Positions 1 to 64,000 of a stretch of DNA of 64,000 bases are shown here, piece after piece. How positions within the stretch are numbered: the stretch's first letter is position 1; each line of letters begins with the position of its first letter. The position numbers were made by a program, and so were the translations under genes. This DNA comes from an uncultured Christensenellaceae bacterium (GTDB lineage: Bacteria > Bacillota > Clostridia > Christensenellales > CAG-314): positions 55,254 to 119,253 of the forward strand of contig CAJUIZ010000003.1 of the NCBI GenBank assembly GCA_910586625.1, in the 5' to 3' direction. The notes under the pieces were generated by a model. It made no database searches. It saw only the letters and a list, made by a program, of their open reading frames with translations, and was not told where the DNA came from.

Positions 1-97
1 CGTGAACCCCCGGGTACAGCAGAAATATTTCCAATGCGCTGCGAGCGGACGGATCGCGCTGCTTGACGGAAGCGAAAAAACCGACCCTTTTGCTCAT
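1..97 (-). CDS. cysE: serine O-acetyltransferase, N-terminal fragment (gene runs off the window start)
   Basis: The reverse complement of 1-97 translates to MSKRVGFFASVKQRDPSARSALEIFLLYPGVH. The DPxARSxLExxLxYPGxH block is the N-terminal signature of short-form serine acetyltransferases. The ATG at 97-95 overlaps the upstream stop by 1 nt (TGATG). The ORF is absent from the ORF track because it is open-ended. Confidence 0.65.
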   Translation of the reverse strand, partial: MSKRVGFFASVKQRDPSARSALEIFLLYPGVH

Positions 98-849
98 CAG
101 AAGGACAGATCGTTGACAATACCCGATATCTCGGCGAGCTTGTCGGCTACAACGGCAAATTCCTTGACGGCATTTTTATACGCCAACCAGGATATGCGCA
201 GAATTTTGGGATTTTTGAGATAAAACGCGTTGACCAAATACTCGCTTGCGCAAGCTACTTCGTCCGCGGAGCCTGCGGGCAGGTCTTGGTCGATGAGAAT
301 AAGACGTATTTCTTCCATCAAGGTAAACACAGCCGCCATCACGCCTGTTTCGACGTAAATTTTTTCCGCGGCGAAATACTCCTGCGCTTGGCGCAGGTAC
401 TCGGCATTGAGACTGTCGGGGTCGATGGAACGCAAAATATTCTCGCCTGCCGCCTTGTAGGGTTTTAGCACTTCGCTAACAAAGCGCGCGTAGGACGCAT
501 CGGCGTTTTCCGCGTTGTAGTATTCGCGCAGGAAATCAAGTATATTGCGTCTGCCGCTGTCTACTTCCGTAAGCAGACAGGTTACGAACGCGAACATACG
601 GTTGCGGTCCGTGGGTAATTTGAGCCTGTTTTCCGTTACGCCGTCCACGCTCGTCCAAGTGACGCGCGCGCGTGAAAACTCCGTGGAATAGGACATAACC
701 TTGACCGTTTCCGACAGAGTACGGCATAACGTCGGCGACGTAGCCACGCTTTTTAGAACCGTGGCTATATGCTTGTCGATGAGAATGAGCTTCCCTTCGA
801 TAAGCCTGTTGACGCTGCTTGTAAAAAACGCAAGTTCGTTAGTGTTCAT
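97..849 (-). CDS. hypothetical protein (250 aa), no family recognised
   Basis: Long ORF with protein-like composition, coupled to the downstream cysE fragment. The plus-strand ORFs overlapping it look like antisense artefacts. Confidence 0.6.
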   Translation of the reverse strand: MNTNELAFFTSSVNRLIEGKLILIDKHIATVLKSVATSPTLCRTLSETVKVMSYSTEFSRARVTWTSVDGVTENRLKLPTDRNRMFAFVTCLLTEVDSGRRNILDFLREYYNAENADASYARFVSEVLKPYKAAGENILRSIDPDSLNAEYLRQAQEYFAAEKIYVETGVMAAVFTLMEEIRLILIDQDLPAGSADEVACASEYLVNAFYLKNPKILRISWLAYKNAVKEFAVVADKLAEISGIVNDLSF

Positions 850-1161
850 ACCGCTCCTTTCGTCTGTTTTCCCCGTCGATTATCGCCCGTCGGTACTGTA
901 TGCGGACAACCGCCGCAAACGGCGCGTAATTACTTATATAAGATAGAGTATAGCATACGTCGAAAAGTTTTGGAAGTATTTTTGTCAAAAAACATTCAAA
1001 ACTGTTGTTTTAACCGCGGTTTTGTTGTATAATATTGTTCGCGGTTATCAAGCCGATATTTGCTTTTGCCATTAAGCGTATAATTACGATTGCGCGCCGT
1101 AATTATTGTATGTAGGCGAATTGCGCTGTATAACGGCGACATTACGAAAGGGGGTATTTCT

Positions 1162-1698
1162 ATGCAAGCGGGAATTACGCAAGACGGCACGATGAATAAG
1201 CTTATACTGCTGTTCGTGTTCGACAAAATGGAAACCGCGCTTACCGAAGCTACCATTTTGGACTTGTGTAGTTACAAAAACAATTGGATAGATTATACCA
1301 ACTGCAAGCAAGCGTTATTCGACGTTGTGGACAACGGATTTATTTACAAAAGCGCGCCTATGGGCGGCGGAGAAGAACTATACGACTTGACCGCCGAAGG
1401 CAGATGGTGTCTCAAAAACTTTTATACCCGTATTCCGTCCAGCGTACGTCAGCTTATTGCCGACGACATAAAGAAAAAGCGCATAGATTACCGCAGACGT
1501 CAGGATTACGTGGCGACCTACGCCAAATGCCCCGACGGCAGCTACGACGTGATACTGAAAATTGTAGAGCCGACCAAAACCACATTGGAAGTGAAACTGA
1601 ACGTAATGACGCGCAACATAGCCAAATATTTGGAACGCAGCTGGCAGGAAAAAGCCCCTACCGTTTACAGCAAGATTTCCGAAACGTTGATAGACTGA
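1162..1698 (+). CDS. DUF4364 family protein (PadR-like fold, uncharacterised)
   Basis: ATG at 1162 is preceded by AAAGGGGG at 1147-1154. Layout NKLILLFVFDKM...LTAEGRWCLKNFYTRIP...DYRRRQDY...LEVKLNV...W.EKAPTVY matches my recollection of clostridial DUF4364 proteins. I trimmed the track ORF start (1090). Confidence 0.6.
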   Translation: MQAGITQDGTMNKLILLFVFDKMETALTEATILDLCSYKNNWIDYTNCKQALFDVVDNGFIYKSAPMGGGEELYDLTAEGRWCLKNFYTRIPSSVRQLIADDIKKKRIDYRRRQDYVATYAKCPDGSYDVILKIVEPTKTTLEVKLNVMTRNIAKYLERSWQEKAPTVYSKISETLID

Positions 1699-1983
1699 AA
1701 GACCGCGCCCGAAAAGAATAAGACGGCGACGGAATATCTTGGACAGGCAGTCGCTCTATTGTTTTAGAGCGGCTTTAATTATATCGTAAAACAACTATGT
1801 TAAACCAAATAAATTATTGTTAAGCTTTTACGATGTAATTAAAACCTATTAGCTTCAATTAAACTCAGTTAATTGCTTAATAATAGGTTATCGCCGGACG
1901 ACGAATACTTGAAATTTGCGTGTATAAAAGTATATTGAAATTTAGCTCTGTAATGTTTTGGCTGTCGAAATAAAATTGCAAAC

Positions 1984-2021
1984 AAAAAACGCTTGACAAC
2001 GTTACGTTGTCGGGCGTTTTT
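1984..2021. terminator. bidirectional rho-independent terminator
   Basis: Hairpin ACGCTTGACAACG-tta-CGTTGTCGGGCGT (1989-2017), with an A-run on the left and a T-run on the right. It lies between the convergent genes 1162-1698(+) and 2057-2830(-). Confidence 0.6.
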
Positions 2022-2056
2022 GCGTTAATATAACCGTTCAAGAATACAGTACCGCT

Positions 2057-2830
2057 CTATTTCGGCAAATATGTTACCAGCAAAATTGCCGCGCCCAATA
2101 CGAGCAGCAACGCGCCGACTACGCGATTGAGAACGGTAGGCTTAGCCTTGTTGGCTATTTTGGAAGCGACAAACGCGAATACGAGCGTAGACAACACGCA
2201 AGTAAGCAGCATAACCCAATCGGGAAAACCGCCTATTACAAAGTGGCTTACCGCACCCGTAAGAGCGGTAAAGGTCATTATAAACACGCTTGTGCCTACG
2301 GCGGTTTTAAGCTCGTACCCCATTACGGTAATAAGCAGCAACAGCATCATCATACCGCCGCCCGCGCCCACGAAGCCGCAAATAAAACCCACTGCGCTGC
2401 CGCAAATAACCGACTTGATAATCTTGCTTGCGCGGCTTGCCTGCGACAGGCTTACTTTGGGTTCCGTTACGGGCTTTACGATAAACTTGATACCGAGAAG
2501 CAACGTTACTACGGTGCTTACGCCGCCCATAATGTGCATAGGTACAATACTTGCAACCCAGCTGCCGACTACGGTAAAAGCCAATACGCACGCCATCATA
2601 ATGAGTCCGTTGCGAATATCCAAATGCTTGTTTTTGGCATAGGTTACGGAGCTTACCGCGCTCGCCAAAACGTCGCTTGCAAGCGCTATGCCCACCGCTG
2701 CGTACGGGTCGACGTTCAAAAAAGCGATAAGCATAGGCGCGATAACCGCTGCGGCACTCATTCCGGCGAAGCCTGTGCCGAGACCCGCGCCCAAACCCGC
2801 GGCTATACAGACGATAATTTTTACAAGCAT
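2057..2830 (-). CDS. sulfite exporter TauE/SafE family membrane protein
   Basis: 257 aa, about 8 hydrophobic segments and a glycine-rich N-terminus (AAGLGAGLGTGFAGMSAAAV) typical of TauE/SafE. RBS GGGAGA lies upstream of the ATG. Confidence 0.8.
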   Translation of the reverse strand: MLVKIIVCIAAGLGAGLGTGFAGMSAAAVIAPMLIAFLNVDPYAAVGIALASDVLASAVSSVTYAKNKHLDIRNGLIMMACVLAFTVVGSWVASIVPMHIMGGVSTVVTLLLGIKFIVKPVTEPKVSLSQASRASKIIKSVICGSAVGFICGFVGAGGGMMMLLLLITVMGYELKTAVGTSVFIMTFTALTGAVSHFVIGGFPDWVMLLTCVLSTLVFAFVASKIANKAKPTVLNRVVGALLLVLGAAILLVTYLPK

Positions 2831-3038
2831 TGCATTCTCCCGTAGGCAAATTTTGACATACGATTGTTACAACTTATCATAACAACTTTAACCCAACCTG
2901 AAAGTAAACAGCGTTCACAAATAAACGCAGCATAAATAACGAATTTATAAAACACGATAAAATTCGATAAATATTACGACGGTAAAAAAATAATTTTAAT
3001 AATTCCGTACCGAAAACAGCTTAAACAAAGCCTGAAAA

Positions 3039-3078
3039 CAAAAAAAAGGTAAATAACGCTTGAAATCCGTTATTTACC
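3039..3078 (-). terminator. rho-independent terminator downstream of tRNA-Leu(AAG)
   Basis: On the minus strand: GGTAAATAACG-loop-CGTTATTTACC followed by T9. Confidence 0.6.
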
Positions 3079-3083
3079 CATAT

Positions 3084-3166
3084 TGGTGCGAGATGTGAGA
3101 CTTGAACTCACACGGTCTCCCACACGCCCCTTAAACGTGCGCGTCTGCCCATTCCGCCAATCTCGC
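3084..3166 (-). tRNA. tRNA-Leu, anticodon AAG (class II, long variable arm), CCA encoded
   Basis: Manual fold: GCGAGAT TG GCGGAATGGGCAGACGC G CACGT TTAAGGG GCGTG TGGGAGACCGT GTGAG TTCAAGT CTCAC ATCTCGC A CCA. It aligns arm by arm with the Leu-CAA gene at 28268-28353. Confidence 0.8.
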
Positions 3167-3456
3167 ATAGCTTTTGCCTAACTATAATAAGCGAAACGGA
3201 CGGATTTGTCAATCGATTTTACTTGGTTTTATACAAAAATATTGGCGACCCAAAGCTTTGCAACGTAACAAATCAGAAAAACAGCGGCGCGCTTTTTGTT
3301 AAAATAAACTAAAAATATCCGTATCGGCAAAATAACGAAAAAATTTGCGTATGACGGCTCTTGAAGCGGCGGAAATAAATTAGCAAATACTATTGATATT
3401 TCAAGGTGAATGTGATAAAATATAAATTATTCCACAAAATTGGAGAACAACCAACT

Positions 3457-4938
3457 ATGAACTGTAAACATTGCAACACGGAAAATCCCGAAAATTCCGT
3501 TTACTGCAATCTATGCGGAAAACGGTTAGACGGAAACAAGCTTTGCCGCAAATGCGAAAAGCTAATTCCCGAAAACGCAGTATTCTGCAACTACTGCGGT
3601 ACCCGTACGGATACGGCCGAGCAAACGGAGACTGCCGTTAAACGCGGCACATCAAAACCCAACGCAAGAGTGTTCGAACGCGAAGCGCCGACAACGACGG
3701 ACGGCACAGTAAACGAAGCTTCGGGCGAGATAACCGCTACGAGCATAAGCTGGCGCAGGATTGTGGGAACAATCGGAACGAGCTTTGCTTTGCTTACTTC
3801 GGTAATTACCCTTGTATTCGTGTTCCTGATAGGCTTCGGCGTAAACGGCACAGACGAATTCAACTATATTTGGCGGCAGTTGGGACTGGCGGGCGTCGGA
3901 GATATAAGCATATACGATTTCTTCGGCAAGAACTACGAAAGCATACAAGTAATATTGGACAACAACCGTTTTGACGACACAAACGTTGTTATGTATGTCA
4001 ACCACTTGAAGGCGTCTCTGTACATTAACGCCGTTCTCGGTACTGTAATATCGGCGTTGACGCTGTTGTCCGTAACCGCGCTTGCCATTGCAGCCATCGT
4101 CAAAAACGCGCAAAAGCTTTCGGGCAAGGACGTAAAGCACGCGGAAGCACTATCCGTTGCAGTGTTTATTGCGTACGTAATAGGCGCAGGCGGATTGTAT
4201 GCGCTGAATGCCGTATCCGCTTCCGCCACGGCTGTCGACAGCTACGTTGGCGCGAGAATAACCGTCAAAGGCTCGTTAACCTTTAACGGAGCAACCGTTG
4301 CGGGAATTGTTATCGGAGCGGTGTTCAACTTTTTCTCGATAGCTTGTCATACTGCTGCGAATTACCGCGCGACGTCCGTTGCAAAATACGTTGTTAATAT
4401 GTCGTTGACCGCCGTAGGTATCGCCTTTGTCGCCATTGCGATGAATTACGCATATAACCCGACGTTCACGGTGAAAATTTCGGAAAATGCCAATACGGTA
4501 ATTATGGGAATACCCGTATCCGCTTGGGCGCAGAGATACGGAATGTCGCTCGGGGCGACTTTGGATACGTTAGACGGGACATACGCGTTACTTATCGTAA
4601 CGGAGTTCCTGCAAATAGCCTTGACGGTTGTAAGCGGAATAACGATTATGATCTTTATCAAAAATCTGTCTGCAAACAAGAGTTCGTCCAACTTGGCAAT
4701 GACGATAGCTACGCTTGCGCTTGCGACGGCTTATCTTGTGATAGGACAGATTGCGGCGAATAAAACGATAGACTCCGATTCGAGCGCAGGAGCCAAAGTA
4801 ACTGTAACTTACGCGATTGTGTCGGCAGTGTTCGGCGCGCTGACGTTGGTGCTTACCATAGTTAAAATGACGCTGTTCAAAACGCCCAAGCCCGTAACGG
4901 CTAAGCCGACCGCGGCAATCGAGACGACTGCCGAATAG
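3457..4938 (+). CDS. double zinc-ribbon domain membrane protein
   Basis: ATG at 3457 follows GGAGA at 3442-3446. The N-terminus has two CxxC...CxxC pairs (CKHCNT..CNLCG, CRKCEK..CNYCG), followed by many transmembrane segments. I prefer this start over the GTG at 3406. Confidence 0.75.
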   Translation: MNCKHCNTENPENSVYCNLCGKRLDGNKLCRKCEKLIPENAVFCNYCGTRTDTAEQTETAVKRGTSKPNARVFEREAPTTTDGTVNEASGEITATSISWRRIVGTIGTSFALLTSVITLVFVFLIGFGVNGTDEFNYIWRQLGLAGVGDISIYDFFGKNYESIQVILDNNRFDDTNVVMYVNHLKASLYINAVLGTVISALTLLSVTALAIAAIVKNAQKLSGKDVKHAEALSVAVFIAYVIGAGGLYALNAVSASATAVDSYVGARITVKGSLTFNGATVAGIVIGAVFNFFSIACHTAANYRATSVAKYVVNMSLTAVGIAFVAIAMNYAYNPTFTVKISENANTVIMGIPVSAWAQRYGMSLGATLDTLDGTYALLIVTEFLQIALTVVSGITIMIFIKNLSANKSSSNLAMTIATLALATAYLVIGQIAANKTIDSDSSAGAKVTVTYAIVSAVFGALTLVLTIVKMTLFKTPKPVTAKPTAAIETTAE

Positions 4939-4980
4939 GCGCTTGCACCGTTGAGACGGTAGACTTCGAATATTAAAACA

Positions 4981-5008
4981 AAAACCCTTTCGAATTCGAA
5001 AGGGTTTT
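4981..5008. terminator. bidirectional terminator (perfect 28-nt palindrome)
   Basis: AAAACCCTTTCGAATTCGAAAGGGTTTT lies between convergent genes, with A/T runs on both sides. Confidence 0.65.
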
Positions 5009-5037
5009 TACTTTACTCGATTACGCGTTTGTAAATT

Positions 5038-5688
5038 CTACCGTTTGCAGATTTCCACGCCGCAGCTTGCGCCTATGCGGTCGGCGCCGTTTTCCACCAT
5101 CGCAACGGCTTCGTCGTAATTGTGTATTCCGCCGCTTGCCTTGACTTTGAGTTCATACGGATGAACCATATCCGACATAAGGCTCACCGCAGCCGTCGTA
5201 GCCCCGCCGGAGCCGAAGCCCGTGCTCGTCTTGACGTATTGCGCGCCGGCAGTTATGCACGACTTGCAGGCGGCTATAAGCTGCTTGTCGTTGAGATTGC
5301 AGGTTTCGAGAATAACCTTTAACAAAATGTCGCCGCACGCCTTTTTTACGGCGGCAATTTCCTTTTCCACCTTCTTCCAAGCGTTGACTTTTGCCCACGA
5401 CTGATTGATTACCATATCGATTTCCGTAGCGCCGTTTTTTATTGCGTTCTTCGTTTCGAACACCTTGGTTTGCGTGGTGTTTTCGCCCAAAGGAAAACCG
5501 ATTACGGTGCAAACCTTGACGTCGCTGCCTGCAAGCTCCTTGGCGGCGAGTTTTACATGGCAAGGATTGACGCATACGGACGCGAAGCCGTATTGCTTAG
5601 CTTCCTTACAAAGCGATACAATCTGACTTTCCTTAGCGGGCTTGAGCAAGGTGTGGTCTATAATTTTAGCAATTTCCTGTTTCGTCAT
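5038..5688 (-). CDS. deoC: deoxyribose-phosphate aldolase
   Basis: IDHTLLKP, VCVNP and YVKTSTGFG (Schiff-base Lys) motifs; 216 aa; AGGAGA RBS. Confidence 0.9.
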   Translation of the reverse strand: MTKQEIAKIIDHTLLKPAKESQIVSLCKEAKQYGFASVCVNPCHVKLAAKELAGSDVKVCTVIGFPLGENTTQTKVFETKNAIKNGATEIDMVINQSWAKVNAWKKVEKEIAAVKKACGDILLKVILETCNLNDKQLIAACKSCITAGAQYVKTSTGFGSGGATTAAVSLMSDMVHPYELKVKASGGIHNYDEAVAMVENGADRIGASCGVEICKR

Positions 5689-5827
5689 AATAAATATCTC
5701 CTAAAAATTCGGCATAGCGACGTTTGCGCAATCCGTCCTGCCGCCGTAGGCAATTGAACTGCAAACGAATCGAGCCGTTGTTACGTACGTTATTATACCA
5801 TACATTCGGTGATATTTCAACAGATAA

Positions 5828-6007
5828 TTACTTTTTCTTTTTTCCGAGTTTTATAATCAGCGTGTCGTCTTCTATTTCGAATTCGTTACGCTTTCTTTCG
5901 CGCGGCATTCGTCTGCGAAAAGACATTACGCACAGGTACACTATATAACCCAAACACAACGCGATGCCGACGGCGCAAATAATTATTACAGGTAAAACTT
6001 TATTCAT
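5828..6007 (-). CDS. small membrane protein (59 aa), hypothetical
   Basis: Internal ATG at 6007 is preceded by GGGGGA. One transmembrane helix is followed by a basic tail. The longer track ORF (to 6118) lacks an RBS. Confidence 0.4.
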   Translation of the reverse strand: MNKVLPVIIICAVGIALCLGYIVYLCVMSFRRRMPRERKRNEFEIEDDTLIIKLGKKKK

Positions 6008-6330
6008 ACATCCCCCGATGCGGCAGATTTGCCGCTGCAACGTAAGCATTGTAGCACACCGCCGCTGCGGTAAAAAGTAAAATACAAGGCTAATTTGTCT
6101 ATTTTGATAACAACGCACAGTTCCGTACGCGACGTGTCAAGCCGCAGCATACGAAGTGTAATCGGCGGCAACTAAAGATTAACGCTTGCGACAGAGTAAG
6201 AGAATTAGCGACCGACCGCCGTTACCGCAAGATACATAAAAATTTACAAAACGCAGAAACTAACGGTAATCGCTGCACATACGGAAAGTTCGAAGCGGCG
6301 TTAATGCTTAGAAAATAAACGGGAGAAAAT

Positions 6331-6756
6331 ATGAAAAAAATTATTTTAGCTATTATGATAATTGCAACGCTTTGCACGGCGTTTACCGCAACCTGCGCCG
6401 TAGGTCAAACGGCTGAAGAAAAAATATGCGAAATTGCAAAAAGCAACGACAAAATATTAGACGCGAAGTGCATAGTATACCAACGCACCTGTCTTGTTGC
6501 GATTAAAACTGAAAAATTCGTTACTCGCAGCGAATACGATCTGTATCTTGCAAACGTACGTCAACAGATTACTTCGGAATGCGAAATAGATAACGTTTAC
6601 GTTACGCGCAGTCCCAAGGTTATGAAAAAACTTAGCGAATTAGAAAAATTAAACGATAAGCAACGTCAACAGGCCATACAGGAAATAATAGAAAAAGAAC
6701 TGAACAAAGGTCTGCCGCCTATTAAGGACATTATGCCGAGATGTTTTAGTTGGTAA
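6331..6756 (+). CDS. secreted/lipoprotein, YhcN/YlaJ-like sporulation lipoprotein (tentative)
   Basis: Signal peptide MKKIILAIMIIATLCTAFTATC. Core pattern CIVYQRTCLVAIKTE...IDNVYVTRSPKVMKKL resembles YhcN/YlaJ family blocks as I recall them. RBS GGGAGA. Confidence 0.5.
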   Translation: MKKIILAIMIIATLCTAFTATCAVGQTAEEKICEIAKSNDKILDAKCIVYQRTCLVAIKTEKFVTRSEYDLYLANVRQQITSECEIDNVYVTRSPKVMKKLSELEKLNDKQRQQAIQEIIEKELNKGLPPIKDIMPRCFSW

Positions 6757-6763
6757 TAAATTT

Positions 6764-7052
6764 AATGCGCAACGCGCAATGCGTAATGCGTAATGAAGAA
6801 AGCCCGTTGGAACAACGGGCTTTCGTTTTTTATATAAGGTTACGCTTCGCTATATTTCTCGCTCGTTTGAAAACCTTCGCCGTCTTTTGGCGAAACTGCG
6901 CTACGCTCCGCTCGAAATGACGTTCCTTAGATTTCTCCACTCGCTTCGCTCGGTCGAAATGACGTTCATCTTCACTTCGTTCGATAAACGTTTCGGTAAA
7001 GGACACCGAATGTTGCGGCGTTCGCAAGTCTTCGACTTTCTCGGCTAAGGAC
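6764..7052 (+). repeat. composite modular repeat element, copy A
   Basis: Order of parts: five heptads (AATGCGC AACGCGC AATGCGT AATGCGT AATGAAG), a hairpin, AAGGTTACGCTTCGC, M1 (6931-6965), TCATCTTCACTTCGTTCGATAAACG, M2 (6991-7010), M3 (7017-7052). The order is colinear with copy D at 24332-24520. Confidence 0.8.
6798..6831 (+). terminator. rho-independent terminator embedded in repeat copy A
   Basis: GAAAGCCCGTTGG-aa-CAACGGGCTTTC followed by GTTTTTT, 40 nt after the stop of 6331-6756. Confidence 0.7.
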
Positions 7053-7215
7053 TTTTCTACAACTAACACCAAAAGCGAGCGTATTCCGCTTTTGCACCTT
7101 TGAGCGTAGCGAAACACGAGCCGCGTCAAACCAATCGCCGCAATGCGGCGTTGGCAGCAAGGCGAGAGCAAGGGCTGTGCCCGCAGCTTATAAAAGCGGA
7201 ATGCACGAGTGAATT

Positions 7216-8892
7216 CTATAAGTCGAGAATTTTTTCCACCGAAGCCACTACCAAGCGGAAGCTTTCTTCTTCGAAGGGGGACAGCAAGCCGCAGGCTTCC
7301 AACAGCTCGGTAAAGGTTTTGGTGCCGCCGTAATCGAGAAATTTGATATACTTTGCAAACGTCGCGTCGTAGTCCGTTTGGGAGAGCGCAAGAAATTGCA
7401 GCGCAGTAAACTGCGCGAAGCAGTAGTCTATGTAGTAGAACGGACTTTCGAAAATGTGCGCCTGACGCTGCCAACGGCGGCCGTCGCAAATTGCGGGTAT
7501 GCCTTCCGTAGTCATGGACGGGATAAACTGCTTTTCTATCTTGTTGTAAAACGCGTTACGCTCGGCAGGGGTCATATCGGGGTTGTCGTAGCAGGTTTGC
7601 TGGAAGTAGTCCACTATCGTGCCGTAGGGAATAAAAGTTACCGCTTCGCCGATGTGGTACAGCTCGTACTCCTTGGTTTTGTCGCCGAAAAACAGACCGA
7701 GCCACGGGTAAGCCAAAAATTCCATAGACATACTGTGAACTTCCGCCGTTTCCATAGAAACGCTGGACAAAAATTCGCTTTCGATGAAGAAGGACTTGTA
7801 GAACTCCAACGCATGACCGAATTCGTGAGTTAATACGTCCACGTCGCCCGCGGAGCCGTTCCAGTTGGACAGAATGAAGGGAAGCTTGTATTGCGGCAGA
7901 CCTTCGCAGTAGCCGCCGCCCCACTTGCCTTCGCGGCTCATTACGTCGAAGCACTCGCTCTCTACCATTGTGTCGAACAGCTTGCCCGTTTCTTCGGACA
8001 TTTCGTTGTACATTTTGGAAGCGTTGGCAAACAAATCGTCGGGAGTGCCGACGGGGCGGGGTTCTTCCTTGGTGTACACCTTCATATCGTAGGCGTATTC
8101 ATGCTCGATTCCGAGAGTTTTGTCCGCCTTGGCGCGTATCTTGCTTGCCAAAGGCACAAGATACTTCAATACGTTGGCGCGGAACTTGGCAATATCTTCC
8201 TTGCCGTAGCAGTTGCGCTGCATTTGCTTGTACCCGAGCGGCGAAAATCCGTCGTAACCCAGCTTGCGCCCCATAGCGGTGCGCACCTTAACGAGCTTGT
8301 CGTAAATTTCGTCCAGTTGGTTTTTGTTATCTTCGATAGCCTGACCGAACTTCATATAAGCGGCGCGGCGAACACTGCGGTCGGCGTGCGTAAAGTACTT
8401 GCTTATGCCGCTTAGCGGAAGCTTTTCGCCGTTGAAGTCGATAACAATCGAGCTCATAAGCTTGGTGTAGGCTGTGGTAAGCTTGTTTTGCTCTACCTTT
8501 TCGTTTACAATGCGCGGGTCGTTAGCGTCCACCGCCATTTGCAAATTAGTAAACATAACGCGCGGAAAACGCTGCTCCAACTGCTTGCGGAAGGGCGTAT
8601 CCAAATAGCACCTTGCAATCTCCGCCGAAGCGACGGAAATTTCCGGACCTACTTCGTCAAGATAATCCTGCTCCGTAGCGTAAAACTCGTTGCGCGTATC
8701 CTGCGTAAAGCGTATAAACGCAATGCGTACGTTGGTGCCGAGCTTTTCGTCGTAGTCCTTGTATTCGTCGTGAACGGCGTAGAACTCGTCCACCGTTTCG
8801 GCGGACATAAAACGCTTTTTGAAATCGGCAAGTTTTGCCAGTACTTCGTCCTTGTTGGGACGGACGTATTTTATTTGAGAAATTTTCACCAT
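7216..8892 (-). CDS. pepF: M3 family oligoendopeptidase F
   Basis: HEFGHA zinc motif and overall M3B-like sequence. I chose the start at ATG 8892 (AAGGAGAG RBS) rather than the track start 8967. Confidence 0.85.
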   Translation of the reverse strand: MVKISQIKYVRPNKDEVLAKLADFKKRFMSAETVDEFYAVHDEYKDYDEKLGTNVRIAFIRFTQDTRNEFYATEQDYLDEVGPEISVASAEIARCYLDTPFRKQLEQRFPRVMFTNLQMAVDANDPRIVNEKVEQNKLTTAYTKLMSSIVIDFNGEKLPLSGISKYFTHADRSVRRAAYMKFGQAIEDNKNQLDEIYDKLVKVRTAMGRKLGYDGFSPLGYKQMQRNCYGKEDIAKFRANVLKYLVPLASKIRAKADKTLGIEHEYAYDMKVYTKEEPRPVGTPDDLFANASKMYNEMSEETGKLFDTMVESECFDVMSREGKWGGGYCEGLPQYKLPFILSNWNGSAGDVDVLTHEFGHALEFYKSFFIESEFLSSVSMETAEVHSMSMEFLAYPWLGLFFGDKTKEYELYHIGEAVTFIPYGTIVDYFQQTCYDNPDMTPAERNAFYNKIEKQFIPSMTTEGIPAICDGRRWQRQAHIFESPFYYIDYCFAQFTALQFLALSQTDYDATFAKYIKFLDYGGTKTFTELLEACGLLSPFEEESFRLVVASVEKILDL

Positions 8893-9002
8893 AATAATAC
8901 TCTCCTTTACTGCATTAAGTATATAACATTTGTTTTCGTTTTGCAACCTTTTGAACGAATGCAACAATGCAAAAGAAATAACAATGTGTCGCTGTGCTTT
9001 TT

Positions 9003-9200
9003 AATGCGTAATGCGTAATTAGAAAAGCCCGTTTGACAACGGGCTTGCGTTTTTATAAGGTGTCGCTGCGCCGAACTTCTCCGTACGCTTCGCTTTTTTA
9101 ATGCGTAACGCGCAATGCGCAATGCGTAATTAGGGTTACGCTTCGATAGACTTCTCGGCTACTTGTCATGTCGAGCGCAGTTTCGGCAAAGGTCGCCGAA
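9003..9200 (+). repeat. modular repeat region, copy B (two heptad arrays)
   Basis: Heptads at 9003-9023 plus hairpin AAGCCCGTTTGACAACGGGCTT (9025-9046). A partial M1 lies at 9075-9095. A second five-heptad array is at 9100-9134, and M2 (TTTCGGCAAAGGTCGCCGAA) is at 9181-9200. Confidence 0.75.
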
Positions 9201-9240
9201 CGTTGCGAGACGTCTATGCGAGCGGAGCGAGTAGCATTTT

Positions 9241-10266
9241 TTACATAGTATCGCGTGTGGCGGTAGACTGAACGTCGGCAGCGACGCGTTCGACTTTGTC
9301 AAGAAAGCCCGTTACCGTGCGCGTATACAGCGCCTTGTCCGTCAAATGGCTGCGGGCGTGTCCCGCGCCGTCGAACAAATGCAGCTCGGACAGGGAATTG
9401 CGGCATACGGCGTACATATCTTCGGAGTGATGCGGAAAAATGAAGTCGTCCGCCCTGCCGTGAATGAAGCAAATGGGAACGTCGCTGCCCTTTACGTCTT
9501 CGATAGGACGGCACTTACTGAAATCGTAGCCGTAGAATGTTTTAGCCATGCTTGCGCAATAGTCCACTATCGGACGGGACGGCAGGTGAAACAGATGCTC
9601 GAACAGCTCGCGGTAGTAGCCTTCCGTATCGGAAAAGGGGCAGTCGGCAACCACCAAATCCACGTCGGAACGCAAGCCCAACACCGACAATACCGTAGCC
9701 GCGCCCATACTCTCGCCGTGGAGAGCTATAAAACAATCGTTACCGAATTCGCCGCGCGCGTAATCTATCACAATAGACAAATCGGCGCGTTCGTAGTACC
9801 CGAGAGTACAAAACTTACCCTCCGATTCGCCGAAATACGCGTGGTCGTAAATTATTACGTTGTAGCCCGAGTTATAAAATATCTCGGCGTATTTGAGCGA
9901 ATTGAGCCTGTTCATTGTGTGTCCGTGGCAGATAATCGCTGCCTTTTGCCTGCCGTTAACTTGCGCAGCCTTGCTATTGTATATCACTTCTCCGCGCAGT
10001 TTGCCGTGTAGTCCGTTGATATCGAACGTTTTTTTGTTCCAGTTGTTGTCGTAATCGGTATAATCGACGTGTTCTACGGACGTTTGACGTTGACGCACTT
10101 CTTCGAACGTGTGACGCACTGGCGTACATGCAGTACACAAAACGAAACGCGCCATAATAAGACACGCTATCTGCCAAAGTATAATAAGCCCTGCCACCAC
10201 GCCCAAGCAGACCAAGAATATCTGATATGGCGCAAGCGGCGTTAAGGTCAGAATCAAATTTAACAT
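9241..10266 (-). CDS. alpha/beta hydrolase with N-terminal membrane anchor
   Basis: HGESMGA nucleophile elbow, with D and H further downstream. Start ATG 10266 has a GGAGAA RBS. The track's 115-aa N-terminal extension overlaps the upstream SDR gene and I rejected it. Confidence 0.8.
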   Translation of the reverse strand: MLNLILTLTPLAPYQIFLVCLGVVAGLIILWQIACLIMARFVLCTACTPVRHTFEEVRQRQTSVEHVDYTDYDNNWNKKTFDINGLHGKLRGEVIYNSKAAQVNGRQKAAIICHGHTMNRLNSLKYAEIFYNSGYNVIIYDHAYFGESEGKFCTLGYYERADLSIVIDYARGEFGNDCFIALHGESMGAATVLSVLGLRSDVDLVVADCPFSDTEGYYRELFEHLFHLPSRPIVDYCASMAKTFYGYDFSKCRPIEDVKGSDVPICFIHGRADDFIFPHHSEDMYAVCRNSLSELHLFDGAGHARSHLTDKALYTRTVTGFLDKVERVAADVQSTATRDTM

Positions 10267-10325
10267 ACGTTTTCTCCGATAGTATATTGTATAAACCGAT
10301 CCGCGCGCAATGAGCGGACACAGAA

Positions 10326-11027
10326 TTACAGCTTGATTATTTTTCCGTTGGAAGGACTTGACGCCGCTTGGTAAATTGCTTCCGCAACTTCGGCAGGAGT
10401 ATACGCCTTGGTTGACGTTTCGCGGCAAAACCCGTCTATTTCCGCCTGCGAATAATTCGACGACATATCCGTAAGCACCATAGGCGGACATACGGCAAGG
10501 ACGGATACCGACGTTTGGGCAAGCTCGTCCGCCAAGCTGCGCGTAACGCCCAAAACTGCGTGCTTGGATGCGGAATACACGCTCTCGCAGCTTGCGCCTT
10601 GCAGTCCCCATATCGACGAAAGGTTGATTATGCTTGCGTTTTCACCCTTTAACAGCAGCGGCAAAGCGCGCTGACAGCAGAAAAACGTTCCCTTGACGTT
10701 TACGTCCATTACGCGGTCGAACTCCCGCTCGGTAACGTCCTGCACTTGCTTGGAGAGCGAAACGCCGGCGTTGTTGACAAGCGCGTCTAAACGCTTGAAG
10801 TACTGCGATACCCAATCGAACATTGCGGACACCTGAGCAAAATCGGAAACGTCCGCTTTGAACAAATGCACGTCGCAGTTTTCCGAAATAAGCCGCTGAC
10901 GTAGTTCCTGCGCCTGACGTTCGCTTGCGTTGTAGTTAAGTATTACGGTATAACCGTTTTTTGCAAATTGCTCGACGGTTGCCGCGCCTATTCCGCGCGA
11001 ACCGCCTGTTATAAGAGCCGTCTTCAT
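10326..11027 (-). CDS. SDR family oxidoreductase (FabG-like)
   Basis: TGGSRGIG cofactor motif, NNAG, YSASK catalytic motif. Start at MKTALITGG. Confidence 0.85.
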   Translation of the reverse strand: MKTALITGGSRGIGAATVEQFAKNGYTVILNYNASERQAQELRQRLISENCDVHLFKADVSDFAQVSAMFDWVSQYFKRLDALVNNAGVSLSKQVQDVTEREFDRVMDVNVKGTFFCCQRALPLLLKGENASIINLSSIWGLQGASCESVYSASKHAVLGVTRSLADELAQTSVSVLAVCPPMVLTDMSSNYSQAEIDGFCRETSTKAYTPAEVAEAIYQAASSPSNGKIIKL

Positions 11028-11119
11028 AATCAATATTATATAACACCGAATTGCGTTATGCAAGCGTAAAAACGGAAAATATAAAAACCCTTCGCATATA
11101 CGAAGGGTTAAAATAACAA

Positions 11120-11398
11120 TTACTTATTGGATAAATCATTTACTAACGCATTTATATGCGCTATTTGTTCGTCGGAAAGATTGCTGACGTCGATTACTCG
11201 GTCGAAACTTAAACCCAACAAATAATCGCACGATACGTGAAAAAATTGAGCTATCTTGACAAGCATATCAATAGACGGCTGAATGTTGTCGTTTTCCCAA
11301 TTGGACACGCACTGTTTGCTAACGCCCAATTCTTCGCCTAATTTTACTTGGCTGATATTCATCGCAATACGCAATTCTTTTATTCTTTCGTTCAACAT
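11120..11398 (-). CDS. XRE family HTH transcriptional regulator
   Basis: ISQVKLGEELGVSKQCVSNWEN helix-turn-helix. ATG 11398 follows a GGAG RBS. Confidence 0.8.
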   Translation of the reverse strand: MLNERIKELRIAMNISQVKLGEELGVSKQCVSNWENDNIQPSIDMLVKIAQFFHVSCDYLLGLSFDRVIDVSNLSDEQIAHINALVNDLSNK

Positions 11399-11485
11399 AC
11401 CAACTCCATTATGTACCAATTTTCAATACAATTATACAAATTTAGTTGACTAAATAAAAATACTATGGTATTTTAATAATTGACT

Positions 11486-11755
11486 ATGAGTATACCGAGA
11501 GATGTGAACAACGTACTAAAAAAGATGTACGGGGAAAACTACAACATATGCGAAGTTTTGGAAAAATTGCTTGGACCGATAGGAAACGAAGAACGCGAAA
11601 CGTACGACAAGCTGTTGTCCAATATGTCTGACGAGCAAAAAGAACTGTTATGCCGATACCTGCGTCTGTATGGCGAAAGAGTATTCAGAATGCAATGCAG
11701 AAGGTTCGAATTGGGCTTCAAAGCGGGACTGTCAGCAGAGAAAAGCAAAGATTAA
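11486..11755 (+). CDS. small hypothetical protein divergent from the XRE gene
   Basis: About 90 aa, helical, ending in FELGFKAG. It resembles small proteins seen beside XRE genes in Clostridia (recollection only). The start could instead be TTG at 11480. Confidence 0.45.
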   Translation: MSIPRDVNNVLKKMYGENYNICEVLEKLLGPIGNEERETYDKLLSNMSDEQKELLCRYLRLYGERVFRMQCRRFELGFKAGLSAEKSKD

Positions 11756-11887
11756 GAATAATTAAACACACAAGGAACCGTCAAAATTCTGACTTTCATA
11801 AATAATTTTACCTGCAACAAAAACTAATAGCCCGCTAACTTCGTAAGCGAAGTATAGCGGGCTACATTTTATTCGGTGTTTACTTTT

Positions 11888-12280
11888 CGTCATTGCGAGG
11901 CATTTATGCCGAAGCAATTTAGACATTTAAGCTACTGTATGAGTTTATAATACAAATCTTCCCAATTGGGATTCATCGTTTCTATCAAATTTAACTTTGC
12001 TTTGCGAGAACCGCCTTTTATTTGCTTTTCACGTTGGATTGCATCGGTAATATCCGCAAATATTTCGTAATATCCGAGTTTATCGACGTTGTACTTTTTA
12101 GTAAAGCCATCGACGGTTTTGCTTTTATGTTCCCAAACTCGACGAATTAAATTATTCGTTACACCGGTATACAATGTGCCGTTTCGAAAATTAAACATTA
12201 TATACACATAAGAAACGCGATTGTTCATATTTTACTTGTTTATTCTGGATTGCTTTGTCGCTTCGCTCCGCGCAATGACG
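11888..12280 (-). mobile_element. candidate minimal GIY-YIG unit: nuclease ORF bracketed by inverted hairpin motifs
   Basis: Left end is CGTCATTGCGAGG (11888-11900). Right end is CCGCGCAATGACG (12268-12280), whose reverse complement CGTCATTGCGCGG matches 12 of 13 positions. Each end sits in an ATTGC...GCAAT hairpin. I saw no target-site duplication. Confidence 0.4.
11932..12228 (-). CDS. GIY-YIG nuclease family protein (UPF0213/COG2827 type, 98 aa)
   Basis: YVYIMFNFRNGTLYTGVTNNLIRRVWEHK...REKQIKGGSRKAK is the classical GIY...YTG...R..EH...E core. Confidence 0.85.
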   Translation of the reverse strand: MNNRVSYVYIMFNFRNGTLYTGVTNNLIRRVWEHKSKTVDGFTKKYNVDKLGYYEIFADITDAIQREKQIKGGSRKAKLNLIETMNPNWEDLYYKLIQ

Positions 12281-12354
12281 GCGGGGATAATGCTTGTTGC
12301 GGTAGTATAGAGTTGGGACTGAATAATAAAGAACGGAATATTTGCGGCGGCGCG

Positions 12355-14226
12355 CTATTCCGTTTGCAGGGTTTCCCATTCCGTCATTACCTGTTCCAAT
12401 TCGGCGTCGGCTTGGGACAGACGCTGTAATACGGGCGCGAGCTTAGAATAGTCCGCGGCATACTCGGGTTCGGCGGATTTAGCGTTTAAGTCTGCAATTT
12501 CCGTTTCCAATTCCGTAATACGGTTTTCCAACTCCTTTAGCTTCTTGGCGCGGTTGGTTTCTTCCGCGCGCTGACGCGCGCTGCGATAGGTTGACTGCGC
12601 CGCCTTGACAGGCTTGGGCGAATTTGCTTCGGCGGACTTCTTGGCGGACGAGTACGCTTCGTAATTGCCTTCGGAGACGGTAAGAGAGTTATTTTCCAAC
12701 ACGGCTATCTTGGTGGACAGGGCGTTTACGAAATACCTGTCGTGCGAAACGAACAGCAGCGTTCCCGAATACTCAGTCAACGCTTCTTCCAACGCTTCGC
12801 GGGAAGGAAGGTCAAGGTGGTTGGTTGGCTCGTCGAGCAGCAACAGGTTGCAGTCCTTAGCCATAATCATTGCAAGCCCCAACTTTGCGCGTTCGCCGCC
12901 CGAAAGGTCGGACACGCGCTTGTATACGTCGTCTGCGCCGAGAGTTACCGCGGCAAGCAGACTGCGCACTTCCGTCTGGCTCATACGGGTGTTATCGAAC
13001 CACAGCTGATCCAACACGCGCAGGTTTCCTTGAAGATTAAGGTTTTCCTGATCGTAGTAGCCCACGCGGACGTTTTTGCCGAAAACTATCTTGCCCAAGT
13101 CCTGCGGTTTGGGCGAAGCTATGCGCTTGATAAGCGTGGACTTGCCGCTTCCGTTCAGTCCCAAAAGAGCGACCTTGTCGCCGCGCTTGACGGTTAAAGA
13201 CGCATTGGACAAAAGCGGCTTGTCGTAGCCTAAGGTCATATCGGACAACGTAAGCGGAAATTCCGACGGTTCGGACGAATAGCCGAACTTGAAACGCGGC
13301 GGCTGCTCGTCCCGTTTGGGGGCTTCTATCAACGTCATTTTGTCCAAAGTTTTTTCGCGTGATTTAGCCATATCCGCCGTGGAAGCCCTAACCTTGTTGC
13401 GGGCTATGTAGTCGGTAAGCTTGGCTATTTCCTTTTGCTGCTTGTCGTATTCGCGGCGTAAACTCTCGCGGCGTTCCGCCTTTAACGCCTTGTACTTGGT
13501 GTAGTTGCCCTTGTACGTTTCGACACGCTTGTGCTGTACGTCCCAAACGGAAGTACACAGCTTGTCCAAGAAATATCTGTCGTGCGACACTACCAACAAG
13601 GTAGACTTCTTGTCGGAAAGAAACGCTTCCAGCCAGTCTAAAGTTTTGTAATCCAAATGGTTGGTAGGCTCGTCCAATATAAGCAGCTCGGGGCGTTGCA
13701 GCAGCAGCTTGCACAATGCCGCCTTGGTCTTTTCACCGCCGGACAAGGTGGAAACCGTTCTGTCGGAGAACTCCGCCATTCCCATACCGTTAAGCACCGT
13801 CTTCACCTTGACTTCGCAGTCGTACGCTTCCGAAACGTCCGCTTCGACGGTCAAACGGTGATACTTGTCCGCAAGCCGACGGTATTCGTCGCCGTCTGCC
13901 GCTGCCATAAGACGCGCGGTTTCGTTTAACTGACCGATCAAACGCGTTTGCTCGGAGAACACGGTCATCAATTCGTCGAAAAGCGTAAGCGACGAATTGA
14001 AATCGCTGTTCTGCCGAAGAAATCCCATAGTTAAGCCGTTTTTTTTGTAAATGGAACCGGAAAACAATTCCAAATCGCCGTATATACAGGAAAGCAACGT
14101 GCTTTTGCCAGCGCCGTTCGCGCCGACAACGCCGACGTTGTCCCCTTCGTTAAGCTCCAAATTTACGTCTTGGAAAACGGTAACGTCGCCGAAACGGAAC
14201 TGAGCCTGTTTTAATTGCAGTAACAT
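12355..14226 (-). CDS. ABC-F family ATPase (Uup/YdiF-like, C-terminal coiled coil)
   Basis: Two Walker A motifs (GANGAGKST, GLNGSGKST), two signatures (LSGGEK, LSGGER), no transmembrane domain and a charged linker. The C-terminal heptad-like tail is KKLKELENRITELETEIADL. Confidence 0.9.
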   Translation of the reverse strand: MLLQLKQAQFRFGDVTVFQDVNLELNEGDNVGVVGANGAGKSTLLSCIYGDLELFSGSIYKKNGLTMGFLRQNSDFNSSLTLFDELMTVFSEQTRLIGQLNETARLMAAADGDEYRRLADKYHRLTVEADVSEAYDCEVKVKTVLNGMGMAEFSDRTVSTLSGGEKTKAALCKLLLQRPELLILDEPTNHLDYKTLDWLEAFLSDKKSTLLVVSHDRYFLDKLCTSVWDVQHKRVETYKGNYTKYKALKAERRESLRREYDKQQKEIAKLTDYIARNKVRASTADMAKSREKTLDKMTLIEAPKRDEQPPRFKFGYSSEPSEFPLTLSDMTLGYDKPLLSNASLTVKRGDKVALLGLNGSGKSTLIKRIASPKPQDLGKIVFGKNVRVGYYDQENLNLQGNLRVLDQLWFDNTRMSQTEVRSLLAAVTLGADDVYKRVSDLSGGERAKLGLAMIMAKDCNLLLLDEPTNHLDLPSREALEEALTEYSGTLLFVSHDRYFVNALSTKIAVLENNSLTVSEGNYEAYSSAKKSAEANSPKPVKAAQSTYRSARQRAEETNRAKKLKELENRITELETEIADLNAKSAEPEYAADYSKLAPVLQRLSQADAELEQVMTEWETLQTE

Positions 14227-14274
14227 AGTAACTCCGTAAAAAACGGCGCAAGAAGCTCCCGCGCCGTTACAATG

Positions 14275-16758
14275 CTATTTCTTCAAACGAAGCCTTTGTT
14301 TGGGCTTGCTGAGATTGAACGCCTTGGTGCAGGCGAACAGTATAAAGGGAGTAGCCAGTATTTCCACGAGAAGCAACAGCAGCTGTTCTCTGCCGAGCTC
14401 AACATAGTCGAAGAAATTTCTCGTCCAAGGTATACATACGCTTGCGACGACGATTGCGAAAATGCCCAAGTACATTGCTACCTTCCAATTTTTGAAAGGC
14501 TGGCACGCATAATACAGAGCGAACAGTCCGCCGAAGGTATAGGTGATTGTAACAAGCGTTCCCAACTGCTCCTGCGGCACAAGGTTGTCGGCAAATCTGT
14601 GCAAAACGTACAGTACCGCGGTGGTTATAATAAAGGTTATGGACGCGGGCAAGCACCGCTTTAACACGTTGCCGAAGAAATTGCCCTTGATACGCCGTTC
14701 GTTGGGCTGCAAAGCGAGCAGCATTGTGGGTAGCGCAACTATTACCCAGTCCATAAGCATTACGCTCTTATTGCTTACAAGCGGACTTTGCATTGTCTGT
14801 CCGAAGGCGAAATGCAGCAAAACGAGCATCAGGTTGACCACTATGACGTAGATAGTCTTCATAAAGTACATAGAGCTTGCGCTTTGAATGTTGTTGACTA
14901 CCCGTCTGCCTTCCGCAACAACCTTGGGCAAATTGGCAAAGCTGTCGTCCATAAGCACTAAGTGGGAAACCTGCCTTGCCGCAGAGCTTCCGCCGGCAAG
15001 GGATACGGAGCAGTCCGACTCCTTCATTGCGAGAATATCGTTTACGCCGTCGCCCGTCATAGCTACCGTATGGTTGGCTTCGCGCAGAGCCTTGACCAAT
15101 ATCGCCTTTTGGTCGGGAGAAACACGTCCGAACACTGTGTACTGAGTTGCCGATTCGCGCACCTGTTCTTCCGTCATGCCTTCGAGACTTACGTAATTTT
15201 CCGCGTCTCTGACGCCGACGCGCAAAGCTATGTTAGATACAGCCTGCGGATTGTCGCCGGAAATAACCTTGATATCCACGTCGTTGGAAGCAAACCACTC
15301 GATTGTGTCGAACGCGTCGGGACGGATATGGTCTTCGATTACTATTACCGCAACAGGTCTGCGCACCTGCGGCAGAGCCTTATTGTCGTATATGGTTGTG
15401 GTAGAATGCGCCAACAGCAAAACGCGAAGCCCCTGCTCGGCGTATTTTTTTACCAGCTCGTTAACGCGCTCGTTGGGTACTTTGAGCACATATTCCGGCG
15501 CGCCCAAAACATATGTTCCGCTGCCCTTGAAGGAAACCGCCGAAAACTTACGCTCCGACGAAAACGGTATTGTAGCCACAGCTTCGAGCGACGGCTTCTT
15601 GGGACAGCCGAAATATTTTTTTAACGCCTTGCTCGTCATATTGTCCGATTGAAGGGCGTAATTGACGGAAGACATAATCTCGCGGACGGTGTACGTTTGC
15701 CCGCTTTGCCGAAGATCGATGCTTTCGATAACCTGCATAGTGCCGTCGGTAATCGTCCCCGTTTTGTCTAAACACAGCGTGTCCACGCGCGCGAGCATTT
15801 CGATACAATACAGCTCCTGCACCATCGTTTTGTTTTTTGCCAGCCGCAAAAAAGACGTTGCGAGCGCAATACTTGTTAGCAGGAAGGGACCTGCTGGAAT
15901 CATAGAAATTATCGATGCGGTTGTGGGATTGAGCGCTACCCTGTCCAAATTTGCCAACGAGAAGCTTTCCCACGAATTATTGGGATTGGACTCGAAATTG
16001 ACGATATACAAACACACCGTCATAGGCACTATTATCGTAGCGATAAAAATAAGTATTTTACGGAAAGCGCCCAACATTTGCGAGCGCGGTTTTTGATACT
16101 GTTTGGCGCGTCCGGTAAGTCCTGCTATATAGTTATATTTGCCCACCGACGAAACCTGCGCCGTACAGCTGCCGGACACGATAAAACTGCCGGCGTACAA
16201 AGTGTCGCCCGCGCGCTTGGTTACGGCATCCGACTCGCCCGTAAGAATGGACTCGTTGACTTCCACAAAGCCGTCGAGAACAATACTGTCGGCGGAAATC
16301 TGTTCGCCGCCCGAAAGGTAAGTTATGTCGTCCAACACCAAGTCGCTGATGGAAATTTCTCTGTTTTCGCCGTCGCGCATAACCTTTATTTGCGGTTCGG
16401 TGATAAGATTGAGCTTGTCGAGCGTCAGTTTGGACTTGATTTCCTGAATGATTGCGATAGCGGTATTTGCCACTACCACCGGCAAGAACGTGCACTGCGA
16501 AGCCAACCCGTACACGCACAGAATTACCGATATTACAATATAAATAACGTTGAAAAAAGTAAACAGATTGGTCAAAATTATGCCCAATATGCTCTTGCCG
16601 CGTTTGGTCGCGTCCTTGTTGATAAGACCGTTTTCCTGCCGCGCAGTAACTTGCTCGGACGTTAAGCCGAAATCCTTGTTAGGCGCGAAACGTTCTACGC
16701 CGCTTAGATTATCCGGCAGCTTGACGCGTTTATTACGTTTTGTTTTACCGTCTGTCAT
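14275..16758 (-). CDS. cation-translocating P-type ATPase (HAD superfamily)
   Basis: TGES, DKTGTIT (phosphorylated Asp) and MTGDGVNDILAMKESD motifs, with transmembrane segments at both ends. Confidence 0.9.
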   Translation of the reverse strand: MTDGKTKRNKRVKLPDNLSGVERFAPNKDFGLTSEQVTARQENGLINKDATKRGKSILGIILTNLFTFFNVIYIVISVILCVYGLASQCTFLPVVVANTAIAIIQEIKSKLTLDKLNLITEPQIKVMRDGENREISISDLVLDDITYLSGGEQISADSIVLDGFVEVNESILTGESDAVTKRAGDTLYAGSFIVSGSCTAQVSSVGKYNYIAGLTGRAKQYQKPRSQMLGAFRKILIFIATIIVPMTVCLYIVNFESNPNNSWESFSLANLDRVALNPTTASIISMIPAGPFLLTSIALATSFLRLAKNKTMVQELYCIEMLARVDTLCLDKTGTITDGTMQVIESIDLRQSGQTYTVREIMSSVNYALQSDNMTSKALKKYFGCPKKPSLEAVATIPFSSERKFSAVSFKGSGTYVLGAPEYVLKVPNERVNELVKKYAEQGLRVLLLAHSTTTIYDNKALPQVRRPVAVIVIEDHIRPDAFDTIEWFASNDVDIKVISGDNPQAVSNIALRVGVRDAENYVSLEGMTEEQVRESATQYTVFGRVSPDQKAILVKALREANHTVAMTGDGVNDILAMKESDCSVSLAGGSSAARQVSHLVLMDDSFANLPKVVAEGRRVVNNIQSASSMYFMKTIYVIVVNLMLVLLHFAFGQTMQSPLVSNKSVMLMDWVIVALPTMLLALQPNERRIKGNFFGNVLKRCLPASITFIITTAVLYVLHRFADNLVPQEQLGTLVTITYTFGGLFALYYACQPFKNWKVAMYLGIFAIVVASVCIPWTRNFFDYVELGREQLLLLLVEILATPFILFACTKAFNLSKPKQRLRLKK

Positions 16759-17999
16759 AAGTCTAATTTACTTAAAACTCCGTTTCTGTATTCGTAAATT
16801 GCTTCGAAACCTTGCTCTTTGAGCTGTTTTAGCTGATAGGAGAAGTTTTTTATTTTGTACAATACGGACACAGCGCCCTTTTTGCGGAGCTTGTTTACTC
16901 CGTTTGTCAGAGCTACGCGTTCTTCCTTGCACAGGTTTTTGTCCGCAAGTACAGCCGCGCCGCGGTTTTTGTCCGCTCGCGCGCCGCGTTCAGAAAGCAA
17001 CAGGGCTATGCGCTCGAACCCGATAGAGAAACCGCACGCGGGAACGTCCTGCCCCGTAATGCGCCCGATCATCCTGTCGTATCTGCCGCCGCCGGCTATC
17101 GCGCTGTTTAGCCCGTCCACCGTCACTTCGTAGATAGTTCCCGTGTAGTAACCCATTCCGCGAACGAGCGTCACGTCGAACACCACTTTGGCGGTTTTGA
17201 GCGTCTTGTTGGCGACGAACAGTATTTCTTCGATATTTTGACGGACGGAATCAGGGAGAAAGTCGCCTAACTCCTTTACGCAGGCGGCAAAGGGATTTGC
17301 CGACGACGTTATGCGGTTGATCATATCTATAAAGCCTATGGCTTTGTTCGGAGCAATTTCGCTGAGCTCCGCGATTACGCCGGTTACGCCGATTTTGTCC
17401 AGCTTATCCAAAGAAATGAATACGGAGCCCTTCTGTTCGTCGGAGAAGCCGCACTTCTCCGCAAGAGCGTTCAGCAGCCTTCTATCCGACAAACGGACGG
17501 TAACGTCGTTGAAGCCCAACGCGTCCAGCGTTTGACAGGTAGCGGTAATCAGTTCCGTTTCCGCAAGGTTTGTAGGCTCGCCTATTACGTCGATATCGCA
17601 CTGCACAAACTGACGGAAGCGTCCCCTTTGCGGACGGTCGGCGCGCCATACGTTATCCATTTGTATAGATTTGAAAACGGACGGAAGCTGTCCCGAGTTG
17701 TTGGCGTAGAAACGCGCAAGCGGAACGGTAAGGTCGTAACGAAGTCCCAAATCGGCAAGCTCGTTTTCCTTGGCGTTTTCCAATTTTTCTCCGCGCTTCA
17801 ATATCTTGAAAATAAGTTTTTCGTTGTCGCCGCCCTGCTTGGACGTGAGCAAATCGATATTTTCCACGGCGGGAGTTTCTATGCGGGTAAAGCCGAAGCT
17901 TTCGTACGTCTTTTGTATTATTGCCAATATTTGCTGTCTCAAAGCAAATTCGTTAGGCAAAAAATCTCTCATTCCCTTGGCGGGAGTTTTAGATAGCAT
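16755..17999 (-). CDS. hisS: histidine--tRNA ligase
   Basis: GMRDFLP, class II motifs and GGRYD. The stop overlaps the ATPase start by 4 nt. Confidence 0.95.
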   Translation of the reverse strand: MLSKTPAKGMRDFLPNEFALRQQILAIIQKTYESFGFTRIETPAVENIDLLTSKQGGDNEKLIFKILKRGEKLENAKENELADLGLRYDLTVPLARFYANNSGQLPSVFKSIQMDNVWRADRPQRGRFRQFVQCDIDVIGEPTNLAETELITATCQTLDALGFNDVTVRLSDRRLLNALAEKCGFSDEQKGSVFISLDKLDKIGVTGVIAELSEIAPNKAIGFIDMINRITSSANPFAACVKELGDFLPDSVRQNIEEILFVANKTLKTAKVVFDVTLVRGMGYYTGTIYEVTVDGLNSAIAGGGRYDRMIGRITGQDVPACGFSIGFERIALLLSERGARADKNRGAAVLADKNLCKEERVALTNGVNKLRKKGAVSVLYKIKNFSYQLKQLKEQGFEAIYEYRNGVLSKLDL

Positions 18000-18029
18000 A
18001 CAAGGCTTTCTCCTTTATGTTATTAAATA

Positions 18030-18201
18030 AATGCGGGTGCGCTGCGCTTTTTTAATGCGTAATTAAAGGTTTCGCTGCGATAGACTTCTCCGCGCGCAAC
18101 ACTGACGTGTTGCTTGGTCGAAGTGACATTTGCAAGGTGTCGCTTCTCTTCTTAATGCGTAATGTCGGAAGCCCGTTGGAACAACGGTCTTACATTTTTT
18201 T
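18030..18201 (+). repeat. modular repeat region, copy C
   Basis: Heptads at 18054-18067. M1 at 18084-18129 carries an internal GCAACAC-tgac-GTGTTGC stem. Further heptads are at 18154-18167, followed by a degenerate hairpin (18169-18191) and T7. Confidence 0.75.
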
Positions 18202-18216
18202 ATAAGGTTTCGCTTG

Positions 18217-19611
18217 TCAGACGATAAATTCCGCGCTGTCTTGGGGGGCGTTGTTCATTTCTTCCGCTTTGCTCTCGTAGCCGTTACGTCCGAACAGAGC
18301 GTAGGTCGCGTCCTTGCCGCCTTCTACGCCCGGCTGATTGTACGCGTTGACATTTAACAGCGCGCCTTCGTACGCGGTGCACAGCTGCAACAGATAAATA
18401 AGCGAGCCCAAATGGTATTCGTCCAACGAATCCAGCGACAAAGTGAAATTGACGCGTCCGCGCTTGGTAAGATTGTAGCGCGTGGCGTACAATTCCTTAT
18501 TGGTAAGCTCCGCAAGCGTATGTCCGCACAAAAAGTTAACGTCGGCAAAACCGTCGCAGCCCTGCGGAATTACGATATCGCTGCGGAAGCTGTTTACTTC
18601 CAAAAACGTTATTACCTTGTCGAACGGGCCTTCGTTGTACAACTGAACCTGACTGTGCTGGTCGGTAACTCCGAGCGCTTTGACCGGAGTTTGCCCTGCG
18701 TTTACCACGTCGCCGTCAAGGTCGCGCTCCTTTCCCAAACTTTCCGCCCACAGCTGCGCGTACCAATCGGCGACGTATTTGAGACTGTCGGCATAGGGCA
18801 TCATAACGTTTATGTTGCAGCCTTTGTTTATCAGCAGATACTGTATAACCGCCATAGTAAGCGCCGGATTGACGTTTAAGTCGTCCGATTTGCACAATTC
18901 GTCCGTTTCTCTCGCTCCACGCAGAAGCTCGGAAATATCTATTCCCAAAACGGCCGCGGGCAGAAGCCCAACGGGAGAAAGCACTGAAAAACGTCCGCCC
19001 ACGCCATCGGGAATATAGAACGTTTCGAAACCGTTTTCCTTGGCGAGTTTGACGAGATTGCCCTTATTAGAGCTGGTTGTGGCAATGATATGCCGACTTG
19101 CCTTATCGCCGAGCTTGCGTTTTAACAGGTCGGTAATTATAAGATACTGACTCATCGTTTCGCTTGTAGCGCCCGACTTGGTTATGACGTTGAACACCGT
19201 CTTGCTTACGTCGATTATATCGAACAAGGCGTTCATACGTTCGGGATCTACGTTGTCTATTACGTAAAAACGCGGACCCTTGCGCATTTCGCGGGGCAGC
19301 TCGTTGTAATACAGATGCTTTAACGCGTTGAATACGGCTATTGCGCCGAGAGCCGAACCGCCTATGCCCAAAACAACGAAGTTTTCGCATTCGTTACGTA
19401 TTTTCGCGGCGGTTTCGACGATACGTCCCACTGCTTCCGCCTGATTGTACGGACTGTCCATCCAACCCTGCATATCCGCGCCGCGGCTTGCTTCCACCTT
19501 GGCGCGCGCCTGCTTGGCAAGCTGCCGCATTTGTTCCAATTCTTCCCTTTTTATTCCGTGTTTGCCGACCTTTGCGAACATTACGTTGTTGTAATTAAGT
19601 TTTACGCTCAT
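18217..19611 (-). CDS. pgi: glucose-6-phosphate isomerase
   Basis: Firmicute-type PGI of about 450 aa (VVLGIGGSALG, GGRFSVLS). Start ATG 19611 (MSVKLNYNN) has an AGAAGGG RBS. I rejected the track's N-terminal extension. Confidence 0.9.
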   Translation of the reverse strand: MSVKLNYNNVMFAKVGKHGIKREELEQMRQLAKQARAKVEASRGADMQGWMDSPYNQAEAVGRIVETAAKIRNECENFVVLGIGGSALGAIAVFNALKHLYYNELPREMRKGPRFYVIDNVDPERMNALFDIIDVSKTVFNVITKSGATSETMSQYLIITDLLKRKLGDKASRHIIATTSSNKGNLVKLAKENGFETFYIPDGVGGRFSVLSPVGLLPAAVLGIDISELLRGARETDELCKSDDLNVNPALTMAVIQYLLINKGCNINVMMPYADSLKYVADWYAQLWAESLGKERDLDGDVVNAGQTPVKALGVTDQHSQVQLYNEGPFDKVITFLEVNSFRSDIVIPQGCDGFADVNFLCGHTLAELTNKELYATRYNLTKRGRVNFTLSLDSLDEYHLGSLIYLLQLCTAYEGALLNVNAYNQPGVEGGKDATYALFGRNGYESKAEEMNNAPQDSAEFIV

Positions 19612-19636
19612 AGTTTTTAACCCTTCTTTATCTCTA

Positions 19637-22012
19637 TTATTCCACGTCGTATTTGCCAAACAGCGCACGCACTGCCTTGCCGAAACGTTTGTTGGCGTGA
19701 TAGTAAATAAACATAACCCACTTGGCGTCCAGACCACCTACGCTCATCAACGATACGAGCGGAGTGGACAACGCCCCTTGGTAAATCATCTGCGCGACTG
19801 GGTCGCTCATTGATTTGCTCGGAGAACTGCGCTTTGCCATTCGTCGGACAAACCGCAAAACCGTACGAACAAGAGCCACCTGACCTTGCATATCCGCAAG
19901 AGTATCCAGCAAAGTAAAATCTCCGCGGCGCGGGATATAGTATACTTCCTTGTCCTGACCAGCAAGCTTGTAAAACTGCGTTTCCGCCACGTTGAAGCTG
20001 CCCACAATCGGCTCGTAATAGCACGGATACAGCTCTCGGTCGCCGCCCTTGACAATCTGACCGCCGACGGTAACGCTTTGCGACAATATTACCTGCTCGA
20101 CGTTGCGGCAAACGGATACGGCGTACTCGCCGGCGACGGTAACGTAACGCCCGTCGAGAAATATGCTAAACGCCCGTTCGTCCAAACGCAGCTTGACGTT
20201 TATGCTTTGTCCCGACTTGACGTATACCTTGTCGAAAGCTCTGAGCTCTCTGCTTGCGCGCAGATAGCCGCAGTCGCAGTTGTCCACATACACCTGCACA
20301 ACTTCGCTTGCGTCCGTCGTTCCCGTATTTGTAACGGTGACGGACACTTCGAAGCCGTCCTTGTCGGAAGCTACGGCAAGGTCAGAATACTCGAACGAAG
20401 TGTAAGACAGTCCGTAACCGAATGGGAACAATACCGGCACGCCGAAAGTATTGTAATAGCGATAGCCCACAAAAACGCTCTCGCGGTGCTCGTCGACGAA
20501 GTAGTCGTTATTGAAATAGTTAAAGCAGGGCGTATCCGTAATACGTACGGGGTAGCTTTCCGCAAGCCGTCCGCTCGGCGACGTTACGCCGAAAAGCAAA
20601 TCGTACGCCGCTTCCATTACCGCCTGACCGCCGAGATACATATTGAGCAGCGCCTTGGTTTTGTTAAGCCACGGCATAGTAAACGGCGAACCGCCGAAAG
20701 CGACGAACACAATATTATCGTTAACTTGGCTGATTTGCTCCAACAGCTTAACCTGACAGTTGGGTATGTTCAAATCCGTTCGGTCGTAGCCTTCCCCTTC
20801 GAAATCGTCGGTAAGTCCGCCGAAAAACAGTACGCAGTCGGCGTTCTTGGCAAGCGTTACCGCTTCCTTCTGCGCCTTGCCGTCTGCTTTGTCGCCCTTT
20901 ATGTTGTAGCCCTTGGCGTAAGTAAAGTTTGCGCCCTTTGCCGTTAGCACCTGCAAAAAGTCGACGCAGTCGGCGTTGACGTGGCTGCTTCCCGCGCCTT
21001 GATAACGCGGCTTTGCGGCAAGCTCGCCCACGACGAGAATTTTTTGCCCTGCGTCAAGAGGAAGAACGCCGTCGTTTTTGAGTAAAACTGCGGAATCGAC
21101 TTCCACCTGCTTGGCTATATCGTTATGCGCAGCGTAATCCACCGAAACGGTTCTTCCGCCGCACTTACCAACCAAATTTATTACGTTAGCCGCAGCCCTG
21201 TCGAGAGACTTCTGCCGCAAACTGCCGTCGGCGAGAGCCTTCATGATTTTGCGCTCGTGATAGCCCGATTTGTCTTCGGGCATTTCGAGATCCGTTCCCG
21301 CGTCGATTGCCTTGGCTTGGTCGTAGCACGCGCCCCAGTCGCTCATAACCAGCCCGTCGAAGCCCCACTCGTCACGCAAAATATCCGTTAGCAGCCGCTT
21401 GTTGTGACAGGCGCTTTCGCCGTTTATTTTGTTATACGAAGCCATAACCGCATACGGACGAGCCTGCTTTACCACGCGCTCGAATGCCGACAGATAAATC
21501 TCGCGCAAAGCGCGTTCGTCCACTACGGCGTTAACCGACATACGGCGGTTTTCTCGGCTGTTGACGGCATAATGCTTTAACGAACAGCCGACCCCGTTGC
21601 TTTGCATAGCCGAAACGTAGCCGCTTGCAAGCTCTCCCGCGAGATACGGGTCTTCGGAGTAGTACTCGAAATTACGCCCGCACAGCGGACTGCGCTTGAT
21701 ATTTACGCCGGGACCCAACACCACCGATACGCCCTGCGCAAGAGCTTCGCAGCCTATACTCTTGCCTACGAGCACCGCGCTGCGCCTGTTCCAAGACGAC
21801 GCAACTGCCGAAGCGGCGGGAAAGCACGTGGCTTTGGAACTGTCGTTGATACCGCGGTTGCCGTCGCATTGCCTGCGCAGCCCGTGCGGACCGTCCGTCA
21901 TCATAATACTCGGCACGCCGTCCGCTTCCTGCGTATGCCACGCGCCCTTGCCGTGAATTAACCGCGCCTTGTCGGCGTTGGATAAATTGTTGATATATTT
22001 CAATACGTCCAT
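19637..22012 (-). CDS. glycoside hydrolase family 3 (beta-glucosidase-like)
   Basis: DGPHGLR and GLVMSDW (nucleophile Asp) motifs, with a Fn3-like domain after the catalytic domains. Only 25 nt separate it from pgi. Confidence 0.9.
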   Translation of the reverse strand: MDVLKYINNLSNADKARLIHGKGAWHTQEADGVPSIMMTDGPHGLRRQCDGNRGINDSSKATCFPAASAVASSWNRRSAVLVGKSIGCEALAQGVSVVLGPGVNIKRSPLCGRNFEYYSEDPYLAGELASGYVSAMQSNGVGCSLKHYAVNSRENRRMSVNAVVDERALREIYLSAFERVVKQARPYAVMASYNKINGESACHNKRLLTDILRDEWGFDGLVMSDWGACYDQAKAIDAGTDLEMPEDKSGYHERKIMKALADGSLRQKSLDRAAANVINLVGKCGGRTVSVDYAAHNDIAKQVEVDSAVLLKNDGVLPLDAGQKILVVGELAAKPRYQGAGSSHVNADCVDFLQVLTAKGANFTYAKGYNIKGDKADGKAQKEAVTLAKNADCVLFFGGLTDDFEGEGYDRTDLNIPNCQVKLLEQISQVNDNIVFVAFGGSPFTMPWLNKTKALLNMYLGGQAVMEAAYDLLFGVTSPSGRLAESYPVRITDTPCFNYFNNDYFVDEHRESVFVGYRYYNTFGVPVLFPFGYGLSYTSFEYSDLAVASDKDGFEVSVTVTNTGTTDASEVVQVYVDNCDCGYLRASRELRAFDKVYVKSGQSINVKLRLDERAFSIFLDGRYVTVAGEYAVSVCRNVEQVILSQSVTVGGQIVKGGDRELYPCYYEPIVGSFNVAETQFYKLAGQDKEVYYIPRRGDFTLLDTLADMQGQVALVRTVLRFVRRMAKRSSPSKSMSDPVAQMIYQGALSTPLVSLMSVGGLDAKWVMFIYYHANKRFGKAVRALFGKYDVE

Positions 22013-22230
22013 TTTGACCGTACCCTTGGGTTATTACGTAAGCAACGCGAATACTCTGTAAACAAAACGCGCGTTACCGATATTTTCCTACTGTATATTT
22101 TAGCATACTTATAATAGCTTGTGTACTGTTCAAAGACAAAAAACCCCATATATTTTTTTAATATTAAAATATCTATTGAAAAGCGCTGCTAATTATATTA
22201 TACTGAATTTATTACACGCAGGACTTCGAT

Positions 22231-22629
22231 ATGATTAGATACGCGACAAGAAACGATTACGCAGAGCTTAGAGCCGACAAGCACATATCCGCAGAAGAAT
22301 TGACGCGCGCAATAGACTGTAACAGAATATTGGTTTTCGACGACGGCGGAATAACAGCGTGGCTTAGATACAATTTGTTTTGGGACAATACGCCCTTTTG
22401 CAATATGCTGTTCGTACAGGCTAATCGCCGCAATGAAAAAATTGCAACCGCGCTTGTCGCCCGTTGGGAGCAAGATATGCTGAACGCGGGATACGCCGCC
22501 GTTATGACTTCGGCTCAGGCAAACGAAAGCGGACTGATATTTTGGCGAAAAACAGGCTACGCCGACTGCGGACAGTTTAGACCTGTCGGCGAAGATACGG
22601 AAATAATCCTGTGCAAAAAACTGTCTTAA
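22231..22629 (+). CDS. GNAT family N-acetyltransferase (tentative)
   Basis: 132 aa with the pattern LFVQANRRNEKIATALVARWE...FWRKTGY, typical of an acetyl-CoA binding core. Confidence 0.65.
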   Translation: MIRYATRNDYAELRADKHISAEELTRAIDCNRILVFDDGGITAWLRYNLFWDNTPFCNMLFVQANRRNEKIATALVARWEQDMLNAGYAAVMTSAQANESGLIFWRKTGYADCGQFRPVGEDTEIILCKKLS

Positions 22630-22657
22630 AACGACACGGGAGCGAAAGGAAAACACT

Positions 22658-24340
22658 ATGAAAAACAAGTGGTACAAGGAAGCTGTATTTTACCAAATTT
22701 ATCCGCGAAGCTTTAAGGACTCCGACGGCGACGGCGTGGGCGACATACGCGGAATAATATCCAAAATAGACTATTTGGCGGATTTGGGCGTAGACGCTAT
22801 TTGGTTTTCGCCCCTATACGCAAGCCCCAACGCCGACTACGGCTATGATATATCCGACTACAAGGCGATAAACCCCGAATACGGTACGATGGACGACTTC
22901 GACGAGATGGTACGCCTGCTGCACGGCAAAGGCATACGGGTAATAATGGACCTTGTAATAAACCACACCAGCGACAAACACGAGTGGTTTGTCAATGCCC
23001 GTTCTTCACGCGATGACCCTTACCGCGACTACTACTACTTCCGCGACGGACGGGGCAAAAACGGCAAAAAACCGCCCAATAACTGGACGAGCTTTTTTGT
23101 GGGAAGCGCGTGGAAATACGAAGAAAACACAAAGCAATGGTATCTGCACCTGTTCGACGAAAACCAACCCGACCTTAACTACTTTAACCCGCGCGTTATG
23201 GAAGAAATAAAGGGTATTCTGCGCTTTTGGCTGGATAAGGGCGTGGACGGCTTCCGCTGCGACGTGATTACGCTGCTTTCCAAAACGGCGGGACTGCCCA
23301 GCGGCAAAAAGCGAATTGCGCTGACAGGCAGCGAATACTACATTGACGGCGACAGAATGGAAGAATATCTAGGCGAGCTTCAAGAAGTTCTGCGCGAATA
23401 CGACGCCTTTACCGTGGGCGAAAGCGTGTTTATTACGGTAGATAAAGCGTTACGCTACACAAGCGAAGACAACGAATATCTGACCACCGTGTTTTCCTTC
23501 GACCACGTTTCGGCGGACAATCGTTTCGGGATAAAGCAACTGCCGAAAAAATTTAATCTGCTTGACTTGAAGCGGGCGTTGACCCGTTGGCAGAACGGCT
23601 TGTACGGCAAAAGCTGGAATACGCTGTTTTGGGAAAACCACGACAGCGCGCGCATTGTGGGCAGGTACGTTAGCGACAGGGTAAACCGCGAAGAAGGGGC
23701 GAAGATGCTTGCGACCGTGCTGCTTACCCTTTCCGGAACGCCGTTTATCTATCAAGGGCAGGAGTTCGGCACGATTTCCGCAAGAATGACGGATATAAAG
23801 GACTACAAGGACGTGGACGCGCTACGCAGCTACGCTTTGCTTAAAAAGCTGTTCGGGAAGAAAAAAGCCATGAAAAAATTAGCGTACTGCTCGCGGGATA
23901 ACGCGCGTACCCCCGTGCAATGGGACGACACGCAAAACGCAGGCTTTACGACAGGCGAGCCTTGGCTTAAAGTTGCGCCGAGCTATCGAGATATTAACGC
24001 GAAGCAAGCGGAAAAGGACGGAAATTCCGTACTGCACTACTACAAAAAACTTATAAAGCTTCGCAAAGGCGACAAGGCGTTTGTGTACGGCAAGTATCAA
24101 GACCTGTTGCCCAAAAGTAAAAAGCTGCTTGCGTATCTCCGTGAAAGCGAATACGGAAAACTGATTGTGATAAACAATTTTTCGCTGAAAACCGCGAAAT
24201 TTACACTGCCGAAGGGTATAGACGGCGGCGCGTATACGCTGATTACAAGCAACTACGCCGATTCGCCGAAAAAACTTGGAACTACGGCTTTACGCCCATA
24301 TGAAAGTATTGTGTATAAAGCCGACGGCAAAAATGCGTAA
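22658..24340 (+). CDS. GH13 alpha-glucosidase / oligo-1,6-glucosidase
   Basis: FYQIYPRSF, DLVINHTS, DGFRCDVI, GESV and WENHDSAR conserved regions. Confidence 0.9.
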   Translation: MKNKWYKEAVFYQIYPRSFKDSDGDGVGDIRGIISKIDYLADLGVDAIWFSPLYASPNADYGYDISDYKAINPEYGTMDDFDEMVRLLHGKGIRVIMDLVINHTSDKHEWFVNARSSRDDPYRDYYYFRDGRGKNGKKPPNNWTSFFVGSAWKYEENTKQWYLHLFDENQPDLNYFNPRVMEEIKGILRFWLDKGVDGFRCDVITLLSKTAGLPSGKKRIALTGSEYYIDGDRMEEYLGELQEVLREYDAFTVGESVFITVDKALRYTSEDNEYLTTVFSFDHVSADNRFGIKQLPKKFNLLDLKRALTRWQNGLYGKSWNTLFWENHDSARIVGRYVSDRVNREEGAKMLATVLLTLSGTPFIYQGQEFGTISARMTDIKDYKDVDALRSYALLKKLFGKKKAMKKLAYCSRDNARTPVQWDDTQNAGFTTGEPWLKVAPSYRDINAKQAEKDGNSVLHYYKKLIKLRKGDKAFVYGKYQDLLPKSKKLLAYLRESEYGKLIVINNFSLKTAKFTLPKGIDGGAYTLITSNYADSPKKLGTTALRPYESIVYKADGKNA

Positions 24341-24520
24341 TGCGTAACGCTCAATGCGTAATGAAGGAAGCCCGTTTGACAACGGGCTTACATTTTCAGA
24401 AGGTTACGCTTCGCCGAATTTCTCCACGCGTTCGCCACGCTCGCTTGGTCGAAATGACTTTATCTTCACTTCGTTCGATAAACGTCGGCGTTTGCGACTG
24501 ACGTCGCTCGGCTAAGGACA
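24332..24520 (+). repeat. composite modular repeat element, copy D (colinear with copy A)
   Basis: Order of parts: five heptads at 24332-24366, hairpin at 24368-24389, AAGGTTACGCTTCGC, M1 at 24418-24458, TTATCTTCACTTCGTTCGATAAACG, M3 at 24487-24519. The first heptads overlap the last codons and the stop of the alpha-glucosidase gene. Confidence 0.8.
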
Positions 24521-24572
24521 TAGTTAAACGCTCGGTCAAAGTAACGTAGTAAGGCTGTGCGGCTGTCGCCTG

Positions 24573-24807
24573 GACTTCTCCACGCGGGGCTTCGCCCCTT
24601 GGTCGAAGTGACATAATAAATAGTTAATCGAACTGATGTAATAAATATTGGTCGAAATACTCCGCATTATTGCTTATTCATATATTAAGCAATTGTTTTG
24701 ATAGCATTTTTAGTATTATTACCGATAGTGATGCTCCGTTTCGCCAAAGGGCGGCGAAGGCATAGATGCACGGGCGTTCGCATTGCAAGCAACGCTTGGC
24801 TAAGGAC
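24573..24807 (+). repeat. additional hairpin modules (M1, M2, M3)
   Basis: M1 at 24573-24613 has stem GGGGC-ttc-GCCCC. M2 (TTTCGCCAAAGGGCGGCGAA) is at 24739-24758. An M3 variant is at 24773-24807. Confidence 0.7.
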
Positions 24808-24900
24808 ATAAACTAATAAAAACAACGCCTGACAAATTGTCGGGCGTTTATGATTGCCGTTTATTTTTTATGTGGGGGGGGATAAAAACATCACTTCTTC

Positions 24901-24998
24901 GTCAAAAGCATTTTCGCATATTCACTTTTCAATGCGACGTAACTTCTCAGTCAAAAGCATTTTAACATAATAACTTTTCAATGTAACGAATTTGCTTG
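24901..24998 (+). repeat. 49-bp tandem direct repeat, two units at about 70% identity
   Basis: Unit 1 starts GTCAAAAGCATTTTCGCATATTCACTTTTCAATGCGACG. Unit 2 starts GTCAAAAGCATTTTAACATAATAACTTTTCAATGTAACG. A G8 tract lies at 24874-24881. Confidence 0.7.
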
Positions 24999-25036
24999 TC
25001 GATGCAACACATTTGCTTTTAGTGTTGATTAAAACG

Positions 25037-25498
25037 TTATTCCGTCGGCAGCAGAGTTTTAACATAGTCGTCGGGCGGACTTTCCACGTAGGTTACATAT
25101 GAGAGTTCGCTCTCGTCGGCGCGGTAAATTTTTACCGTAAGCTTGCGCGTTTGCGCGGAATAACACACGCAGTTGAATACGATTGCAGGGACAAAGCCGT
25201 CCTTGGTAACCGTTACGGTTGCCGTACCCCATTCCGAAACGGACGCGTCGTAGCAGTTGGTTAAAGCATCCAGTTCGATTACGGGGGATACGCCCTTGTT
25301 ATCCGTATAGAAGGTTTTGCCCGCAACCGTAACGCGCGCGTTATGCACGGGAAGATTGTCCAAGCCCACCACCGTAACCCTTATATTTGTAGATTTTGCC
25401 GAAGCGGATATTGCCGACCTGTCTAACACGGTTAGCACGGACAATACCAACGCCAGTACCGTCAAAGCCGCGGCTACGCTTTTTAACGTTGCTTTCAT
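25037..25498 (-). CDS. secreted or membrane-anchored hypothetical protein (153 aa)
   Basis: N-terminal signal/anchor, then beta-rich sequence (IRVTVVGLDN..ARVTVAGKTFYTDNKG), carboxypeptidase-regulatory-like. Confidence 0.6.
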   Translation of the reverse strand: MKATLKSVAAALTVLALVLSVLTVLDRSAISASAKSTNIRVTVVGLDNLPVHNARVTVAGKTFYTDNKGVSPVIELDALTNCYDASVSEWGTATVTVTKDGFVPAIVFNCVCYSAQTRKLTVKIYRADESELSYVTYVESPPDDYVKTLLPTE

Positions 25499-25664
25499 AC
25501 GGATATTATATTGCAGAAAACTCCGCTATATGACGGTGAGTACTCAATTACAAAATACTTATAACGCAAGTATTATCGCATATTCCCCAAAGAAAACAAC
25601 TTGGAAAAGTTAGGTTACATTCGTGTTATATTTGCCGAACTCGCTATCACCTACAATCAGTCCG

Positions 25665-26567
25665 CTACTGCTCCACGCAAATCAAAATATATTCGCCGCC
25701 GCCCGTTATTTGCGCGCGTTCGCCTGCGGACATAAACGCCGTTTCGCCCTTACAAAGCGCAACGCCGTTAAGTTCAATCGAGCCGTCCGTAACAGTTACC
25801 GCAACAAAGCTGTCGTCGCGCCCTACTTCGCGTTCGCCCGCGAACCTGTACGCCGAAAAGTAACGGCACTTGGCAAGCAGGTCGCCACGCTCGGGATTGG
25901 GAACGTCGTACGCGTTGAGATTGGCAACCGCCTTGGCTTTGTCAACGTGCAGGGGACGTTTGTTGCCGTTTGCGTCCGCGCGGTCGAAGTCGTACACGCG
26001 GTAGGTAAGAGAGCTGTTTTGCTGAACTTCATACAACGTAACGCCCGATCCGATAGCGTGAATTGTGCCGCTTGGTATAAAATACGTTTCACCCTTTTTT
26101 ACGGGGACGCGGTTTAACAGCTGACACACGGTGTTACTGTCGATTGCCGCGGCAAATTCTTCCGCGGAAACGGTACGGTTAAGCCCCAAATACAGGAACG
26201 CGCCGTCGTCCGCTTCCAATATGTACCACATCTCCGTTTTGCCGAATTGCCCTTCGTGTTCGAGCGCGTATTCGTCGGACGGATGCACCTGAATAGACAG
26301 GGCTTGCGCGGAGTCGATTATTTTGCTTAGTACAGGGAAAAAAGGAAATTCGCGGCAATTAACGCCCCAATCGACGCGCGTTGCCGCTTCCGCAAGCGGT
26401 TTGCCGTCGTATTTGCCGCCGATAACGGTTGCAAGCCCGTCGGGGTGGAAAGATAATTCCCACGCTTCCGACAGCGTTGCTTCGTCCGTTTGCTTGTTCC
26501 AATCCGTTTTGAGTTTTGTGCCGCCCCACAGATAGCTTTTGAGCGCGGGGTTGAGTTTTACTATCAT
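25665..26567 (-). CDS. manA: class I mannose-6-phosphate isomerase (Bacillus type)
   Basis: YLWGG, SIQVHPSD and GKTEMWYIL motifs; 300 aa. Confidence 0.85.
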   Translation of the reverse strand: MIVKLNPALKSYLWGGTKLKTDWNKQTDEATLSEAWELSFHPDGLATVIGGKYDGKPLAEAATRVDWGVNCREFPFFPVLSKIIDSAQALSIQVHPSDEYALEHEGQFGKTEMWYILEADDGAFLYLGLNRTVSAEEFAAAIDSNTVCQLLNRVPVKKGETYFIPSGTIHAIGSGVTLYEVQQNSSLTYRVYDFDRADANGNKRPLHVDKAKAVANLNAYDVPNPERGDLLAKCRYFSAYRFAGEREVGRDDSFVAVTVTDGSIELNGVALCKGETAFMSAGERAQITGGGEYILICVEQ

Positions 26568-26685
26568 AATATTATACCGTTCGCTTTCGGGTTATTTACG
26601 CGCATACGGCGCTGATTTTGTCCGTTAAAAGGGTGATATTTTGAGATACTGCGTCTACCGCGCCATTGCTCTTTTTCTGCCGACT

Positions 26686-27117
26686 TCAACAGCGACAGCG
26701 CCCTGTTGTACTCACAAGCGCTTCGTTCTTACGTCCGAAGCCGAGATACACGTACGATTTACGTTTGTTGCCGCAGTAGTATACTGCAAAGTTCTTGACG
26801 TTGCGTACGCGGCGTTTTACAAGGTTGCGGAAAGCCTTGATTTCTTCGCACAGATGCCCCGCTCCGCCGTCCGTTTTGCGCTCGTCTATGTGCCCGTTTT
26901 GCTGCGGGCAGAAGTCGTTGACGACCAGTATAAACAGCTGCGAATAGGGAATGACGTTGGTCATATGCTGTTCGAAGGTTTTTTCGTCGCTGGACGGTCC
27001 GCAATAGGGTGCGTTTGGCGAATCGATACGCGCAATAGTTTGACAAACGGACTGAGCTATACGCTCGGTGCCCTTTTCCGATACGGTGCCGTGATAGGAT
27101 ACGAATGCTGAGTACAT
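26686..27117 (-). CDS. hypothetical protein, possibly a TIR-like domain
   Basis: Starts MYSAFVSYHG, followed by LFILVVNDF and HLCEEIKAF. This spacing loosely resembles the TIR blocks FISY / hydrophobic strand / WCxxE. RBS AAAGGAA. The family call is weak. Confidence 0.35.
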   Translation of the reverse strand: MYSAFVSYHGTVSEKGTERIAQSVCQTIARIDSPNAPYCGPSSDEKTFEQHMTNVIPYSQLFILVVNDFCPQQNGHIDERKTDGGAGHLCEEIKAFRNLVKRRVRNVKNFAVYYCGNKRKSYVYLGFGRKNEALVSTTGRCRC

Positions 27118-27237
27118 AGTGATTTTTTCCTTTGTTTTTATGCGTAACGTTGTTAACGCAAAAGTTCTTCGTTAAACGGCTCGTCGTTGCGCTCAAAGTT
27201 GATTTTTTGTCTTAGTCTTTCATTGGTTAAATAATCT

Positions 27238-27980
27238 TCAATCAACTTCTGCCGTTATAGTTTGTTTCCATTTGAGAACGCGTCCGCGAAAATAGTTATG
27301 ATTGCAGGTAATTTTCGTAACGTCGCAAACGGCATCGTCTACGAAATACACATATCCGTTATCGAAGATTATCGACGCCTGCATTATATCAGCGCAGCAA
27401 CTTGCGTCGTAAGAATAATGCATACCCGTGTTGAACTCGAATACAAGGGATATAATCGACCCCCAACAACCGTCAACCGTTACTTCTATTCTGTCGGAAA
27501 AATTTTCCGCGCTAACGTCATAGCTGCAATGATGTCGGTTATAATTCCGTCGTGGAAGTCCCAAGCGGCTTCCATCAGGTCTTTGACGTCTTTATCGTCT
27601 TTAACCAAAGTCCATTCGTTAATGCAGTTTTTACCGTTTAGTTGCCTTGCCTTTTCCAAATACTCGTCGTCAACCGTCCGCCCCTTTACAATAGCTGCAA
27701 ATAATTCGCGGTTATTTACCAGCCAATCATATCCGTGTACGTTATGAAAAGCACCGATAACACCGTAATGTAATTTGGCTTCTACAAAGTTTTCTTCGTT
27801 TGTATCAAAGATAAAAACGCGCCTGGTTAAATTGCCGCTGGTTTTGTACATATTTACGAATTGATACTTATCGTGTTCGCTATCGAAAACTATCGCGTCG
27901 GAAAAGAAACCGTCGTACGATACTGCAAAAACATAAGAGTAATATTCCCTGCCGTCTTTATCTACAACTTTTGCTATCAT
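27238..27980 (-). pseudogene. frameshifted gene of unknown function (two overlapping ORFs)
   Basis: ORFs 27486-27980 and 27238-27564 overlap by 79 nt, one nucleotide out of frame. The second ORF has no RBS of its own. The sequence reads through plausibly (..WDFHDGIITDI / SYDVSAENFSDRIEVTVDG..). An A4T5 run (minus strand) at about 27497-27510 is a likely indel site. Confidence 0.5.
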
Positions 27981-28108
27981 TTGAACAAGTTTCCTTATCT
28001 CATTATAAATAAAATATATAACAAATATTGTCCATTGTCAACAGTAACAATATTTTAAGTATAAAATACAATCGAAAAAAATTTAATTGACAAATTAGCT
28101 AAAAATTG

Positions 28109-28137
28109 TTGATAAAAAGCGCGCTTTGTGCTATATT
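28109..28137 (+). promoter_or_regulatory. sigma-70 type promoter upstream of the tRNA-Leu pair
   Basis: TTGATA (28109-28114), 17-nt spacer, TATATT (28132-28137), about 14 nt before the disrupted tRNA copy. Confidence 0.5.
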
Positions 28138-28150
28138 ATATAGGCACAAT

Positions 28151-28267
28151 GCAGGTGTGGTGGAATACTCGACTTCGTCTCGTGGCGTTCGCGACTGTCG
28201 TCGCTCGGCTAAGGGCAGACGCGTTGGACGCGTGAGATTGTAGGTATTAACCTAACTGTACTGTAAC
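28151..28267 (+). pseudogene. disrupted, truncated tRNA-Leu copy with a 47-nt repeat module in the D-loop
   Basis: GCAGGTGTGGTGGAAT (28151-28166) and GGCAGACGCGTTGGAC (28214-28229) are identical to positions 1-16 and 17-32 of the intact gene. They are separated by ACTCGACTTCGTCTCGTGGCGTTCGCGACTGTCGTCGCTCGGCTAAG, an M3 module. Similarity decays after the anticodon stem. Confidence 0.7.
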
Positions 28268-28353
28268 GCAGGTGTGGTGGAATGGCAGACGCGTTGGACT
28301 CAAAATCCAATGTAGGTGACTACGTGTGGGTTCAAGTCCCACCACCTGCACCA
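28268..28353 (+). tRNA. tRNA-Leu, anticodon CAA, CCA encoded
   Basis: GCAGGTG TG GTGGAATGGCAGACGC G TTGGA CTCAAAA TCCAA TGTAGGTGACTACGT GTGGG TTCAAGT CCCAC CACCTGC A CCA. Confidence 0.9.
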
Positions 28354-28383
28354 TTAACGGAGCGATTTGCTTCGAAGTTAAAA

Positions 28384-28410
28384 AGGAACACATTGCCGTG
28401 TTCCTTTTTG
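28384..28410. terminator. rho-independent terminator after tRNA-Leu
   Basis: AGGAACAC-attgcc-GTGTTCCT followed by TTTT, with an A-run upstream. It could also terminate the convergent XRE gene. Confidence 0.6.
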
Positions 28411-28447
28411 TCTATCATTGTGCTATTAATTTACAACTTATTGTACT

Positions 28448-28885
28448 CTATTCTCTACCCAGCAAGAAATCTATCGAACAGTTGAAATAGTTTTTAAGTA
28501 TAATCAGATTATCAACCGTCGGTAACCGCTTGCCGTTATACCAATCGTCAACTCTTGAAGGAGCAAGCTTCGTTTCTTGACACAGCTTGTAACGGGTAAC
28601 GTTATTTAGAACTAAAATGTTTCTAAAAACTTCGCAAAAGTTTTTATCCGAACGGTAGTTGGCGTTTTCGTTATACGGCGCAAAACCCAGTAACGCATCA
28701 ATAGAACAATTGCACACGTTTGCAATTTTTATCAAATTTGACGTTGAAGGCAAACGCTCTTTGCGTTTGTAACGATAAATTTCGGAAACGTTTATTCCGA
28801 CCTTATCGGCAAATTGTTCAAGCGTAAGTTTTTGGTCAAAAATCAGGTCTGAAATACTTTCGGCAAAGTTCGACAAAATATCCAT
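28448..28885 (-). CDS. tandem-HTH XRE family regulator
   Basis: Two HTH_XRE-like halves (LTLEQFADKVGINVSEIYRYKR... and VTRYKLCQETKLAPSRVDDWYNG...), each ending in CSID.LLG. Confidence 0.8.
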   Translation of the reverse strand: MDILSNFAESISDLIFDQKLTLEQFADKVGINVSEIYRYKRKERLPSTSNLIKIANVCNCSIDALLGFAPYNENANYRSDKNFCEVFRNILVLNNVTRYKLCQETKLAPSRVDDWYNGKRLPTVDNLIILKNYFNCSIDFLLGRE

Positions 28886-29018
28886 AAATTATTCCCTTCT
28901 TTTTTTATATTATCCCCCATCGATACCAAAAATAATTGCTTTTGGAAGTTGTGGGTGGTATAATTTATATGTTGTTGAAAGCGCGCTCAACAAACATAAT
29001 TAAAAGGAGAAGCAAACA

Positions 29019-29246
29019 ATGAAACAAAACGGACAAACGACTGCGCACACTATGATAACGGAAATGGAAATTTCTGACGCTGACTTTGTTTTCAAAGTAA
29101 ACACGGAAGATATTTTATTGGATTTGAAATTTTTGATTAAAGAGTATTACTGCGGAACGTTTACCAACGACGGGAAAAGCCTGATAATGCAATTCAATAA
29201 CGGGCAGAAGTTTATTTTAGACTTAAAAGAAATAACAAAAGAATAA
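29019..29246 (+). CDS. small hypothetical protein (75 aa)
   Basis: Strong RBS AAAGGAGA, divergent from the XRE gene. No family recognised. Confidence 0.5.
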   Translation: MKQNGQTTAHTMITEMEISDADFVFKVNTEDILLDLKFLIKEYYCGTFTNDGKSLIMQFNNGQKFILDLKEITKE

Positions 29247-29348
29247 TCAGCAAAAAAATACAATTATATAATAAAAGTAAGTCGCTGTAAGTGGCTTACT
29301 TTTTATTGCGAAAAGTTTATTTCTGTGCTATACTGAAACAGCCAATAT

Positions 29349-29424
29349 CTACCCGTAGTCTAATTGGATAAAATTACGCCCTCCGACGGCGTTGTTTCGG
29401 GTTCGAGTCCCGACGGGTAGACCA
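29349..29424 (+). tRNA. tRNA-Arg, anticodon CCG, CCA encoded
   Basis: CTACCCG TA GTCT AATTGGATA AAAT T ACGCC CTCCGAC GGCGT TGTT TCGGG TTCGAGT CCCGA CGGGTAG A CCA. There is one D-stem mismatch and a 4-nt variable region. Confidence 0.8.
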
Positions 29425-29433
29425 GTTTCGCAG
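29404..29433 (+). repeat. 30-bp direct repeat, copy 1 (tRNA-Arg 3' end plus 9 nt of flank)
   Basis: CGAGTCCCGACGGGTAGACCAGTTTCGCAG, identical to 29627-29656. Confidence 0.9.
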
Positions 29434-29537
29434 GCATCGGTAAGCTGCATAAAAAAGGACGCATTTATTTGCGTTCTTTTTTATATTGCCTTGTGTTTCA
29501 TCGCCTTGCCGTAAACCCTTAGGTACGGTCCGAAATA

Positions 29538-29627
29538 CTTCGCTGCGCTTCGTGGCGTTCGCAATCTTCGATTGCTCGGCTAAGAACGTAGCGTTCCGCT
29601 TTGCTCCACGTACCGACTTCGTCGGAC
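29538..29627 (+). repeat. hairpin modules (M3 plus an M1-like module) between the direct repeats
   Basis: CTTCGTGGCGTTCGCAATCTTCGATTGCTCGGCTAAG is followed by TTGCTCCACGTACCGACTTCGTCGGAC, which runs directly into the duplicated tRNA 3' fragment. Confidence 0.7.
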
Positions 29628-29656
29628 GAGTCCCGACGGGTAGACCAGTTTCGCAG
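29627..29656 (+). repeat. 30-bp direct repeat, copy 2
   Basis: Exact copy of 29404-29433. Confidence 0.9.
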
Positions 29657-29756
29657 ATTCGGTTGGAATCGCAACGCAAAAAGGGAACGGTTTAACTTCC
29701 GCTCCCTTTTATTACGTTTCTCGCATATGCGCGCTATCGGCGAGTTTCCAAATGTA

Positions 29757-30245
29757 TTACAAAACTTCGGCTAATTTCTTGACGCTGCAACCCTTGCTCG
29801 CATAATACTGCAGCATTCCTTCAATTTTACTCTTATCATAGCTTGTAATGCAATCCGACAAAACGTTAACAGCATAGCCTTCTTTAACCATATTATAGCA
29901 CGTTGATTTTACGCAAGCTATAGCGTCGGCACCGGTTACGTAGAACTCGCCGATTCCGTTTTTATTTATAAACTCAGCAAATTCTTCGCTGGTAAGCGCG
30001 TTGCCCTTCGTCTTTGTAAATATACTGTCGGATACGATTTTCAATTCGGGAACCAATTGTTCGCCGCGAGTATTAGGCTTGAAAGTTCTTGTGGCGACAG
30101 TTATATTATTGTGCTTGATATAAACCACATAGATATTGTTTGCAACAGCCCAATCGATTGCCGAGTTAATATTGCCGATAATTTCCTTATAATTCTTGGT
30201 AATATCGTTTTGAATGTCAATAACCACAAGCGCCTTATTCCGCAT
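29757..30245 (-). CDS. isochorismatase family cysteine hydrolase
   Basis: ALVVIDIQND and VTGADAIACV (nucleophile Cys) motifs; 162 aa; GGAGA RBS. Confidence 0.85.
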   Translation of the reverse strand: MRNKALVVIDIQNDITKNYKEIIGNINSAIDWAVANNIYVVYIKHNNITVATRTFKPNTRGEQLVPELKIVSDSIFTKTKGNALTSEEFAEFINKNGIGEFYVTGADAIACVKSTCYNMVKEGYAVNVLSDCITSYDKSKIEGMLQYYASKGCSVKKLAEVL

Positions 30246-30560
30246 AATTTGTCTCCGTTTGTTTTAATTGAATTAACCGTTTCAGTCTTAAACTATTTAT
30301 ATCCTACACGAACAAAATATATCGCAATATTTTATTATCAACGTGATACGATGTAATAGCGGGTAATTTATAGCAGTTTGTTGTAGATAATCGCAGTTAA
30401 TAGTTGTCCGTATGCTATTGTAGCATATATGCCGCAATTATTCAAGCGCGCGCACCGCTTCAAAAAAATATAATTAACAGCCGCAAAACTCCCAACGTTA
30501 TTACCGCGGCGCGATTTTTAATGTGTTTTTTAGTTGAATGGAAACAAATGAAAATCAAGA

Positions 30561-30596
30561 ACGGACCGATTGCAAAAGTTTTCGCAATGGGTCCGT
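30561..30596 (-). terminator. terminator at the end of the GH30/ABC operon
   Basis: On the minus strand: ACGGACCCATTGC-loop-GCAATCGGTCCGT followed by a T-rich tract, about 90 nt after the GH30 stop. Confidence 0.5.
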
Positions 30597-30683
30597 TGCC
30601 GTTTGTATTATTTGGAGCAGCATCCGACTATACCCGTCGTTCAAACAGGTAAGCCCGACTTGAATTTTAACCGTATATGCGAG

Positions 30684-32027
30684 TTAATCCAAAATCGTCA
30701 TAATGGAGTGCGGACGCATAGTAAACTTAACTCCCTTGCCGTCCACCGTCAAAGTCACTGCGCGACGGCGGCTGGACGTGTTTTCTATTACCGTAACCTT
30801 GTGCCCGTCGGGATTTTCAAAGGCGACGGAATACAGCTGTTCGGCGTCGTTTCCGCAATACAGCCTTGTAGCGCCCGCGTCGATAAACTTGGAAAAGTGC
30901 GCTATATAGTAGTAGCTGGACATAAAATTGAGCTGTCCGTTTTCTACGTCCACCATAATGGGCGCTTCGCAATAATTTCCGACGTATGTAGGTCCGCCCT
31001 TAGTGTCCAAGCACAGGTTCCAATCGATCCAACCTTCGGAATAGTTATTGAAGTCGTTTATTATATGCCTACCGTAGCGTTCGCCGTGCTCCCATCTGCC
31101 CATGTAGGACTGTTTGCCGGTAGTCGAATCGTGAGCGATTTCGGCGCAGCATTCCGTTAAAAACAACGCTTTGTCGGGTGCTAACGCGTGCACTACGGAT
31201 AAATTTTCGCTTTGCGTTCCGCAATACCAATGATAGCCAATGCCCCACACAAGCTCGCGTACGCCCTTTAACGCGAAGGACGACATAACGCGGCGAACTA
31301 TTACGTCGCGGTTGTGATCCCACAGGATAATTTTGACATTTTCCATTCCGTTACGGACGAGCGCGGGATGAAGATAGTCGCGTATAAATTCCGCTTCTTC
31401 TTCCGCAGTGTAGATGCACGACTCCCAACGCTGAACGGCTTCGGGCTCGTTTTGAACGGACAGGCAATCGACGGTAATACCGCGCTTGGCAAGCTCGCCT
31501 ATAAACTTACAGTAATACTCCGCCCAGCTGACTTTATACTCGTCCAACAGTTTGCCGCCGTGCTGCAATTCGTTGTTGCTTTTCATCCAAGCCGGCGGAC
31601 TCCACGTGGACACCATCGTAAATAAACCGCCCGCCGTTTGGGCGCATTCGCGGTAGAAATCGAAACGCTTGTCGTCCCACGACACGTCGAAGCTGTCCAA
31701 CTTATCGTCGTAATCGCGTACGTATGTTTTGGGCTCTACCGAAAAGTCCGTAGTGTGCATCGGTATGCGCGCCATACCGTAGCGCAAGCCGTCCTTGGAA
31801 AAGTATGCGTCAATCAAACGTTTCCGTACGTCGGCAGGCAAAGCGTCGGCGTTGCGCCAAGCCGCTTCCGTAAACGCGCCGCCGAAGCCGCGCAGACGTT
31901 GAAAACGCTGAGAAGAATCCACTACTACGTTGCAATCGCTGCCGCCCACGTTGCTTTCCAATGGGCGTAGCTTGATTTTTTTCAAATAATATTTACTGCT
32001 TTTTTGCGTTATATATGCGGTTAACAT
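30684..32027 (-). CDS. glycoside hydrolase family 30 (glucosylceramidase-like), cytoplasmic form
   Basis: GFGGAFTEA, WSPPAWMK and LSVQNEPE (acid/base Glu) motifs. Start ATG 32027 has a GGAGAAG RBS 7 nt after the upstream stop. I trimmed the track start 32159. Confidence 0.85.
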   Translation of the reverse strand: MLTAYITQKSSKYYLKKIKLRPLESNVGGSDCNVVVDSSQRFQRLRGFGGAFTEAAWRNADALPADVRKRLIDAYFSKDGLRYGMARIPMHTTDFSVEPKTYVRDYDDKLDSFDVSWDDKRFDFYRECAQTAGGLFTMVSTWSPPAWMKSNNELQHGGKLLDEYKVSWAEYYCKFIGELAKRGITVDCLSVQNEPEAVQRWESCIYTAEEEAEFIRDYLHPALVRNGMENVKIILWDHNRDVIVRRVMSSFALKGVRELVWGIGYHWYCGTQSENLSVVHALAPDKALFLTECCAEIAHDSTTGKQSYMGRWEHGERYGRHIINDFNNYSEGWIDWNLCLDTKGGPTYVGNYCEAPIMVDVENGQLNFMSSYYYIAHFSKFIDAGATRLYCGNDAEQLYSVAFENPDGHKVTVIENTSSRRRAVTLTVDGKGVKFTMRPHSIMTILD

Positions 32028-32034
32028 TGACTTA

Positions 32035-33477
32035 TCACTTCTCCGTAAACATAATTTTGAGCAAGCCGTCCCATTCTTGGAATGAATACGTTCTGCTGCC
32101 GACTGTAAATTCTGTTCCGAACTGCTCGGTAGCGTCCTTGCCGACTTCGGCGCAAACACTGCCGAAAAACAGTCTTATATCATACCAAACGCCTGCTTCG
32201 CCCTTGCCCTTTAAGCCGATAGTATACACGTACTTTCCGTCGACGATACGGTACTGCGCTTCCATAATCTTTTCCGTACTGCCTGCCGTCACGGCAAGCG
32301 TCGGTATCGGGTTGTCGCCGAAAATTTTGCTTACCGTAACGGTAAGAGCTTCGTTTTGCGCGTCGAAAGCAACCGTGTAATTGCAATAATCGTATGCCGA
32401 AACGGGCGGATAATCGTAGTATACCTTTAACTGCCCTTCGAAATCGGCAAAAGAATATTTAATGCCGTTTGTTCCCGTGACGCCGTTTTTAGTCCCCACG
32501 TCCGAGCCGTTCCATTCGCACGGAACGTCGCCTATCATTGCGCCGCGATAGGCAAAGCACACGTCGTACCACTTGCCGGCTGTGATAAGATTAGAACAAT
32601 CGAATCGCATAACCGCCGTGCCGTCCTTCCAAACGGTGTCGCAGCCGTAAATTTCGTCGCCGAAATCGTTTTTTACAAACATCTGCAAATGCTCGGCGTT
32701 GCTTTGCGCCAATTGACTGTCGGCAACGGGGGTTACCGAAACGCTCATCGTGGGTACGCCGTCGACTTCCGCCAAATTTACGGATATGCCGTCAATTTGC
32801 GAAAATACGCTATCCGAAAGGGAAACGGGCGCGGAAATAATAGTAAGCAAACCGTTCTTGGCTGTGGTTACCGAATAATAATACTTGTCGGCATCGAATT
32901 CCGTTTCCGGAATGATATATTCCTGTTCGGTAATTTTAAGTCCTGTTCTTACCGCGGTTGCATTTGCGTCAAATACTGCTGCATCGGAAGAATACACCGC
33001 TCTTCCCGTAGGGTCGCAAAACGAACTCCACGAAACGTCGAAAGAAAAACCGAAATCGAAGGTTACCACGTCGTTGACGTCCTTTTTCATAGACGGAAAC
33101 ATACTGGGCGCGGTTATGGGAAGGACCGCTTCCTTGCTGCCTACCACCCACAAAAAGTATTCTTCGCTAAGCGACAACGGCAGCGTAAACGTTATGTGCG
33201 CGTTATCGCCGTTTACAGTCTTGGTTACATTGACGGGAACGTCGTCGCTTTTTAACCTGTCGCGCTCGACGAAATACACCTTGACGGCTTCGTCGCCGCA
33301 ATCCACGTCAAATTCGAAGCGGTAAGTATTTACGCCCTGCTGCGTCATTACCACGTCGGATAACGTATACGTTACGTAATCGCCGTCGCTGTCGCGAACG
33401 GGCACGCACGCAGAAAGCGCGACAGCCGCAGTTATTACCGCAATAATCAAGAAAGACAATATCTTAAATCTTCTCAT
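32035..33477 (-). CDS. lipoprotein of unknown function with WY-x-[IV]-[RC] beta-sandwich-like modules
   Basis: Lipobox ALSAC. Contains KWYDVCFAY and VWYDIRLFF blocks that resemble the repeat modules of the 1893-aa protein. Confidence 0.7.
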   Translation of the reverse strand: MRRFKILSFLIIAVITAAVALSACVPVRDSDGDYVTYTLSDVVMTQQGVNTYRFEFDVDCGDEAVKVYFVERDRLKSDDVPVNVTKTVNGDNAHITFTLPLSLSEEYFLWVVGSKEAVLPITAPSMFPSMKKDVNDVVTFDFGFSFDVSWSSFCDPTGRAVYSSDAAVFDANATAVRTGLKITEQEYIIPETEFDADKYYYSVTTAKNGLLTIISAPVSLSDSVFSQIDGISVNLAEVDGVPTMSVSVTPVADSQLAQSNAEHLQMFVKNDFGDEIYGCDTVWKDGTAVMRFDCSNLITAGKWYDVCFAYRGAMIGDVPCEWNGSDVGTKNGVTGTNGIKYSFADFEGQLKVYYDYPPVSAYDYCNYTVAFDAQNEALTVTVSKIFGDNPIPTLAVTAGSTEKIMEAQYRIVDGKYVYTIGLKGKGEAGVWYDIRLFFGSVCAEVGKDATEQFGTEFTVGSRTYSFQEWDGLLKIMFTEK

Positions 33478-33486
33478 AATTACTCC

Positions 33487-35037
33487 TTAACAAACGAAGG
33501 TCGCCATACTTTGCGGAACCATATCGTAGCTTATAAATTTTCCGCCGATTACAATATCTATCGGCGCGGAGTTGGTTTCGCTTGTATTGCATACGACTAC
33601 TACTATCGCTCCGTCCGCGCGATAGTACGCAGCAACGCACAGGTCGCTGTAATCGGTAGTAGCCAACAGCCCCTTGCAGGGCGTTCCGTCTACTTCGTAT
33701 AAAAACTTGGACATATGCGCCATAGCGTAATAAGCGGACGACTTTTTGTATTTGTAAATTTTTACACCCTGACGGTTGACTTCGTCGAGAGATATGACTC
33801 CGTAGCATTCGTTGCCGTGCTGCGCGGGGGTAGGCTGTCCGTCGCTTGTCAAGACGAAGTTCCAATACATCGATCCCGAACAGCCGTTCCACGACTCGTC
33901 GTCGTAGTTATACTGAACAGAGCAAGGGTTAATAACGATATTTTTGCAAGCGTAGGTTAGATTTGCGGCAAAGTCGTTGCTTCCCGAGCTTTCGGTAATC
34001 TCGGTAATAATGGAACCTTTACCGTATTGGCGGCTTAACAGTTCTATTCCGACTTTCAGTCCGTTTTGACTGGCGGAATCGAAATAGCCGTCTCCGCTGT
34101 AACCGTGCAAGCCCGCCATAGCGGAATACTTGGAAGCTCCGCTTCCTTCGCCGTAAATTTCTTCGAAATAAATATCCGCAGCCGAGCCCGTGCCGTAGTT
34201 GAAGTCCCAAGCGACGATATCTACGTCCAAATCGGCGGCTTTGAGTTTTTCTCCCGTAAGACGGGTGATTTCCGCCGCTTCCACAGGGTTCATATCCATT
34301 GTAGGATAACTCAACGCGCCCACGCTCGGCTCGTTCAAAATAGTAAGAGAGCTGATGGTTATACCCTGTTTAGCGTATTCTGTGACGAATTTTACCAAAT
34401 AATCGGCGTATACTTCATACATACCGTCCAACAGCGAGCCGCCGCCGACAAGAGAACTGCCCTTCATCCAAGCGGGAGCCGACCAAGGGCTTGCCATAAA
34501 TTTGACGTTCGGATTGATTGTCAACACTTCCTTTAATACCGCGATAATATCTTGGTCGCGGTCGAGATTGAAGCGTTCCAAGTTCATATCCGTTTCGCCG
34601 CTCGGCACGTCGTCGCAGGTAAAATAGCTCGTACCCGAGATATAATCGCTTGCTCCTATCGGTATACGAATCATTGTAAAGTTAGCTCCGTCTTTGCCGA
34701 ACAAATCGTTCAAAACGTCCCTGCGCGTCTCGGCGTCGCAGCCGTGCATAAGCAGATACGCGCTGGAATGAGTCATCGAAGCCCCGTTGCCCATATACTC
34801 CTGATAGGTTTTGTCGGTGCTTACGAATATAGTTTGCCGAGAATAGTCTTCTTCCGTATAATTCTTAAATTCCAACGACGACTTACGTCCGAGCAAGCTC
34901 GCCTTGGTACCCGTAGTTTCGTAGACGGACGCTTTGTTCGGATGAGCGTAACGCACTTCGCTGCAAGACGCTAAAACCGATACAGACAAAAGCAGTAAAA
35001 CCGCCGTTAGTAACGCGAACAACCGTTTTATTTTCAT
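33487..35037 (-). CDS. glycoside hydrolase family 30, lipoprotein form
   Basis: Lipobox LASC. GNGASMT, WSAPAWMK and LTILNEPS motifs. Confidence 0.85.
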   Translation of the reverse strand: MKIKRLFALLTAVLLLLSVSVLASCSEVRYAHPNKASVYETTGTKASLLGRKSSLEFKNYTEEDYSRQTIFVSTDKTYQEYMGNGASMTHSSAYLLMHGCDAETRRDVLNDLFGKDGANFTMIRIPIGASDYISGTSYFTCDDVPSGETDMNLERFNLDRDQDIIAVLKEVLTINPNVKFMASPWSAPAWMKGSSLVGGGSLLDGMYEVYADYLVKFVTEYAKQGITISSLTILNEPSVGALSYPTMDMNPVEAAEITRLTGEKLKAADLDVDIVAWDFNYGTGSAADIYFEEIYGEGSGASKYSAMAGLHGYSGDGYFDSASQNGLKVGIELLSRQYGKGSIITEITESSGSNDFAANLTYACKNIVINPCSVQYNYDDESWNGCSGSMYWNFVLTSDGQPTPAQHGNECYGVISLDEVNRQGVKIYKYKKSSAYYAMAHMSKFLYEVDGTPCKGLLATTDYSDLCVAAYYRADGAIVVVVCNTSETNSAPIDIVIGGKFISYDMVPQSMATFVC

Positions 35038-35052
35038 AAAGTCTCCTTAACG

Positions 35053-36906
35053 CTAAAATAACCGAATATCCAAATCGGTATCGTATACGGCCAATTTGTC
35101 AAAATCCAAACCGATATGTACTTCGTCGGGCAAATCCTTTGCTTCTACGCAGAAGGTAACTCCGTTTGACAAGCGCAGCTGCGCAAACGTATGAGAACCG
35201 TAATCGAGAACGCGTTCCACCGTTGCGGGTATATCGCCGTCTAAGTGAATTGCCGACGAGTCGGTTACGAAAGAAAGGCGTTTTTTCAAAATAGATCTGC
35301 CGCGGTCGTACATTTTACGATTAAACTCGTAGGGCGTTTCCGCTTCTACTCCGCAGCAGACAATAAAGTGTTTCAGTTCCTTTTCCACCTTTCTGCGGAC
35401 GTATCCGCCCGACAGCTTAAGCTCCGTTTGTACAGGCTCTGCCGCGACGCTGCCGTCAATATCGGTAAAAGTCGCTTTGTGCAGCGCAATGCTTATTTTT
35501 ACCGCGTCGCCCACGCTGCGAGCTTCGTTGCTTAAACAGAAAACGCGCGAATTGCCGCAACTAATACGGTACACGCGAGAGCCGTAAACAGTTTCCGCTT
35601 CTTCCACTATGCCGTCGCGACCGTTATCGTCGAAATAAACGGACTCGGCAGGAATGCCGACGGAGTACTCGCCGTCAGTCAAACAGTCCAAAGCCTTAGG
35701 CAACTGCATATCCGCAGACAAAATGTGTAATTTGCCCTTTTTAACCTTCGCGGAAAGGTTGACCGTCGGAACACGCGTCTTGATTGTGCGTTCGGTTTCG
35801 GCGTCGAACAAATGAATTTTTGCGGTATCGACGGTAAAAGCGACCTGCGAATTTATTTCAACATCCGCGTTGCCAACGTCGGAAACGCAAAATGCGGTTT
35901 TGCTGCTTTCCGTCAAAAGCTCGTCCGGGTCGGTATTAGCGTAAATAAGAGTTTGACTGCCCAACTGTTCTACCAATGCTACCGTAGCGGTAACGGACGA
36001 CGCGCCCGCGTTAGCGCAGGACTTCATATCTTCGGGTCGCACGCCCATAATTACAGGTTTTACACCGTCGATATATCTCTCGTCTATATGATAAGTATGT
36101 TCGGCAGGGATACGCAGCTTGAAATGCTTATGGTTTACGACGACGCTTGCGCCTTCGCCGCGAGTAAGCGTCACTTCGAAGAAATTCATCTGCGGAGTGC
36201 CTATAAAGCCCGCCACGAATTTGTTTTCCGGATACATATACAGATTTTGCGGAGTGTCCGTCTGCTGAACGAAGCCGTCCTTCATAACCACTATTCTGTC
36301 GCCCATAGTCATAGCTTCCACCTGATCGTGGGTTACGTAAATGAATGTAGTTTGAAGACGCTTGTGAAGCTTGGTTATTTCCGTACGCATTCGGGCGCGC
36401 AGCTTCGCATCCAAGTTAGACAACGGCTCGTCGAACAGGAATACGTTTGGCTCGCGCACTATCGCGCGTCCGAGAGCCACTCGTTGACGCTGTCCGCCCG
36501 ATAACGCCTTGGGCTTGCGGTCCAAATACTCGCTTATACCGAGAGTCGCCGCGGCTTCGCGCACCTTGCGGTCTATCTCGTCCTTGGGAACCTTGTGCAT
36601 ACGCAAGCCGAAAGATATATTGTCGTACACGGTCATATTGGGAAACAAAGCGTAGTTTTGAAAAACCATCGAAATATTGCGGTTTTTAGGCTCTATCTGA
36701 TTGAACAGCTTGTCGCCAATCCACAGTTCTCCCGCGGTTATTTCTTCCAACCCCGCAACCATACGAAGCGTTGTGGATTTACCGCATCCCGAAGGTCCTA
36801 CAAATACGATAAACTCCTTGTCGGCAATTTCCAAATTAAAATCGGATACCGCTTTAACCTTGCCGTCGTATACTTTGTAAATATGTCTTAAAGATAATTT
36901 TGCCAT
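35053..36906 (-). CDS. sugar ABC transporter ATP-binding protein (MsmK/MalK-like) with a C-terminal extension of about 250 aa
   Basis: GPSGCGKST, LSGGQRQR and FDEPLSNLD motifs. The protein is 617 aa, whereas this family is usually about 370 aa. Confidence 0.9.
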   Translation of the reverse strand: MAKLSLRHIYKVYDGKVKAVSDFNLEIADKEFIVFVGPSGCGKSTTLRMVAGLEEITAGELWIGDKLFNQIEPKNRNISMVFQNYALFPNMTVYDNISFGLRMHKVPKDEIDRKVREAAATLGISEYLDRKPKALSGGQRQRVALGRAIVREPNVFLFDEPLSNLDAKLRARMRTEITKLHKRLQTTFIYVTHDQVEAMTMGDRIVVMKDGFVQQTDTPQNLYMYPENKFVAGFIGTPQMNFFEVTLTRGEGASVVVNHKHFKLRIPAEHTYHIDERYIDGVKPVIMGVRPEDMKSCANAGASSVTATVALVEQLGSQTLIYANTDPDELLTESSKTAFCVSDVGNADVEINSQVAFTVDTAKIHLFDAETERTIKTRVPTVNLSAKVKKGKLHILSADMQLPKALDCLTDGEYSVGIPAESVYFDDNGRDGIVEEAETVYGSRVYRISCGNSRVFCLSNEARSVGDAVKISIALHKATFTDIDGSVAAEPVQTELKLSGGYVRRKVEKELKHFIVCCGVEAETPYEFNRKMYDRGRSILKKRLSFVTDSSAIHLDGDIPATVERVLDYGSHTFAQLRLSNGVTFCVEAKDLPDEVHIGLDFDKLAVYDTDLDIRLF

Positions 36907-36909
36907 TTT

Positions 36910-37794
36910 TTACCCCTTTACCGCTCCCGCCATTGTTCCGCCGATAATATACTTTTGCAATACGAAAAATACGATTATCATCGGGAAGGACACTATAACT
37001 GCGCCCGCAAGCTGAACGGTAATATCGTAATTGGTACCCATCAATTCCGCAAGCGAAGTGGATAACGTCCTTAGCGACGGGTCGGAATTGACTACGTACG
37101 GCCACAAATAGTTGCTGTAATTCCACATAAACGTGGTAATACACAGCACTATCAGCATCGGCTTGACAAGGGGCAGAACTATCCTGAAATAGATATAGAA
37201 CGGTCCCGCGCCTTCTATTTTGGCGGCTTCTTCTATCTCCTTGTCTACGCCCAAAAACTGTTGGCGCAACAGGAAAATATTGTACACGCTCATAACAAAA
37301 GGCATTATCAAAGCGAATAAGCTGTCCGTTATGCCCAAATAGTCGCAGATTAGGTAATTGGGCACAAGCATAATAGTACCGGGTACCATCATGGAAAACA
37401 GTATTACCTTGAATATATTGTCCCTACCGAAAAACCGCAGACGGGCGAAAGCGTAAGCCGCGATGGAATTGAGAAACAAGTTGGCTACGGTGTTGACAAC
37501 GCACACTATCATAGTGTTAAGAAACACCGCTCCCAAGTTCAGCGCTTCGAACGCTTGCTTGTAGTTGTCGAAATTGAAAATCAGTTTGCCGTTTTCGTCG
37601 ACGGGCAGCAAAGTAAATTCGTTGCCCAAATACGCGCTTTCGGTACGCAGGGACGAAGCTATCATCCAAACGTACGGGACGATAAACGTAAGACACAAAG
37701 CGATAAGTATAACGTATACCAACGTTTTACGCGTTACCGCGAAGGCGTTTACCCGCGACGGAAAACGCAGTTTATTTTTATTAGACGCCTTCAT
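36910..37794 (-). CDS. carbohydrate ABC transporter permease (MalG-like)
   Basis: Six transmembrane segments and the EAA loop IEEAAKIEGAGPFYIYFRIVLP. Confidence 0.9.
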   Translation of the reverse strand: MKASNKNKLRFPSRVNAFAVTRKTLVYVILIALCLTFIVPYVWMIASSLRTESAYLGNEFTLLPVDENGKLIFNFDNYKQAFEALNLGAVFLNTMIVCVVNTVANLFLNSIAAYAFARLRFFGRDNIFKVILFSMMVPGTIMLVPNYLICDYLGITDSLFALIMPFVMSVYNIFLLRQQFLGVDKEIEEAAKIEGAGPFYIYFRIVLPLVKPMLIVLCITTFMWNYSNYLWPYVVNSDPSLRTLSTSLAELMGTNYDITVQLAGAVIVSFPMIIVFFVLQKYIIGGTMAGAVKG

Positions 37795-38719
37795 TAGCAG
37801 TAATCTCCTTGTTTTTTACGCGGCGTTTGCGATCCGACCTACCGTTTTGCAAACGGAATTGTATCAAAGTAAACACAAGTATTATAAGGAACAGCAAATA
37901 CGACATCGCCGACGCCATACCGTAATCGCTGTCGCCGCGCATTATCGAATACAACTGGTACACATACGTGTGCATACTGTCTACATAAACGTCGTTAACA
38001 CCGTAAATGATGAGCATCTGTTCGCCTACCTGAAAACCGCCTATTAGACCCATAACAAGGAAAAAGAACACGGTAGGCATTACGCCCGGAACGGTAACGT
38101 ACCAAAAACGCTTGAAAGCGCCCGCGCCGTCCATTTCCGCGGCTTCGTACAGAGACTGGTCGATATTCTTCATTGCGCTTAGCATTATCAAAACGTTATA
38201 TCCCAACCCGCCCCAAACACTCATAAGAGCTATTACCAAAAGCGCGGTATTGTTGTTGTACAAAAAGTCGATATTGGTGCCGAACAGCTTGTTGATAACG
38301 CCGTCGCTTGACAAAAGCTGCTTCCACATAACCATTATCGCTACGCCTACCGTAACGGACGGTATGTAAAAAACCGTTTTGAAAAATTTTTCGCCCTTTA
38401 TCTTGGAATTGAGCAACGACGATACCGCCAACGTAAGAATTATGTTGGCGGGAACCGTAATCAGTATGTACAGGAATGTCGTTTTGAGAGACGACCAAAA
38501 CCAACTGTAATTGCCTTGCGCGCCGAGTAACGTCCAATAGTTATGAAAGCCGACAAATTCGTAATCGAATAAATGCTCCCACGAATAATTGGTAAAACTG
38601 ATGATTAGCGCGATGAGCATCGGCGCAAGCTGAAATATAACAAAATATATCAACAGCGGAGCGATGAAGCCGTAGCCTATCGCGTTGCGCTTTAGAATAC
38701 TCTTGGTCTTTTGTTTCAT
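37781..38719 (-). CDS. sugar ABC transporter permease (MalF-like)
   Basis: EAA loop YEAAEMDGAGAFKRFWYVTVP. Overlaps the downstream permease gene by 14 nt. Confidence 0.9.
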   Translation of the reverse strand: MKQKTKSILKRNAIGYGFIAPLLIYFVIFQLAPMLIALIISFTNYSWEHLFDYEFVGFHNYWTLLGAQGNYSWFWSSLKTTFLYILITVPANIILTLAVSSLLNSKIKGEKFFKTVFYIPSVTVGVAIMVMWKQLLSSDGVINKLFGTNIDFLYNNNTALLVIALMSVWGGLGYNVLIMLSAMKNIDQSLYEAAEMDGAGAFKRFWYVTVPGVMPTVFFFLVMGLIGGFQVGEQMLIIYGVNDVYVDSMHTYVYQLYSIMRGDSDYGMASAMSYLLFLIILVFTLIQFRLQNGRSDRKRRVKNKEITANEGV

Positions 38720-38731
38720 TTCGATCTCCGA

Positions 38732-40117
38732 TTATTTTAGATATCCCGCGGCGGATTGACGTATTTCCGCTAAAACCGCGTCCACGCTGCCAAGCGATTC
38801 TTTGTCGGGATCGACGTACTTGACAAGCGCGGTGGGAATACTCTTGTCGTTTACGTTCATCCAACCTGCGACGACGGGACGTACCTGCGCCGAAGCAAGC
38901 TGCTGCTGCACCACCGTATACAAATGCGTAACGGTTGCTTTCACCGTTTGGTTATCTTCCAAATCGGCAAATTCCTTAACCGTCGCATACTTGTCTACCG
39001 CGGCGAAATTGTTGGTGCATTTTTCAAACAAAGGCATACATTCGCCCGACACCAAAAACTTAACGAGTTGAAGAGCCTTGTCCTTATTGCCCGAGCGCGC
39101 GGGTATTACGAGATTTTCGCCGCCGATATTGGATACGGAGCCGATTGTCTCATTCTCGCTGGGAATGGGAATTGCGCGCATAGTCGTATACGTACGTGTT
39201 TTGAGATCGTTAATGGAAGAACTGTCCGCAAGACTGAACAGTATTTTGCCTGCGGGCGAAGCATTGCTTCCCGTAAAGCCAGTGCTTTCGTTGCGGATAG
39301 CTTTGGGCGACTTGTCGAACATATACTTGATCATATCGAAAGCCTTGGTAACTGTTCCGTCGTCGTTGGGCAATACAGTCTTGGTTGCTTCGTCGTACAT
39401 TGTACCGCCGGCAGCGGCAACGAATACCTGCGAATACCAACCGAGATAACCGCCGTTGCCCATACCGCCGAACAATGCGTAATCCGTTCCTATACCGCTT
39501 ATACTTTCGGCGAACGCCTTGAGATCGTTCCAAGTCTTTATGCTTTCAACACGCTCGATAGCTTGTTCGTCGCTCGTCAAACCGGTAGCTTTCTTGATTG
39601 TTTCCACATTGTAATACAATACCGAAGTATTGAGAGTAAGCGGAATTGCGTAAGTAGAACCGTTATAAACCGCCGTTTGCCACGCGCTCTTGTTAAACGC
39701 GCTTTTGTTAAAAGCAAACCCTGCGGCGTTATCCGATTCCACCGTTCCTTCGCGGGAATCGCTTTCCGTAATGTAATCGTCTAACTTCGTTATGTAACCG
39801 GGAGCTGCGTACTGCGCAAGGTTGGGTTGATCCAAATACATTACGTCGATGTCGATTTCCTTCTTGGTGCTTGTAAGCTTGCTGGAAACGGACGAATTGT
39901 AATTGTCCTTGCTTATCGACACGGGCTTGACCTTGATACCCGTTTCTTCGGTAAACTTGCCAAGCTTAGCTTTAAGCTCGTTATTCAAATCGTTCGTCAT
40001 AGCGTAATAGTAAAAAGATATCTCGTTGTCGCCTCCCTTATTGCACGCCGCAAGTACTGCAACCGCCGACGCGACAAGCAAGCATATTGTAAGAATTAAC
40101 GCTAATTTTCTTTTCAT
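38732..40117 (-). CDS. ABC transporter extracellular solute-binding lipoprotein (family 1)
   Basis: Lipobox LAAC, 461 aa, first gene of the transporter operon. Confidence 0.85.
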   Translation of the reverse strand: MKRKLALILTICLLVASAVAVLAACNKGGDNEISFYYYAMTNDLNNELKAKLGKFTEETGIKVKPVSISKDNYNSSVSSKLTSTKKEIDIDVMYLDQPNLAQYAAPGYITKLDDYITESDSREGTVESDNAAGFAFNKSAFNKSAWQTAVYNGSTYAIPLTLNTSVLYYNVETIKKATGLTSDEQAIERVESIKTWNDLKAFAESISGIGTDYALFGGMGNGGYLGWYSQVFVAAAGGTMYDEATKTVLPNDDGTVTKAFDMIKYMFDKSPKAIRNESTGFTGSNASPAGKILFSLADSSSINDLKTRTYTTMRAIPIPSENETIGSVSNIGGENLVIPARSGNKDKALQLVKFLVSGECMPLFEKCTNNFAAVDKYATVKEFADLEDNQTVKATVTHLYTVVQQQLASAQVRPVVAGWMNVNDKSIPTALVKYVDPDKESLGSVDAVLAEIRQSAAGYLK

Positions 40118-40157
40118 TTTGCCCTCCGAAATAGATTTATTGTAAGAATAATTAAAA

Positions 40158-40171
40158 TGTTAACGTTATCA
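40158..40171. promoter_or_regulatory. LacI/CcpA-type operator (TGTTAACGTTATCA)
   Basis: Near-palindrome 8 nt downstream of the -10 of the operon promoter. Identical 14-mer to 47150-47163. Confidence 0.55.
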
Positions 40172-40179
40172 ATGGCTAA

Positions 40180-40208
40180 ATTATATCACGGCGTCAAGCG
40201 CGTGTCAA
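40180..40208 (-). promoter_or_regulatory. consensus sigma-70 promoter of the ABC/GH30 operon
   Basis: On the minus strand: TTGACA, 17 nt, TATAAT. Confidence 0.65.
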
Positions 40209-40307
40209 TACCCAATTTTTGCAAAAAACCTAAAAAATTATAAAAAAATATAAAAATCGGAACATAAAAAACGCGCCGATAATTTCGGCGCGCATAAATA
40301 GCGTTAA

Positions 40308-41258
40308 TTATATTGTTTCTCCGACGTCTATCGTCGGCTCGATATAAATTCCCTTGCTAAGCCGAACGCCTTTTATAATGTCTACTACCGTATCGGCGAT
40401 TTTTACCCCCACTTCGTACAACGGCTGACGAACGGTGGCAAGCTTAGGGAAAACCGTGTTCTCGACTCCGAAGCCGTCGAAGCCGCTTACGGCTATATCG
40501 GACGGAATGGAAATACGTTTACGTTTGAGTAAATGTACAACGCCTACCGCCAACAAATCCGTAGCGCACACTATGGCGGATGGCTTACCGCGCTGCAACA
40601 GCTGCTCGCACGCTTCGAAGCCGTCGCTTTCGGAATTTTTAGCGCTTAACACGAAGTCGGGATTGACTTGCAGACCGCTGTCGCGTACAGCGTCCAAAAA
40701 ACCGTTTTTACGTTGAAGAACGAAATGCGAATTGTGGTCCAAACCTATATAAGCAAGGTTCTTATGCCCGCGCTCGATGATAAGCTTAGTCATATTGTAT
40801 ATCCCGCGGTAGTTGTCCACGTCCACCCAATTGCAAAAATGCTCGCTGTTGCCGTACAAGACGGTAGGCTTGACCTTGGCAATCTCGGCAAAGCTTGCTT
40901 CTTCGTCTATATGCAGACCTGCGGCGATAATACCGTCGAAGTTGTCGTCCAAGGACAAATTGCGCCGAAAGGTAAGGCTGTAACCAAGCGCGCCCAAGCG
41001 TTCGCCTATTGCGCTTACCGTTTGCGCGACGAAAGAGTCGCGTGCGTTAAGCGTGGACGGTATGTAAAGACAAATGTTATAAGCGAAGCCCGTAACAAGC
41101 GAACGGGCGACGCGGTTTTGCACGTATCCCGACGACTGCACCGCTTCCATAATTGTTCGCAACGTTTCGGGCTTGACAAGCTGCGGTTGATTGAGCGCGC
41201 GGGAAACCGTCATAATAGAAAAACCCGTCATTCGCGCTATATCTTTGATATTTACCAT
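40308..41258 (-). CDS. LacI family transcriptional regulator
   Basis: N-terminal HTH IKDIARMTGFSIMTVSRALN followed by a periplasmic-binding-protein-like effector domain. Confidence 0.9.
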   Translation of the reverse strand: MVNIKDIARMTGFSIMTVSRALNQPQLVKPETLRTIMEAVQSSGYVQNRVARSLVTGFAYNICLYIPSTLNARDSFVAQTVSAIGERLGALGYSLTFRRNLSLDDNFDGIIAAGLHIDEEASFAEIAKVKPTVLYGNSEHFCNWVDVDNYRGIYNMTKLIIERGHKNLAYIGLDHNSHFVLQRKNGFLDAVRDSGLQVNPDFVLSAKNSESDGFEACEQLLQRGKPSAIVCATDLLAVGVVHLLKRKRISIPSDIAVSGFDGFGVENTVFPKLATVRQPLYEVGVKIADTVVDIIKGVRLSKGIYIEPTIDVGETI

Positions 41259-41322
41259 TGTCTTTCACCTATTAGTGTAATTATCTCATTTTAGACATTA
41301 TTTGTCAAGATATAATACAATA

Positions 41323-41336
41323 TGTAATCGTTAACA
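41323..41336. promoter_or_regulatory. LacI/CcpA-type operator variant (TGTAATCGTTAACA)
   Basis: Lies upstream of a putative lacI promoter (minus strand: TTGACA at 41303-41308, 17 nt, GATAAT at 41280-41285). Confidence 0.4.
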
Positions 41337-41399
41337 TTTACAATTTTGTCAAAAAAAGGAGCTTCAGAAAGGAAGCTCCCGTTAGTTGTTATTTTCGAA

Positions 41400-44300
41400 T
41401 TACAAAGCCTTGACAGCGTCGCCGATTACCTTTGCGGTAAACTGCGCGCCTTCAACGGACAAATGCACGCCGTCGCCGCGGAAGAAACCGTTATATCCGC
41501 CTTCGGCAGCCGTCATTTCCGCATTAAGGTCTACAAGCGTAAGACCCAAATCCTGCGCTACCGAGCGCTGAATGGCGTTTACGTTATTTTTGATTACGTC
41601 GTTGGGAATGCCGAACTGGTTATTATCCAACGTGGGCGCGGACGTAACCAACAAAATCTTGGCATTCGGGCAAGCCGCTTGATACGCGGCAATAAGCGCG
41701 CGCAACTCGGTTTCGTAAGTTACGGAAGCGTTAGCCCAGCCGTTGGCGTCGTTTGCGCCGAGCATTATTACAATTACGTCCGGAGCGAAATTGACGCTGT
41801 CGGTGTACTGCTGCTGATTGGCGTACTTCAACGACGAACCGCCGAAGCCCGTAACGGACGCGCCGTTAAGACCGAAATTACCAACGTTGTAGCCGCCGCC
41901 AAGCTGCTCGGCAAGGTAGACGGGGTAGGATTCGTTATGCCAGCTGTGACCGTAGGTTATGCTGTCGCCCACCGCCGCAATCTTGATTGCGTTGGGGTCG
42001 GCAAGCTCCGCCGCGGGGCGTATGGCTATTTGCGGAGCCCAAGACTTCAAAGCAAAATACTTACCCGCTTCGGAATCGATAGGCGCATTGTCTTCGATAG
42101 TGCCGTTGATAACGGAATTGCCGCTGAGCGCAACCTTTTGTCCGTTGATATAAACGTTAATTAACGTTTTTACAACGTTATCGCCTTCGTAAACGTCCAA
42201 CATTACTATATCGAAGCGCGTAAACGCACCGGCGGTAAATCTCGGAAGCGAAGCAAGCGCAGTGCCGTCTTCGCGGGAGATAGTCATAGGATCGCTGTAA
42301 CCGTTAAGGACATATTTACTGCCTGTTACAGACTTATCGTTCGTTGTAGAGCGGAACCATATTTCGAAGCCGAAATCTCCGCTCGCGTTGACCCACAGTT
42401 CGAAGGAAATATGCGAAGTCTTACCGATTTCCTGATATACGTTGCCCCATTGAAGAATCATCGAATTGGTGGAACCGTCAAGCCAAGGTCTGTCGTTTCC
42501 GTCGCCTACTATATCCAACCAGCTCGCCGCGTCCAAAAAGGAAGCGTAATTGTTGGTTTTGGTTGTCGCAGAGTCTTCAAGCGCAACTTCGAATTGCAAT
42601 TCGAACGCGCGGACACCGTCGGACAATACTTCTACCGTAACGGCAGTCGTCCCCGTAAAACCGCAGGCTGTAACGGTCAAAATACCGTCGGAAACCGCAG
42701 CAGCCGCAATCGATTGGTTTGCAACCGTTACGTTGTAGGTAACCGTTGTGCCGTTGGCGTTTACGTATTGGGATAAATCTACCGTCTTGCTGTCGTCAGC
42801 GCAATAGTTGAGCGTGATATCGTCGATATCGCCGAGCTTGATAGCCGTGGGAACGTCCTTGCCTACACGGACGATACCCAAGGTATTGTAGGTGGTATTC
42901 GTAGTATTGCGGATAAAGTAGTAGTCGCTGCTGTCGCCTGCTACGTTGATTGCCTTGAACAATCTATCCGCAAGCCAACGGGAGTTGATATCCGCATATT
43001 TAGTTCCTGTATTTGTCGGAGTTAAATCCGTACCATTATGCAAGCGGATATAGTAATGTCTGCTTGCCGCGCCGTTTGCAGCACCGGCTTCTTCGGAGGA
43101 TTCCAGCTCGGAAATATCTACTTCGAATCTGAAAGCTCCTTCCGTTGCGGATTTATTGGCAACAATTAGTTTTTGCTTGCCTGTGCCGTCAGCCGTTTCG
43201 TCAAGTAACAAATAGAGCGTTCCGTCGTAGGCGGCGGTTGTAGTACCCGCTATAACCAAAGTCGCCTTACCGTCTATTACCGTGATATTTACTTCGTTGA
43301 GAACATATTTATCCTGTCTGTAATACACGGCGACACAATTGTTGTTAGTTCCGAGATAGAAACAGCTTGCATCCGTCCAGTAAACCTGAGTCATATCCAT
43401 TTCCGCAGGAGCAACGTTAACGGTGCTTGCGGTTACGTCGTTGACCTTGTATCTCAAATTAAACGGCGTATTTGTTTTGTTATATCCTTGAAGCGTTGCA
43501 AGCGGAAGTCTTGCGGTAAAGCTGCTACCGTCTATCACTGCTTCGACGTAATTGTCCGCGCTTGCCGCTACGTTGGTATTTATTAGATATACATACAGGT
43601 TACGTACGTTACGCACAGTTCCGCTTAGTACGAAATAGCCGTTGTCGAACGCTATCGAAGTTGCGGTGACGGTATAAGAACTGTCGTATTCCTTGACTTC
43701 TATACTGAACGTTTTAACCAAGCCGCCCTTATCGTTCCAAGACTTTACCGTAACGGACTTGTCCGTTGCGTAAAATACGTCGTCCGTCTTGATTGCAACG
43801 CCGCTTGCGTTAACCGCTTCTTCGTAGGATACGGCGTAGTATTCGCCGTCCGTAAAGTACATGCGGATATTGTACCAACCGCCTATGGGGCAGGTTGCAA
43901 GGTCGAAAGTAACGGTAAATTCGCCGTTAGCGCCCACTGTAATATTTTCGTAATGGTTGTATTTGCTGTCGTCTTTCGGATCGGCGCCTACGTAAAAACG
44001 TATGCCGTTATCGTTAGTAGTGCCTTCGATTGTAAGGTTGATTTTGCCGTCCTGCTCTGCTACCGTAACGGAATTAAGCGTCGCGGTGTTTTCCGAAACC
44101 GTCTGCGTGGTATACACTATCGCTACGTTTCCGCCCCAACCCGTAAACTTATAGACACGGTCTTCGAATTGATGAACAATGCTCTCGTCGTGATTGTACT
44201 TGACGTTTTGTTTGTCGCCGCCGTTTATAGACGACCACAGGTAGTACCATTCGTTATCGGCAAGCGTAAGCTGTTCAAGCCCTATTTGCGCCGTAAACGT

Positions 44301-47081
44301 TCCGTCGGTAAGTGTTACGTCTGCAAAGTATGCGTCGATATTTTCCTTGGTATTGTACAAATATAAGCGTAACGTTTCCACCGCGTCGTTTGCCGTACCG
44401 GTTATTACAAGATAGCCTTCGTTAAACTCCAAACGAGTAACTTCTATCAACGGAGCAAGCGGATTATATTCCGCAACGGTAAAGCTCAACGTTCCCGTGC
44501 CGCTGTCCGTCCAGGAAACGATAGTTATGGTTTTGTCTGCCGTATTGAAGCTTGCGCCGGCTGTCGCGGGCTGTCCGTCGACAGTAGTAGCCGCAAGCGG
44601 TACTACGAAGTAGGAAGTTGTAGTTCCGAAATACAAACGTACGTTTACGTAGTCAGTAGCTATATCCGCGCCTGCAAACAATTTGTCAAGGTCGTAGGTC
44701 ACTGTAAACGCGCCGTCCGTTATTACTACGTCTACGTATTCTCTCCAAACGTCGCCTGCGGGATTAACCCCCAAATACAGCCTGAGAGCGTCGGCGTTAG
44801 TAGTGCCCGTTAACGTAAGCTTCACTCCGTCCGTGGTGGTAATTGCGCTGCTCGTCAAGTTAACGTAGTTGTTATCTTCTATTTTGAGATTAAAACGGTT
44901 GCTCCACGACACCACCGTCGCTTTGCGCGTAGCTGTTGCAACAACGTCGCCCTGCGCGTGATCCGTATCGTCGAGAGTAACGACGTACGCAAAGCTCTCG
45001 GTCAAATAAATACGTATAATGTACCACTCGTTAGAAGTTAAGTCGTCTATTCGCATAGATACGCTGAACGTTCCGTCGGGGTTTAGCGTTATTGCTTGGT
45101 AACGTTCGTGTTCGTCGCTTATTTCCGCAACCAGACGGATATAGGACGTATCTTCGAATTCGATTTTGCCCGTAACGGTTAATATAAGCTGTCCTTCGTT
45201 TACCGAAAGCGCGGCTTTGATATTTTCGATATTGTATACGGGGTCGTTATATTCTGCGTCGATAGCGTCCAAAAATTCCTTGGTTAAGGCTTCGTCGCCT
45301 TCCGCAATTACCTTGGACAGTACTTCTACAAACATTGCGTAGCCGCGCGTTCCCGGGTGTACTCCGTCGCCGAACAGCAGGGACTTGTTTTGCGTGATTT
45401 CGTACAAGTCCACAAGCTCCATATCGCGTTCCGCGGCAATTTCTCTTTGAACGGGCGCTACGATATCGCGAATGTTGTCGTTGCTTATATCGTAAATGCT
45501 CGAATACGCGTACGGAACGGTACAAATAATTATACGCATATCCGAATTAACCGCAAGAAGTTCATCAAGCAGGTGGTTATACGCCGCCGCAAAGTTCTCC
45601 TTAGTGGTAGCCGGATCGTTGGACGACTTAGAGTCGTTTGTACCCATATTGATAATAGCAATATCGGGCACTATTGCCTGTACCCCCCCCCATTGCTTGT
45701 TCTGCAACCAAGGCACGGGTTCGCCGTTAGCGTCGACGCCTGTATCCGTGCGTACCGTCCGTCCGCTCTTGCCGAAGTTGACAACGTTGTACGCGCCGCC
45801 GAGCTTGTTTTGAAGCTGCGCGGGATAGCTTTCCGTATAAAAGTTGCTTGCGCCTGCGCCTTCGGTTATGGAAGCACCTATCGCCGCAATAATGGGCACG
45901 TCTTTTACGTCGGCATTTGCAACCGGCTTAATTTGGAAGAAATCGCAAGCGTCCCACACCTTTGCCACAAGCCAAGTACCCGTCTTGAAGCTGCCCACTT
46001 GGGTATGCTTGAGAACGTTGTCGGCAACTGTTATTTGCGTTGTATTCTCGCCTGCGGCAAGCGTCGCGCGCTCGCCGTTGACGTACAGCTTGATAGAGCA
46101 AACCGTACGCTCTGTCGCCGCGTCGACGGCTTCTTCGAATTCGATATCTATGCGATTCCACTTGCCCAATTCAAACGTGGACGTTACGCGCGCGGCAGAC
46201 TTGTCGCCCGCGGTAGACACCGAAATACGCAGCTCGCCGTATTCGTACGACAAGCGGTAACTGTTGTTATTGGCGTTGTCCTTTCCGTTAGAATTGAACC
46301 ACAGCTTGAAATCGTGCGTAGACTTGATCATAAAGGAAGCATTGGTAAGCTTCTCGCCGATGTTGACGGCTTGGTTTGCGCGGTGGAACTTGACGGAACC
46401 GTCGTTCAAAGCATAAACTATATCGCCGCCGTCGTTAGACGCGCCGTTGTTGTTGGTCATATACTCCCAATTGGAAGCGTCGTATACCTTGGCGTTCAAT
46501 TCCGCAAGAGTAGGTTTGTCGTCGGGCTGTCCGCCAGTCCATTGCGCGGTTAACGTTACGTCTCTGGCGGGCATAGAGAAAGTATCGCCCTGACGGTAAG
46601 TTTTAGACCCGTCGCTCCAACCTGCAAATTCGTGATTCGCCAAAGTAAACGTATTGGCGGCTACCGTCACGTTATCGCCCGTCTTGTAGCTCTTTGTTTC
46701 GGGAGCCGTTCCCGTTGCGGAAGAGTTGCCCTTTTCGTAGCGTACCGAATAAGTATCGGCGGCAGACGTACTTCTCCACTGCGCGGTTAGCGTTACGTCG
46801 TGATCAGGCATAACAAAAGTATCTCCCTTTTTGTAAATATTGGAGCCGTCGCTCCAGCCCGTAAATTCGTGACCGTCGAGTTGGAACGTTACGTCCGCAA
46901 CCGTGACCGTATCTCCGACCTTATATTCCTGCGCTTGGGGAGCTTCTCCCGTAGCCGAGCCGTTGCCCTTGTCGTAATATACCGAGTAAGTCTGCTGCTT
47001 GCACGCGGTTAAAATAAGCGTTGAGCTTATAGCCAAACAAACAGCCAGACACAGCAAAACAATTCGTCTGTTCCGTGACAT
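41400..47081 (-). CDS. 1893-aa multidomain surface lipoprotein with two Listeria-Bacteroides repeats, two LamG-like+SGNH/GDSL esterase units and about six uncharacterised repeat modules
   Basis: Lipobox LILTAC. Two repeats of ~75 aa, each starting YSV(Y/R)Y.KGN.SATG and ending DVTLTAQW. SGNH blocks are IAAIGASITEG..GTNDS..DGVHPG and IAAVGDSITYG..GANDA..DGVHLS. The tandem modules of about 110-130 aa carry a WYxIRxY(F/L) signature. Confidence 0.9.
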   Translation of the reverse strand: MSRNRRIVLLCLAVCLAISSTLILTACKQQTYSVYYDKGNGSATGEAPQAQEYKVGDTVTVADVTFQLDGHEFTGWSDGSNIYKKGDTFVMPDHDVTLTAQWRSTSAADTYSVRYEKGNSSATGTAPETKSYKTGDNVTVAANTFTLANHEFAGWSDGSKTYRQGDTFSMPARDVTLTAQWTGGQPDDKPTLAELNAKVYDASNWEYMTNNNGASNDGGDIVYALNDGSVKFHRANQAVNIGEKLTNASFMIKSTHDFKLWFNSNGKDNANNNSYRLSYEYGELRISVSTAGDKSAARVTSTFELGKWNRIDIEFEEAVDAATERTVCSIKLYVNGERATLAAGENTTQITVADNVLKHTQVGSFKTGTWLVAKVWDACDFFQIKPVANADVKDVPIIAAIGASITEGAGASNFYTESYPAQLQNKLGGAYNVVNFGKSGRTVRTDTGVDANGEPVPWLQNKQWGGVQAIVPDIAIINMGTNDSKSSNDPATTKENFAAAYNHLLDELLAVNSDMRIIICTVPYAYSSIYDISNDNIRDIVAPVQREIAAERDMELVDLYEITQNKSLLFGDGVHPGTRGYAMFVEVLSKVIAEGDEALTKEFLDAIDAEYNDPVYNIENIKAALSVNEGQLILTVTGKIEFEDTSYIRLVAEISDEHERYQAITLNPDGTFSVSMRIDDLTSNEWYIIRIYLTESFAYVVTLDDTDHAQGDVVATATRKATVVSWSNRFNLKIEDNNYVNLTSSAITTTDGVKLTLTGTTNADALRLYLGVNPAGDVWREYVDVVITDGAFTVTYDLDKLFAGADIATDYVNVRLYFGTTTSYFVVPLAATTVDGQPATAGASFNTADKTITIVSWTDSGTGTLSFTVAEYNPLAPLIEVTRLEFNEGYLVITGTANDAVETLRLYLYNTKENIDAYFADVTLTDGTFTAQIGLEQLTLADNEWYYLWSSINGGDKQNVKYNHDESIVHQFEDRVYKFTGWGGNVAIVYTTQTVSENTATLNSVTVAEQDGKINLTIEGTTNDNGIRFYVGADPKDDSKYNHYENITVGANGEFTVTFDLATCPIGGWYNIRMYFTDGEYYAVSYEEAVNASGVAIKTDDVFYATDKSVTVKSWNDKGGLVKTFSIEVKEYDSSYTVTATSIAFDNGYFVLSGTVRNVRNLYVYLINTNVAASADNYVEAVIDGSSFTARLPLATLQGYNKTNTPFNLRYKVNDVTASTVNVAPAEMDMTQVYWTDASCFYLGTNNNCVAVYYRQDKYVLNEVNITVIDGKATLVIAGTTTAAYDGTLYLLLDETADGTGKQKLIVANKSATEGAFRFEVDISELESSEEAGAANGAASRHYYIRLHNGTDLTPTNTGTKYADINSRWLADRLFKAINVAGDSSDYYFIRNTTNTTYNTLGIVRVGKDVPTAIKLGDIDDITLNYCADDSKTVDLSQYVNANGTTVTYNVTVANQSIAAAAVSDGILTVTACGFTGTTAVTVEVLSDGVRAFELQFEVALEDSATTKTNNYASFLDAASWLDIVGDGNDRPWLDGSTNSMILQWGNVYQEIGKTSHISFELWVNASGDFGFEIWFRSTTNDKSVTGSKYVLNGYSDPMTISREDGTALASLPRFTAGAFTRFDIVMLDVYEGDNVVKTLINVYINGQKVALSGNSVINGTIEDNAPIDSEAGKYFALKSWAPQIAIRPAAELADPNAIKIAAVGDSITYGHSWHNESYPVYLAEQLGGGYNVGNFGLNGASVTGFGGSSLKYANQQQYTDSVNFAPDVIVIMLGANDANGWANASVTYETELRALIAAYQAACPNAKILLVTSAPTLDNNQFGIPNDVIKNNVNAIQRSVAQDLGLTLVDLNAEMTAAEGGYNGFFRGDGVHLSVEGAQFTAKVIGDAVKAL
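45683..45691 (-). repeat. G9 homopolymer (coding strand) inside the 1893-aa ORF
   Basis: The plus strand has C9. The coding strand reads CAA TGG GGG GGG GTA (QWGGV) within the first SGNH domain. Confidence 0.95.
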
Positions 47082-47120
47082 TTTGCTTTGTTTCCCCCTT
47101 TATAATGGTAATCAAATTAG

Positions 47121-47134
47121 TGTTAACGCTAACA
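47121..47134. promoter_or_regulatory. LacI/CcpA-type operator (TGTTAACGCTAACA)
   Basis: Near-palindrome in the 5' leader of the giant lipoprotein gene. Confidence 0.5.
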
Positions 47135-47149
47135 TTTTTGTGTACTTCT

Positions 47150-47163
47150 TGTTAACGTTATCA
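47150..47163. promoter_or_regulatory. LacI/CcpA-type operator (TGTTAACGTTATCA)
   Basis: Lies immediately downstream of the -10 of the predicted promoter. Identical to the site at 40158-40171. Confidence 0.55.
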
Positions 47164-47165
47164 TA

Positions 47166-47194
47166 ATTCTAACACGGCAAATACCGCTTGTCAA
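47166..47194 (-). promoter_or_regulatory. sigma-70 promoter of the giant lipoprotein gene
   Basis: On the minus strand: TTGACA (47194-47189), 17 nt, TAGAAT (47171-47166). Confidence 0.55.
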
Positions 47195-47330
47195 TAGGGA
47201 CTTTGAATATTTTTTACAGATATTTACCTATATAAGTCAATTCTATCGCTAAAAAGCTGCTTTTTACGCACTGTAACATTCGCCGACGGTTGCCGACACG
47301 TCGGCGATAAATTTAATTGCAATCAAGTAA

Positions 47331-48137
47331 TTATTCGACTCGATTTCCGAAAAAATCCTGCAAGACGGAATTGAATCTGTCGGGATTATCCATATTGGCG
47401 CAATGCCCCGCGCCCTGTATTACGGCAAGACTGCACTGCTCCTTGTTTGCCCATTTGCGTGCGATTGTCAACGCCATAGGGATATCGTGTTCGCCGCAGC
47501 CTACAAGCAACGGATATTTCCGCGGCTTGGACGGGAACTTGTTGATTAGCTTGTTAAGACCTGCCAAGTACCTGAAAGAGCGTTTGGGGAAACGTGCGTT
47601 CATATCGTAAAACTCCTGCTGCGCCTGCGGCGTATATGCGGAAATTTTTTTGTTGGATTGGGCAAACCATTTGACGGAAACAAGCGCCTTGAACATCATA
47701 CCCATTTGCCCCTTAGAATTGGCGCGCTGCGCTTTCGTATCGAAATTGTTAATATCGTATCCGCCGAAGCACGCAAGCGACAATACCTTGTCTTCATAGC
47801 GGTTGGCAAAATCCTGTATTAAAACCGCGCCAAGCGAAACTCCGACAAGGAGGGCGGCGGCAATACCGTGCTTTTGAAAAATACCGTTTAGCCAATATGC
47901 CGTCTTTTCAATACCGTCGCCCTTACGCGCGGCAAGCGAACCGCCGTGTCCGATAACGTCCATTGCAATGATATTGTACTTTCCCGCAAAATACTCGAAT
48001 TGCCTCTTGTACATACCGCTATCGGCAAAAGCGGCGTGCACAAAAACTATCCAATCGCTGCCGCCGCCTGCGGTCGTATCGGTATAATAGGTTATAGGCG
48101 AATTATCCAAATACAGTTTATTCATTACTATTGCCAA
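47331..48137 (-). CDS. alpha/beta hydrolase
   Basis: GVSLGA nucleophile elbow and HG..GH blocks. Overlaps the upstream PadR gene by 20 nt. Confidence 0.8.
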   Translation of the reverse strand: MAIVMNKLYLDNSPITYYTDTTAGGGSDWIVFVHAAFADSGMYKRQFEYFAGKYNIIAMDVIGHGGSLAARKGDGIEKTAYWLNGIFQKHGIAAALLVGVSLGAVLIQDFANRYEDKVLSLACFGGYDINNFDTKAQRANSKGQMGMMFKALVSVKWFAQSNKKISAYTPQAQQEFYDMNARFPKRSFRYLAGLNKLINKFPSKPRKYPLLVGCGEHDIPMALTIARKWANKEQCSLAVIQGAGHCANMDNPDRFNSVLQDFFGNRVE

Positions 48138-48654
48138 GCTCCTTTAACAGTTTAGTATACCAGTCTATATTGAATCTTACGAAATCGCGCCCGTACTTGG
48201 CGGATTGCAGCTGAAAAAACAGCAATTCGCCGTCTTTGTCCCGACGTATAAGATCATCGCCTTCTCGGCAGATTATATCTAATTTATTATACGTATTTTC
48301 CAATTCTTCAATGTAGCCTTGAATAACGGATGCTCTGTTGCACGGTTCTGCAAAGCTCATAAAGTATACCTTGGCAAGCTCGGGATTCTTGACGGAACAG
48401 TTAATAGGACTGTTAATCCAGCTGTCGAAATGCGCCCTGCCCTGCTCCGTAACGGCATAAAGCTTGGTTGCGCGACCTTGTTCGCTTGCGGATTCCACGA
48501 CGATATAGCGTTGCTCTAACAGTTTTTTTATTGCAAACTGTATGCTGCCCGTGCTGCAGCTGTACATAAGATTTAAGCCCTGCTCTATACGCTTGCGTAA
48601 TTGGTAAATAGAACGCGGTTTAAGCAACAGCAAACCCAATATTATGTTTTCCAT
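48118..48654 (-). CDS. PadR family transcriptional regulator
   Basis: Winged-helix core ILGLLLLKPRSIYQLRKRIE...KLYAVTEQGR. Confidence 0.85.
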   Translation of the reverse strand: MENIILGLLLLKPRSIYQLRKRIEQGLNLMYSCSTGSIQFAIKKLLEQRYIVVESASEQGRATKLYAVTEQGRAHFDSWINSPINCSVKNPELAKVYFMSFAEPCNRASVIQGYIEELENTYNKLDIICREGDDLIRRDKDGELLFFQLQSAKYGRDFVRFNIDWYTKLLKELGNSNE

Positions 48655-48870
48655 TAAACTGCTCCCCTTACGTCGATATTACTAATAGTAATATTGCTTT
48701 GTAAAAAAGTCAAGCATTCTATATTAAAAAGCGTACGCAATAAAATGCGTACGCTTTGTGAAATTCGTTTATAAAGCAAGTGCATAACAGGTTACCGGAA
48801 AGCCGAACAAAACACGTTTCTTACTCTGATTGCAGGTTAAGACGCGTATACCGACATTCGGGTAAAAACG

Positions 48871-49455
48871 TTACCTGCCGCGCTTGTCCAAATCCAACAA
48901 CAGTTTAAGTCCCATAACGATGAAGGGCACTGCCGCCGCTTGCAACACGACTCCTACAAGTCCGATTTGAATCTGCGACCAAACGGTTGCAGGCGTAAAC
49001 GGCGTAACGGATTGGAATACGACCGCAAGCAGCATAAACACCGCGCGCCCCGCAACCTGCGCAAGCAATACCGCGGGGAAAGCCGTCCAAACGTTTGCGG
49101 CAATCTTTTGGGAAAACAATCCCGAAACAACGGCGAATACGGCAAGCTCGGCTATCATAAAGGGCAGACGCGCGGCTATAGGCATAGGATTGCCGAAAGC
49201 AAGCGTTATAAGGAAGCTGACAACGGGCGACAGTACGCCTATACCAAGCCCCCACCACGTTCCGAGAATACAGCCGCCGATTAAAACAGGCAAATACATT
49301 GGCAGCAATTGCATTCCGCCTTGTTGACCGAGCGCAGCGTGAATCAGCTGCGGCAACGCAACTGCCAAAGCGATAAGTCCCGCCGAAATAAGACTTTTGA
49401 CCGTAATTTTTATTTTCAGCGAATAATTTTTTCTTGTCAATACGCTTTCGACCAT
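48871..49455 (-). CDS. ECF transporter S component-like membrane protein (substrate unknown)
   Basis: 194 aa with about 6 transmembrane segments. The pattern PQLIHA..G....LPMYLPVLIGG resembles the ECF_trnsprt family as I recall it. AAGGAG RBS. Confidence 0.55.
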   Translation of the reverse strand: MVESVLTRKNYSLKIKITVKSLISAGLIALAVALPQLIHAALGQQGGMQLLPMYLPVLIGGCILGTWWGLGIGVLSPVVSFLITLAFGNPMPIAARLPFMIAELAVFAVVSGLFSQKIAANVWTAFPAVLLAQVAGRAVFMLLAVVFQSVTPFTPATVWSQIQIGLVGVVLQAAAVPFIVMGLKLLLDLDKRGR

Positions 49456-49707
49456 AGCGAACTCCTTACGCGGACGACAAACGCCGTTATTAACGCCTAT
49501 TAGAAGCGTAATTCAGCAGTAAAACCGCCGCAAAAATAATTATTTTATATTTTACAACAATCGATAAAAATTTTCAACTGATTTTTATCGTGATTTTTAA
49601 GCGGCAGCTATTGCAAATCCCCGACGGCGCAGACTCGGCTTGCTGCTAACAAGCGATTGCTTTGTTTGCATTTTTGCAGAAAACACCGCGCTATTTACAA
49701 ATAGTAA

Positions 49708-49736
49708 TTGATTTAACACACTTATTTTGATATAAT
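49708..49736 (+). promoter_or_regulatory. sigma-70 promoter upstream of the GT4 gene
   Basis: TTGATT, 17 nt, TATAAT. Confidence 0.5.
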
Positions 49737-49837
49737 GATTTAGTAGCTGTCTAAACAACAGACACGCGGTTTTACGCTATAACACGGCGCGATTGCCGAG
49801 AATACAGCATCAACCTAACCGCACAAGGAGTATAATT

Positions 49838-51010
49838 ATGAAAATTGCGTTATTTACCGATAGTTTTCTTCCGGGAGTAGGCGGTACGGAAAGAGCCGTA
49901 TTGGGACTGGCTAACGCTTACTTAAAGTTGGGCGAAGAAGTCGCGGTATTCTGCCCCGATTTCAACCGTCACGACGATTCGGAATTCGCATTTCCCGTAT
50001 TCCGCTGCAAAAGCATTAAACTGTCGCCTAACGACGTTTGCGCGTTCCCGTCGCTGTCGGGCAAATTCAAAAAGAAATTAAAGGATTTTAACCCCGATAT
50101 AATTCATTGTCATACGGTGTCGCCGATGGCGGCATATGCGTTAAAGTACGCAAACAACAGTAAAAACAAACATCTGCCATCTCCCCGACGCGTAATAATG
50201 ACGGTGCATACTAAGTTCAAAACCGCATGGGAATGCAGCGTGCCGTCGAAAGCGATTGTGCGCGCTATGGTAAAAGACTTGCGCAAAAAACTGTATAAGG
50301 CGGACAAAGTATGCGTCGTATCTCGCGATATGATTGCGGAATTGAACAGCTACGGATACGACGGAGAAGCCGCCGTTATTCGTAACGGCGCAATGTTTGA
50401 CAAGGTTGACGACATTGAAAAAGCAAAGCGGCTTGCAACCGAAAAATACGATTTGCAAAACGCAGAAAACGTATTGCTGTTTGTAGGAAGAATATTTAGG
50501 TACAAAAATCTGCAATTTATTTTTGACGCGTTGAAGTTAGTCAAGGAAAAAGTCCCGAACTTCAAAATATTGTTAACGGGTAAAGGCGACGACGAAGAAT
50601 ACTTCAAAAGCTATGCCGAAAAACTGGGATTATCCGCCAATACGGTATTTACGGGCGAGATTACGGACAAGGCGATGCTTTCGTCAATTTACAGCGTAGG
50701 AGAGCTATTTGTATTTCCGTCTTTATTCGATAACGATCCTTTAACCGTCGTAGAAGCCGCATCGCGCAGAGTGCCCGCTATAACCATAAAGAACACGGGC
50801 AGCAGCGAAAGAATAACCGACGGCGTAAACGGATTTATTTCGGATAATAACGTCGAAGCGTTTGCAGACAAAATTGTATATTTGCTTAACCACAAAGACG
50901 AATTGAAACAAGCCGGCATAAACGCCGAAAAAAGCATACCCAAGGACTGGACGCAAACGGCGCAGGAGTATTTGGAAATTTACAAACAAGTATTGCAAAA
51001 TAAAAAATAA
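49838..51010 (+). CDS. glycosyltransferase family 4
   Basis: Starts MKIALFTDSFLPGVGGTERAV. The C-terminal block PSLFDNDPLTVVEAASRRVPAI is characteristic of GT-B/GT4. AAGGAG RBS. I trimmed the track start 49793. Confidence 0.85.
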   Translation: MKIALFTDSFLPGVGGTERAVLGLANAYLKLGEEVAVFCPDFNRHDDSEFAFPVFRCKSIKLSPNDVCAFPSLSGKFKKKLKDFNPDIIHCHTVSPMAAYALKYANNSKNKHLPSPRRVIMTVHTKFKTAWECSVPSKAIVRAMVKDLRKKLYKADKVCVVSRDMIAELNSYGYDGEAAVIRNGAMFDKVDDIEKAKRLATEKYDLQNAENVLLFVGRIFRYKNLQFIFDALKLVKEKVPNFKILLTGKGDDEEYFKSYAEKLGLSANTVFTGEITDKAMLSSIYSVGELFVFPSLFDNDPLTVVEAASRRVPAITIKNTGSSERITDGVNGFISDNNVEAFADKIVYLLNHKDELKQAGINAEKSIPKDWTQTAQEYLEIYKQVLQNKK

Positions 51011-51026
51011 AAACGGGAGAACTCTT

Positions 51027-52220
51027 ATGAATATAAAACTGTCCACGTTTAAGTCCAGATTGAAGCATTCGGCGGAATTCGAAGCGGAAACGGCGGGATT
51101 TTTGCAAAATATCGAGCGAGAACTGGGTTACCCCATAGCTTACGCCGAATTGGACGACTACGACTGCGACTTGAAGCTGATTTTCGTTCAAACGGGCGGT
51201 TCGGAAGGGCTGTTTTTGGACAGCTTCGGCAAACTGCAAGCGCCGTACTATCTGCTGACGAACGGCGGCAACAACAGCCTTGCGGCATCGTTAGAAATAC
51301 TGACGTATCTTAATTCTTGCGGTAAAACTGGCGAAATTCTGCACGGAAGCGCAAGTTACGTTGCCGAAAGGATACGTTCGCTTGCAGCGGTTAACTCCGC
51401 GAAGAAAAGATTGGCAAACGCGCGGTTGGGCGTTATAGGCGCGCCGTCCGACTGGCTGATAGCTTCCGTACCCGATTACGCCGAAGTAAAGCGGCGGCTT
51501 GGCGTAACGCTTGTGGACGTACCCATTGCCGAAGCGGAAACGGCGGTAAAAAACGGTGAAACAACAACAGCCGAACACGCCGAGTATACCGACTTCGACA
51601 AGCAAGAAATTGCAAAAGCCTTGAAGATATACGACGCGTTGGACGGGATAAAAGATAAATACGCGCTTGACGGACTGACGATACGATGCTTCGATTTGTT
51701 ATCGTCGTTAAAGTCCACCGGTTGCCTTGCTTTAGCGGAACTGAACGCAAGGGGAATAATAGGAACGTGCGAAGGGGACGTTGCGACTATGCTGAGTATG
51801 CTTATTGCAAACTCCGTTACGGTGCAATCGTCATTTCAAGCCAATCCGTCGAGAATAGATACGGAAAGCAACCGCGTAACCTTTGCGCACTGCACCGCTC
51901 CGTTGGATATGCTTGACGGGTACCGTTTGGATACGCACTTCGAAAGCGGCATAGGCGTAGCCGTAAAAGGCGAGCTGCGCACAGGCAGAGTTACGGTGTT
52001 CCGTCTGTCCGCAGACCTTAAACGTTACTTCGTATCCGCAGGTACGTTAGAACGAAACCTTGACGAAGCCAACCTTTGCCGTACGCAGGCGGTTATACGG
52101 CTCGACAAGCCCGTGACGGAGCTGTTGAAAACGCCCTGCGGCAACCACCACGTCATTCTTTACGGAGATTACGCCGAAGCTATAACGCAGCTTATGGACG
52201 AATTGAATATACGTAACTGA
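51027..52220 (+). CDS. L-fucose/L-arabinose isomerase-like family protein (tentative)
   Basis: 397 aa. The block CFDLLSSLKSTGCLALAELNARGIIGTCEGDVATML resembles the isomerase-family central domain (recollection only). GGGAGA RBS. Confidence 0.4.
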   Translation: MNIKLSTFKSRLKHSAEFEAETAGFLQNIERELGYPIAYAELDDYDCDLKLIFVQTGGSEGLFLDSFGKLQAPYYLLTNGGNNSLAASLEILTYLNSCGKTGEILHGSASYVAERIRSLAAVNSAKKRLANARLGVIGAPSDWLIASVPDYAEVKRRLGVTLVDVPIAEAETAVKNGETTTAEHAEYTDFDKQEIAKALKIYDALDGIKDKYALDGLTIRCFDLLSSLKSTGCLALAELNARGIIGTCEGDVATMLSMLIANSVTVQSSFQANPSRIDTESNRVTFAHCTAPLDMLDGYRLDTHFESGIGVAVKGELRTGRVTVFRLSADLKRYFVSAGTLERNLDEANLCRTQAVIRLDKPVTELLKTPCGNHHVILYGDYAEAITQLMDELNIRN

Positions 52221-52382
52221 CCGACAACAAAGAAAGCTTCGCCGATAGCTACCGAATGTATTGGATATTATGGCAAAACGCAGACTGTTAACCGATGAAA
52301 TATTGCAGGAATGTTTGTACGACAGCAATTACAAAACCCGCCTTTTTGCAGAAAAACACTTAAAAACAAAGTAAAAAGAAAA

Positions 52383-52407
52383 AGTACGGAATGGATAATT
52401 CCGTACT
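52383..52407. terminator. bidirectional terminator
   Basis: AGTACGGAAT-ggata-ATTCCGTACT, with an A-run on the left and a T-rich tract on the right. It lies just downstream of the lysS stop. Confidence 0.65.
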
Positions 52408-52419
52408 TTATTTATTCTG

Positions 52420-53937
52420 TTATTTGGATAACGGCTTCATTGTGGGGAAAAGCAGCACGTCGCGAATGGATTGACAATCGGTGTACAGCATTACCATACG
52501 GTCGATACCTATGCCCAAGCCGCCCGTGGGGGGCATTCCGTATTCCAAAGCCGTTACGAAGTCGTCGTCCAACATCTGCGCTTCGTCGTCGCCCTGCGCC
52601 TTGGCGCGCGCCTGCGCCATAAAGCGTTCGTATTGGTCAATGGGGTCGTTAAGCTCCGAAAAAGCGTTGCCCATTTCGCTGGCGTTGATGAAGAACTCGA
52701 AACGTTCCGTAAGTCGGTTATCCGTAGGCTTCTTCTTGGCTAACGGACTTACTTCTACGGGGTAGTCGTAAATAAACGTAGGTTGGATAAGCTCCTTTTC
52801 CACAAGCTCGTCAAAGCACTCGTACAAGGCGTGTCCCCAAGTGCGTTTGCCCGCGGCAAGCTCTATACCCTTGCGTTCCGCCGCCGCAACCGCTTGCTCG
52901 TCCGTCATATTCGTAAAATCGACTCCTACGTACTTGTTGACGGCTTGAATCATCGTAAGTTTTTCCCACTTATCAAGGTCGATGGTCACGTCGCCGTAGG
53001 GAAGTTTACGCATGCCTAATACGGTATCCGCGCAGTACTTGAACATACCTTCCACTATTTCCATCATTCCGTTAAAGTCGGTATACGCTTCGTACAGCTC
53101 GATTGTGGTAAACTCGGGGTTATGCTTCAAGTCCATACCTTCGTTGCGGAATTGACGTCCGATTTCGTAAACCTTTTCAAAGCCGCCCACTATTAACCGC
53201 TTTAAGTGAAGCTCCGTTGCGATACGCATATACATATCTATATCCAACGTGTTGTGGTGAGTGATGAACGGACGGGCGTTGGCTCCGCCGGCTATCGTGT
53301 TCAAAATGGGTGTTTCCACTTCCAAATATCCGCGGTTATCCAAATATTCGCGGATAGATTTCATTAGCTTGGAACGTATAATAAACGTGCGTTTTACTTC
53401 GGGGTTGGCAATAAGGTCTACGTAACGCTGACGGTAACGCGTTTCGATATCTTTAAGCCCGTGAAACTTCTCCGGCAGGGGCAACAGCGACTTGGAAAGC
53501 AGCTTGATTTCGCGCAGCTTTACGGAAATCTCGCCCATATGCGTGCGGAACACTTCGCCGGTGCCGCCGATAATGTCGCCTATATCCCACGTCTTAAATT
53601 CCGAATACGCTTCTTCCCCCACTTCGTCGCGTTTAACGTATAGCTGGACAGTGCCTTCGCCGTCCAAAATATGACAAAAGCTTGCCTTACCCATTATTCG
53701 ACGCGACGTCATACGTCCCGCAACCGATACGATTTGCGGCTCGTACTGTTCGTCTTCGGCATGGTCGACGTAGCCGTCTATAATCTGCGCCGAAGAATGC
53801 GTTTTGTCAAACTTGGTAACTTCGAAAGGATTCTTACCTTCTTCGATAAGCTTGGACAGCTTATCGCGGCGGATACGCAGTATTTCGTTTAAGTCCTGTT
53901 CGACGACTTCCGTCGTCGGGGCTTGTTTATCGTTCAT
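52420..53937 (-). CDS. lysS: lysine--tRNA ligase (class II)
   Basis: OB-fold N-domain; FRNEG and GIGIDR motifs. Confidence 0.95.
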
Positions 53938-53968
53938 AATTTCACCTACAAATGCGTTTCAAGCAGTA

Positions 53969-54418
53969 CTACTTTACAACTCTCAATACTTTAAGCTTCT
54001 TTACTCTGCCGTTGGGCAGCAAAACGTCCACCGTTTCGCCCTGTTTGGCCTTTATAAGCGCGAAACCAACGGGGGATTCGTCGCTTATACGTCCGTGAGC
54101 GAGATCCGCTTCCGCAGTACCTACAATGGTATACGTTTTGCAAAGCTGTTCCTTGCCGTCGATAATCTCGGCGCAGGTAACGGTTGTTTCGTGTATAATT
54201 TTAGCCATCCTAAGCTGCGCTTCGATTTCCGCAATTTCGCCTTCCATTTCCGCCTGAGCCTTACGGGCGGCATCGTATTCGGCGTTTTCGGACAAGTCGC
54301 CGAAGCCGCGAGCGGTCTTGATTTCTTCGGCGATTTCGGCGCGGCGTACCGATTTGAGATAGTCTAAGCGTTCTTCCAATTCTCTGCGACCGGCTTCGGT
54401 CAATTGAACTTCGGGCAT
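53969..54418 (-). CDS. greA: transcription elongation factor GreA
   Basis: GDLSENAEYDAAR motif and coiled-coil N-domain; 149 aa. Confidence 0.9.
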   Translation of the reverse strand: MPEVQLTEAGRRELEERLDYLKSVRRAEIAEEIKTARGFGDLSENAEYDAARKAQAEMEGEIAEIEAQLRMAKIIHETTVTCAEIIDGKEQLCKTYTIVGTAEADLAHGRISDESPVGFALIKAKQGETVDVLLPNGRVKKLKVLRVVK

Positions 54419-54587
54419 ATTATTCTCCTTATTATAGCAAATACGACAGAAAACAACTTAAAAGCACTGTCGCTTTTAAGTTGTTCCTTCATATTGCAAT
54501 GTTATAAAGCTATTTTACTACTTAGACGTATTTCTGTCAAGTAATTAACAAAATGTAAAAAAAGTCAACCTTCGCAAAGCAGCTTAC

Positions 54588-55265
54588 CTAATCCAATCCG
54601 TCGGCAATGCGAGCAGCCAATGCAAAAAAGTTGTTTGCCGCCTTTATGCAGTTTTGCTCGTACTCGTTTGCTCCGCCGATTAGGCTGTCGGAAACGCACT
54701 TGACCATAAGACACGGAACGCCGTTGAACTTGCAGGTAAACAGTACGCCTGCCGACTCCATATCGCATATTTCCGCACCGAAATTTTGATTGAGAGCGGA
54801 TTTCTGCTTGGGGTCAGCCACGAACTTATCGGCAGAAGCGCAACGCGCCAACGGTAAATCGACAATTTGAAGCGCCCGTTCTATAAGGTTAGTATCACAT
54901 TCGACGGCGATGCCGTCAAAACATTCGTACTTACCTACCGGTACGTGATCTATCTCGCTTGTGTCCATACCGTAATGAACAACGTCCTTAACCAAAACGG
55001 AAGAAAAAAGCGAAGTACGTTCGGTAAGCGCGCCCACCACGCCGAAGTTGAATATTACGTCCGCCTTGTATTCGGTTATAAGCAACTGACACGCCGCGGA
55101 CGCGGCTATTTCGCCCACAGACGGCGGACAGCACAGCACAGCGTCGTGCCTGCCGAGCTTGAAAGTATAAAATGCAAACGACCCCTTGAAGGTTTTTTCT
55201 GCCGCGCAGGACGATATAAAGCTCGAAGCTTCGGTATCCACTGCGGTAAAAATTCCTATCGTCAT
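54588..55265 (-). CDS. MTA/SAH nucleosidase-like phosphorylase family protein
   Basis: PNP_UDP_1-like sequence: FNFGVVGAL and CDMESAG blocks. Confidence 0.7.
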   Translation of the reverse strand: MTIGIFTAVDTEASSFISSCAAEKTFKGSFAFYTFKLGRHDAVLCCPPSVGEIAASAACQLLITEYKADVIFNFGVVGALTERTSLFSSVLVKDVVHYGMDTSEIDHVPVGKYECFDGIAVECDTNLIERALQIVDLPLARCASADKFVADPKQKSALNQNFGAEICDMESAGVLFTCKFNGVPCLMVKCVSDSLIGGANEYEQNCIKAANNFFALAARIADGLD

Positions 55266-55461
55266 AATTCTTCTCCTGCGTAACTAATTGCAACCGAACA
55301 CTGCATAACGCGCGCAAAAGCAACCGCGCGTTTAACCGATTACTATTGTAGCATACTAATTGAGAATAGTAAACCTTAGACTTAAGTATTTTTTTGCTTA
55401 ACAATACCCAAAACACTTTGCATATCGCAAAAAATTTGCTACAATATTAAAAGGAGTTACA

Positions 55462-55737
55462 ATGAAAATCTGGGCGAAAACGGTTGTTGAAGAAAAAATC
55501 ACGCGAGACCTGCTGTACGAATACGAAGCGATTACCGATTCGGACGAGTTTGTTGCGGTATTGCAGGAAATATGCGGACAAATGGACATTCCGACGCCCG
55601 TTGCCACATACGTTAACTTTAACCACTTTGTAATGTTCAACAACACGCGCTTTAAGCCGAGAGACTTTGTGGAAAGCGTAGACTTCGACGTATTAGACAT
55701 AGAAGCCGTGCCCGAAAAGGATAAAAAACGGAAATAG
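55462..55737 (+). CDS. small conserved hypothetical protein (91 aa)
   Basis: AAAGGAG RBS and protein-like composition. No family name recalled. Confidence 0.6.
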   Translation: MKIWAKTVVEEKITRDLLYEYEAITDSDEFVAVLQEICGQMDIPTPVATYVNFNHFVMFNNTRFKPRDFVESVDFDVLDIEAVPEKDKKRK

Positions 55738-55893
55738 GCTCGAAAAGTCAACGCGATCGGCAATTCGAGATAAAGTGCAAACAATATTTTCGCTCGCGTA
55801 CCGAGCGCAACCTTGAAATTTGACTTCTACTCATAAAAGCTACGCAAAGCGCAGCAACTGCGTACAACTGCGTCGAACGTTTACTGCAAATAT

Positions 55894-55967
55894 GCGGGTA
55901 TAGTTTAGTGGTAAAACGACTGCTTCCCAAGCAGTAGTTACGGGTCCGATTCCCGTTACCCGCTCCA
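55894..55967 (+). tRNA. tRNA-Gly, anticodon CCC, CCA encoded, atypical T-loop
   Basis: GCGGGTA TA GTTT AGTGGTA AAAC G ACTGC TTCCCAA GCAGT AGTT ACGGG TCCGATT CCCGT TACCCGC T CCA. Position 55 is C rather than the near-universal U. Confidence 0.8.
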
Positions 55968-55970
55968 TTG

Positions 55971-55999
55971 CCTTGACAAATTATTGTCAAGGTATTTTT
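55971..55999 (+). terminator. rho-independent terminator after tRNA-Gly
   Basis: CCTTGACAA-atta-TTGTCAAGG followed by TATTTTT. Confidence 0.65.
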
Positions 56000-56030
56000 A
56001 CATAAAAAGGAACTAACAATAACCCGTCGG

Positions 56031-56068
56031 GTTCGCTCGGCAGAGCAATCCAAATGATTGCGAACACC
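56031..56068 (-). repeat. M3-type hairpin module in inverted orientation
   Basis: The reverse complement GGTGTTCGCAATCATTTGGATTGCTCTGCCGAGCGAAC parallels the 29554-29584 copy (GGCGTTCGCAATCTTCGATTGCTCGGCTAAG). The adjacent ACCCGTCGGGT is the inverse of the CCCGACGGGT found at the tRNA-Arg 3' end. Confidence 0.45.
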
Positions 56069-56560
56069 GCGGCGCTGTAGCGCCTCCCCACGACTAAGCA
56101 GCCCACTTCAACTTAGCGTTGTCCTTGTTGCTGCGGTTTATTACGATTCGAAGTATTCGCATTGCCGGCGCCGCAAACAATGCCGTATTTTTTCCAAAGA
56201 TAAAATACGGCATTTTATTTATATAAAATTACCGTCCGCAAAACAGCAGACGGCTAATTGTTATACATTTGCGAACTTACAATTTCATTCCCTTTTGCAT
56301 ATAGATTTTAAGCTTGAACGGTACAAAACTGCGCCGCGGGCGGATTTTTGCGTAAGTTATCCTGTCAATATAACGCGTGCCGCGACGAGATTCGTGTTCC
56401 TTTTTCTTATCTTTTACCGATTTTCGAGTTAGACACTGCAAAAAGAATTATTGCCGCTCATTGAACGAAAAACAGCATACTCAAACATGAAAAGACAGTC
56501 CCGAAAATCAATGTATTTGCAGAAATAAAAAGCAAAAAATCATACCGCGTCCGCTTTTTA

Positions 56561-57052
56561 TTATCTGTTATCGATTTTTTCGGGATACATATCGTGGCGC
56601 GCAAGCCTATCCCATGCCACCTGTTCCCACTTGGTCCCCTTTTTTCCGTAGTTACAATACGGGTCTATGGAAATTCCGCCGCGTGGAAGAAATTTGCCCC
56701 ATACTTCGATATATGCGGGGTCCATCAAATCAACAAGGTCGTTCATAATTATATTTACGCAGTCTTCGTGAAAATCGCCGCGGTTTCTGAACCCGAAAAG
56801 ATAAAGCTTCAAGGACTTGCTTTCAACCATCTTTTCGCGCGGAACGTACGAAATGTAAACCGTGGCAAAATCGGGCTGCCCCGTAATGGGGCAAAGACTT
56901 GTGAATTCGGGACAGTTGAACTTTACAAAATAGTCCCTTCCAGGATGTTTGTTTGCAAAAGTTTCCAAAACCGACGGGTCGTAAGTCTGCGGATATTTCG
57001 TGTTATTATTTCCGAGCAGGGTAATACCTTCGTTCTGCTTTTCTCTCGGCAT
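56561..57052 (-). CDS. queF: NADPH-dependent 7-cyano-7-deazaguanine reductase
   Basis: Contains the [14 protein letters not shown] motif; 163 aa. Confidence 0.9.
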
Positions 57053-57053
57053 A

Positions 57054-57740
57054 TTATTCTCCTTTTATTGAGGGGTCTTGTATTCCGTTAGCTTCGAATG
57101 CCGCGGCGCGGTCGCGGCAGGTAGCGCATACGCCGCAAGGTTTTACTCCGCCAGAATAGCAGCTCCATGTATATTTGTACGGCACACCGAGCTCAAGCCC
57201 CTTTTTTACAACCTGCGATTTGTTTGAATTTACAAAAGGCGCGAGAATTCTAAGCTGTTCGCCGCTGCCCGTATAAATAGCTTCACCCATCGCAAAATTA
57301 AACTTTTCACTGCAATCGGGATAGGCGTTGCCCGTAGCATCGTCGCCGTGCGCGCCGTAATAAATAATCTCGCACCCGTGCGACAGCGCCACGCTTGCCG
57401 CCGCCGAAAGAAACAGCCCGTTGCGGAAAGGTACGTAGGTTGAAACGGGTTTGCCGTCCGTTACGGATAACTGTTCGGCATAACTTTGCAAGGGTATATC
57501 ATTGTGCGACTTCGCCAAGAGCGAACAGTCCGAGCCTTCGAATATAACCGAAAGGTCAATCCGCTTCAAAACAACACCGTAATAGTCGGCAACTTTTTGC
57601 GCGGCGTCGAGTTCTTTACTGTGAGTTTGACCGTAGTAAACGGAAAGGGCAAAAACTTCCGCCGCGCCGTATTTTTGAACCGCCAGTCCGAGACAGGTAG
57701 CGCTGTCTACACCGCCGCTTAATAAAACGAGTGCTTTCAT
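57054..57740 (-). CDS. queC: 7-cyano-7-deazaguanine synthase
   Basis: [10 protein letters not shown]-loop and a C-terminal CGVCATC zinc cluster. Start ATG 57740 overlaps the folE stop. I rejected the track's 109-aa N-terminal extension. Confidence 0.9.
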
Positions 57741-58309
57741 ACCCTGTCCCCCAAAAGATTTTGCAGAGAAACGTTGTCTTTGAATGCGCCGAAGTAAGTT
57801 TTGGTAACCGTTTTTGACGACGTGTTTTTTATTCCGCGCGAAGTCATACAGCTGTGGCAGCCTTCTATCCTTACGCCTACGTCGGGCGATAAAGCCGCAA
57901 GCGAAATTATTTCGGCAATGTCCCGTCCCAAACGCTCCTGCAATTGAAGCCGCTTTGCCGCCATATCGCAGATGCGCGCGATTTTGCTCAATCCAAGAAC
58001 TTTTCCGCGCGGAACGTAAGCCACATCTACCTTCATATCGTACATAAGCGCCATATGATGCTCGCAATAGCTGAACACGCTTACGTCCTTTATGACCACT
58101 GCTCCGCCGGAATTCGGGTCGGACGGAACTTCGAACGTTTTTCCGAACATTTCCGCAATCTCGCGGTTGGTGTATTTTATTCCTTCAAACGCCTCTTCGT
58201 ACATTCGCGCAACTCGGGCGGGCGTTTCGCGCAGACCTTCCCTGTCGGGGTCTTCGCCTATGGCGACCAATAATCCGCGGATATGTTTTTCTATTTCTTT
58301 AATATCCAT
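57737..58309 (-). CDS. folE: GTP cyclohydrolase I
   Basis: REGLRETPARV and CEHHM motifs. Confidence 0.9.
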   Translation of the reverse strand: MDIKEIEKHIRGLLVAIGEDPDREGLRETPARVARMYEEAFEGIKYTNREIAEMFGKTFEVPSDPNSGGAVVIKDVSVFSYCEHHMALMYDMKVDVAYVPRGKVLGLSKIARICDMAAKRLQLQERLGRDIAEIISLAALSPDVGVRIEGCHSCMTSRGIKNTSSKTVTKTYFGAFKDNVSLQNLLGDRV

Positions 58310-58316
58310 ACTTCTC

Positions 58317-58988
58317 CTATACCCCGCGCTTATCGGGTTTCCAGATGATTTTATGCAACTGTAATTGCAGGCGTACGCCGTTAAGCTTACGCTCTTTCAT
58401 AAACTCCGCTATTTCTTCGGGATTGATTTTTCCAAACACCGGGCTAAAATAAACGCGGCACCTGTCTGTGAGTCCGTACACCTTTATAATCTCTTCCGCA
58501 CGCGCCAAATCGCGCATATCTCCAACCACGAACTTGACCGCATCTCGCAACGTAAGGTAAGAAAAGTTTTCGGTCAGCATATACTTTTCCATTCCGCTTG
58601 ACGGAAGTTTATAATCGGCGGTAACGGCGGGACGGGGCGAAATGGAAAGGATATCTTTCAACGGCACGCTTCCATTGGTCTCTATTTCGACTTCTGCGCC
58701 CGACGCGCCCAGTAATTCTATTAGACACGCTATATCCGCCTGCAAAAGCGGTTCGCCGCCTGTTAAGGTAACGTTTTTTACTCCCGTAGATTTCACGTAT
58801 TCAACAAGATCTTCCACAGAAGCAAGCTCATATTTTACATCGTCGGTATTCGCCCAACGCGTATCGCAGTAGCCGCAATTTAGATTGCAGCCGCAAAAAC
58901 GCAGGAACACGGCAAGTTCACCGGCGCGCGGACCTTCGCCGTTTATACTTATAAACTTTTCGGCAACTTTACAATACATATTATTCAC
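58317..58988 (-). CDS. queE: 7-carboxy-7-deazaguanine synthase (radical SAM)
   Basis: FLRFCGCNLNCGYCDT cluster motif. Confidence 0.9.
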   Translation of the reverse strand: MNNMYCKVAEKFISINGEGPRAGELAVFLRFCGCNLNCGYCDTRWANTDDVKYELASVEDLVEYVKSTGVKNVTLTGGEPLLQADIACLIELLGASGAEVEIETNGSVPLKDILSISPRPAVTADYKLPSSGMEKYMLTENFSYLTLRDAVKFVVGDMRDLARAEEIIKVYGLTDRCRVYFSPVFGKINPEEIAEFMKERKLNGVRLQLQLHKIIWKPDKRGV

Positions 58989-59400
58989 CGTACACTGCGC
59001 AGTTTTCGGGCGACTCGTAAACTTTTACGCAGGAAACGGGCAAGCCCTTGCTGCATAGATCGGCATATATGCGCGCGGCGAAGTTTTCGGCAGTGGGTCT
59101 GAAATCCGTTTCAACCAATAAAAACCCTTCTTCTTTAAGCGCGGCAATAGTCGTAGGTTTAAGGGTGTGTTTTTCATAAATAAGCTTATGGTCAAAGCCT
59201 TCTGCGAGCTCTTTTACTGCACGCTTAAAATCGCCGAAGTCCAAAAGCATACCGCGCTTTTCGCCGCTTCCCTGCAATTCACCGCCGCTTATCTTCACCT
59301 CCACAACCCAGTGGTGACCGTGGATATTTGCGCACTTACCGTTATATCCGTAAAGAAAGTGCGCGCTGTCAAAACAAGCCGAAGTTTCTAAATAATACAT
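58981..59400 (-). CDS. queD: 6-carboxy-5,6,7,8-tetrahydropterin synthase
   Basis: Contains CANIHGHHW. Start ATG 59400 has an AGGGAGAG RBS. Confidence 0.9.
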   Translation of the reverse strand: MYYLETSACFDSAHFLYGYNGKCANIHGHHWVVEVKISGGELQGSGEKRGMLLDFGDFKRAVKELAEGFDHKLIYEKHTLKPTTIAALKEEGFLLVETDFRPTAENFAARIYADLCSKGLPVSCVKVYESPENCAVYGE

Positions 59401-59414
59401 ATCTCTCCCTTTGC

Positions 59415-59445
59415 AAAAAAAATACAGTCGCGACAAAACGACTGC
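59415..59445 (-). terminator. leader terminator (putative riboswitch expression platform)
   Basis: On the minus strand: CAGTCG-ttttgtcg-CGACTG followed by TATTTTTTTT, 15 nt upstream of the queD RBS. Confidence 0.6.
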
Positions 59446-59474
59446 ACCTTAGAAGATTATTTTCCATTCTAATG

Positions 59475-59517
59475 CCCTGGTTTTGTTTAACGACAGGATG
59501 GTGCAAACGAACTGTCC
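59475..59517 (-). ncRNA. putative preQ1-I riboswitch aptamer
   Basis: On the minus strand: GACAG-TTCGTTTGCACCATC-CTGTC-GTTAAACAAAACCAGGG. This gives a 5-bp P1 plus an A-rich tail, similar to known preQ1-I tails such as UUAACAAAACAAGG. The loop is longer than in the textbook examples. It sits upstream of the que operon. Confidence 0.5.
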
Positions 59518-59531
59518 GTTTAATTAGATAT

Positions 59532-59560
59532 ATAATACCACGCCTCAATGCTTATGTCAA
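59532..59560 (-). promoter_or_regulatory. sigma-70 promoter of the que operon
   Basis: On the minus strand: TTGACA, 17 nt, TATTAT, preceded by TGG (extended -10-like). Confidence 0.6.
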
Positions 59561-59725
59561 CTTAATCGAAATGCTTACGAGCCGCATATTTTCAAAATGG
59601 CAACAAAAAATCCCTCGCTTATATGCCACGGGAAAATTTAGACGGTTTAGTAGGCTGCTTTTTATTCACCGCTAACTTTGCCTTAAAAAGAATTGTCAAT
59701 GTATTTTTTTACGACAAAGCCGTTC

Positions 59726-60154
59726 TTAACCAATCAATACGCATTTCCACGCGCCGAAATCCGGAATACGGCGCTCGGACACGAAATTTTCGAAAATACG
59801 GCGAACTTCCGCCATATCTTGCGTTTCGTAAAAATACAAACGCGATTTGCCGTCGGTATCGTAATGCGCGGCGCACAATGAAAAGCATTGCTTCTTGACG
59901 CTGCGCGAAAACAGCCCGAACTTGATTTCGTGATATACCGAAAGCTCCGCAACGCCGTCGATTTCGGGCAAAGCGTTTACTATTATATCGGCGCGCAGCT
60001 TTATTCTGTCGTTGTACGCCGATTCCAACGACGAAAAAGGTTTTTCCAGCGCGTCAAAGGACATTAGCGGCTCGTTAAACCGTTTTACTTCGTATTCGTC
60101 CAAAACGTCTATACCTATAGCTTTCAATCTGTAATACAGCTCCGCTTCTTTCAT
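59726..60154 (-). CDS. hypothetical protein (142 aa)
   Basis: GGGGG RBS and protein-like composition. No family recognised. Confidence 0.55.
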   Translation of the reverse strand: MKEAELYYRLKAIGIDVLDEYEVKRFNEPLMSFDALEKPFSSLESAYNDRIKLRADIIVNALPEIDGVAELSVYHEIKFGLFSRSVKKQCFSLCAAHYDTDGKSRLYFYETQDMAEVRRIFENFVSERRIPDFGAWKCVLIG

Positions 60155-60371
60155 AATGCCCCCGTAAACGTTTTATAAATTATACAACCGTACACCTTCA
60201 TTGTCAAGAAACCGCGCGCTTTTACTTTACTGACGTATAATTTTATAATTATTATTTCATTTTTTATAATATCGGGTGTAAAACGGTTGAATATACGGTG
60301 AAAAAGGGTTATAATAATTAGCGATTATATAAAAAAATCAAATTATTATAATATATCACGGGGAACATATT

Positions 60372-62507
60372 ATGCAGGAAATCGTAAAAAGACTAAACGA
60401 CGTAAAAAAGCGGCGCGGATACACGCTTAGAATGCTTGCGGAAAAAAGCGGGCTTACGCTCGGCACGGTAAACAAAATAATGAGCGGCGAGCTGCAAAGA
60501 ATCAAACCCGAAAAGCTTTCCAAGCTTGCCGAAGCCCTTAACGTTACGATAGACTACCTTGTAAACGGCGAAGCGGACGGCGTTAGCGCACAGGCATACA
60601 GCTACGGGTTAGTGAAAATTGCCTGTATTTCCCCAAACGTCCGCGTAGCAGACGTCGGCTACAACGTGCGGCAGATTATCAAACATGCAAAGCGCGCCGC
60701 GGCAAACGGCGTAAAAATAGCGTTATTCCCCGAGCTGTGCATAACTGCGTACACCTGCGGCGACTTGTTTTTTAACGAAACGCTCAGACGCGCGGCATTA
60801 GACGGACTTAGAACACTGCGCGGCGAGCTTAAAGCGTTGGATATCGTCTGCATTGTGGGCTTGCCGATTTGCGACGACTCCGGACGGCTGTACAACGCCG
60901 CGGCGGTACTGTTCCGCGGAGAAGTACTGGGCATAGTACCAAAGGTAAATCTGCCCAACTACAACGAATTTATGGAAAAACGGCTGTTCGCGCCCTTCGA
61001 CGGAGTATCGCGCACCATCACATTGTTCGGCAAGCAAACGCCGTTTGCCAGCAAGCTGATATTTACGGATACTCTCTGCCCGGAGCTGCGGTTTGCCGTG
61101 GAAATATGCGAAGACGTGTGGGTTGCCGATTCGCCGTCCGTTTCGCACTCCTTTGCGGGGGCTAACGCCGTATTCAACCTGTCGGCAAGCAACGAAACGA
61201 TTGTCAAAAGCGACTACCGCAAAAAAATGATAGAAATACAGTCCGCCACTTGCGGAGTCGTGTACGCGTACTGCTCGGCGGGACCGTCGGAATCCACTTC
61301 GCAAACGGTGTTTTCCGCACACAATATAATATGCGAAAACGGCGAAGTATTAGCGGAAGCCGCGCCCTTTACTACGGGCTACGCCGAAGCGGAAGCGGAC
61401 TTGGGCTACATTGCCAACGAACGCGCGCGGTTAGACCGCTCCGAAAACGGGCAGGGCTACGCGTACGTTAACTTCGAGCTGCCCCTAAACGGAATCGTGC
61501 GGCGAGTATACTCTCCGCGCCCCTTTGTGCCTGCTAATAAAGCTCGGCGCAATACCGTGTGCGAGCGCGCCCTTACGATACTTGCCTACGGGCTGAAAAA
61601 GCGCATAGAGCATACCCGCGCGGACAAGCTTGTAATAGGCGTATCGGGCGGGTCGGACAGCACGCTTGCACTGCTTGTGTGCAAACGGGCGTTGGATCTA
61701 TTAAAACGCCCGATATCGGACATAACAGCCGTTACAATGCCCTGCTTCGGCACAAGCGAACGCACCCTTGCCAATTCCGTCGCGCTTGCCCAAGCAATCG
61801 GCGCGACGGTTAAAAAAATAGATATCTCCGCAACCGTAACGCGGCACTTGAAGGATATTAACCACGACATAACGGACACAAACGTCACCTACGAAAACGC
61901 CCAAGCGCGCGAACGCACGCAAGTATTGATGGACTTGGCAAACGACGTGAACGGGCTTGTTATCGGCACGGGGGACGCTTCGGAAGCGGCGCTCGGATGG
62001 GCTACCTACAACGGCGACCATATGTCTATGTACGCCGTAAACGCGTCCGTTCCCAAAACGTTGGTGTTGGCAATCATCGCTTACCAAGCGGAGCTGAGCC
62101 AAGGCGAATTGAAGCGCGTGTTACAGGACGTGCTGGATACGCCCATAAGCCCCGAGCTGCTGCCGCCGACTTCCGACGGGCAAATACTGCAAAAAAGCGA
62201 AAACGCGATAGGTCCGTACGAGCTGCACGACTACTTTCTGTTTATGCTGATACGCAAGGGCTTTACGCCGAGCAAAGTATACGCGTTGGCAAAGATTTCC
62301 TTTGCCGATAAATACGACGACGAAACAATCTACAAATGGCTGCAAACGTTTATACGGCGGTTCTTCTCGCAGCAGTTCAAGCGCGGCTGTTCGCCGGACG
62401 GAGTGCGGCTCGGCTCGGTAGATTTGAGCAAATACGGGCTTCGTATGCCTTCGGACGCGTGCGCGGACGCGTGGCTTGCCGACCTTGAAATGGTAAAGCC
62501 GCAATAA
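60372..62507 (+). CDS. nadE: glutamine-dependent NAD(+) synthetase with an N-terminal XRE-type HTH domain
   Basis: aa 1-65 read YTLRMLAEKSGLTLGTVNKIMSGE...LSKLAEALNVTIDYLV, a Cro/C1 HTH. From about aa 76 there is a CN-hydrolase domain (LFPELCITAYTCGD). The ATP-PPase motif is GVSGGSDS. One uninterrupted frame of 711 aa. Confidence 0.85.
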   Translation: MQEIVKRLNDVKKRRGYTLRMLAEKSGLTLGTVNKIMSGELQRIKPEKLSKLAEALNVTIDYLVNGEADGVSAQAYSYGLVKIACISPNVRVADVGYNVRQIIKHAKRAAANGVKIALFPELCITAYTCGDLFFNETLRRAALDGLRTLRGELKALDIVCIVGLPICDDSGRLYNAAAVLFRGEVLGIVPKVNLPNYNEFMEKRLFAPFDGVSRTITLFGKQTPFASKLIFTDTLCPELRFAVEICEDVWVADSPSVSHSFAGANAVFNLSASNETIVKSDYRKKMIEIQSATCGVVYAYCSAGPSESTSQTVFSAHNIICENGEVLAEAAPFTTGYAEAEADLGYIANERARLDRSENGQGYAYVNFELPLNGIVRRVYSPRPFVPANKARRNTVCERALTILAYGLKKRIEHTRADKLVIGVSGGSDSTLALLVCKRALDLLKRPISDITAVTMPCFGTSERTLANSVALAQAIGATVKKIDISATVTRHLKDINHDITDTNVTYENAQARERTQVLMDLANDVNGLVIGTGDASEAALGWATYNGDHMSMYAVNASVPKTLVLAIIAYQAELSQGELKRVLQDVLDTPISPELLPPTSDGQILQKSENAIGPYELHDYFLFMLIRKGFTPSKVYALAKISFADKYDDETIYKWLQTFIRRFFSQQFKRGCSPDGVRLGSVDLSKYGLRMPSDACADAWLADLEMVKPQ

Positions 62508-62525
62508 AACAAGGGTGAACGACTT

Positions 62526-63197
62526 ATGCGAATGAGATTGAAAAAGCATCTTGACGAGCGTATTCTGCACGTCAACGACATATTGCTTGCGCGCGAAGGG
62601 GACGACTTCTACAAGCTGACGGACGAAGAAAAAAACTTTGTAAAAACCGTTAGCGAAATATTCGGAAACGGCAACGATTTGTACTTGGAGTTAGGCTGCG
62701 GCAAGGGGGCTTTCGCCATTGCGTCCGCTACGCAACACCCCGAGCGCAATTATATAGCCGTGGAAAAGCTTAGCAACGTGATAGTCGTCGCCTGCGAAAA
62801 CGCAGTTAAAGCCAACCTGCCCAATTTGCGCTTTATCAACTGCCGAGCGGAAAATATGCTGTGCTACCTGCCCGAGCACAGCGTAAAGCAGATTATACTG
62901 AACTTCTCCTGCCCATTCCCCAAGAAAACCTACGCCAACCGCCGCCTTACCAGCAAAAACTACTTGGAACTGTACAAGCGGCTGCTTGTGAAAGACGGCA
63001 TAATATCGCAGAAAACGGACAACTTGGACTTCTTCGAGTGGTCGATTGAAAGCTTTGCGCAAAACGGCTTCGAAACGTTTGACGTAACGTACGACCTACC
63101 CGCCGACGCGCCCGACAACGTTGTTACGGAATACGAAGCCAAGTTCCGAATGCAGTATCAGAAAATTTACGCTCTTAGAGCGCGCGTAGCAAGGTAG
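62526..63197 (+). CDS. trmB: tRNA (guanine46-N7)-methyltransferase
   Basis: LELGCGKG SAM motif; NFSCPFPKK and YEAKF blocks. Confidence 0.85.
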   Translation: MRMRLKKHLDERILHVNDILLAREGDDFYKLTDEEKNFVKTVSEIFGNGNDLYLELGCGKGAFAIASATQHPERNYIAVEKLSNVIVVACENAVKANLPNLRFINCRAENMLCYLPEHSVKQIILNFSCPFPKKTYANRRLTSKNYLELYKRLLVKDGIISQKTDNLDFFEWSIESFAQNGFETFDVTYDLPADAPDNVVTEYEAKFRMQYQKIYALRARVAR

Positions 63198-63221
63198 TAT
63201 TGCCGTGAAGCGGCAAACGCG

Positions 63222-63482
63222 TTACGATTCGAGCTCGTACACCACGTATTCGCCCACAATATCGCCCGCGTCCGTCGGCAAACCGATTTTGCCGTAGACG
63301 TAATTGCGTAAATCGTGAAACCTGCGGAAAAACTCTTCGTCGTTTACCGCGCTGACAAACTCAATCAAATCAAGATAATACGCTACAAAATGCCACATTG
63401 CGCTGACTTTTACGGTGGTTACAGACTGGTTCGATTTATCTTTGTTTTTGTTTGCTGACGGTGTTTTATCATAGTTTTTCAT
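63222..63482 (-). CDS. hypothetical protein (86 aa)
   Basis: AAAGGAA RBS. No family recognised. Confidence 0.45.
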   Translation of the reverse strand: MKNYDKTPSANKNKDKSNQSVTTVKVSAMWHFVAYYLDLIEFVSAVNDEEFFRRFHDLRNYVYGKIGLPTDAGDIVGEYVVYELES

Positions 63483-63631
63483 AAAAATTAATTCCTTTAC
63501 CTGTCGGGTTTATGTTGTATTTTAGTATAGCGGACAGAAAAAAACTTAATATTTGCCCGATAGGCAACGAAAAAGTTTTATATTAGGTACTTCGGGAGAA
63601 ATATATGAATTATAGTGCGACTATCGTCTGG

Positions 63632-63666
63632 ATTTCTCCGTTCGCTTCGCTCAGTCGAAATGACAT
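63632..63666 (+). repeat. solo M1 hairpin module
   Basis: ATTTCTCCGTTCGCTTCGCTCAGTCGAAATGACAT matches the M1 consensus TTCTCC...GTCGAAATGAC. Confidence 0.7.
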
Positions 63667-63794
63667 AATAAAATCGAGTCAAAACAAAATATATAAAATT
63701 AAGTATCGCTTTGAATAAAAAATTATCACGCCTGCGGGGCGTAAATTGAGTTTTATTTTTTCTTTTGGTGTAAAATAGTTACACAAGTTTAACT

Positions 63795-64000
63795 ATGATA
63801 ACACAGAAAAAAATTCAGCAAAAACTAATAGACTACTTAAAACACAGCGGAATGACACAAACCGAATTGGCGCACCGTTTAGGCGTAAGTTCGGGAACGG
63901 TTTCACACTATGTAATCGGTGACAAAATGCCTGAATTAGATACGCTTGCAAACCTGTGCGCGATAATAGACGCCGACGCTAACGACATACTGTGCGTAGA
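63795..64000 (+). CDS. XRE family HTH regulator, N-terminal part (runs off the window end)
   Basis: From ATG 63795 the frame reads MITQKKIQQKLIDYLKHSGMTQTELAHRLGVSSGTVSHYVIGDKMPELDTLANLCAIIDADANDIL. Absent from the ORF track because it is open-ended. Confidence 0.7.
   Translation, partial: MITQKKIQQKLIDYLKHSGMTQTELAHRLGVSSGTVSHYVIGDKMPELDTLANLCAIIDADANDILCV

Follow-up and report, generated by a model that had tools for sequence, protein, structure and literature searches.

A split partial copy of tRNA-Leu(CAA) as the probable scar of a miniature mobile element that targets tRNA loops

In an uncultured Christensenellaceae bacterium (contig CAJUIZ010000003.1), a partial copy of a tRNA-Leu gene, interrupted in its D loop by a hairpin module, stands between a promoter and the intact tRNA-Leu(CAA) gene. 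How did a broken tRNA copy come to lie in front of the gene that it resembles, and what is the module inside it? We analyzed a stretch of 64,000 nucleotides around this locus (the window), together with related genomes and assemblies; positions refer to the window and features of the locus lie on the + strand. The intact gene (28268–28353) is recognized by ARAGORN and by Rfam (RF00005, 58 bits). Upstream of it, the first part of the broken copy (28151–28166, GCAGGTGTGGTGGAAT) equals nt 1–16 of tRNA-Leu and covers the 5' acceptor strand, the 5' D stem and the first part of the D loop, and the second part (28214–28229, GGCAGACGCGTTGGAC) equals nt 17–32 and covers the rest of the D arm, the 5' anticodon stem and the first loop base. 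Both parts are identical to the gene at 16/16 positions (28268–28283 and 28284–28299, respectively; blastn-short, E = 0.001 for each 16-mer in the 64-kb window). Direct reading and blastn-short agree here with the preliminary description, which had placed the split between these halves inside the D loop: it falls between GGAAT and GGCAGA, with exactly 47 nt in between (28167–28213, ACTCG...GGCTAAG, here called M3). A filler of 38 nt (28230–28267, direct reading) joins the broken and intact copies. Downstream of the gene a terminator-like hairpin (GGAACAC-attgcc-GTGTTCC, followed by a T run; 28385–28409) was read by eye; it is absent from the output of the terminator scan, and is kept in two related assemblies (L004 and L156). 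The whole arrangement recurs in independent assemblies (an ENA metagenome scaffold and the NCBI MAG GCA_948905855.1) and in the Logan assembly L004, which is approximately 5% diverged, and an assembly artefact is therefore excluded. The species of the window is represented in about 460 blocks of the collection searched.

The broken copy lacks the T arm, as had been stated from the sequence, and also the anticodon loop and the 3' acceptor strand (direct reading). No tRNA was detected in positions 28151–28267 by ARAGORN or by cmscan at E ≤ 5, and the copy is most likely non-functional. Similarity to the intact gene was initially described as decaying after the anticodon stem. The loss itself is clear, but homology ends abruptly after nt 32, and a sharp junction fits this better than gradual decay. 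The letters TGTAGGT, thought to be retained from the tRNA, are indeed present at 28239–28245; their reading as a tRNA remnant is weakened by L004, where the counterpart is TGGCAGGT. For the 38-nt filler, blastn-short found no convincing source elsewhere in the window. A candidate source on the minus strand (25608–25658) shares two 10-mers with it, with unrelated sequence in between, and was rejected as a chance match.

The inserted module contains two hairpins, of which the first (GAC-TTC-GTC, 28171–28179) is short or imperfect and the second (GCGAC-TGTC-GTCGC, 28191–28204, with TCGGCTAAG as tail) is present in both the MFE and the centroid folds. That it represents a real module, as proposed earlier, is supported by a profile that was built from M3 copies in other genomes and then run against the window, where it recovers the module with E = 2.7e-11. 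In addition, the 3' 31 nt of the module are 93.5% identical to positions 24487–24517, where a core copy (GGCGTTTGC-hairpin-GCTCGGCTAAG, 24487–24516, + strand; 93.5% over 31 nt) is matched by the same profile with E = 4e-5. An unusual hairpin, GCGACTGaCGTCGC, is common to the core copy and the tRNA-Leu copy, and indicates that M3 copies itself within this genome. A second full-length copy (29538–29584, + strand; E = 9.5e-11) lies 114 nt downstream of tRNA-Arg(CCG), within module DNA; its flanks are not derived from the tRNA, and match tRNA-Arg(CCG) at only 11/24 positions when healed.

M3 belongs to a family of non-coding, two-hairpin elements of 42–57 nt in gut Clostridia of the Pumilibacter/Christensenellales type. 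Pumilibacter muris (CLA-AA-M08) is a cultured carrier, in which a tRNA-Met locus (L027) has such a pseudo-copy; P. intestinalis and the lineage of GCA_948905855.1 are further carriers. Hairpin 2 co-varies across the copies, with 30 distinct sequences that mostly form perfect stems of 4–7 bp with TTC, TGC or TAC loops. Support for the hairpins was taken from this co-variation; the folding energies of single copies resemble those of shuffled sequences (z from +0.4 to −2.1) and were not counted as evidence. The ends of the element, ACTCGAC... and ...GGCTAAG, form no inverted repeat with each other and carry no duplicated target bases. No Rfam family matches M3 or the broken copy (cmscan at the gathering threshold, whole window), and at E ≤ 5 the region 24200–29800 yielded solely intact tRNAs and chance-level matches. 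A metagenome scan with a pattern specific for the D-loop insertion (GGAATACT...GGCTAAGGGCAGAC) gave 0 matches, and a scan with the general M3 pattern gave 24 loci. None of the 39 ORFs of the window encodes a transposase, integrase or reverse transcriptase according to Pfam, the content being restricted to housekeeping and sugar-use genes. With a strict pattern, M3 is absent from 2.9 million viral contigs (a loose pattern gave two chance-like matches), and as far as can be seen it does not appear to be phage-borne. Text searches by concept and by exact motif strings returned unrelated papers or primers only, with no account of M3; an association of this element with the loops of tRNA genes and with partial tandem duplication likewise seems not to have been reported.

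Intact neighboring tRNA genes served as empty sites for defining the boundaries of M3. At tRNA-Leu, comparison of the filled site (28151–28229) with the empty one (28268–28299) places the boundaries exactly at ACTCG...CTAAG, without target duplication. Filled and empty sites were compared at this locus and at least 10 other tRNA loci, and equally precise insertions without target duplication were found at tRNA-Arg(CCT), Thr(CGT), Met(CAT), Arg(ACG), Thr(GGT), Leu(UAA) and Leu(CAA) genes of other genomes. From 52 distinct flank pairs (per-position counts over 51) a target rule emerged, with insertion immediately 3' of (G-N-)A-A-T and before S-R-C. On the 5' side the prevailing bases are A at −3 (39/51), A at −2 (42/51) and T at −1 (49/51); on the 3' side G or C occupies +1 in 46/51 and G or A +2 in 51/51. 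Orientation is fixed, the target motif always being on the 5' side of the element whichever strand of the tRNA gene is entered. The D loop of tRNA-Leu, GGAAT^GGC, matches the rule perfectly. M3 favors two kinds of target, the 3' foot of another hairpin module (ATTKC...GMAAT^) and, on either strand of tRNA genes, loops or junctions, a preference that fits recognition of folded single-stranded DNA.

Which of the two tRNA copies occupies the original position is indicated by the promoter. A TG-extended, sigma-70-type site (TTGATA-17-TATATT, 28109–28137) scores 10/12 in the promoter scan and is the sole + strand site of at least 10/12 upstream of tRNA-Leu; nothing passes between 28138 and 28267. 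The only good promoter thus precedes the broken copy, as first noted. Because no second promoter is visible, the intact tRNA-Leu is predicted from the sequence to be read through from this promoter, probably via a pseudo-leader of 117 nt. Its proposed role as downstream partner of the broken copy gains indirect support from comparison of the locus in relatives, which is broken in L004 and unbroken in L150 and L156/L157. In the unbroken relatives a single intact tRNA-Leu without M3 directly follows a promoter of the same family (AAAATTGTTGATAAAA-N12-TGTGyTATATTATwTAGGCAC), located 0–6 nt upstream of the gene. Since these relatives fuse the same promoter to one intact gene, the broken copy is derived and lies in the ancestral gene position; the promoter at 28109–28137 is, judging from this comparison, the ancestral tRNA-Leu promoter. 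The tRNA and downstream DNA of L156/L157 are identical to those of the M3-filled L004, and the intact tRNA-Leu of the window is identical to that of L150 and differs by 1 nt from L004/L156. Two assemblies with distant homologues of the flanking 164-aa protein (L005 and L006) have no tRNA nearby, synteny being lost at such distance.

Whether insertion and duplication are connected was assessed across genomes. When 49 full-length M3 copies were retrieved by the module pattern alone, ignoring tRNAs, 31 were located within 450 nt of a tRNA gene, compared to approximately 4% expected (p about 1e-30); counted as independent loci, the number is 18/35 (p about 3e-16). In 22 of 37 tRNA-associated copies the healed flanks match the adjacent tRNA at 18/24 positions or more. 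The element enters at tRNA positions 5, 8, 16, 30, 34/35, 39, 56/57 and 66, sense or antisense, in loops (D, anticodon or T) or where stems join, and the tRNA sequence that contains it is nearly always a truncated tandem copy with an intact gene as its neighbor. Of the tRNAs with M3 within 800 nt, 26/37 have a partial same-strand copy, compared to 2/23 of those without M3 (Fisher p = 3e-6), and the duplication breakpoint is located 5–30 nt from M3. At 30/50 distinct sites an inverted repeat (5 bp or longer) terminates 0–1 nt from the M3 junction, against 6–9% of control AAT^SR sites (7 bp or longer: 11/50 against 0.8%); in the tRNA cases one arm consists of the 6–12 nt of tRNA that adjoin the insertion point. 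We also considered whether the duplications begin at the transcription start, and rejected this, as the duplicated leaders vary in length (approximately 6–20 nt) without following the predicted starts.

The preliminary description had offered two origins, a tandem duplication followed by module insertion and decay, or an element that targets tRNA genes and duplicates part of them. The cross-genome data favor the latter, given the concentration of M3 at tRNA genes, its location inside truncated copies and the rarity of such copies where M3 is lacking. Other tRNA-module junctions, on whose existence this origin depended, number at least 18 independent cases in related genomes. A further one lies within the window, where a partial 3' copy of tRNA-Arg(CCG) (nt 56–76 plus 9 nt of trailer; 29627–29656, + strand, a direct repeat of 29404–29433) adjoins module DNA. 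This nt-56 fragment is also found downstream of tRNA-Arg(CCG) in L052 and is absent from L004.

We therefore favor, with a probability of roughly 0.6, the reading that the feature is the scar of a miniature mobile element that targets tRNA loops, its insertion having probably been linked to a local duplication. The sequences point to M3 as an apparently undescribed element of this kind. The ancestral locus would have comprised the promoter, a short leader, one tRNA-Leu(CAA) and the terminator. Most likely, insertion or cleavage at the tRNA loop and tandem duplication would have occurred together in a single episode of replication-linked repair, by way of template switching or fold-back, with one disrupted partial copy and one intact gene as outcome. 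In the derived state nt 1–32 of tRNA-Leu are present twice, the promoter-proximal copy with M3 between nt 16 and 17, and the filler connects the disrupted copy to the complete gene. Left without a promoter of its own, the intact tRNA would presumably be transcribed from the ancestral promoter through the 117-nt pseudo-tRNA/hairpin leader and be released by RNase P. For the window locus the coupling is an extrapolation from the other loci, because the M3 in tRNA-Leu has no palindrome abutting its junction; the region holds only short palindromes 5 and 27 nt downstream (ACGCGT-tgg-ACGCGT, 28219–28233; TAGGT-atta-ACCTA, 28241–28254). As a more specific and tentative proposal, M3-type elements may form a new, structure-guided class that recognizes cloverleaf loops of single-stranded tRNA-gene DNA (AAT^SRC), with insertion mechanistically tied to local tandem duplication via a fold-back or run-off intermediate at the cleaved target, so that the gene is regenerated beside its disrupted copy, and with a presumed enzyme driving the process.

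Of the alternatives, the one that best withstands these data, though we consider it unlikely, supposes two unrelated events and a selective filter, in which partial tRNA duplications arise first by chance and M3, drawn to AAT in tRNA-like loops, survives only in the redundant copy without having caused the duplication. Selection alone could yield the association of M3 with tRNA copies, since an insertion that hit the only copy of a tRNA would not persist, and every M3-bearing tRNA sequence is indeed a truncated or defective copy beside an intact gene. An M3-free partial tRNA unit in L105 and the partial copies at 2/23 tRNAs without M3 demonstrate that duplication can occur or persist in its absence, and the missing palindrome at the window junction is likewise consistent with independent events. 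On the other hand, partial copies are approximately 8-fold more common at tRNAs with M3 (70% vs 9%), and the breakpoints cluster close to the element. Moreover, in many loci a fold-back arm ends exactly at the insertion point, which is not expected of independent events, and the same D-loop site has been entered in three or more lineages with differing duplication architecture.

It is improbable, but compatible with either origin, that the pseudo-tRNA and hairpin have been domesticated and are kept by selection as a functional 5' leader, which might act in RNase P processing, transcript stability or tRNA-Leu(CAA) dosage, or as a small RNA. The structure is situated between the sole promoter and tRNA-Leu, and partial copies are found between promoter and tRNA at several other loci as well. 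The MFE fold allows base pairing between the 5' acceptor strand of the broken copy and the 3' acceptor strand of the genuine tRNA; taken as a whole, the 203-nt region folds in an unremarkable way (z = −1.7). When the window is compared with L004, the broken copy and M3 differ at 4/79 positions (5%), compared to 32/169 (18–19%) in the flanking non-coding DNA (p = 0.003); the promoter differs at 1/42 and the filler at 18%. A purely neutral scar does not predict so low a divergence, and this counts against the scar reading. Homogenization by the intact copy, constraint or small-sample noise are possible causes, and the signal comes from two diverged sequences only. Against a function as leader, the close relatives L156/L157 and L150 manage without one, and elsewhere partial copies are found past terminators, on either side of the gene, in both orientations and in arrays with as many as 6 members, which fits a by-product better.

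Since tRNA genes are classic integration sites, we also considered whether the tRNA repeats are att-site remnants of a decayed tyrosine-integrase element (phage or island), with M3 as a bystander. Some support comes from tRNA-Arg(CCG), where the 30-nt 3'-end direct repeat is found 200 nt downstream and the gene order departs from L004 exactly after the CCA. At tRNA-Leu, however, it is the 5' 32 nt that are repeated, only 38 nt separate the two copies, and M3 interrupts the fragment itself instead of occupying the space between the repeats. The lack of an integrase among the window ORFs and of M3 in the viral contigs, together with eight different insertion positions on both tRNA strands, unlike integrase core sites, makes this explanation very improbable. 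Least credible are a D-loop intron, half of a split tRNA or an assembly artefact. In their favor one can cite the precision and hairpin content of the insert and the M3-bearing copies in L052 and L131 that extend to the CCA end, but homology in the window stops at nt 32 with the anticodon loop, T arm and 3' acceptor strand missing, longer copies elsewhere lack the 5' acceptor strand or contain second inserts, and the independent assemblies agree on the arrangement.

Among known systems, M3 resembles the miniature derivatives of the IS200/IS605 family (PATEs; HUH/Y1, single-stranded DNA) in the lack of target-site duplication, the seamless empty sites, insertion directly 3' of a short invariant sequence with constant orientation, what appears to be a hairpin core and targets that resemble folded single strands. 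It is far smaller (42–57 nt), and is directed to AAT in the loops of tRNA genes or in the feet of hairpins. A Y1 transposase was detected neither among the 39 window ORFs nor by tblastn with IS200/IS608 TnpA sequences in 1.12 Mb, a weak negative. Local tandem duplication and fold-back palindromes such as those at M3 insertions are not known from the IS200/IS605 family. With REP/BIME sequences (RAYT; Enterobacteria, Pseudomonas) M3 has in common that it is a short extragenic hairpin repeat that forms mosaic arrays at gene ends, with stems that vary yet remain complementary. Unlike these, it starts with ACTCG and has two hairpins, without a conserved GTAG-type 5' motif in an alignment of 56 copies, resides in a Gram-positive Clostridium relative and inserts precisely, as a single copy, into tRNA genes; the window yielded no RAYT gene. 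The pneumococcal BOX and nested RUP/SPRITE elements and Correia elements are, like M3, modular and nested and can be co-transcribed with neighboring genes, but their terminal inverted repeats and their target duplications (TA or similar) are both lacking in M3, and they do not target tRNAs. Insertion at a defined point relative to a hairpin is shared with class C group II introns, which insert after terminators, IS1397/ISKpn1 in REPs and IS1111 in attC; these are autonomous, enzyme-encoding elements of kilobase size, whereas M3 is a non-coding element of 47 nt. Tyrosine-integrase islands and the eukaryotic Ty3/TRE5 retroelements also use tRNA genes as landing sites and leave partial tRNA repeats. 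The integrases, however, use one core site near the 3' half and displace a 3' fragment to the far end of a large element, and the retroelements insert beside the tRNA, whereas M3 inserts within loops on either strand and its repeats are mutually adjacent.

Small hairpin repeats are common in bacteria, and their movement and target choice are understood for very few. In the M3 family many filled sites can be paired precisely with empty ones, and the target rule is clear. Should insertion and duplication prove to be a single event, this would constitute a new way for mobile DNA to colonize essential genes without killing the host, and would also give rise to arrays of tRNA pseudogenes and to breakpoints for rearrangement at the tRNA loci of abundant gut Clostridia; should the structure-guided, coupled process be real, it would amount to a "self-healing" invasion of essential, highly conserved genes. 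In practice, M3-tRNA units can mislead tRNA annotation and the assembly of MAGs. They also add structured leaders to pre-tRNAs, the effect of which on processing can be tested in cultured Pumilibacter muris. Hairpin-repeat mosaic arrays are found in the window at positions 6760–7055, 9000–9240, 18040–18215 and 24329–24810.

A single intact tRNA-Leu(CAA) gene (ARAGORN and Rfam) was identified at positions 28268-28353, joined by a 38-nt filler (28230-28267) to a broken copy upstream. The halves of this copy, 28151-28166 and 28214-28229, are identical to nt 1-16 and nt 17-32 of the intact gene (16/16 each), and are split in the D-loop, at GGAAT^GGCAGA (^, insertion point), by exactly 47 nt (28167-28213), the two-hairpin element M3, in agreement with the preliminary description. 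That description also saw similarity decaying past the anticodon stem; homology instead ends abruptly at nt 32, and cmscan detected no tRNA in the broken copy at E ≤ 5. An identical arrangement is found in an ENA scaffold and in the NCBI MAG GCA_948905855.1, and a version about 5% diverged in the Logan assembly L004, showing that the locus is genuine. The original observation is real and was read correctly, including the statement that the only good promoter precedes the broken copy: the site at 28109-28137 (TTGATA-17-TATATT with TG) is the sole strong promoter-like site, and nothing passes the promoter scan between the two copies.

Three relatives reveal the ancestral state. The HTH protein flanking the locus is 94% identical to that of the window in L156 and L157, in which the tRNA and 115 nt downstream are identical to L004, and 65% identical in the more distant L150. 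The three share a promoter family (AAAATTGTTGATAAAA-N12-TGTGyTATATTATwTAGGCAC), which in each case precedes one intact tRNA-Leu(CAA) by 0-6 nt, and at this locus carry neither the broken copy nor M3. This comparison, proposed in the earlier reading, identifies the window state as derived: M3 between nt 16 and 17, and a 70-nt insertion (filler plus a second copy of nt 1-32) between nt 32 and 33. As the same promoter abuts the broken copy in the window and L004, the broken copy occupies the ancestral gene position. The intact gene now lies 117 nt from the promoter, no replacement promoter was seen in the scan, and the filler sequences of the window and L004 differ by 18%, which makes co-transcription through the pseudo-leader likely; tRNA-Leu(CAA) is thus likely to be expressed by read-through followed by RNase P cleavage.

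Equivalents of the broken copy elsewhere vary widely in position and orientation, and this, with its absence from close relatives, indicates that it is probably a by-product. Simple neutrality does not account for how the window and L004 differ, as far as two sequences can tell: the two tRNA parts and M3 differ at 4/79 positions, compared to 32/169 for the upstream spacer and filler (p = 0.003). Possible explanations are homogenization by the neighboring intact gene and by further M3 copies, constraint on leader structure, or noise from comparing two sequences. The earlier idea that the broken copy serves as a processing leader has a low probability on the sequence comparisons.

The M3 element belongs to a larger family. 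The window has a second full-length copy (29538-29584) on the downstream side of tRNA-Arg(CCG), and copies of the core (GGCGTTYGC-hairpin-CTYGGCTAAG) with other 5' parts are present at 7017-7050, 24487-24516 and 24773-24805; the 3' 31 nt of the tRNA-Leu M3 are found again at 24487-24517, including its unusual hairpin, GCGACTGwCGTCGC. Further 5' variants occur in other genomes (e.g., L009/L029/L030 and L033/L060), and the core may be the shared end of several element types. Scanning one genome per GTDB species for GGCGTTYGC-N8-20-CTYGGCTAAG yielded at least 117 loci. Among the matches listed, many are in gut Clostridia MAGs labeled Christensenellales, Eubacteriales or Ruminococcaceae, with Pumilibacter muris and P. 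intestinalis also represented, and some are chance hits in unrelated phyla. The full-length copies align as ACTCG-[short hairpin]-CTCGTGGCGTTC-[GC-stem-TNC-stem-GC]-TCGGCTAAG. The second hairpin occurs in 30 different sequences, mostly perfect 4-7-bp stems with 3-nt loops, so the structure is maintained though the sequence changes. No Rfam family matched M3 (cmscan, gathering threshold and E ≤ 5), and the strict pattern was absent from viral contigs. By sequence, the window organism is a gut Clostridium of the Pumilibacter neighborhood; 2.1 kb of the window (57476-59598) is 87% identical to L065, a contig of the cultured mouse-gut strain P. muris CLA-AA-M08. This species carries M3, with one copy within a tRNA-Met pseudo-copy (L027), and is therefore usable as an experimental host.

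M3 often lies within a copy of a neighboring intact tRNA gene, so that the latter shows the site before insertion. In every such case M3 comprises exactly ACTCG...CTAAG, and target bases are never duplicated. Over 52 distinct flank pairs, the target has A at -3 (39/51), A at -2 (42/51) and T at -1 (49/51) on the 5' side of M3, with G favored at -5, followed by G/C at +1 (46/51) and G/A at +2 (51/51); the tRNA-Leu D-loop, GGAAT^GGC, is a perfect fit. An M3 copy outside a tRNA sits inside another module, its insertion point being precisely the 3' foot of that module's inverted repeat (ATTKC...GMAAT^GAC), which accounts for the GAC found after many copies. Since the motif is read on the strand of M3 itself, the antisense insertions exclude events at the RNA level and require a DNA target; that loops and junctions are preferred on either strand suggests that this DNA is folded and single-stranded.

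The association with tRNA genes was counted on loci fetched by the module pattern alone. Among the matches listed, 31/49 full-length copies, representing about 18 independent loci, lie within 450 nt of a tRNA gene vs. about 4% expected, and the flanks of 22/37 copies, once healed, agree with the neighboring tRNA at 18/24 or more. Insertions in the sense orientation were found at tRNA position 16 in the D-loop (Leu CAA, in three lineages, and Leu UAA) and position 8 (Thr GGT), and in the antisense orientation at position 5 (Arg ACG) and positions 56/57 in the T-loop (Arg CCT, Glu CTC and Thr CGT); others lie at positions 30, 34/35 and 39 of the anticodon arm (Thr CGT, Met CAT) and at position 66 (Pro CGG). 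A metagenome scan added a human-gut species in which the intact tRNA-Leu(CAA) gene is followed downstream by a pseudo-copy, in one or two tandem units, with M3 after the D-loop GGAAT. Fragments of tRNA genes adjoining M3, for which a wider search had been proposed, thus occur at tRNA loci of other genomes and at tRNA-Arg(CCG) in the window; M3 and tRNA genes are strongly linked, and the link is a general one.

Without exception, the tRNA sequences that bear M3 are tandem copies, truncated or damaged in another way, that adjoin an intact one. Some comprise 5' parts and precede the gene, and in these 6-20 nt of leader are repeated too (window, L051, L091, L112, L109, L027, L071, L105); others comprise 3' parts or are nearly complete, and follow it (L018, L057, L052, L119, L131); arrays reach up to six units (L071). 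When all 60 tRNAs in the DNA compared were scored for M3 within 800 nt, a partial same-strand copy accompanied 26/37 with M3 vs. 2/23 without (p = 3e-6). In the window, a direct repeat of nt 56-76 of tRNA-Arg(CCG) together with 9 nt of its trailer (29404-29433) occurs 223 nt further downstream (29627-29656), with a terminator-like hairpin (29446-29480) and the second full M3 in between; the nt-56 fragment is also present in L052, 158 nt downstream of tRNA-Arg(CCG), and absent from L004. A second, different short insert occurs in the T arm of M3-bearing copies in L119 (about 5617-5640) and L071 (about 2173-2215), and other module types may also land in tRNA pseudo-copies. One unit in an array of M3-bearing units in L105 (about 2848-2887, reverse strand), a partial tRNA-Thr(GGT), has no M3 where it is normally found, which could reflect precise excision or a duplication older than the insertion.

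Partial copies are about eight times commoner at tRNAs with M3, and the duplication breakpoint lies 5-30 nt from the element. Moreover, 30/50 distinct sites have an inverted repeat (≥5 bp) whose end is 0-1 nt from the M3 junction, vs. 6-9% of control AAT^SR sites (≥7 bp, 11/50 vs. 0.8%). Where the site is in a tRNA, the arm adjoining M3 consists of the 6-12 nt of tRNA beside the insertion point, and the other arm is its reverse complement, where tRNA homology stops: ATTCTCGC-c-GCGAGAAT in L051, ATTCGTAA-tc-TTACGAAT in L112 and TTCCACCAC-cctc-GTGGCGGAA in L131. The excess, the nearby breakpoints and the abutting palindromes together argue for a mechanistic link rather than coincidence. We favor, with a probability of about 0.5, a reading in which a DNA end would lie exactly at the target while the junction is made, with run-off copying after a template switch, such that target cleavage and duplication would be parts of one event. 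It also fits that hairpins, among them fold-back junctions made earlier, attract M3 to their 3' foot, and a selection filter behind the association of M3 with partial copies is unlikely. The M3 at tRNA-Leu in the window has no palindrome abutting its junction, the palindromes there being ACGCGT-tgg-ACGCGT (28219-28233) and TAGGT-atta-ACCTA (28241-28254), so that coupling of cleavage and duplication at this locus is extrapolated from other loci. That M3 is a structure-guided element whose insertion regenerates the target gene through coupled duplication is a tentative, rather doubtful proposal, which would be of high interest if true.

M3 does not fit an integrase att remnant, a tRNA intron or any Rfam family. 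The 39 window ORFs examined are all housekeeping or carbohydrate-use genes, with no transposase, integrase or reverse transcriptase among them, and no Y1 or RAYT gene was found in these ORFs and partial genome pieces. M3 is of a known kind, the small non-autonomous hairpin repeats, and has neither terminal inverted repeats nor target duplication. Closest in working are the IS200/IS605-type miniature derivatives, which likewise have a hairpin core and seamless empty sites without target duplication, and insert 3' of a short fixed sequence in fixed orientation. M3 also resembles elements aimed at DNA stem-loops and, in genomic habit (mosaic extragenic arrays, nesting), REP/BIME and BOX/RUP repeats, although it lacks the GTAG-type motif of REP/BIME; membership in any of these groups is not established. 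It is set apart by its systematic targeting of tRNA-gene loops and by the partial tandem duplications, with fold-back junctions, that go with it. No description of M3, of this targeting or of the duplication came up in concept- and motif-based literature searches, and the window locus is one instance of a widespread, apparently undescribed behavior of a miniature hairpin element in gut Clostridia.

The tRNA loci appear to be rearrangement hot spots. In L156 and L157, tRNA-Arg(CCG) is divergent and just upstream of the tRNA-Leu promoter, as in L052, and in L150 the HTH gene lies upstream and tRNA-Glu(CTC) downstream of tRNA-Leu. In L004 (2364-2550), nadE-trmB follow tRNA-Arg(CCG) after about 190 nt; in the window they lie at 60372-63197, separated from it by about 30.8 kb (29425 to about 60215) containing sugar-use genes, an aminoacyl-tRNA synthetase, tRNA-Gly and queC/queE. 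On the left, the break comes directly behind the CCA of tRNA-Arg(CCG). As no integrase was seen, this difference is more likely a rearrangement than an island.

The G+C minimum of the window (0.397 vs. about 0.47) is at 28001-30000, a segment with two tRNAs, the HTH gene and a 75-aa ORF. The 164-aa ORF adjoining the promoter (27486-27980, minus strand) is 92% identical to P0001 and is a shortened form of a 241-248-aa family of unknown function; in the identical contig L001 it is followed by a separate 61-aa ORF, an arrangement suggestive of a gene split or frameshifted in this strain. Short modules form mosaic arrays at gene ends (6760-7055, 9000-9240, 18040-18215, 24329-24810 and 63620-63670), with runs of the heptamer TAATGCG, four copies of the terminator hairpin AAGCCCGTTkGAACAACGGGCTT, and the module GATTTCTCC..CGCTCGGTCGAAATGAC; away from tRNAs, M3 in other genomes usually lands at the GAAAT^GAC foot of this last module. 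An AT-rich 49-nt unit is repeated twice in tandem (80% identical) in the intergenic region at 24888-24985, upstream of 25037-25498.
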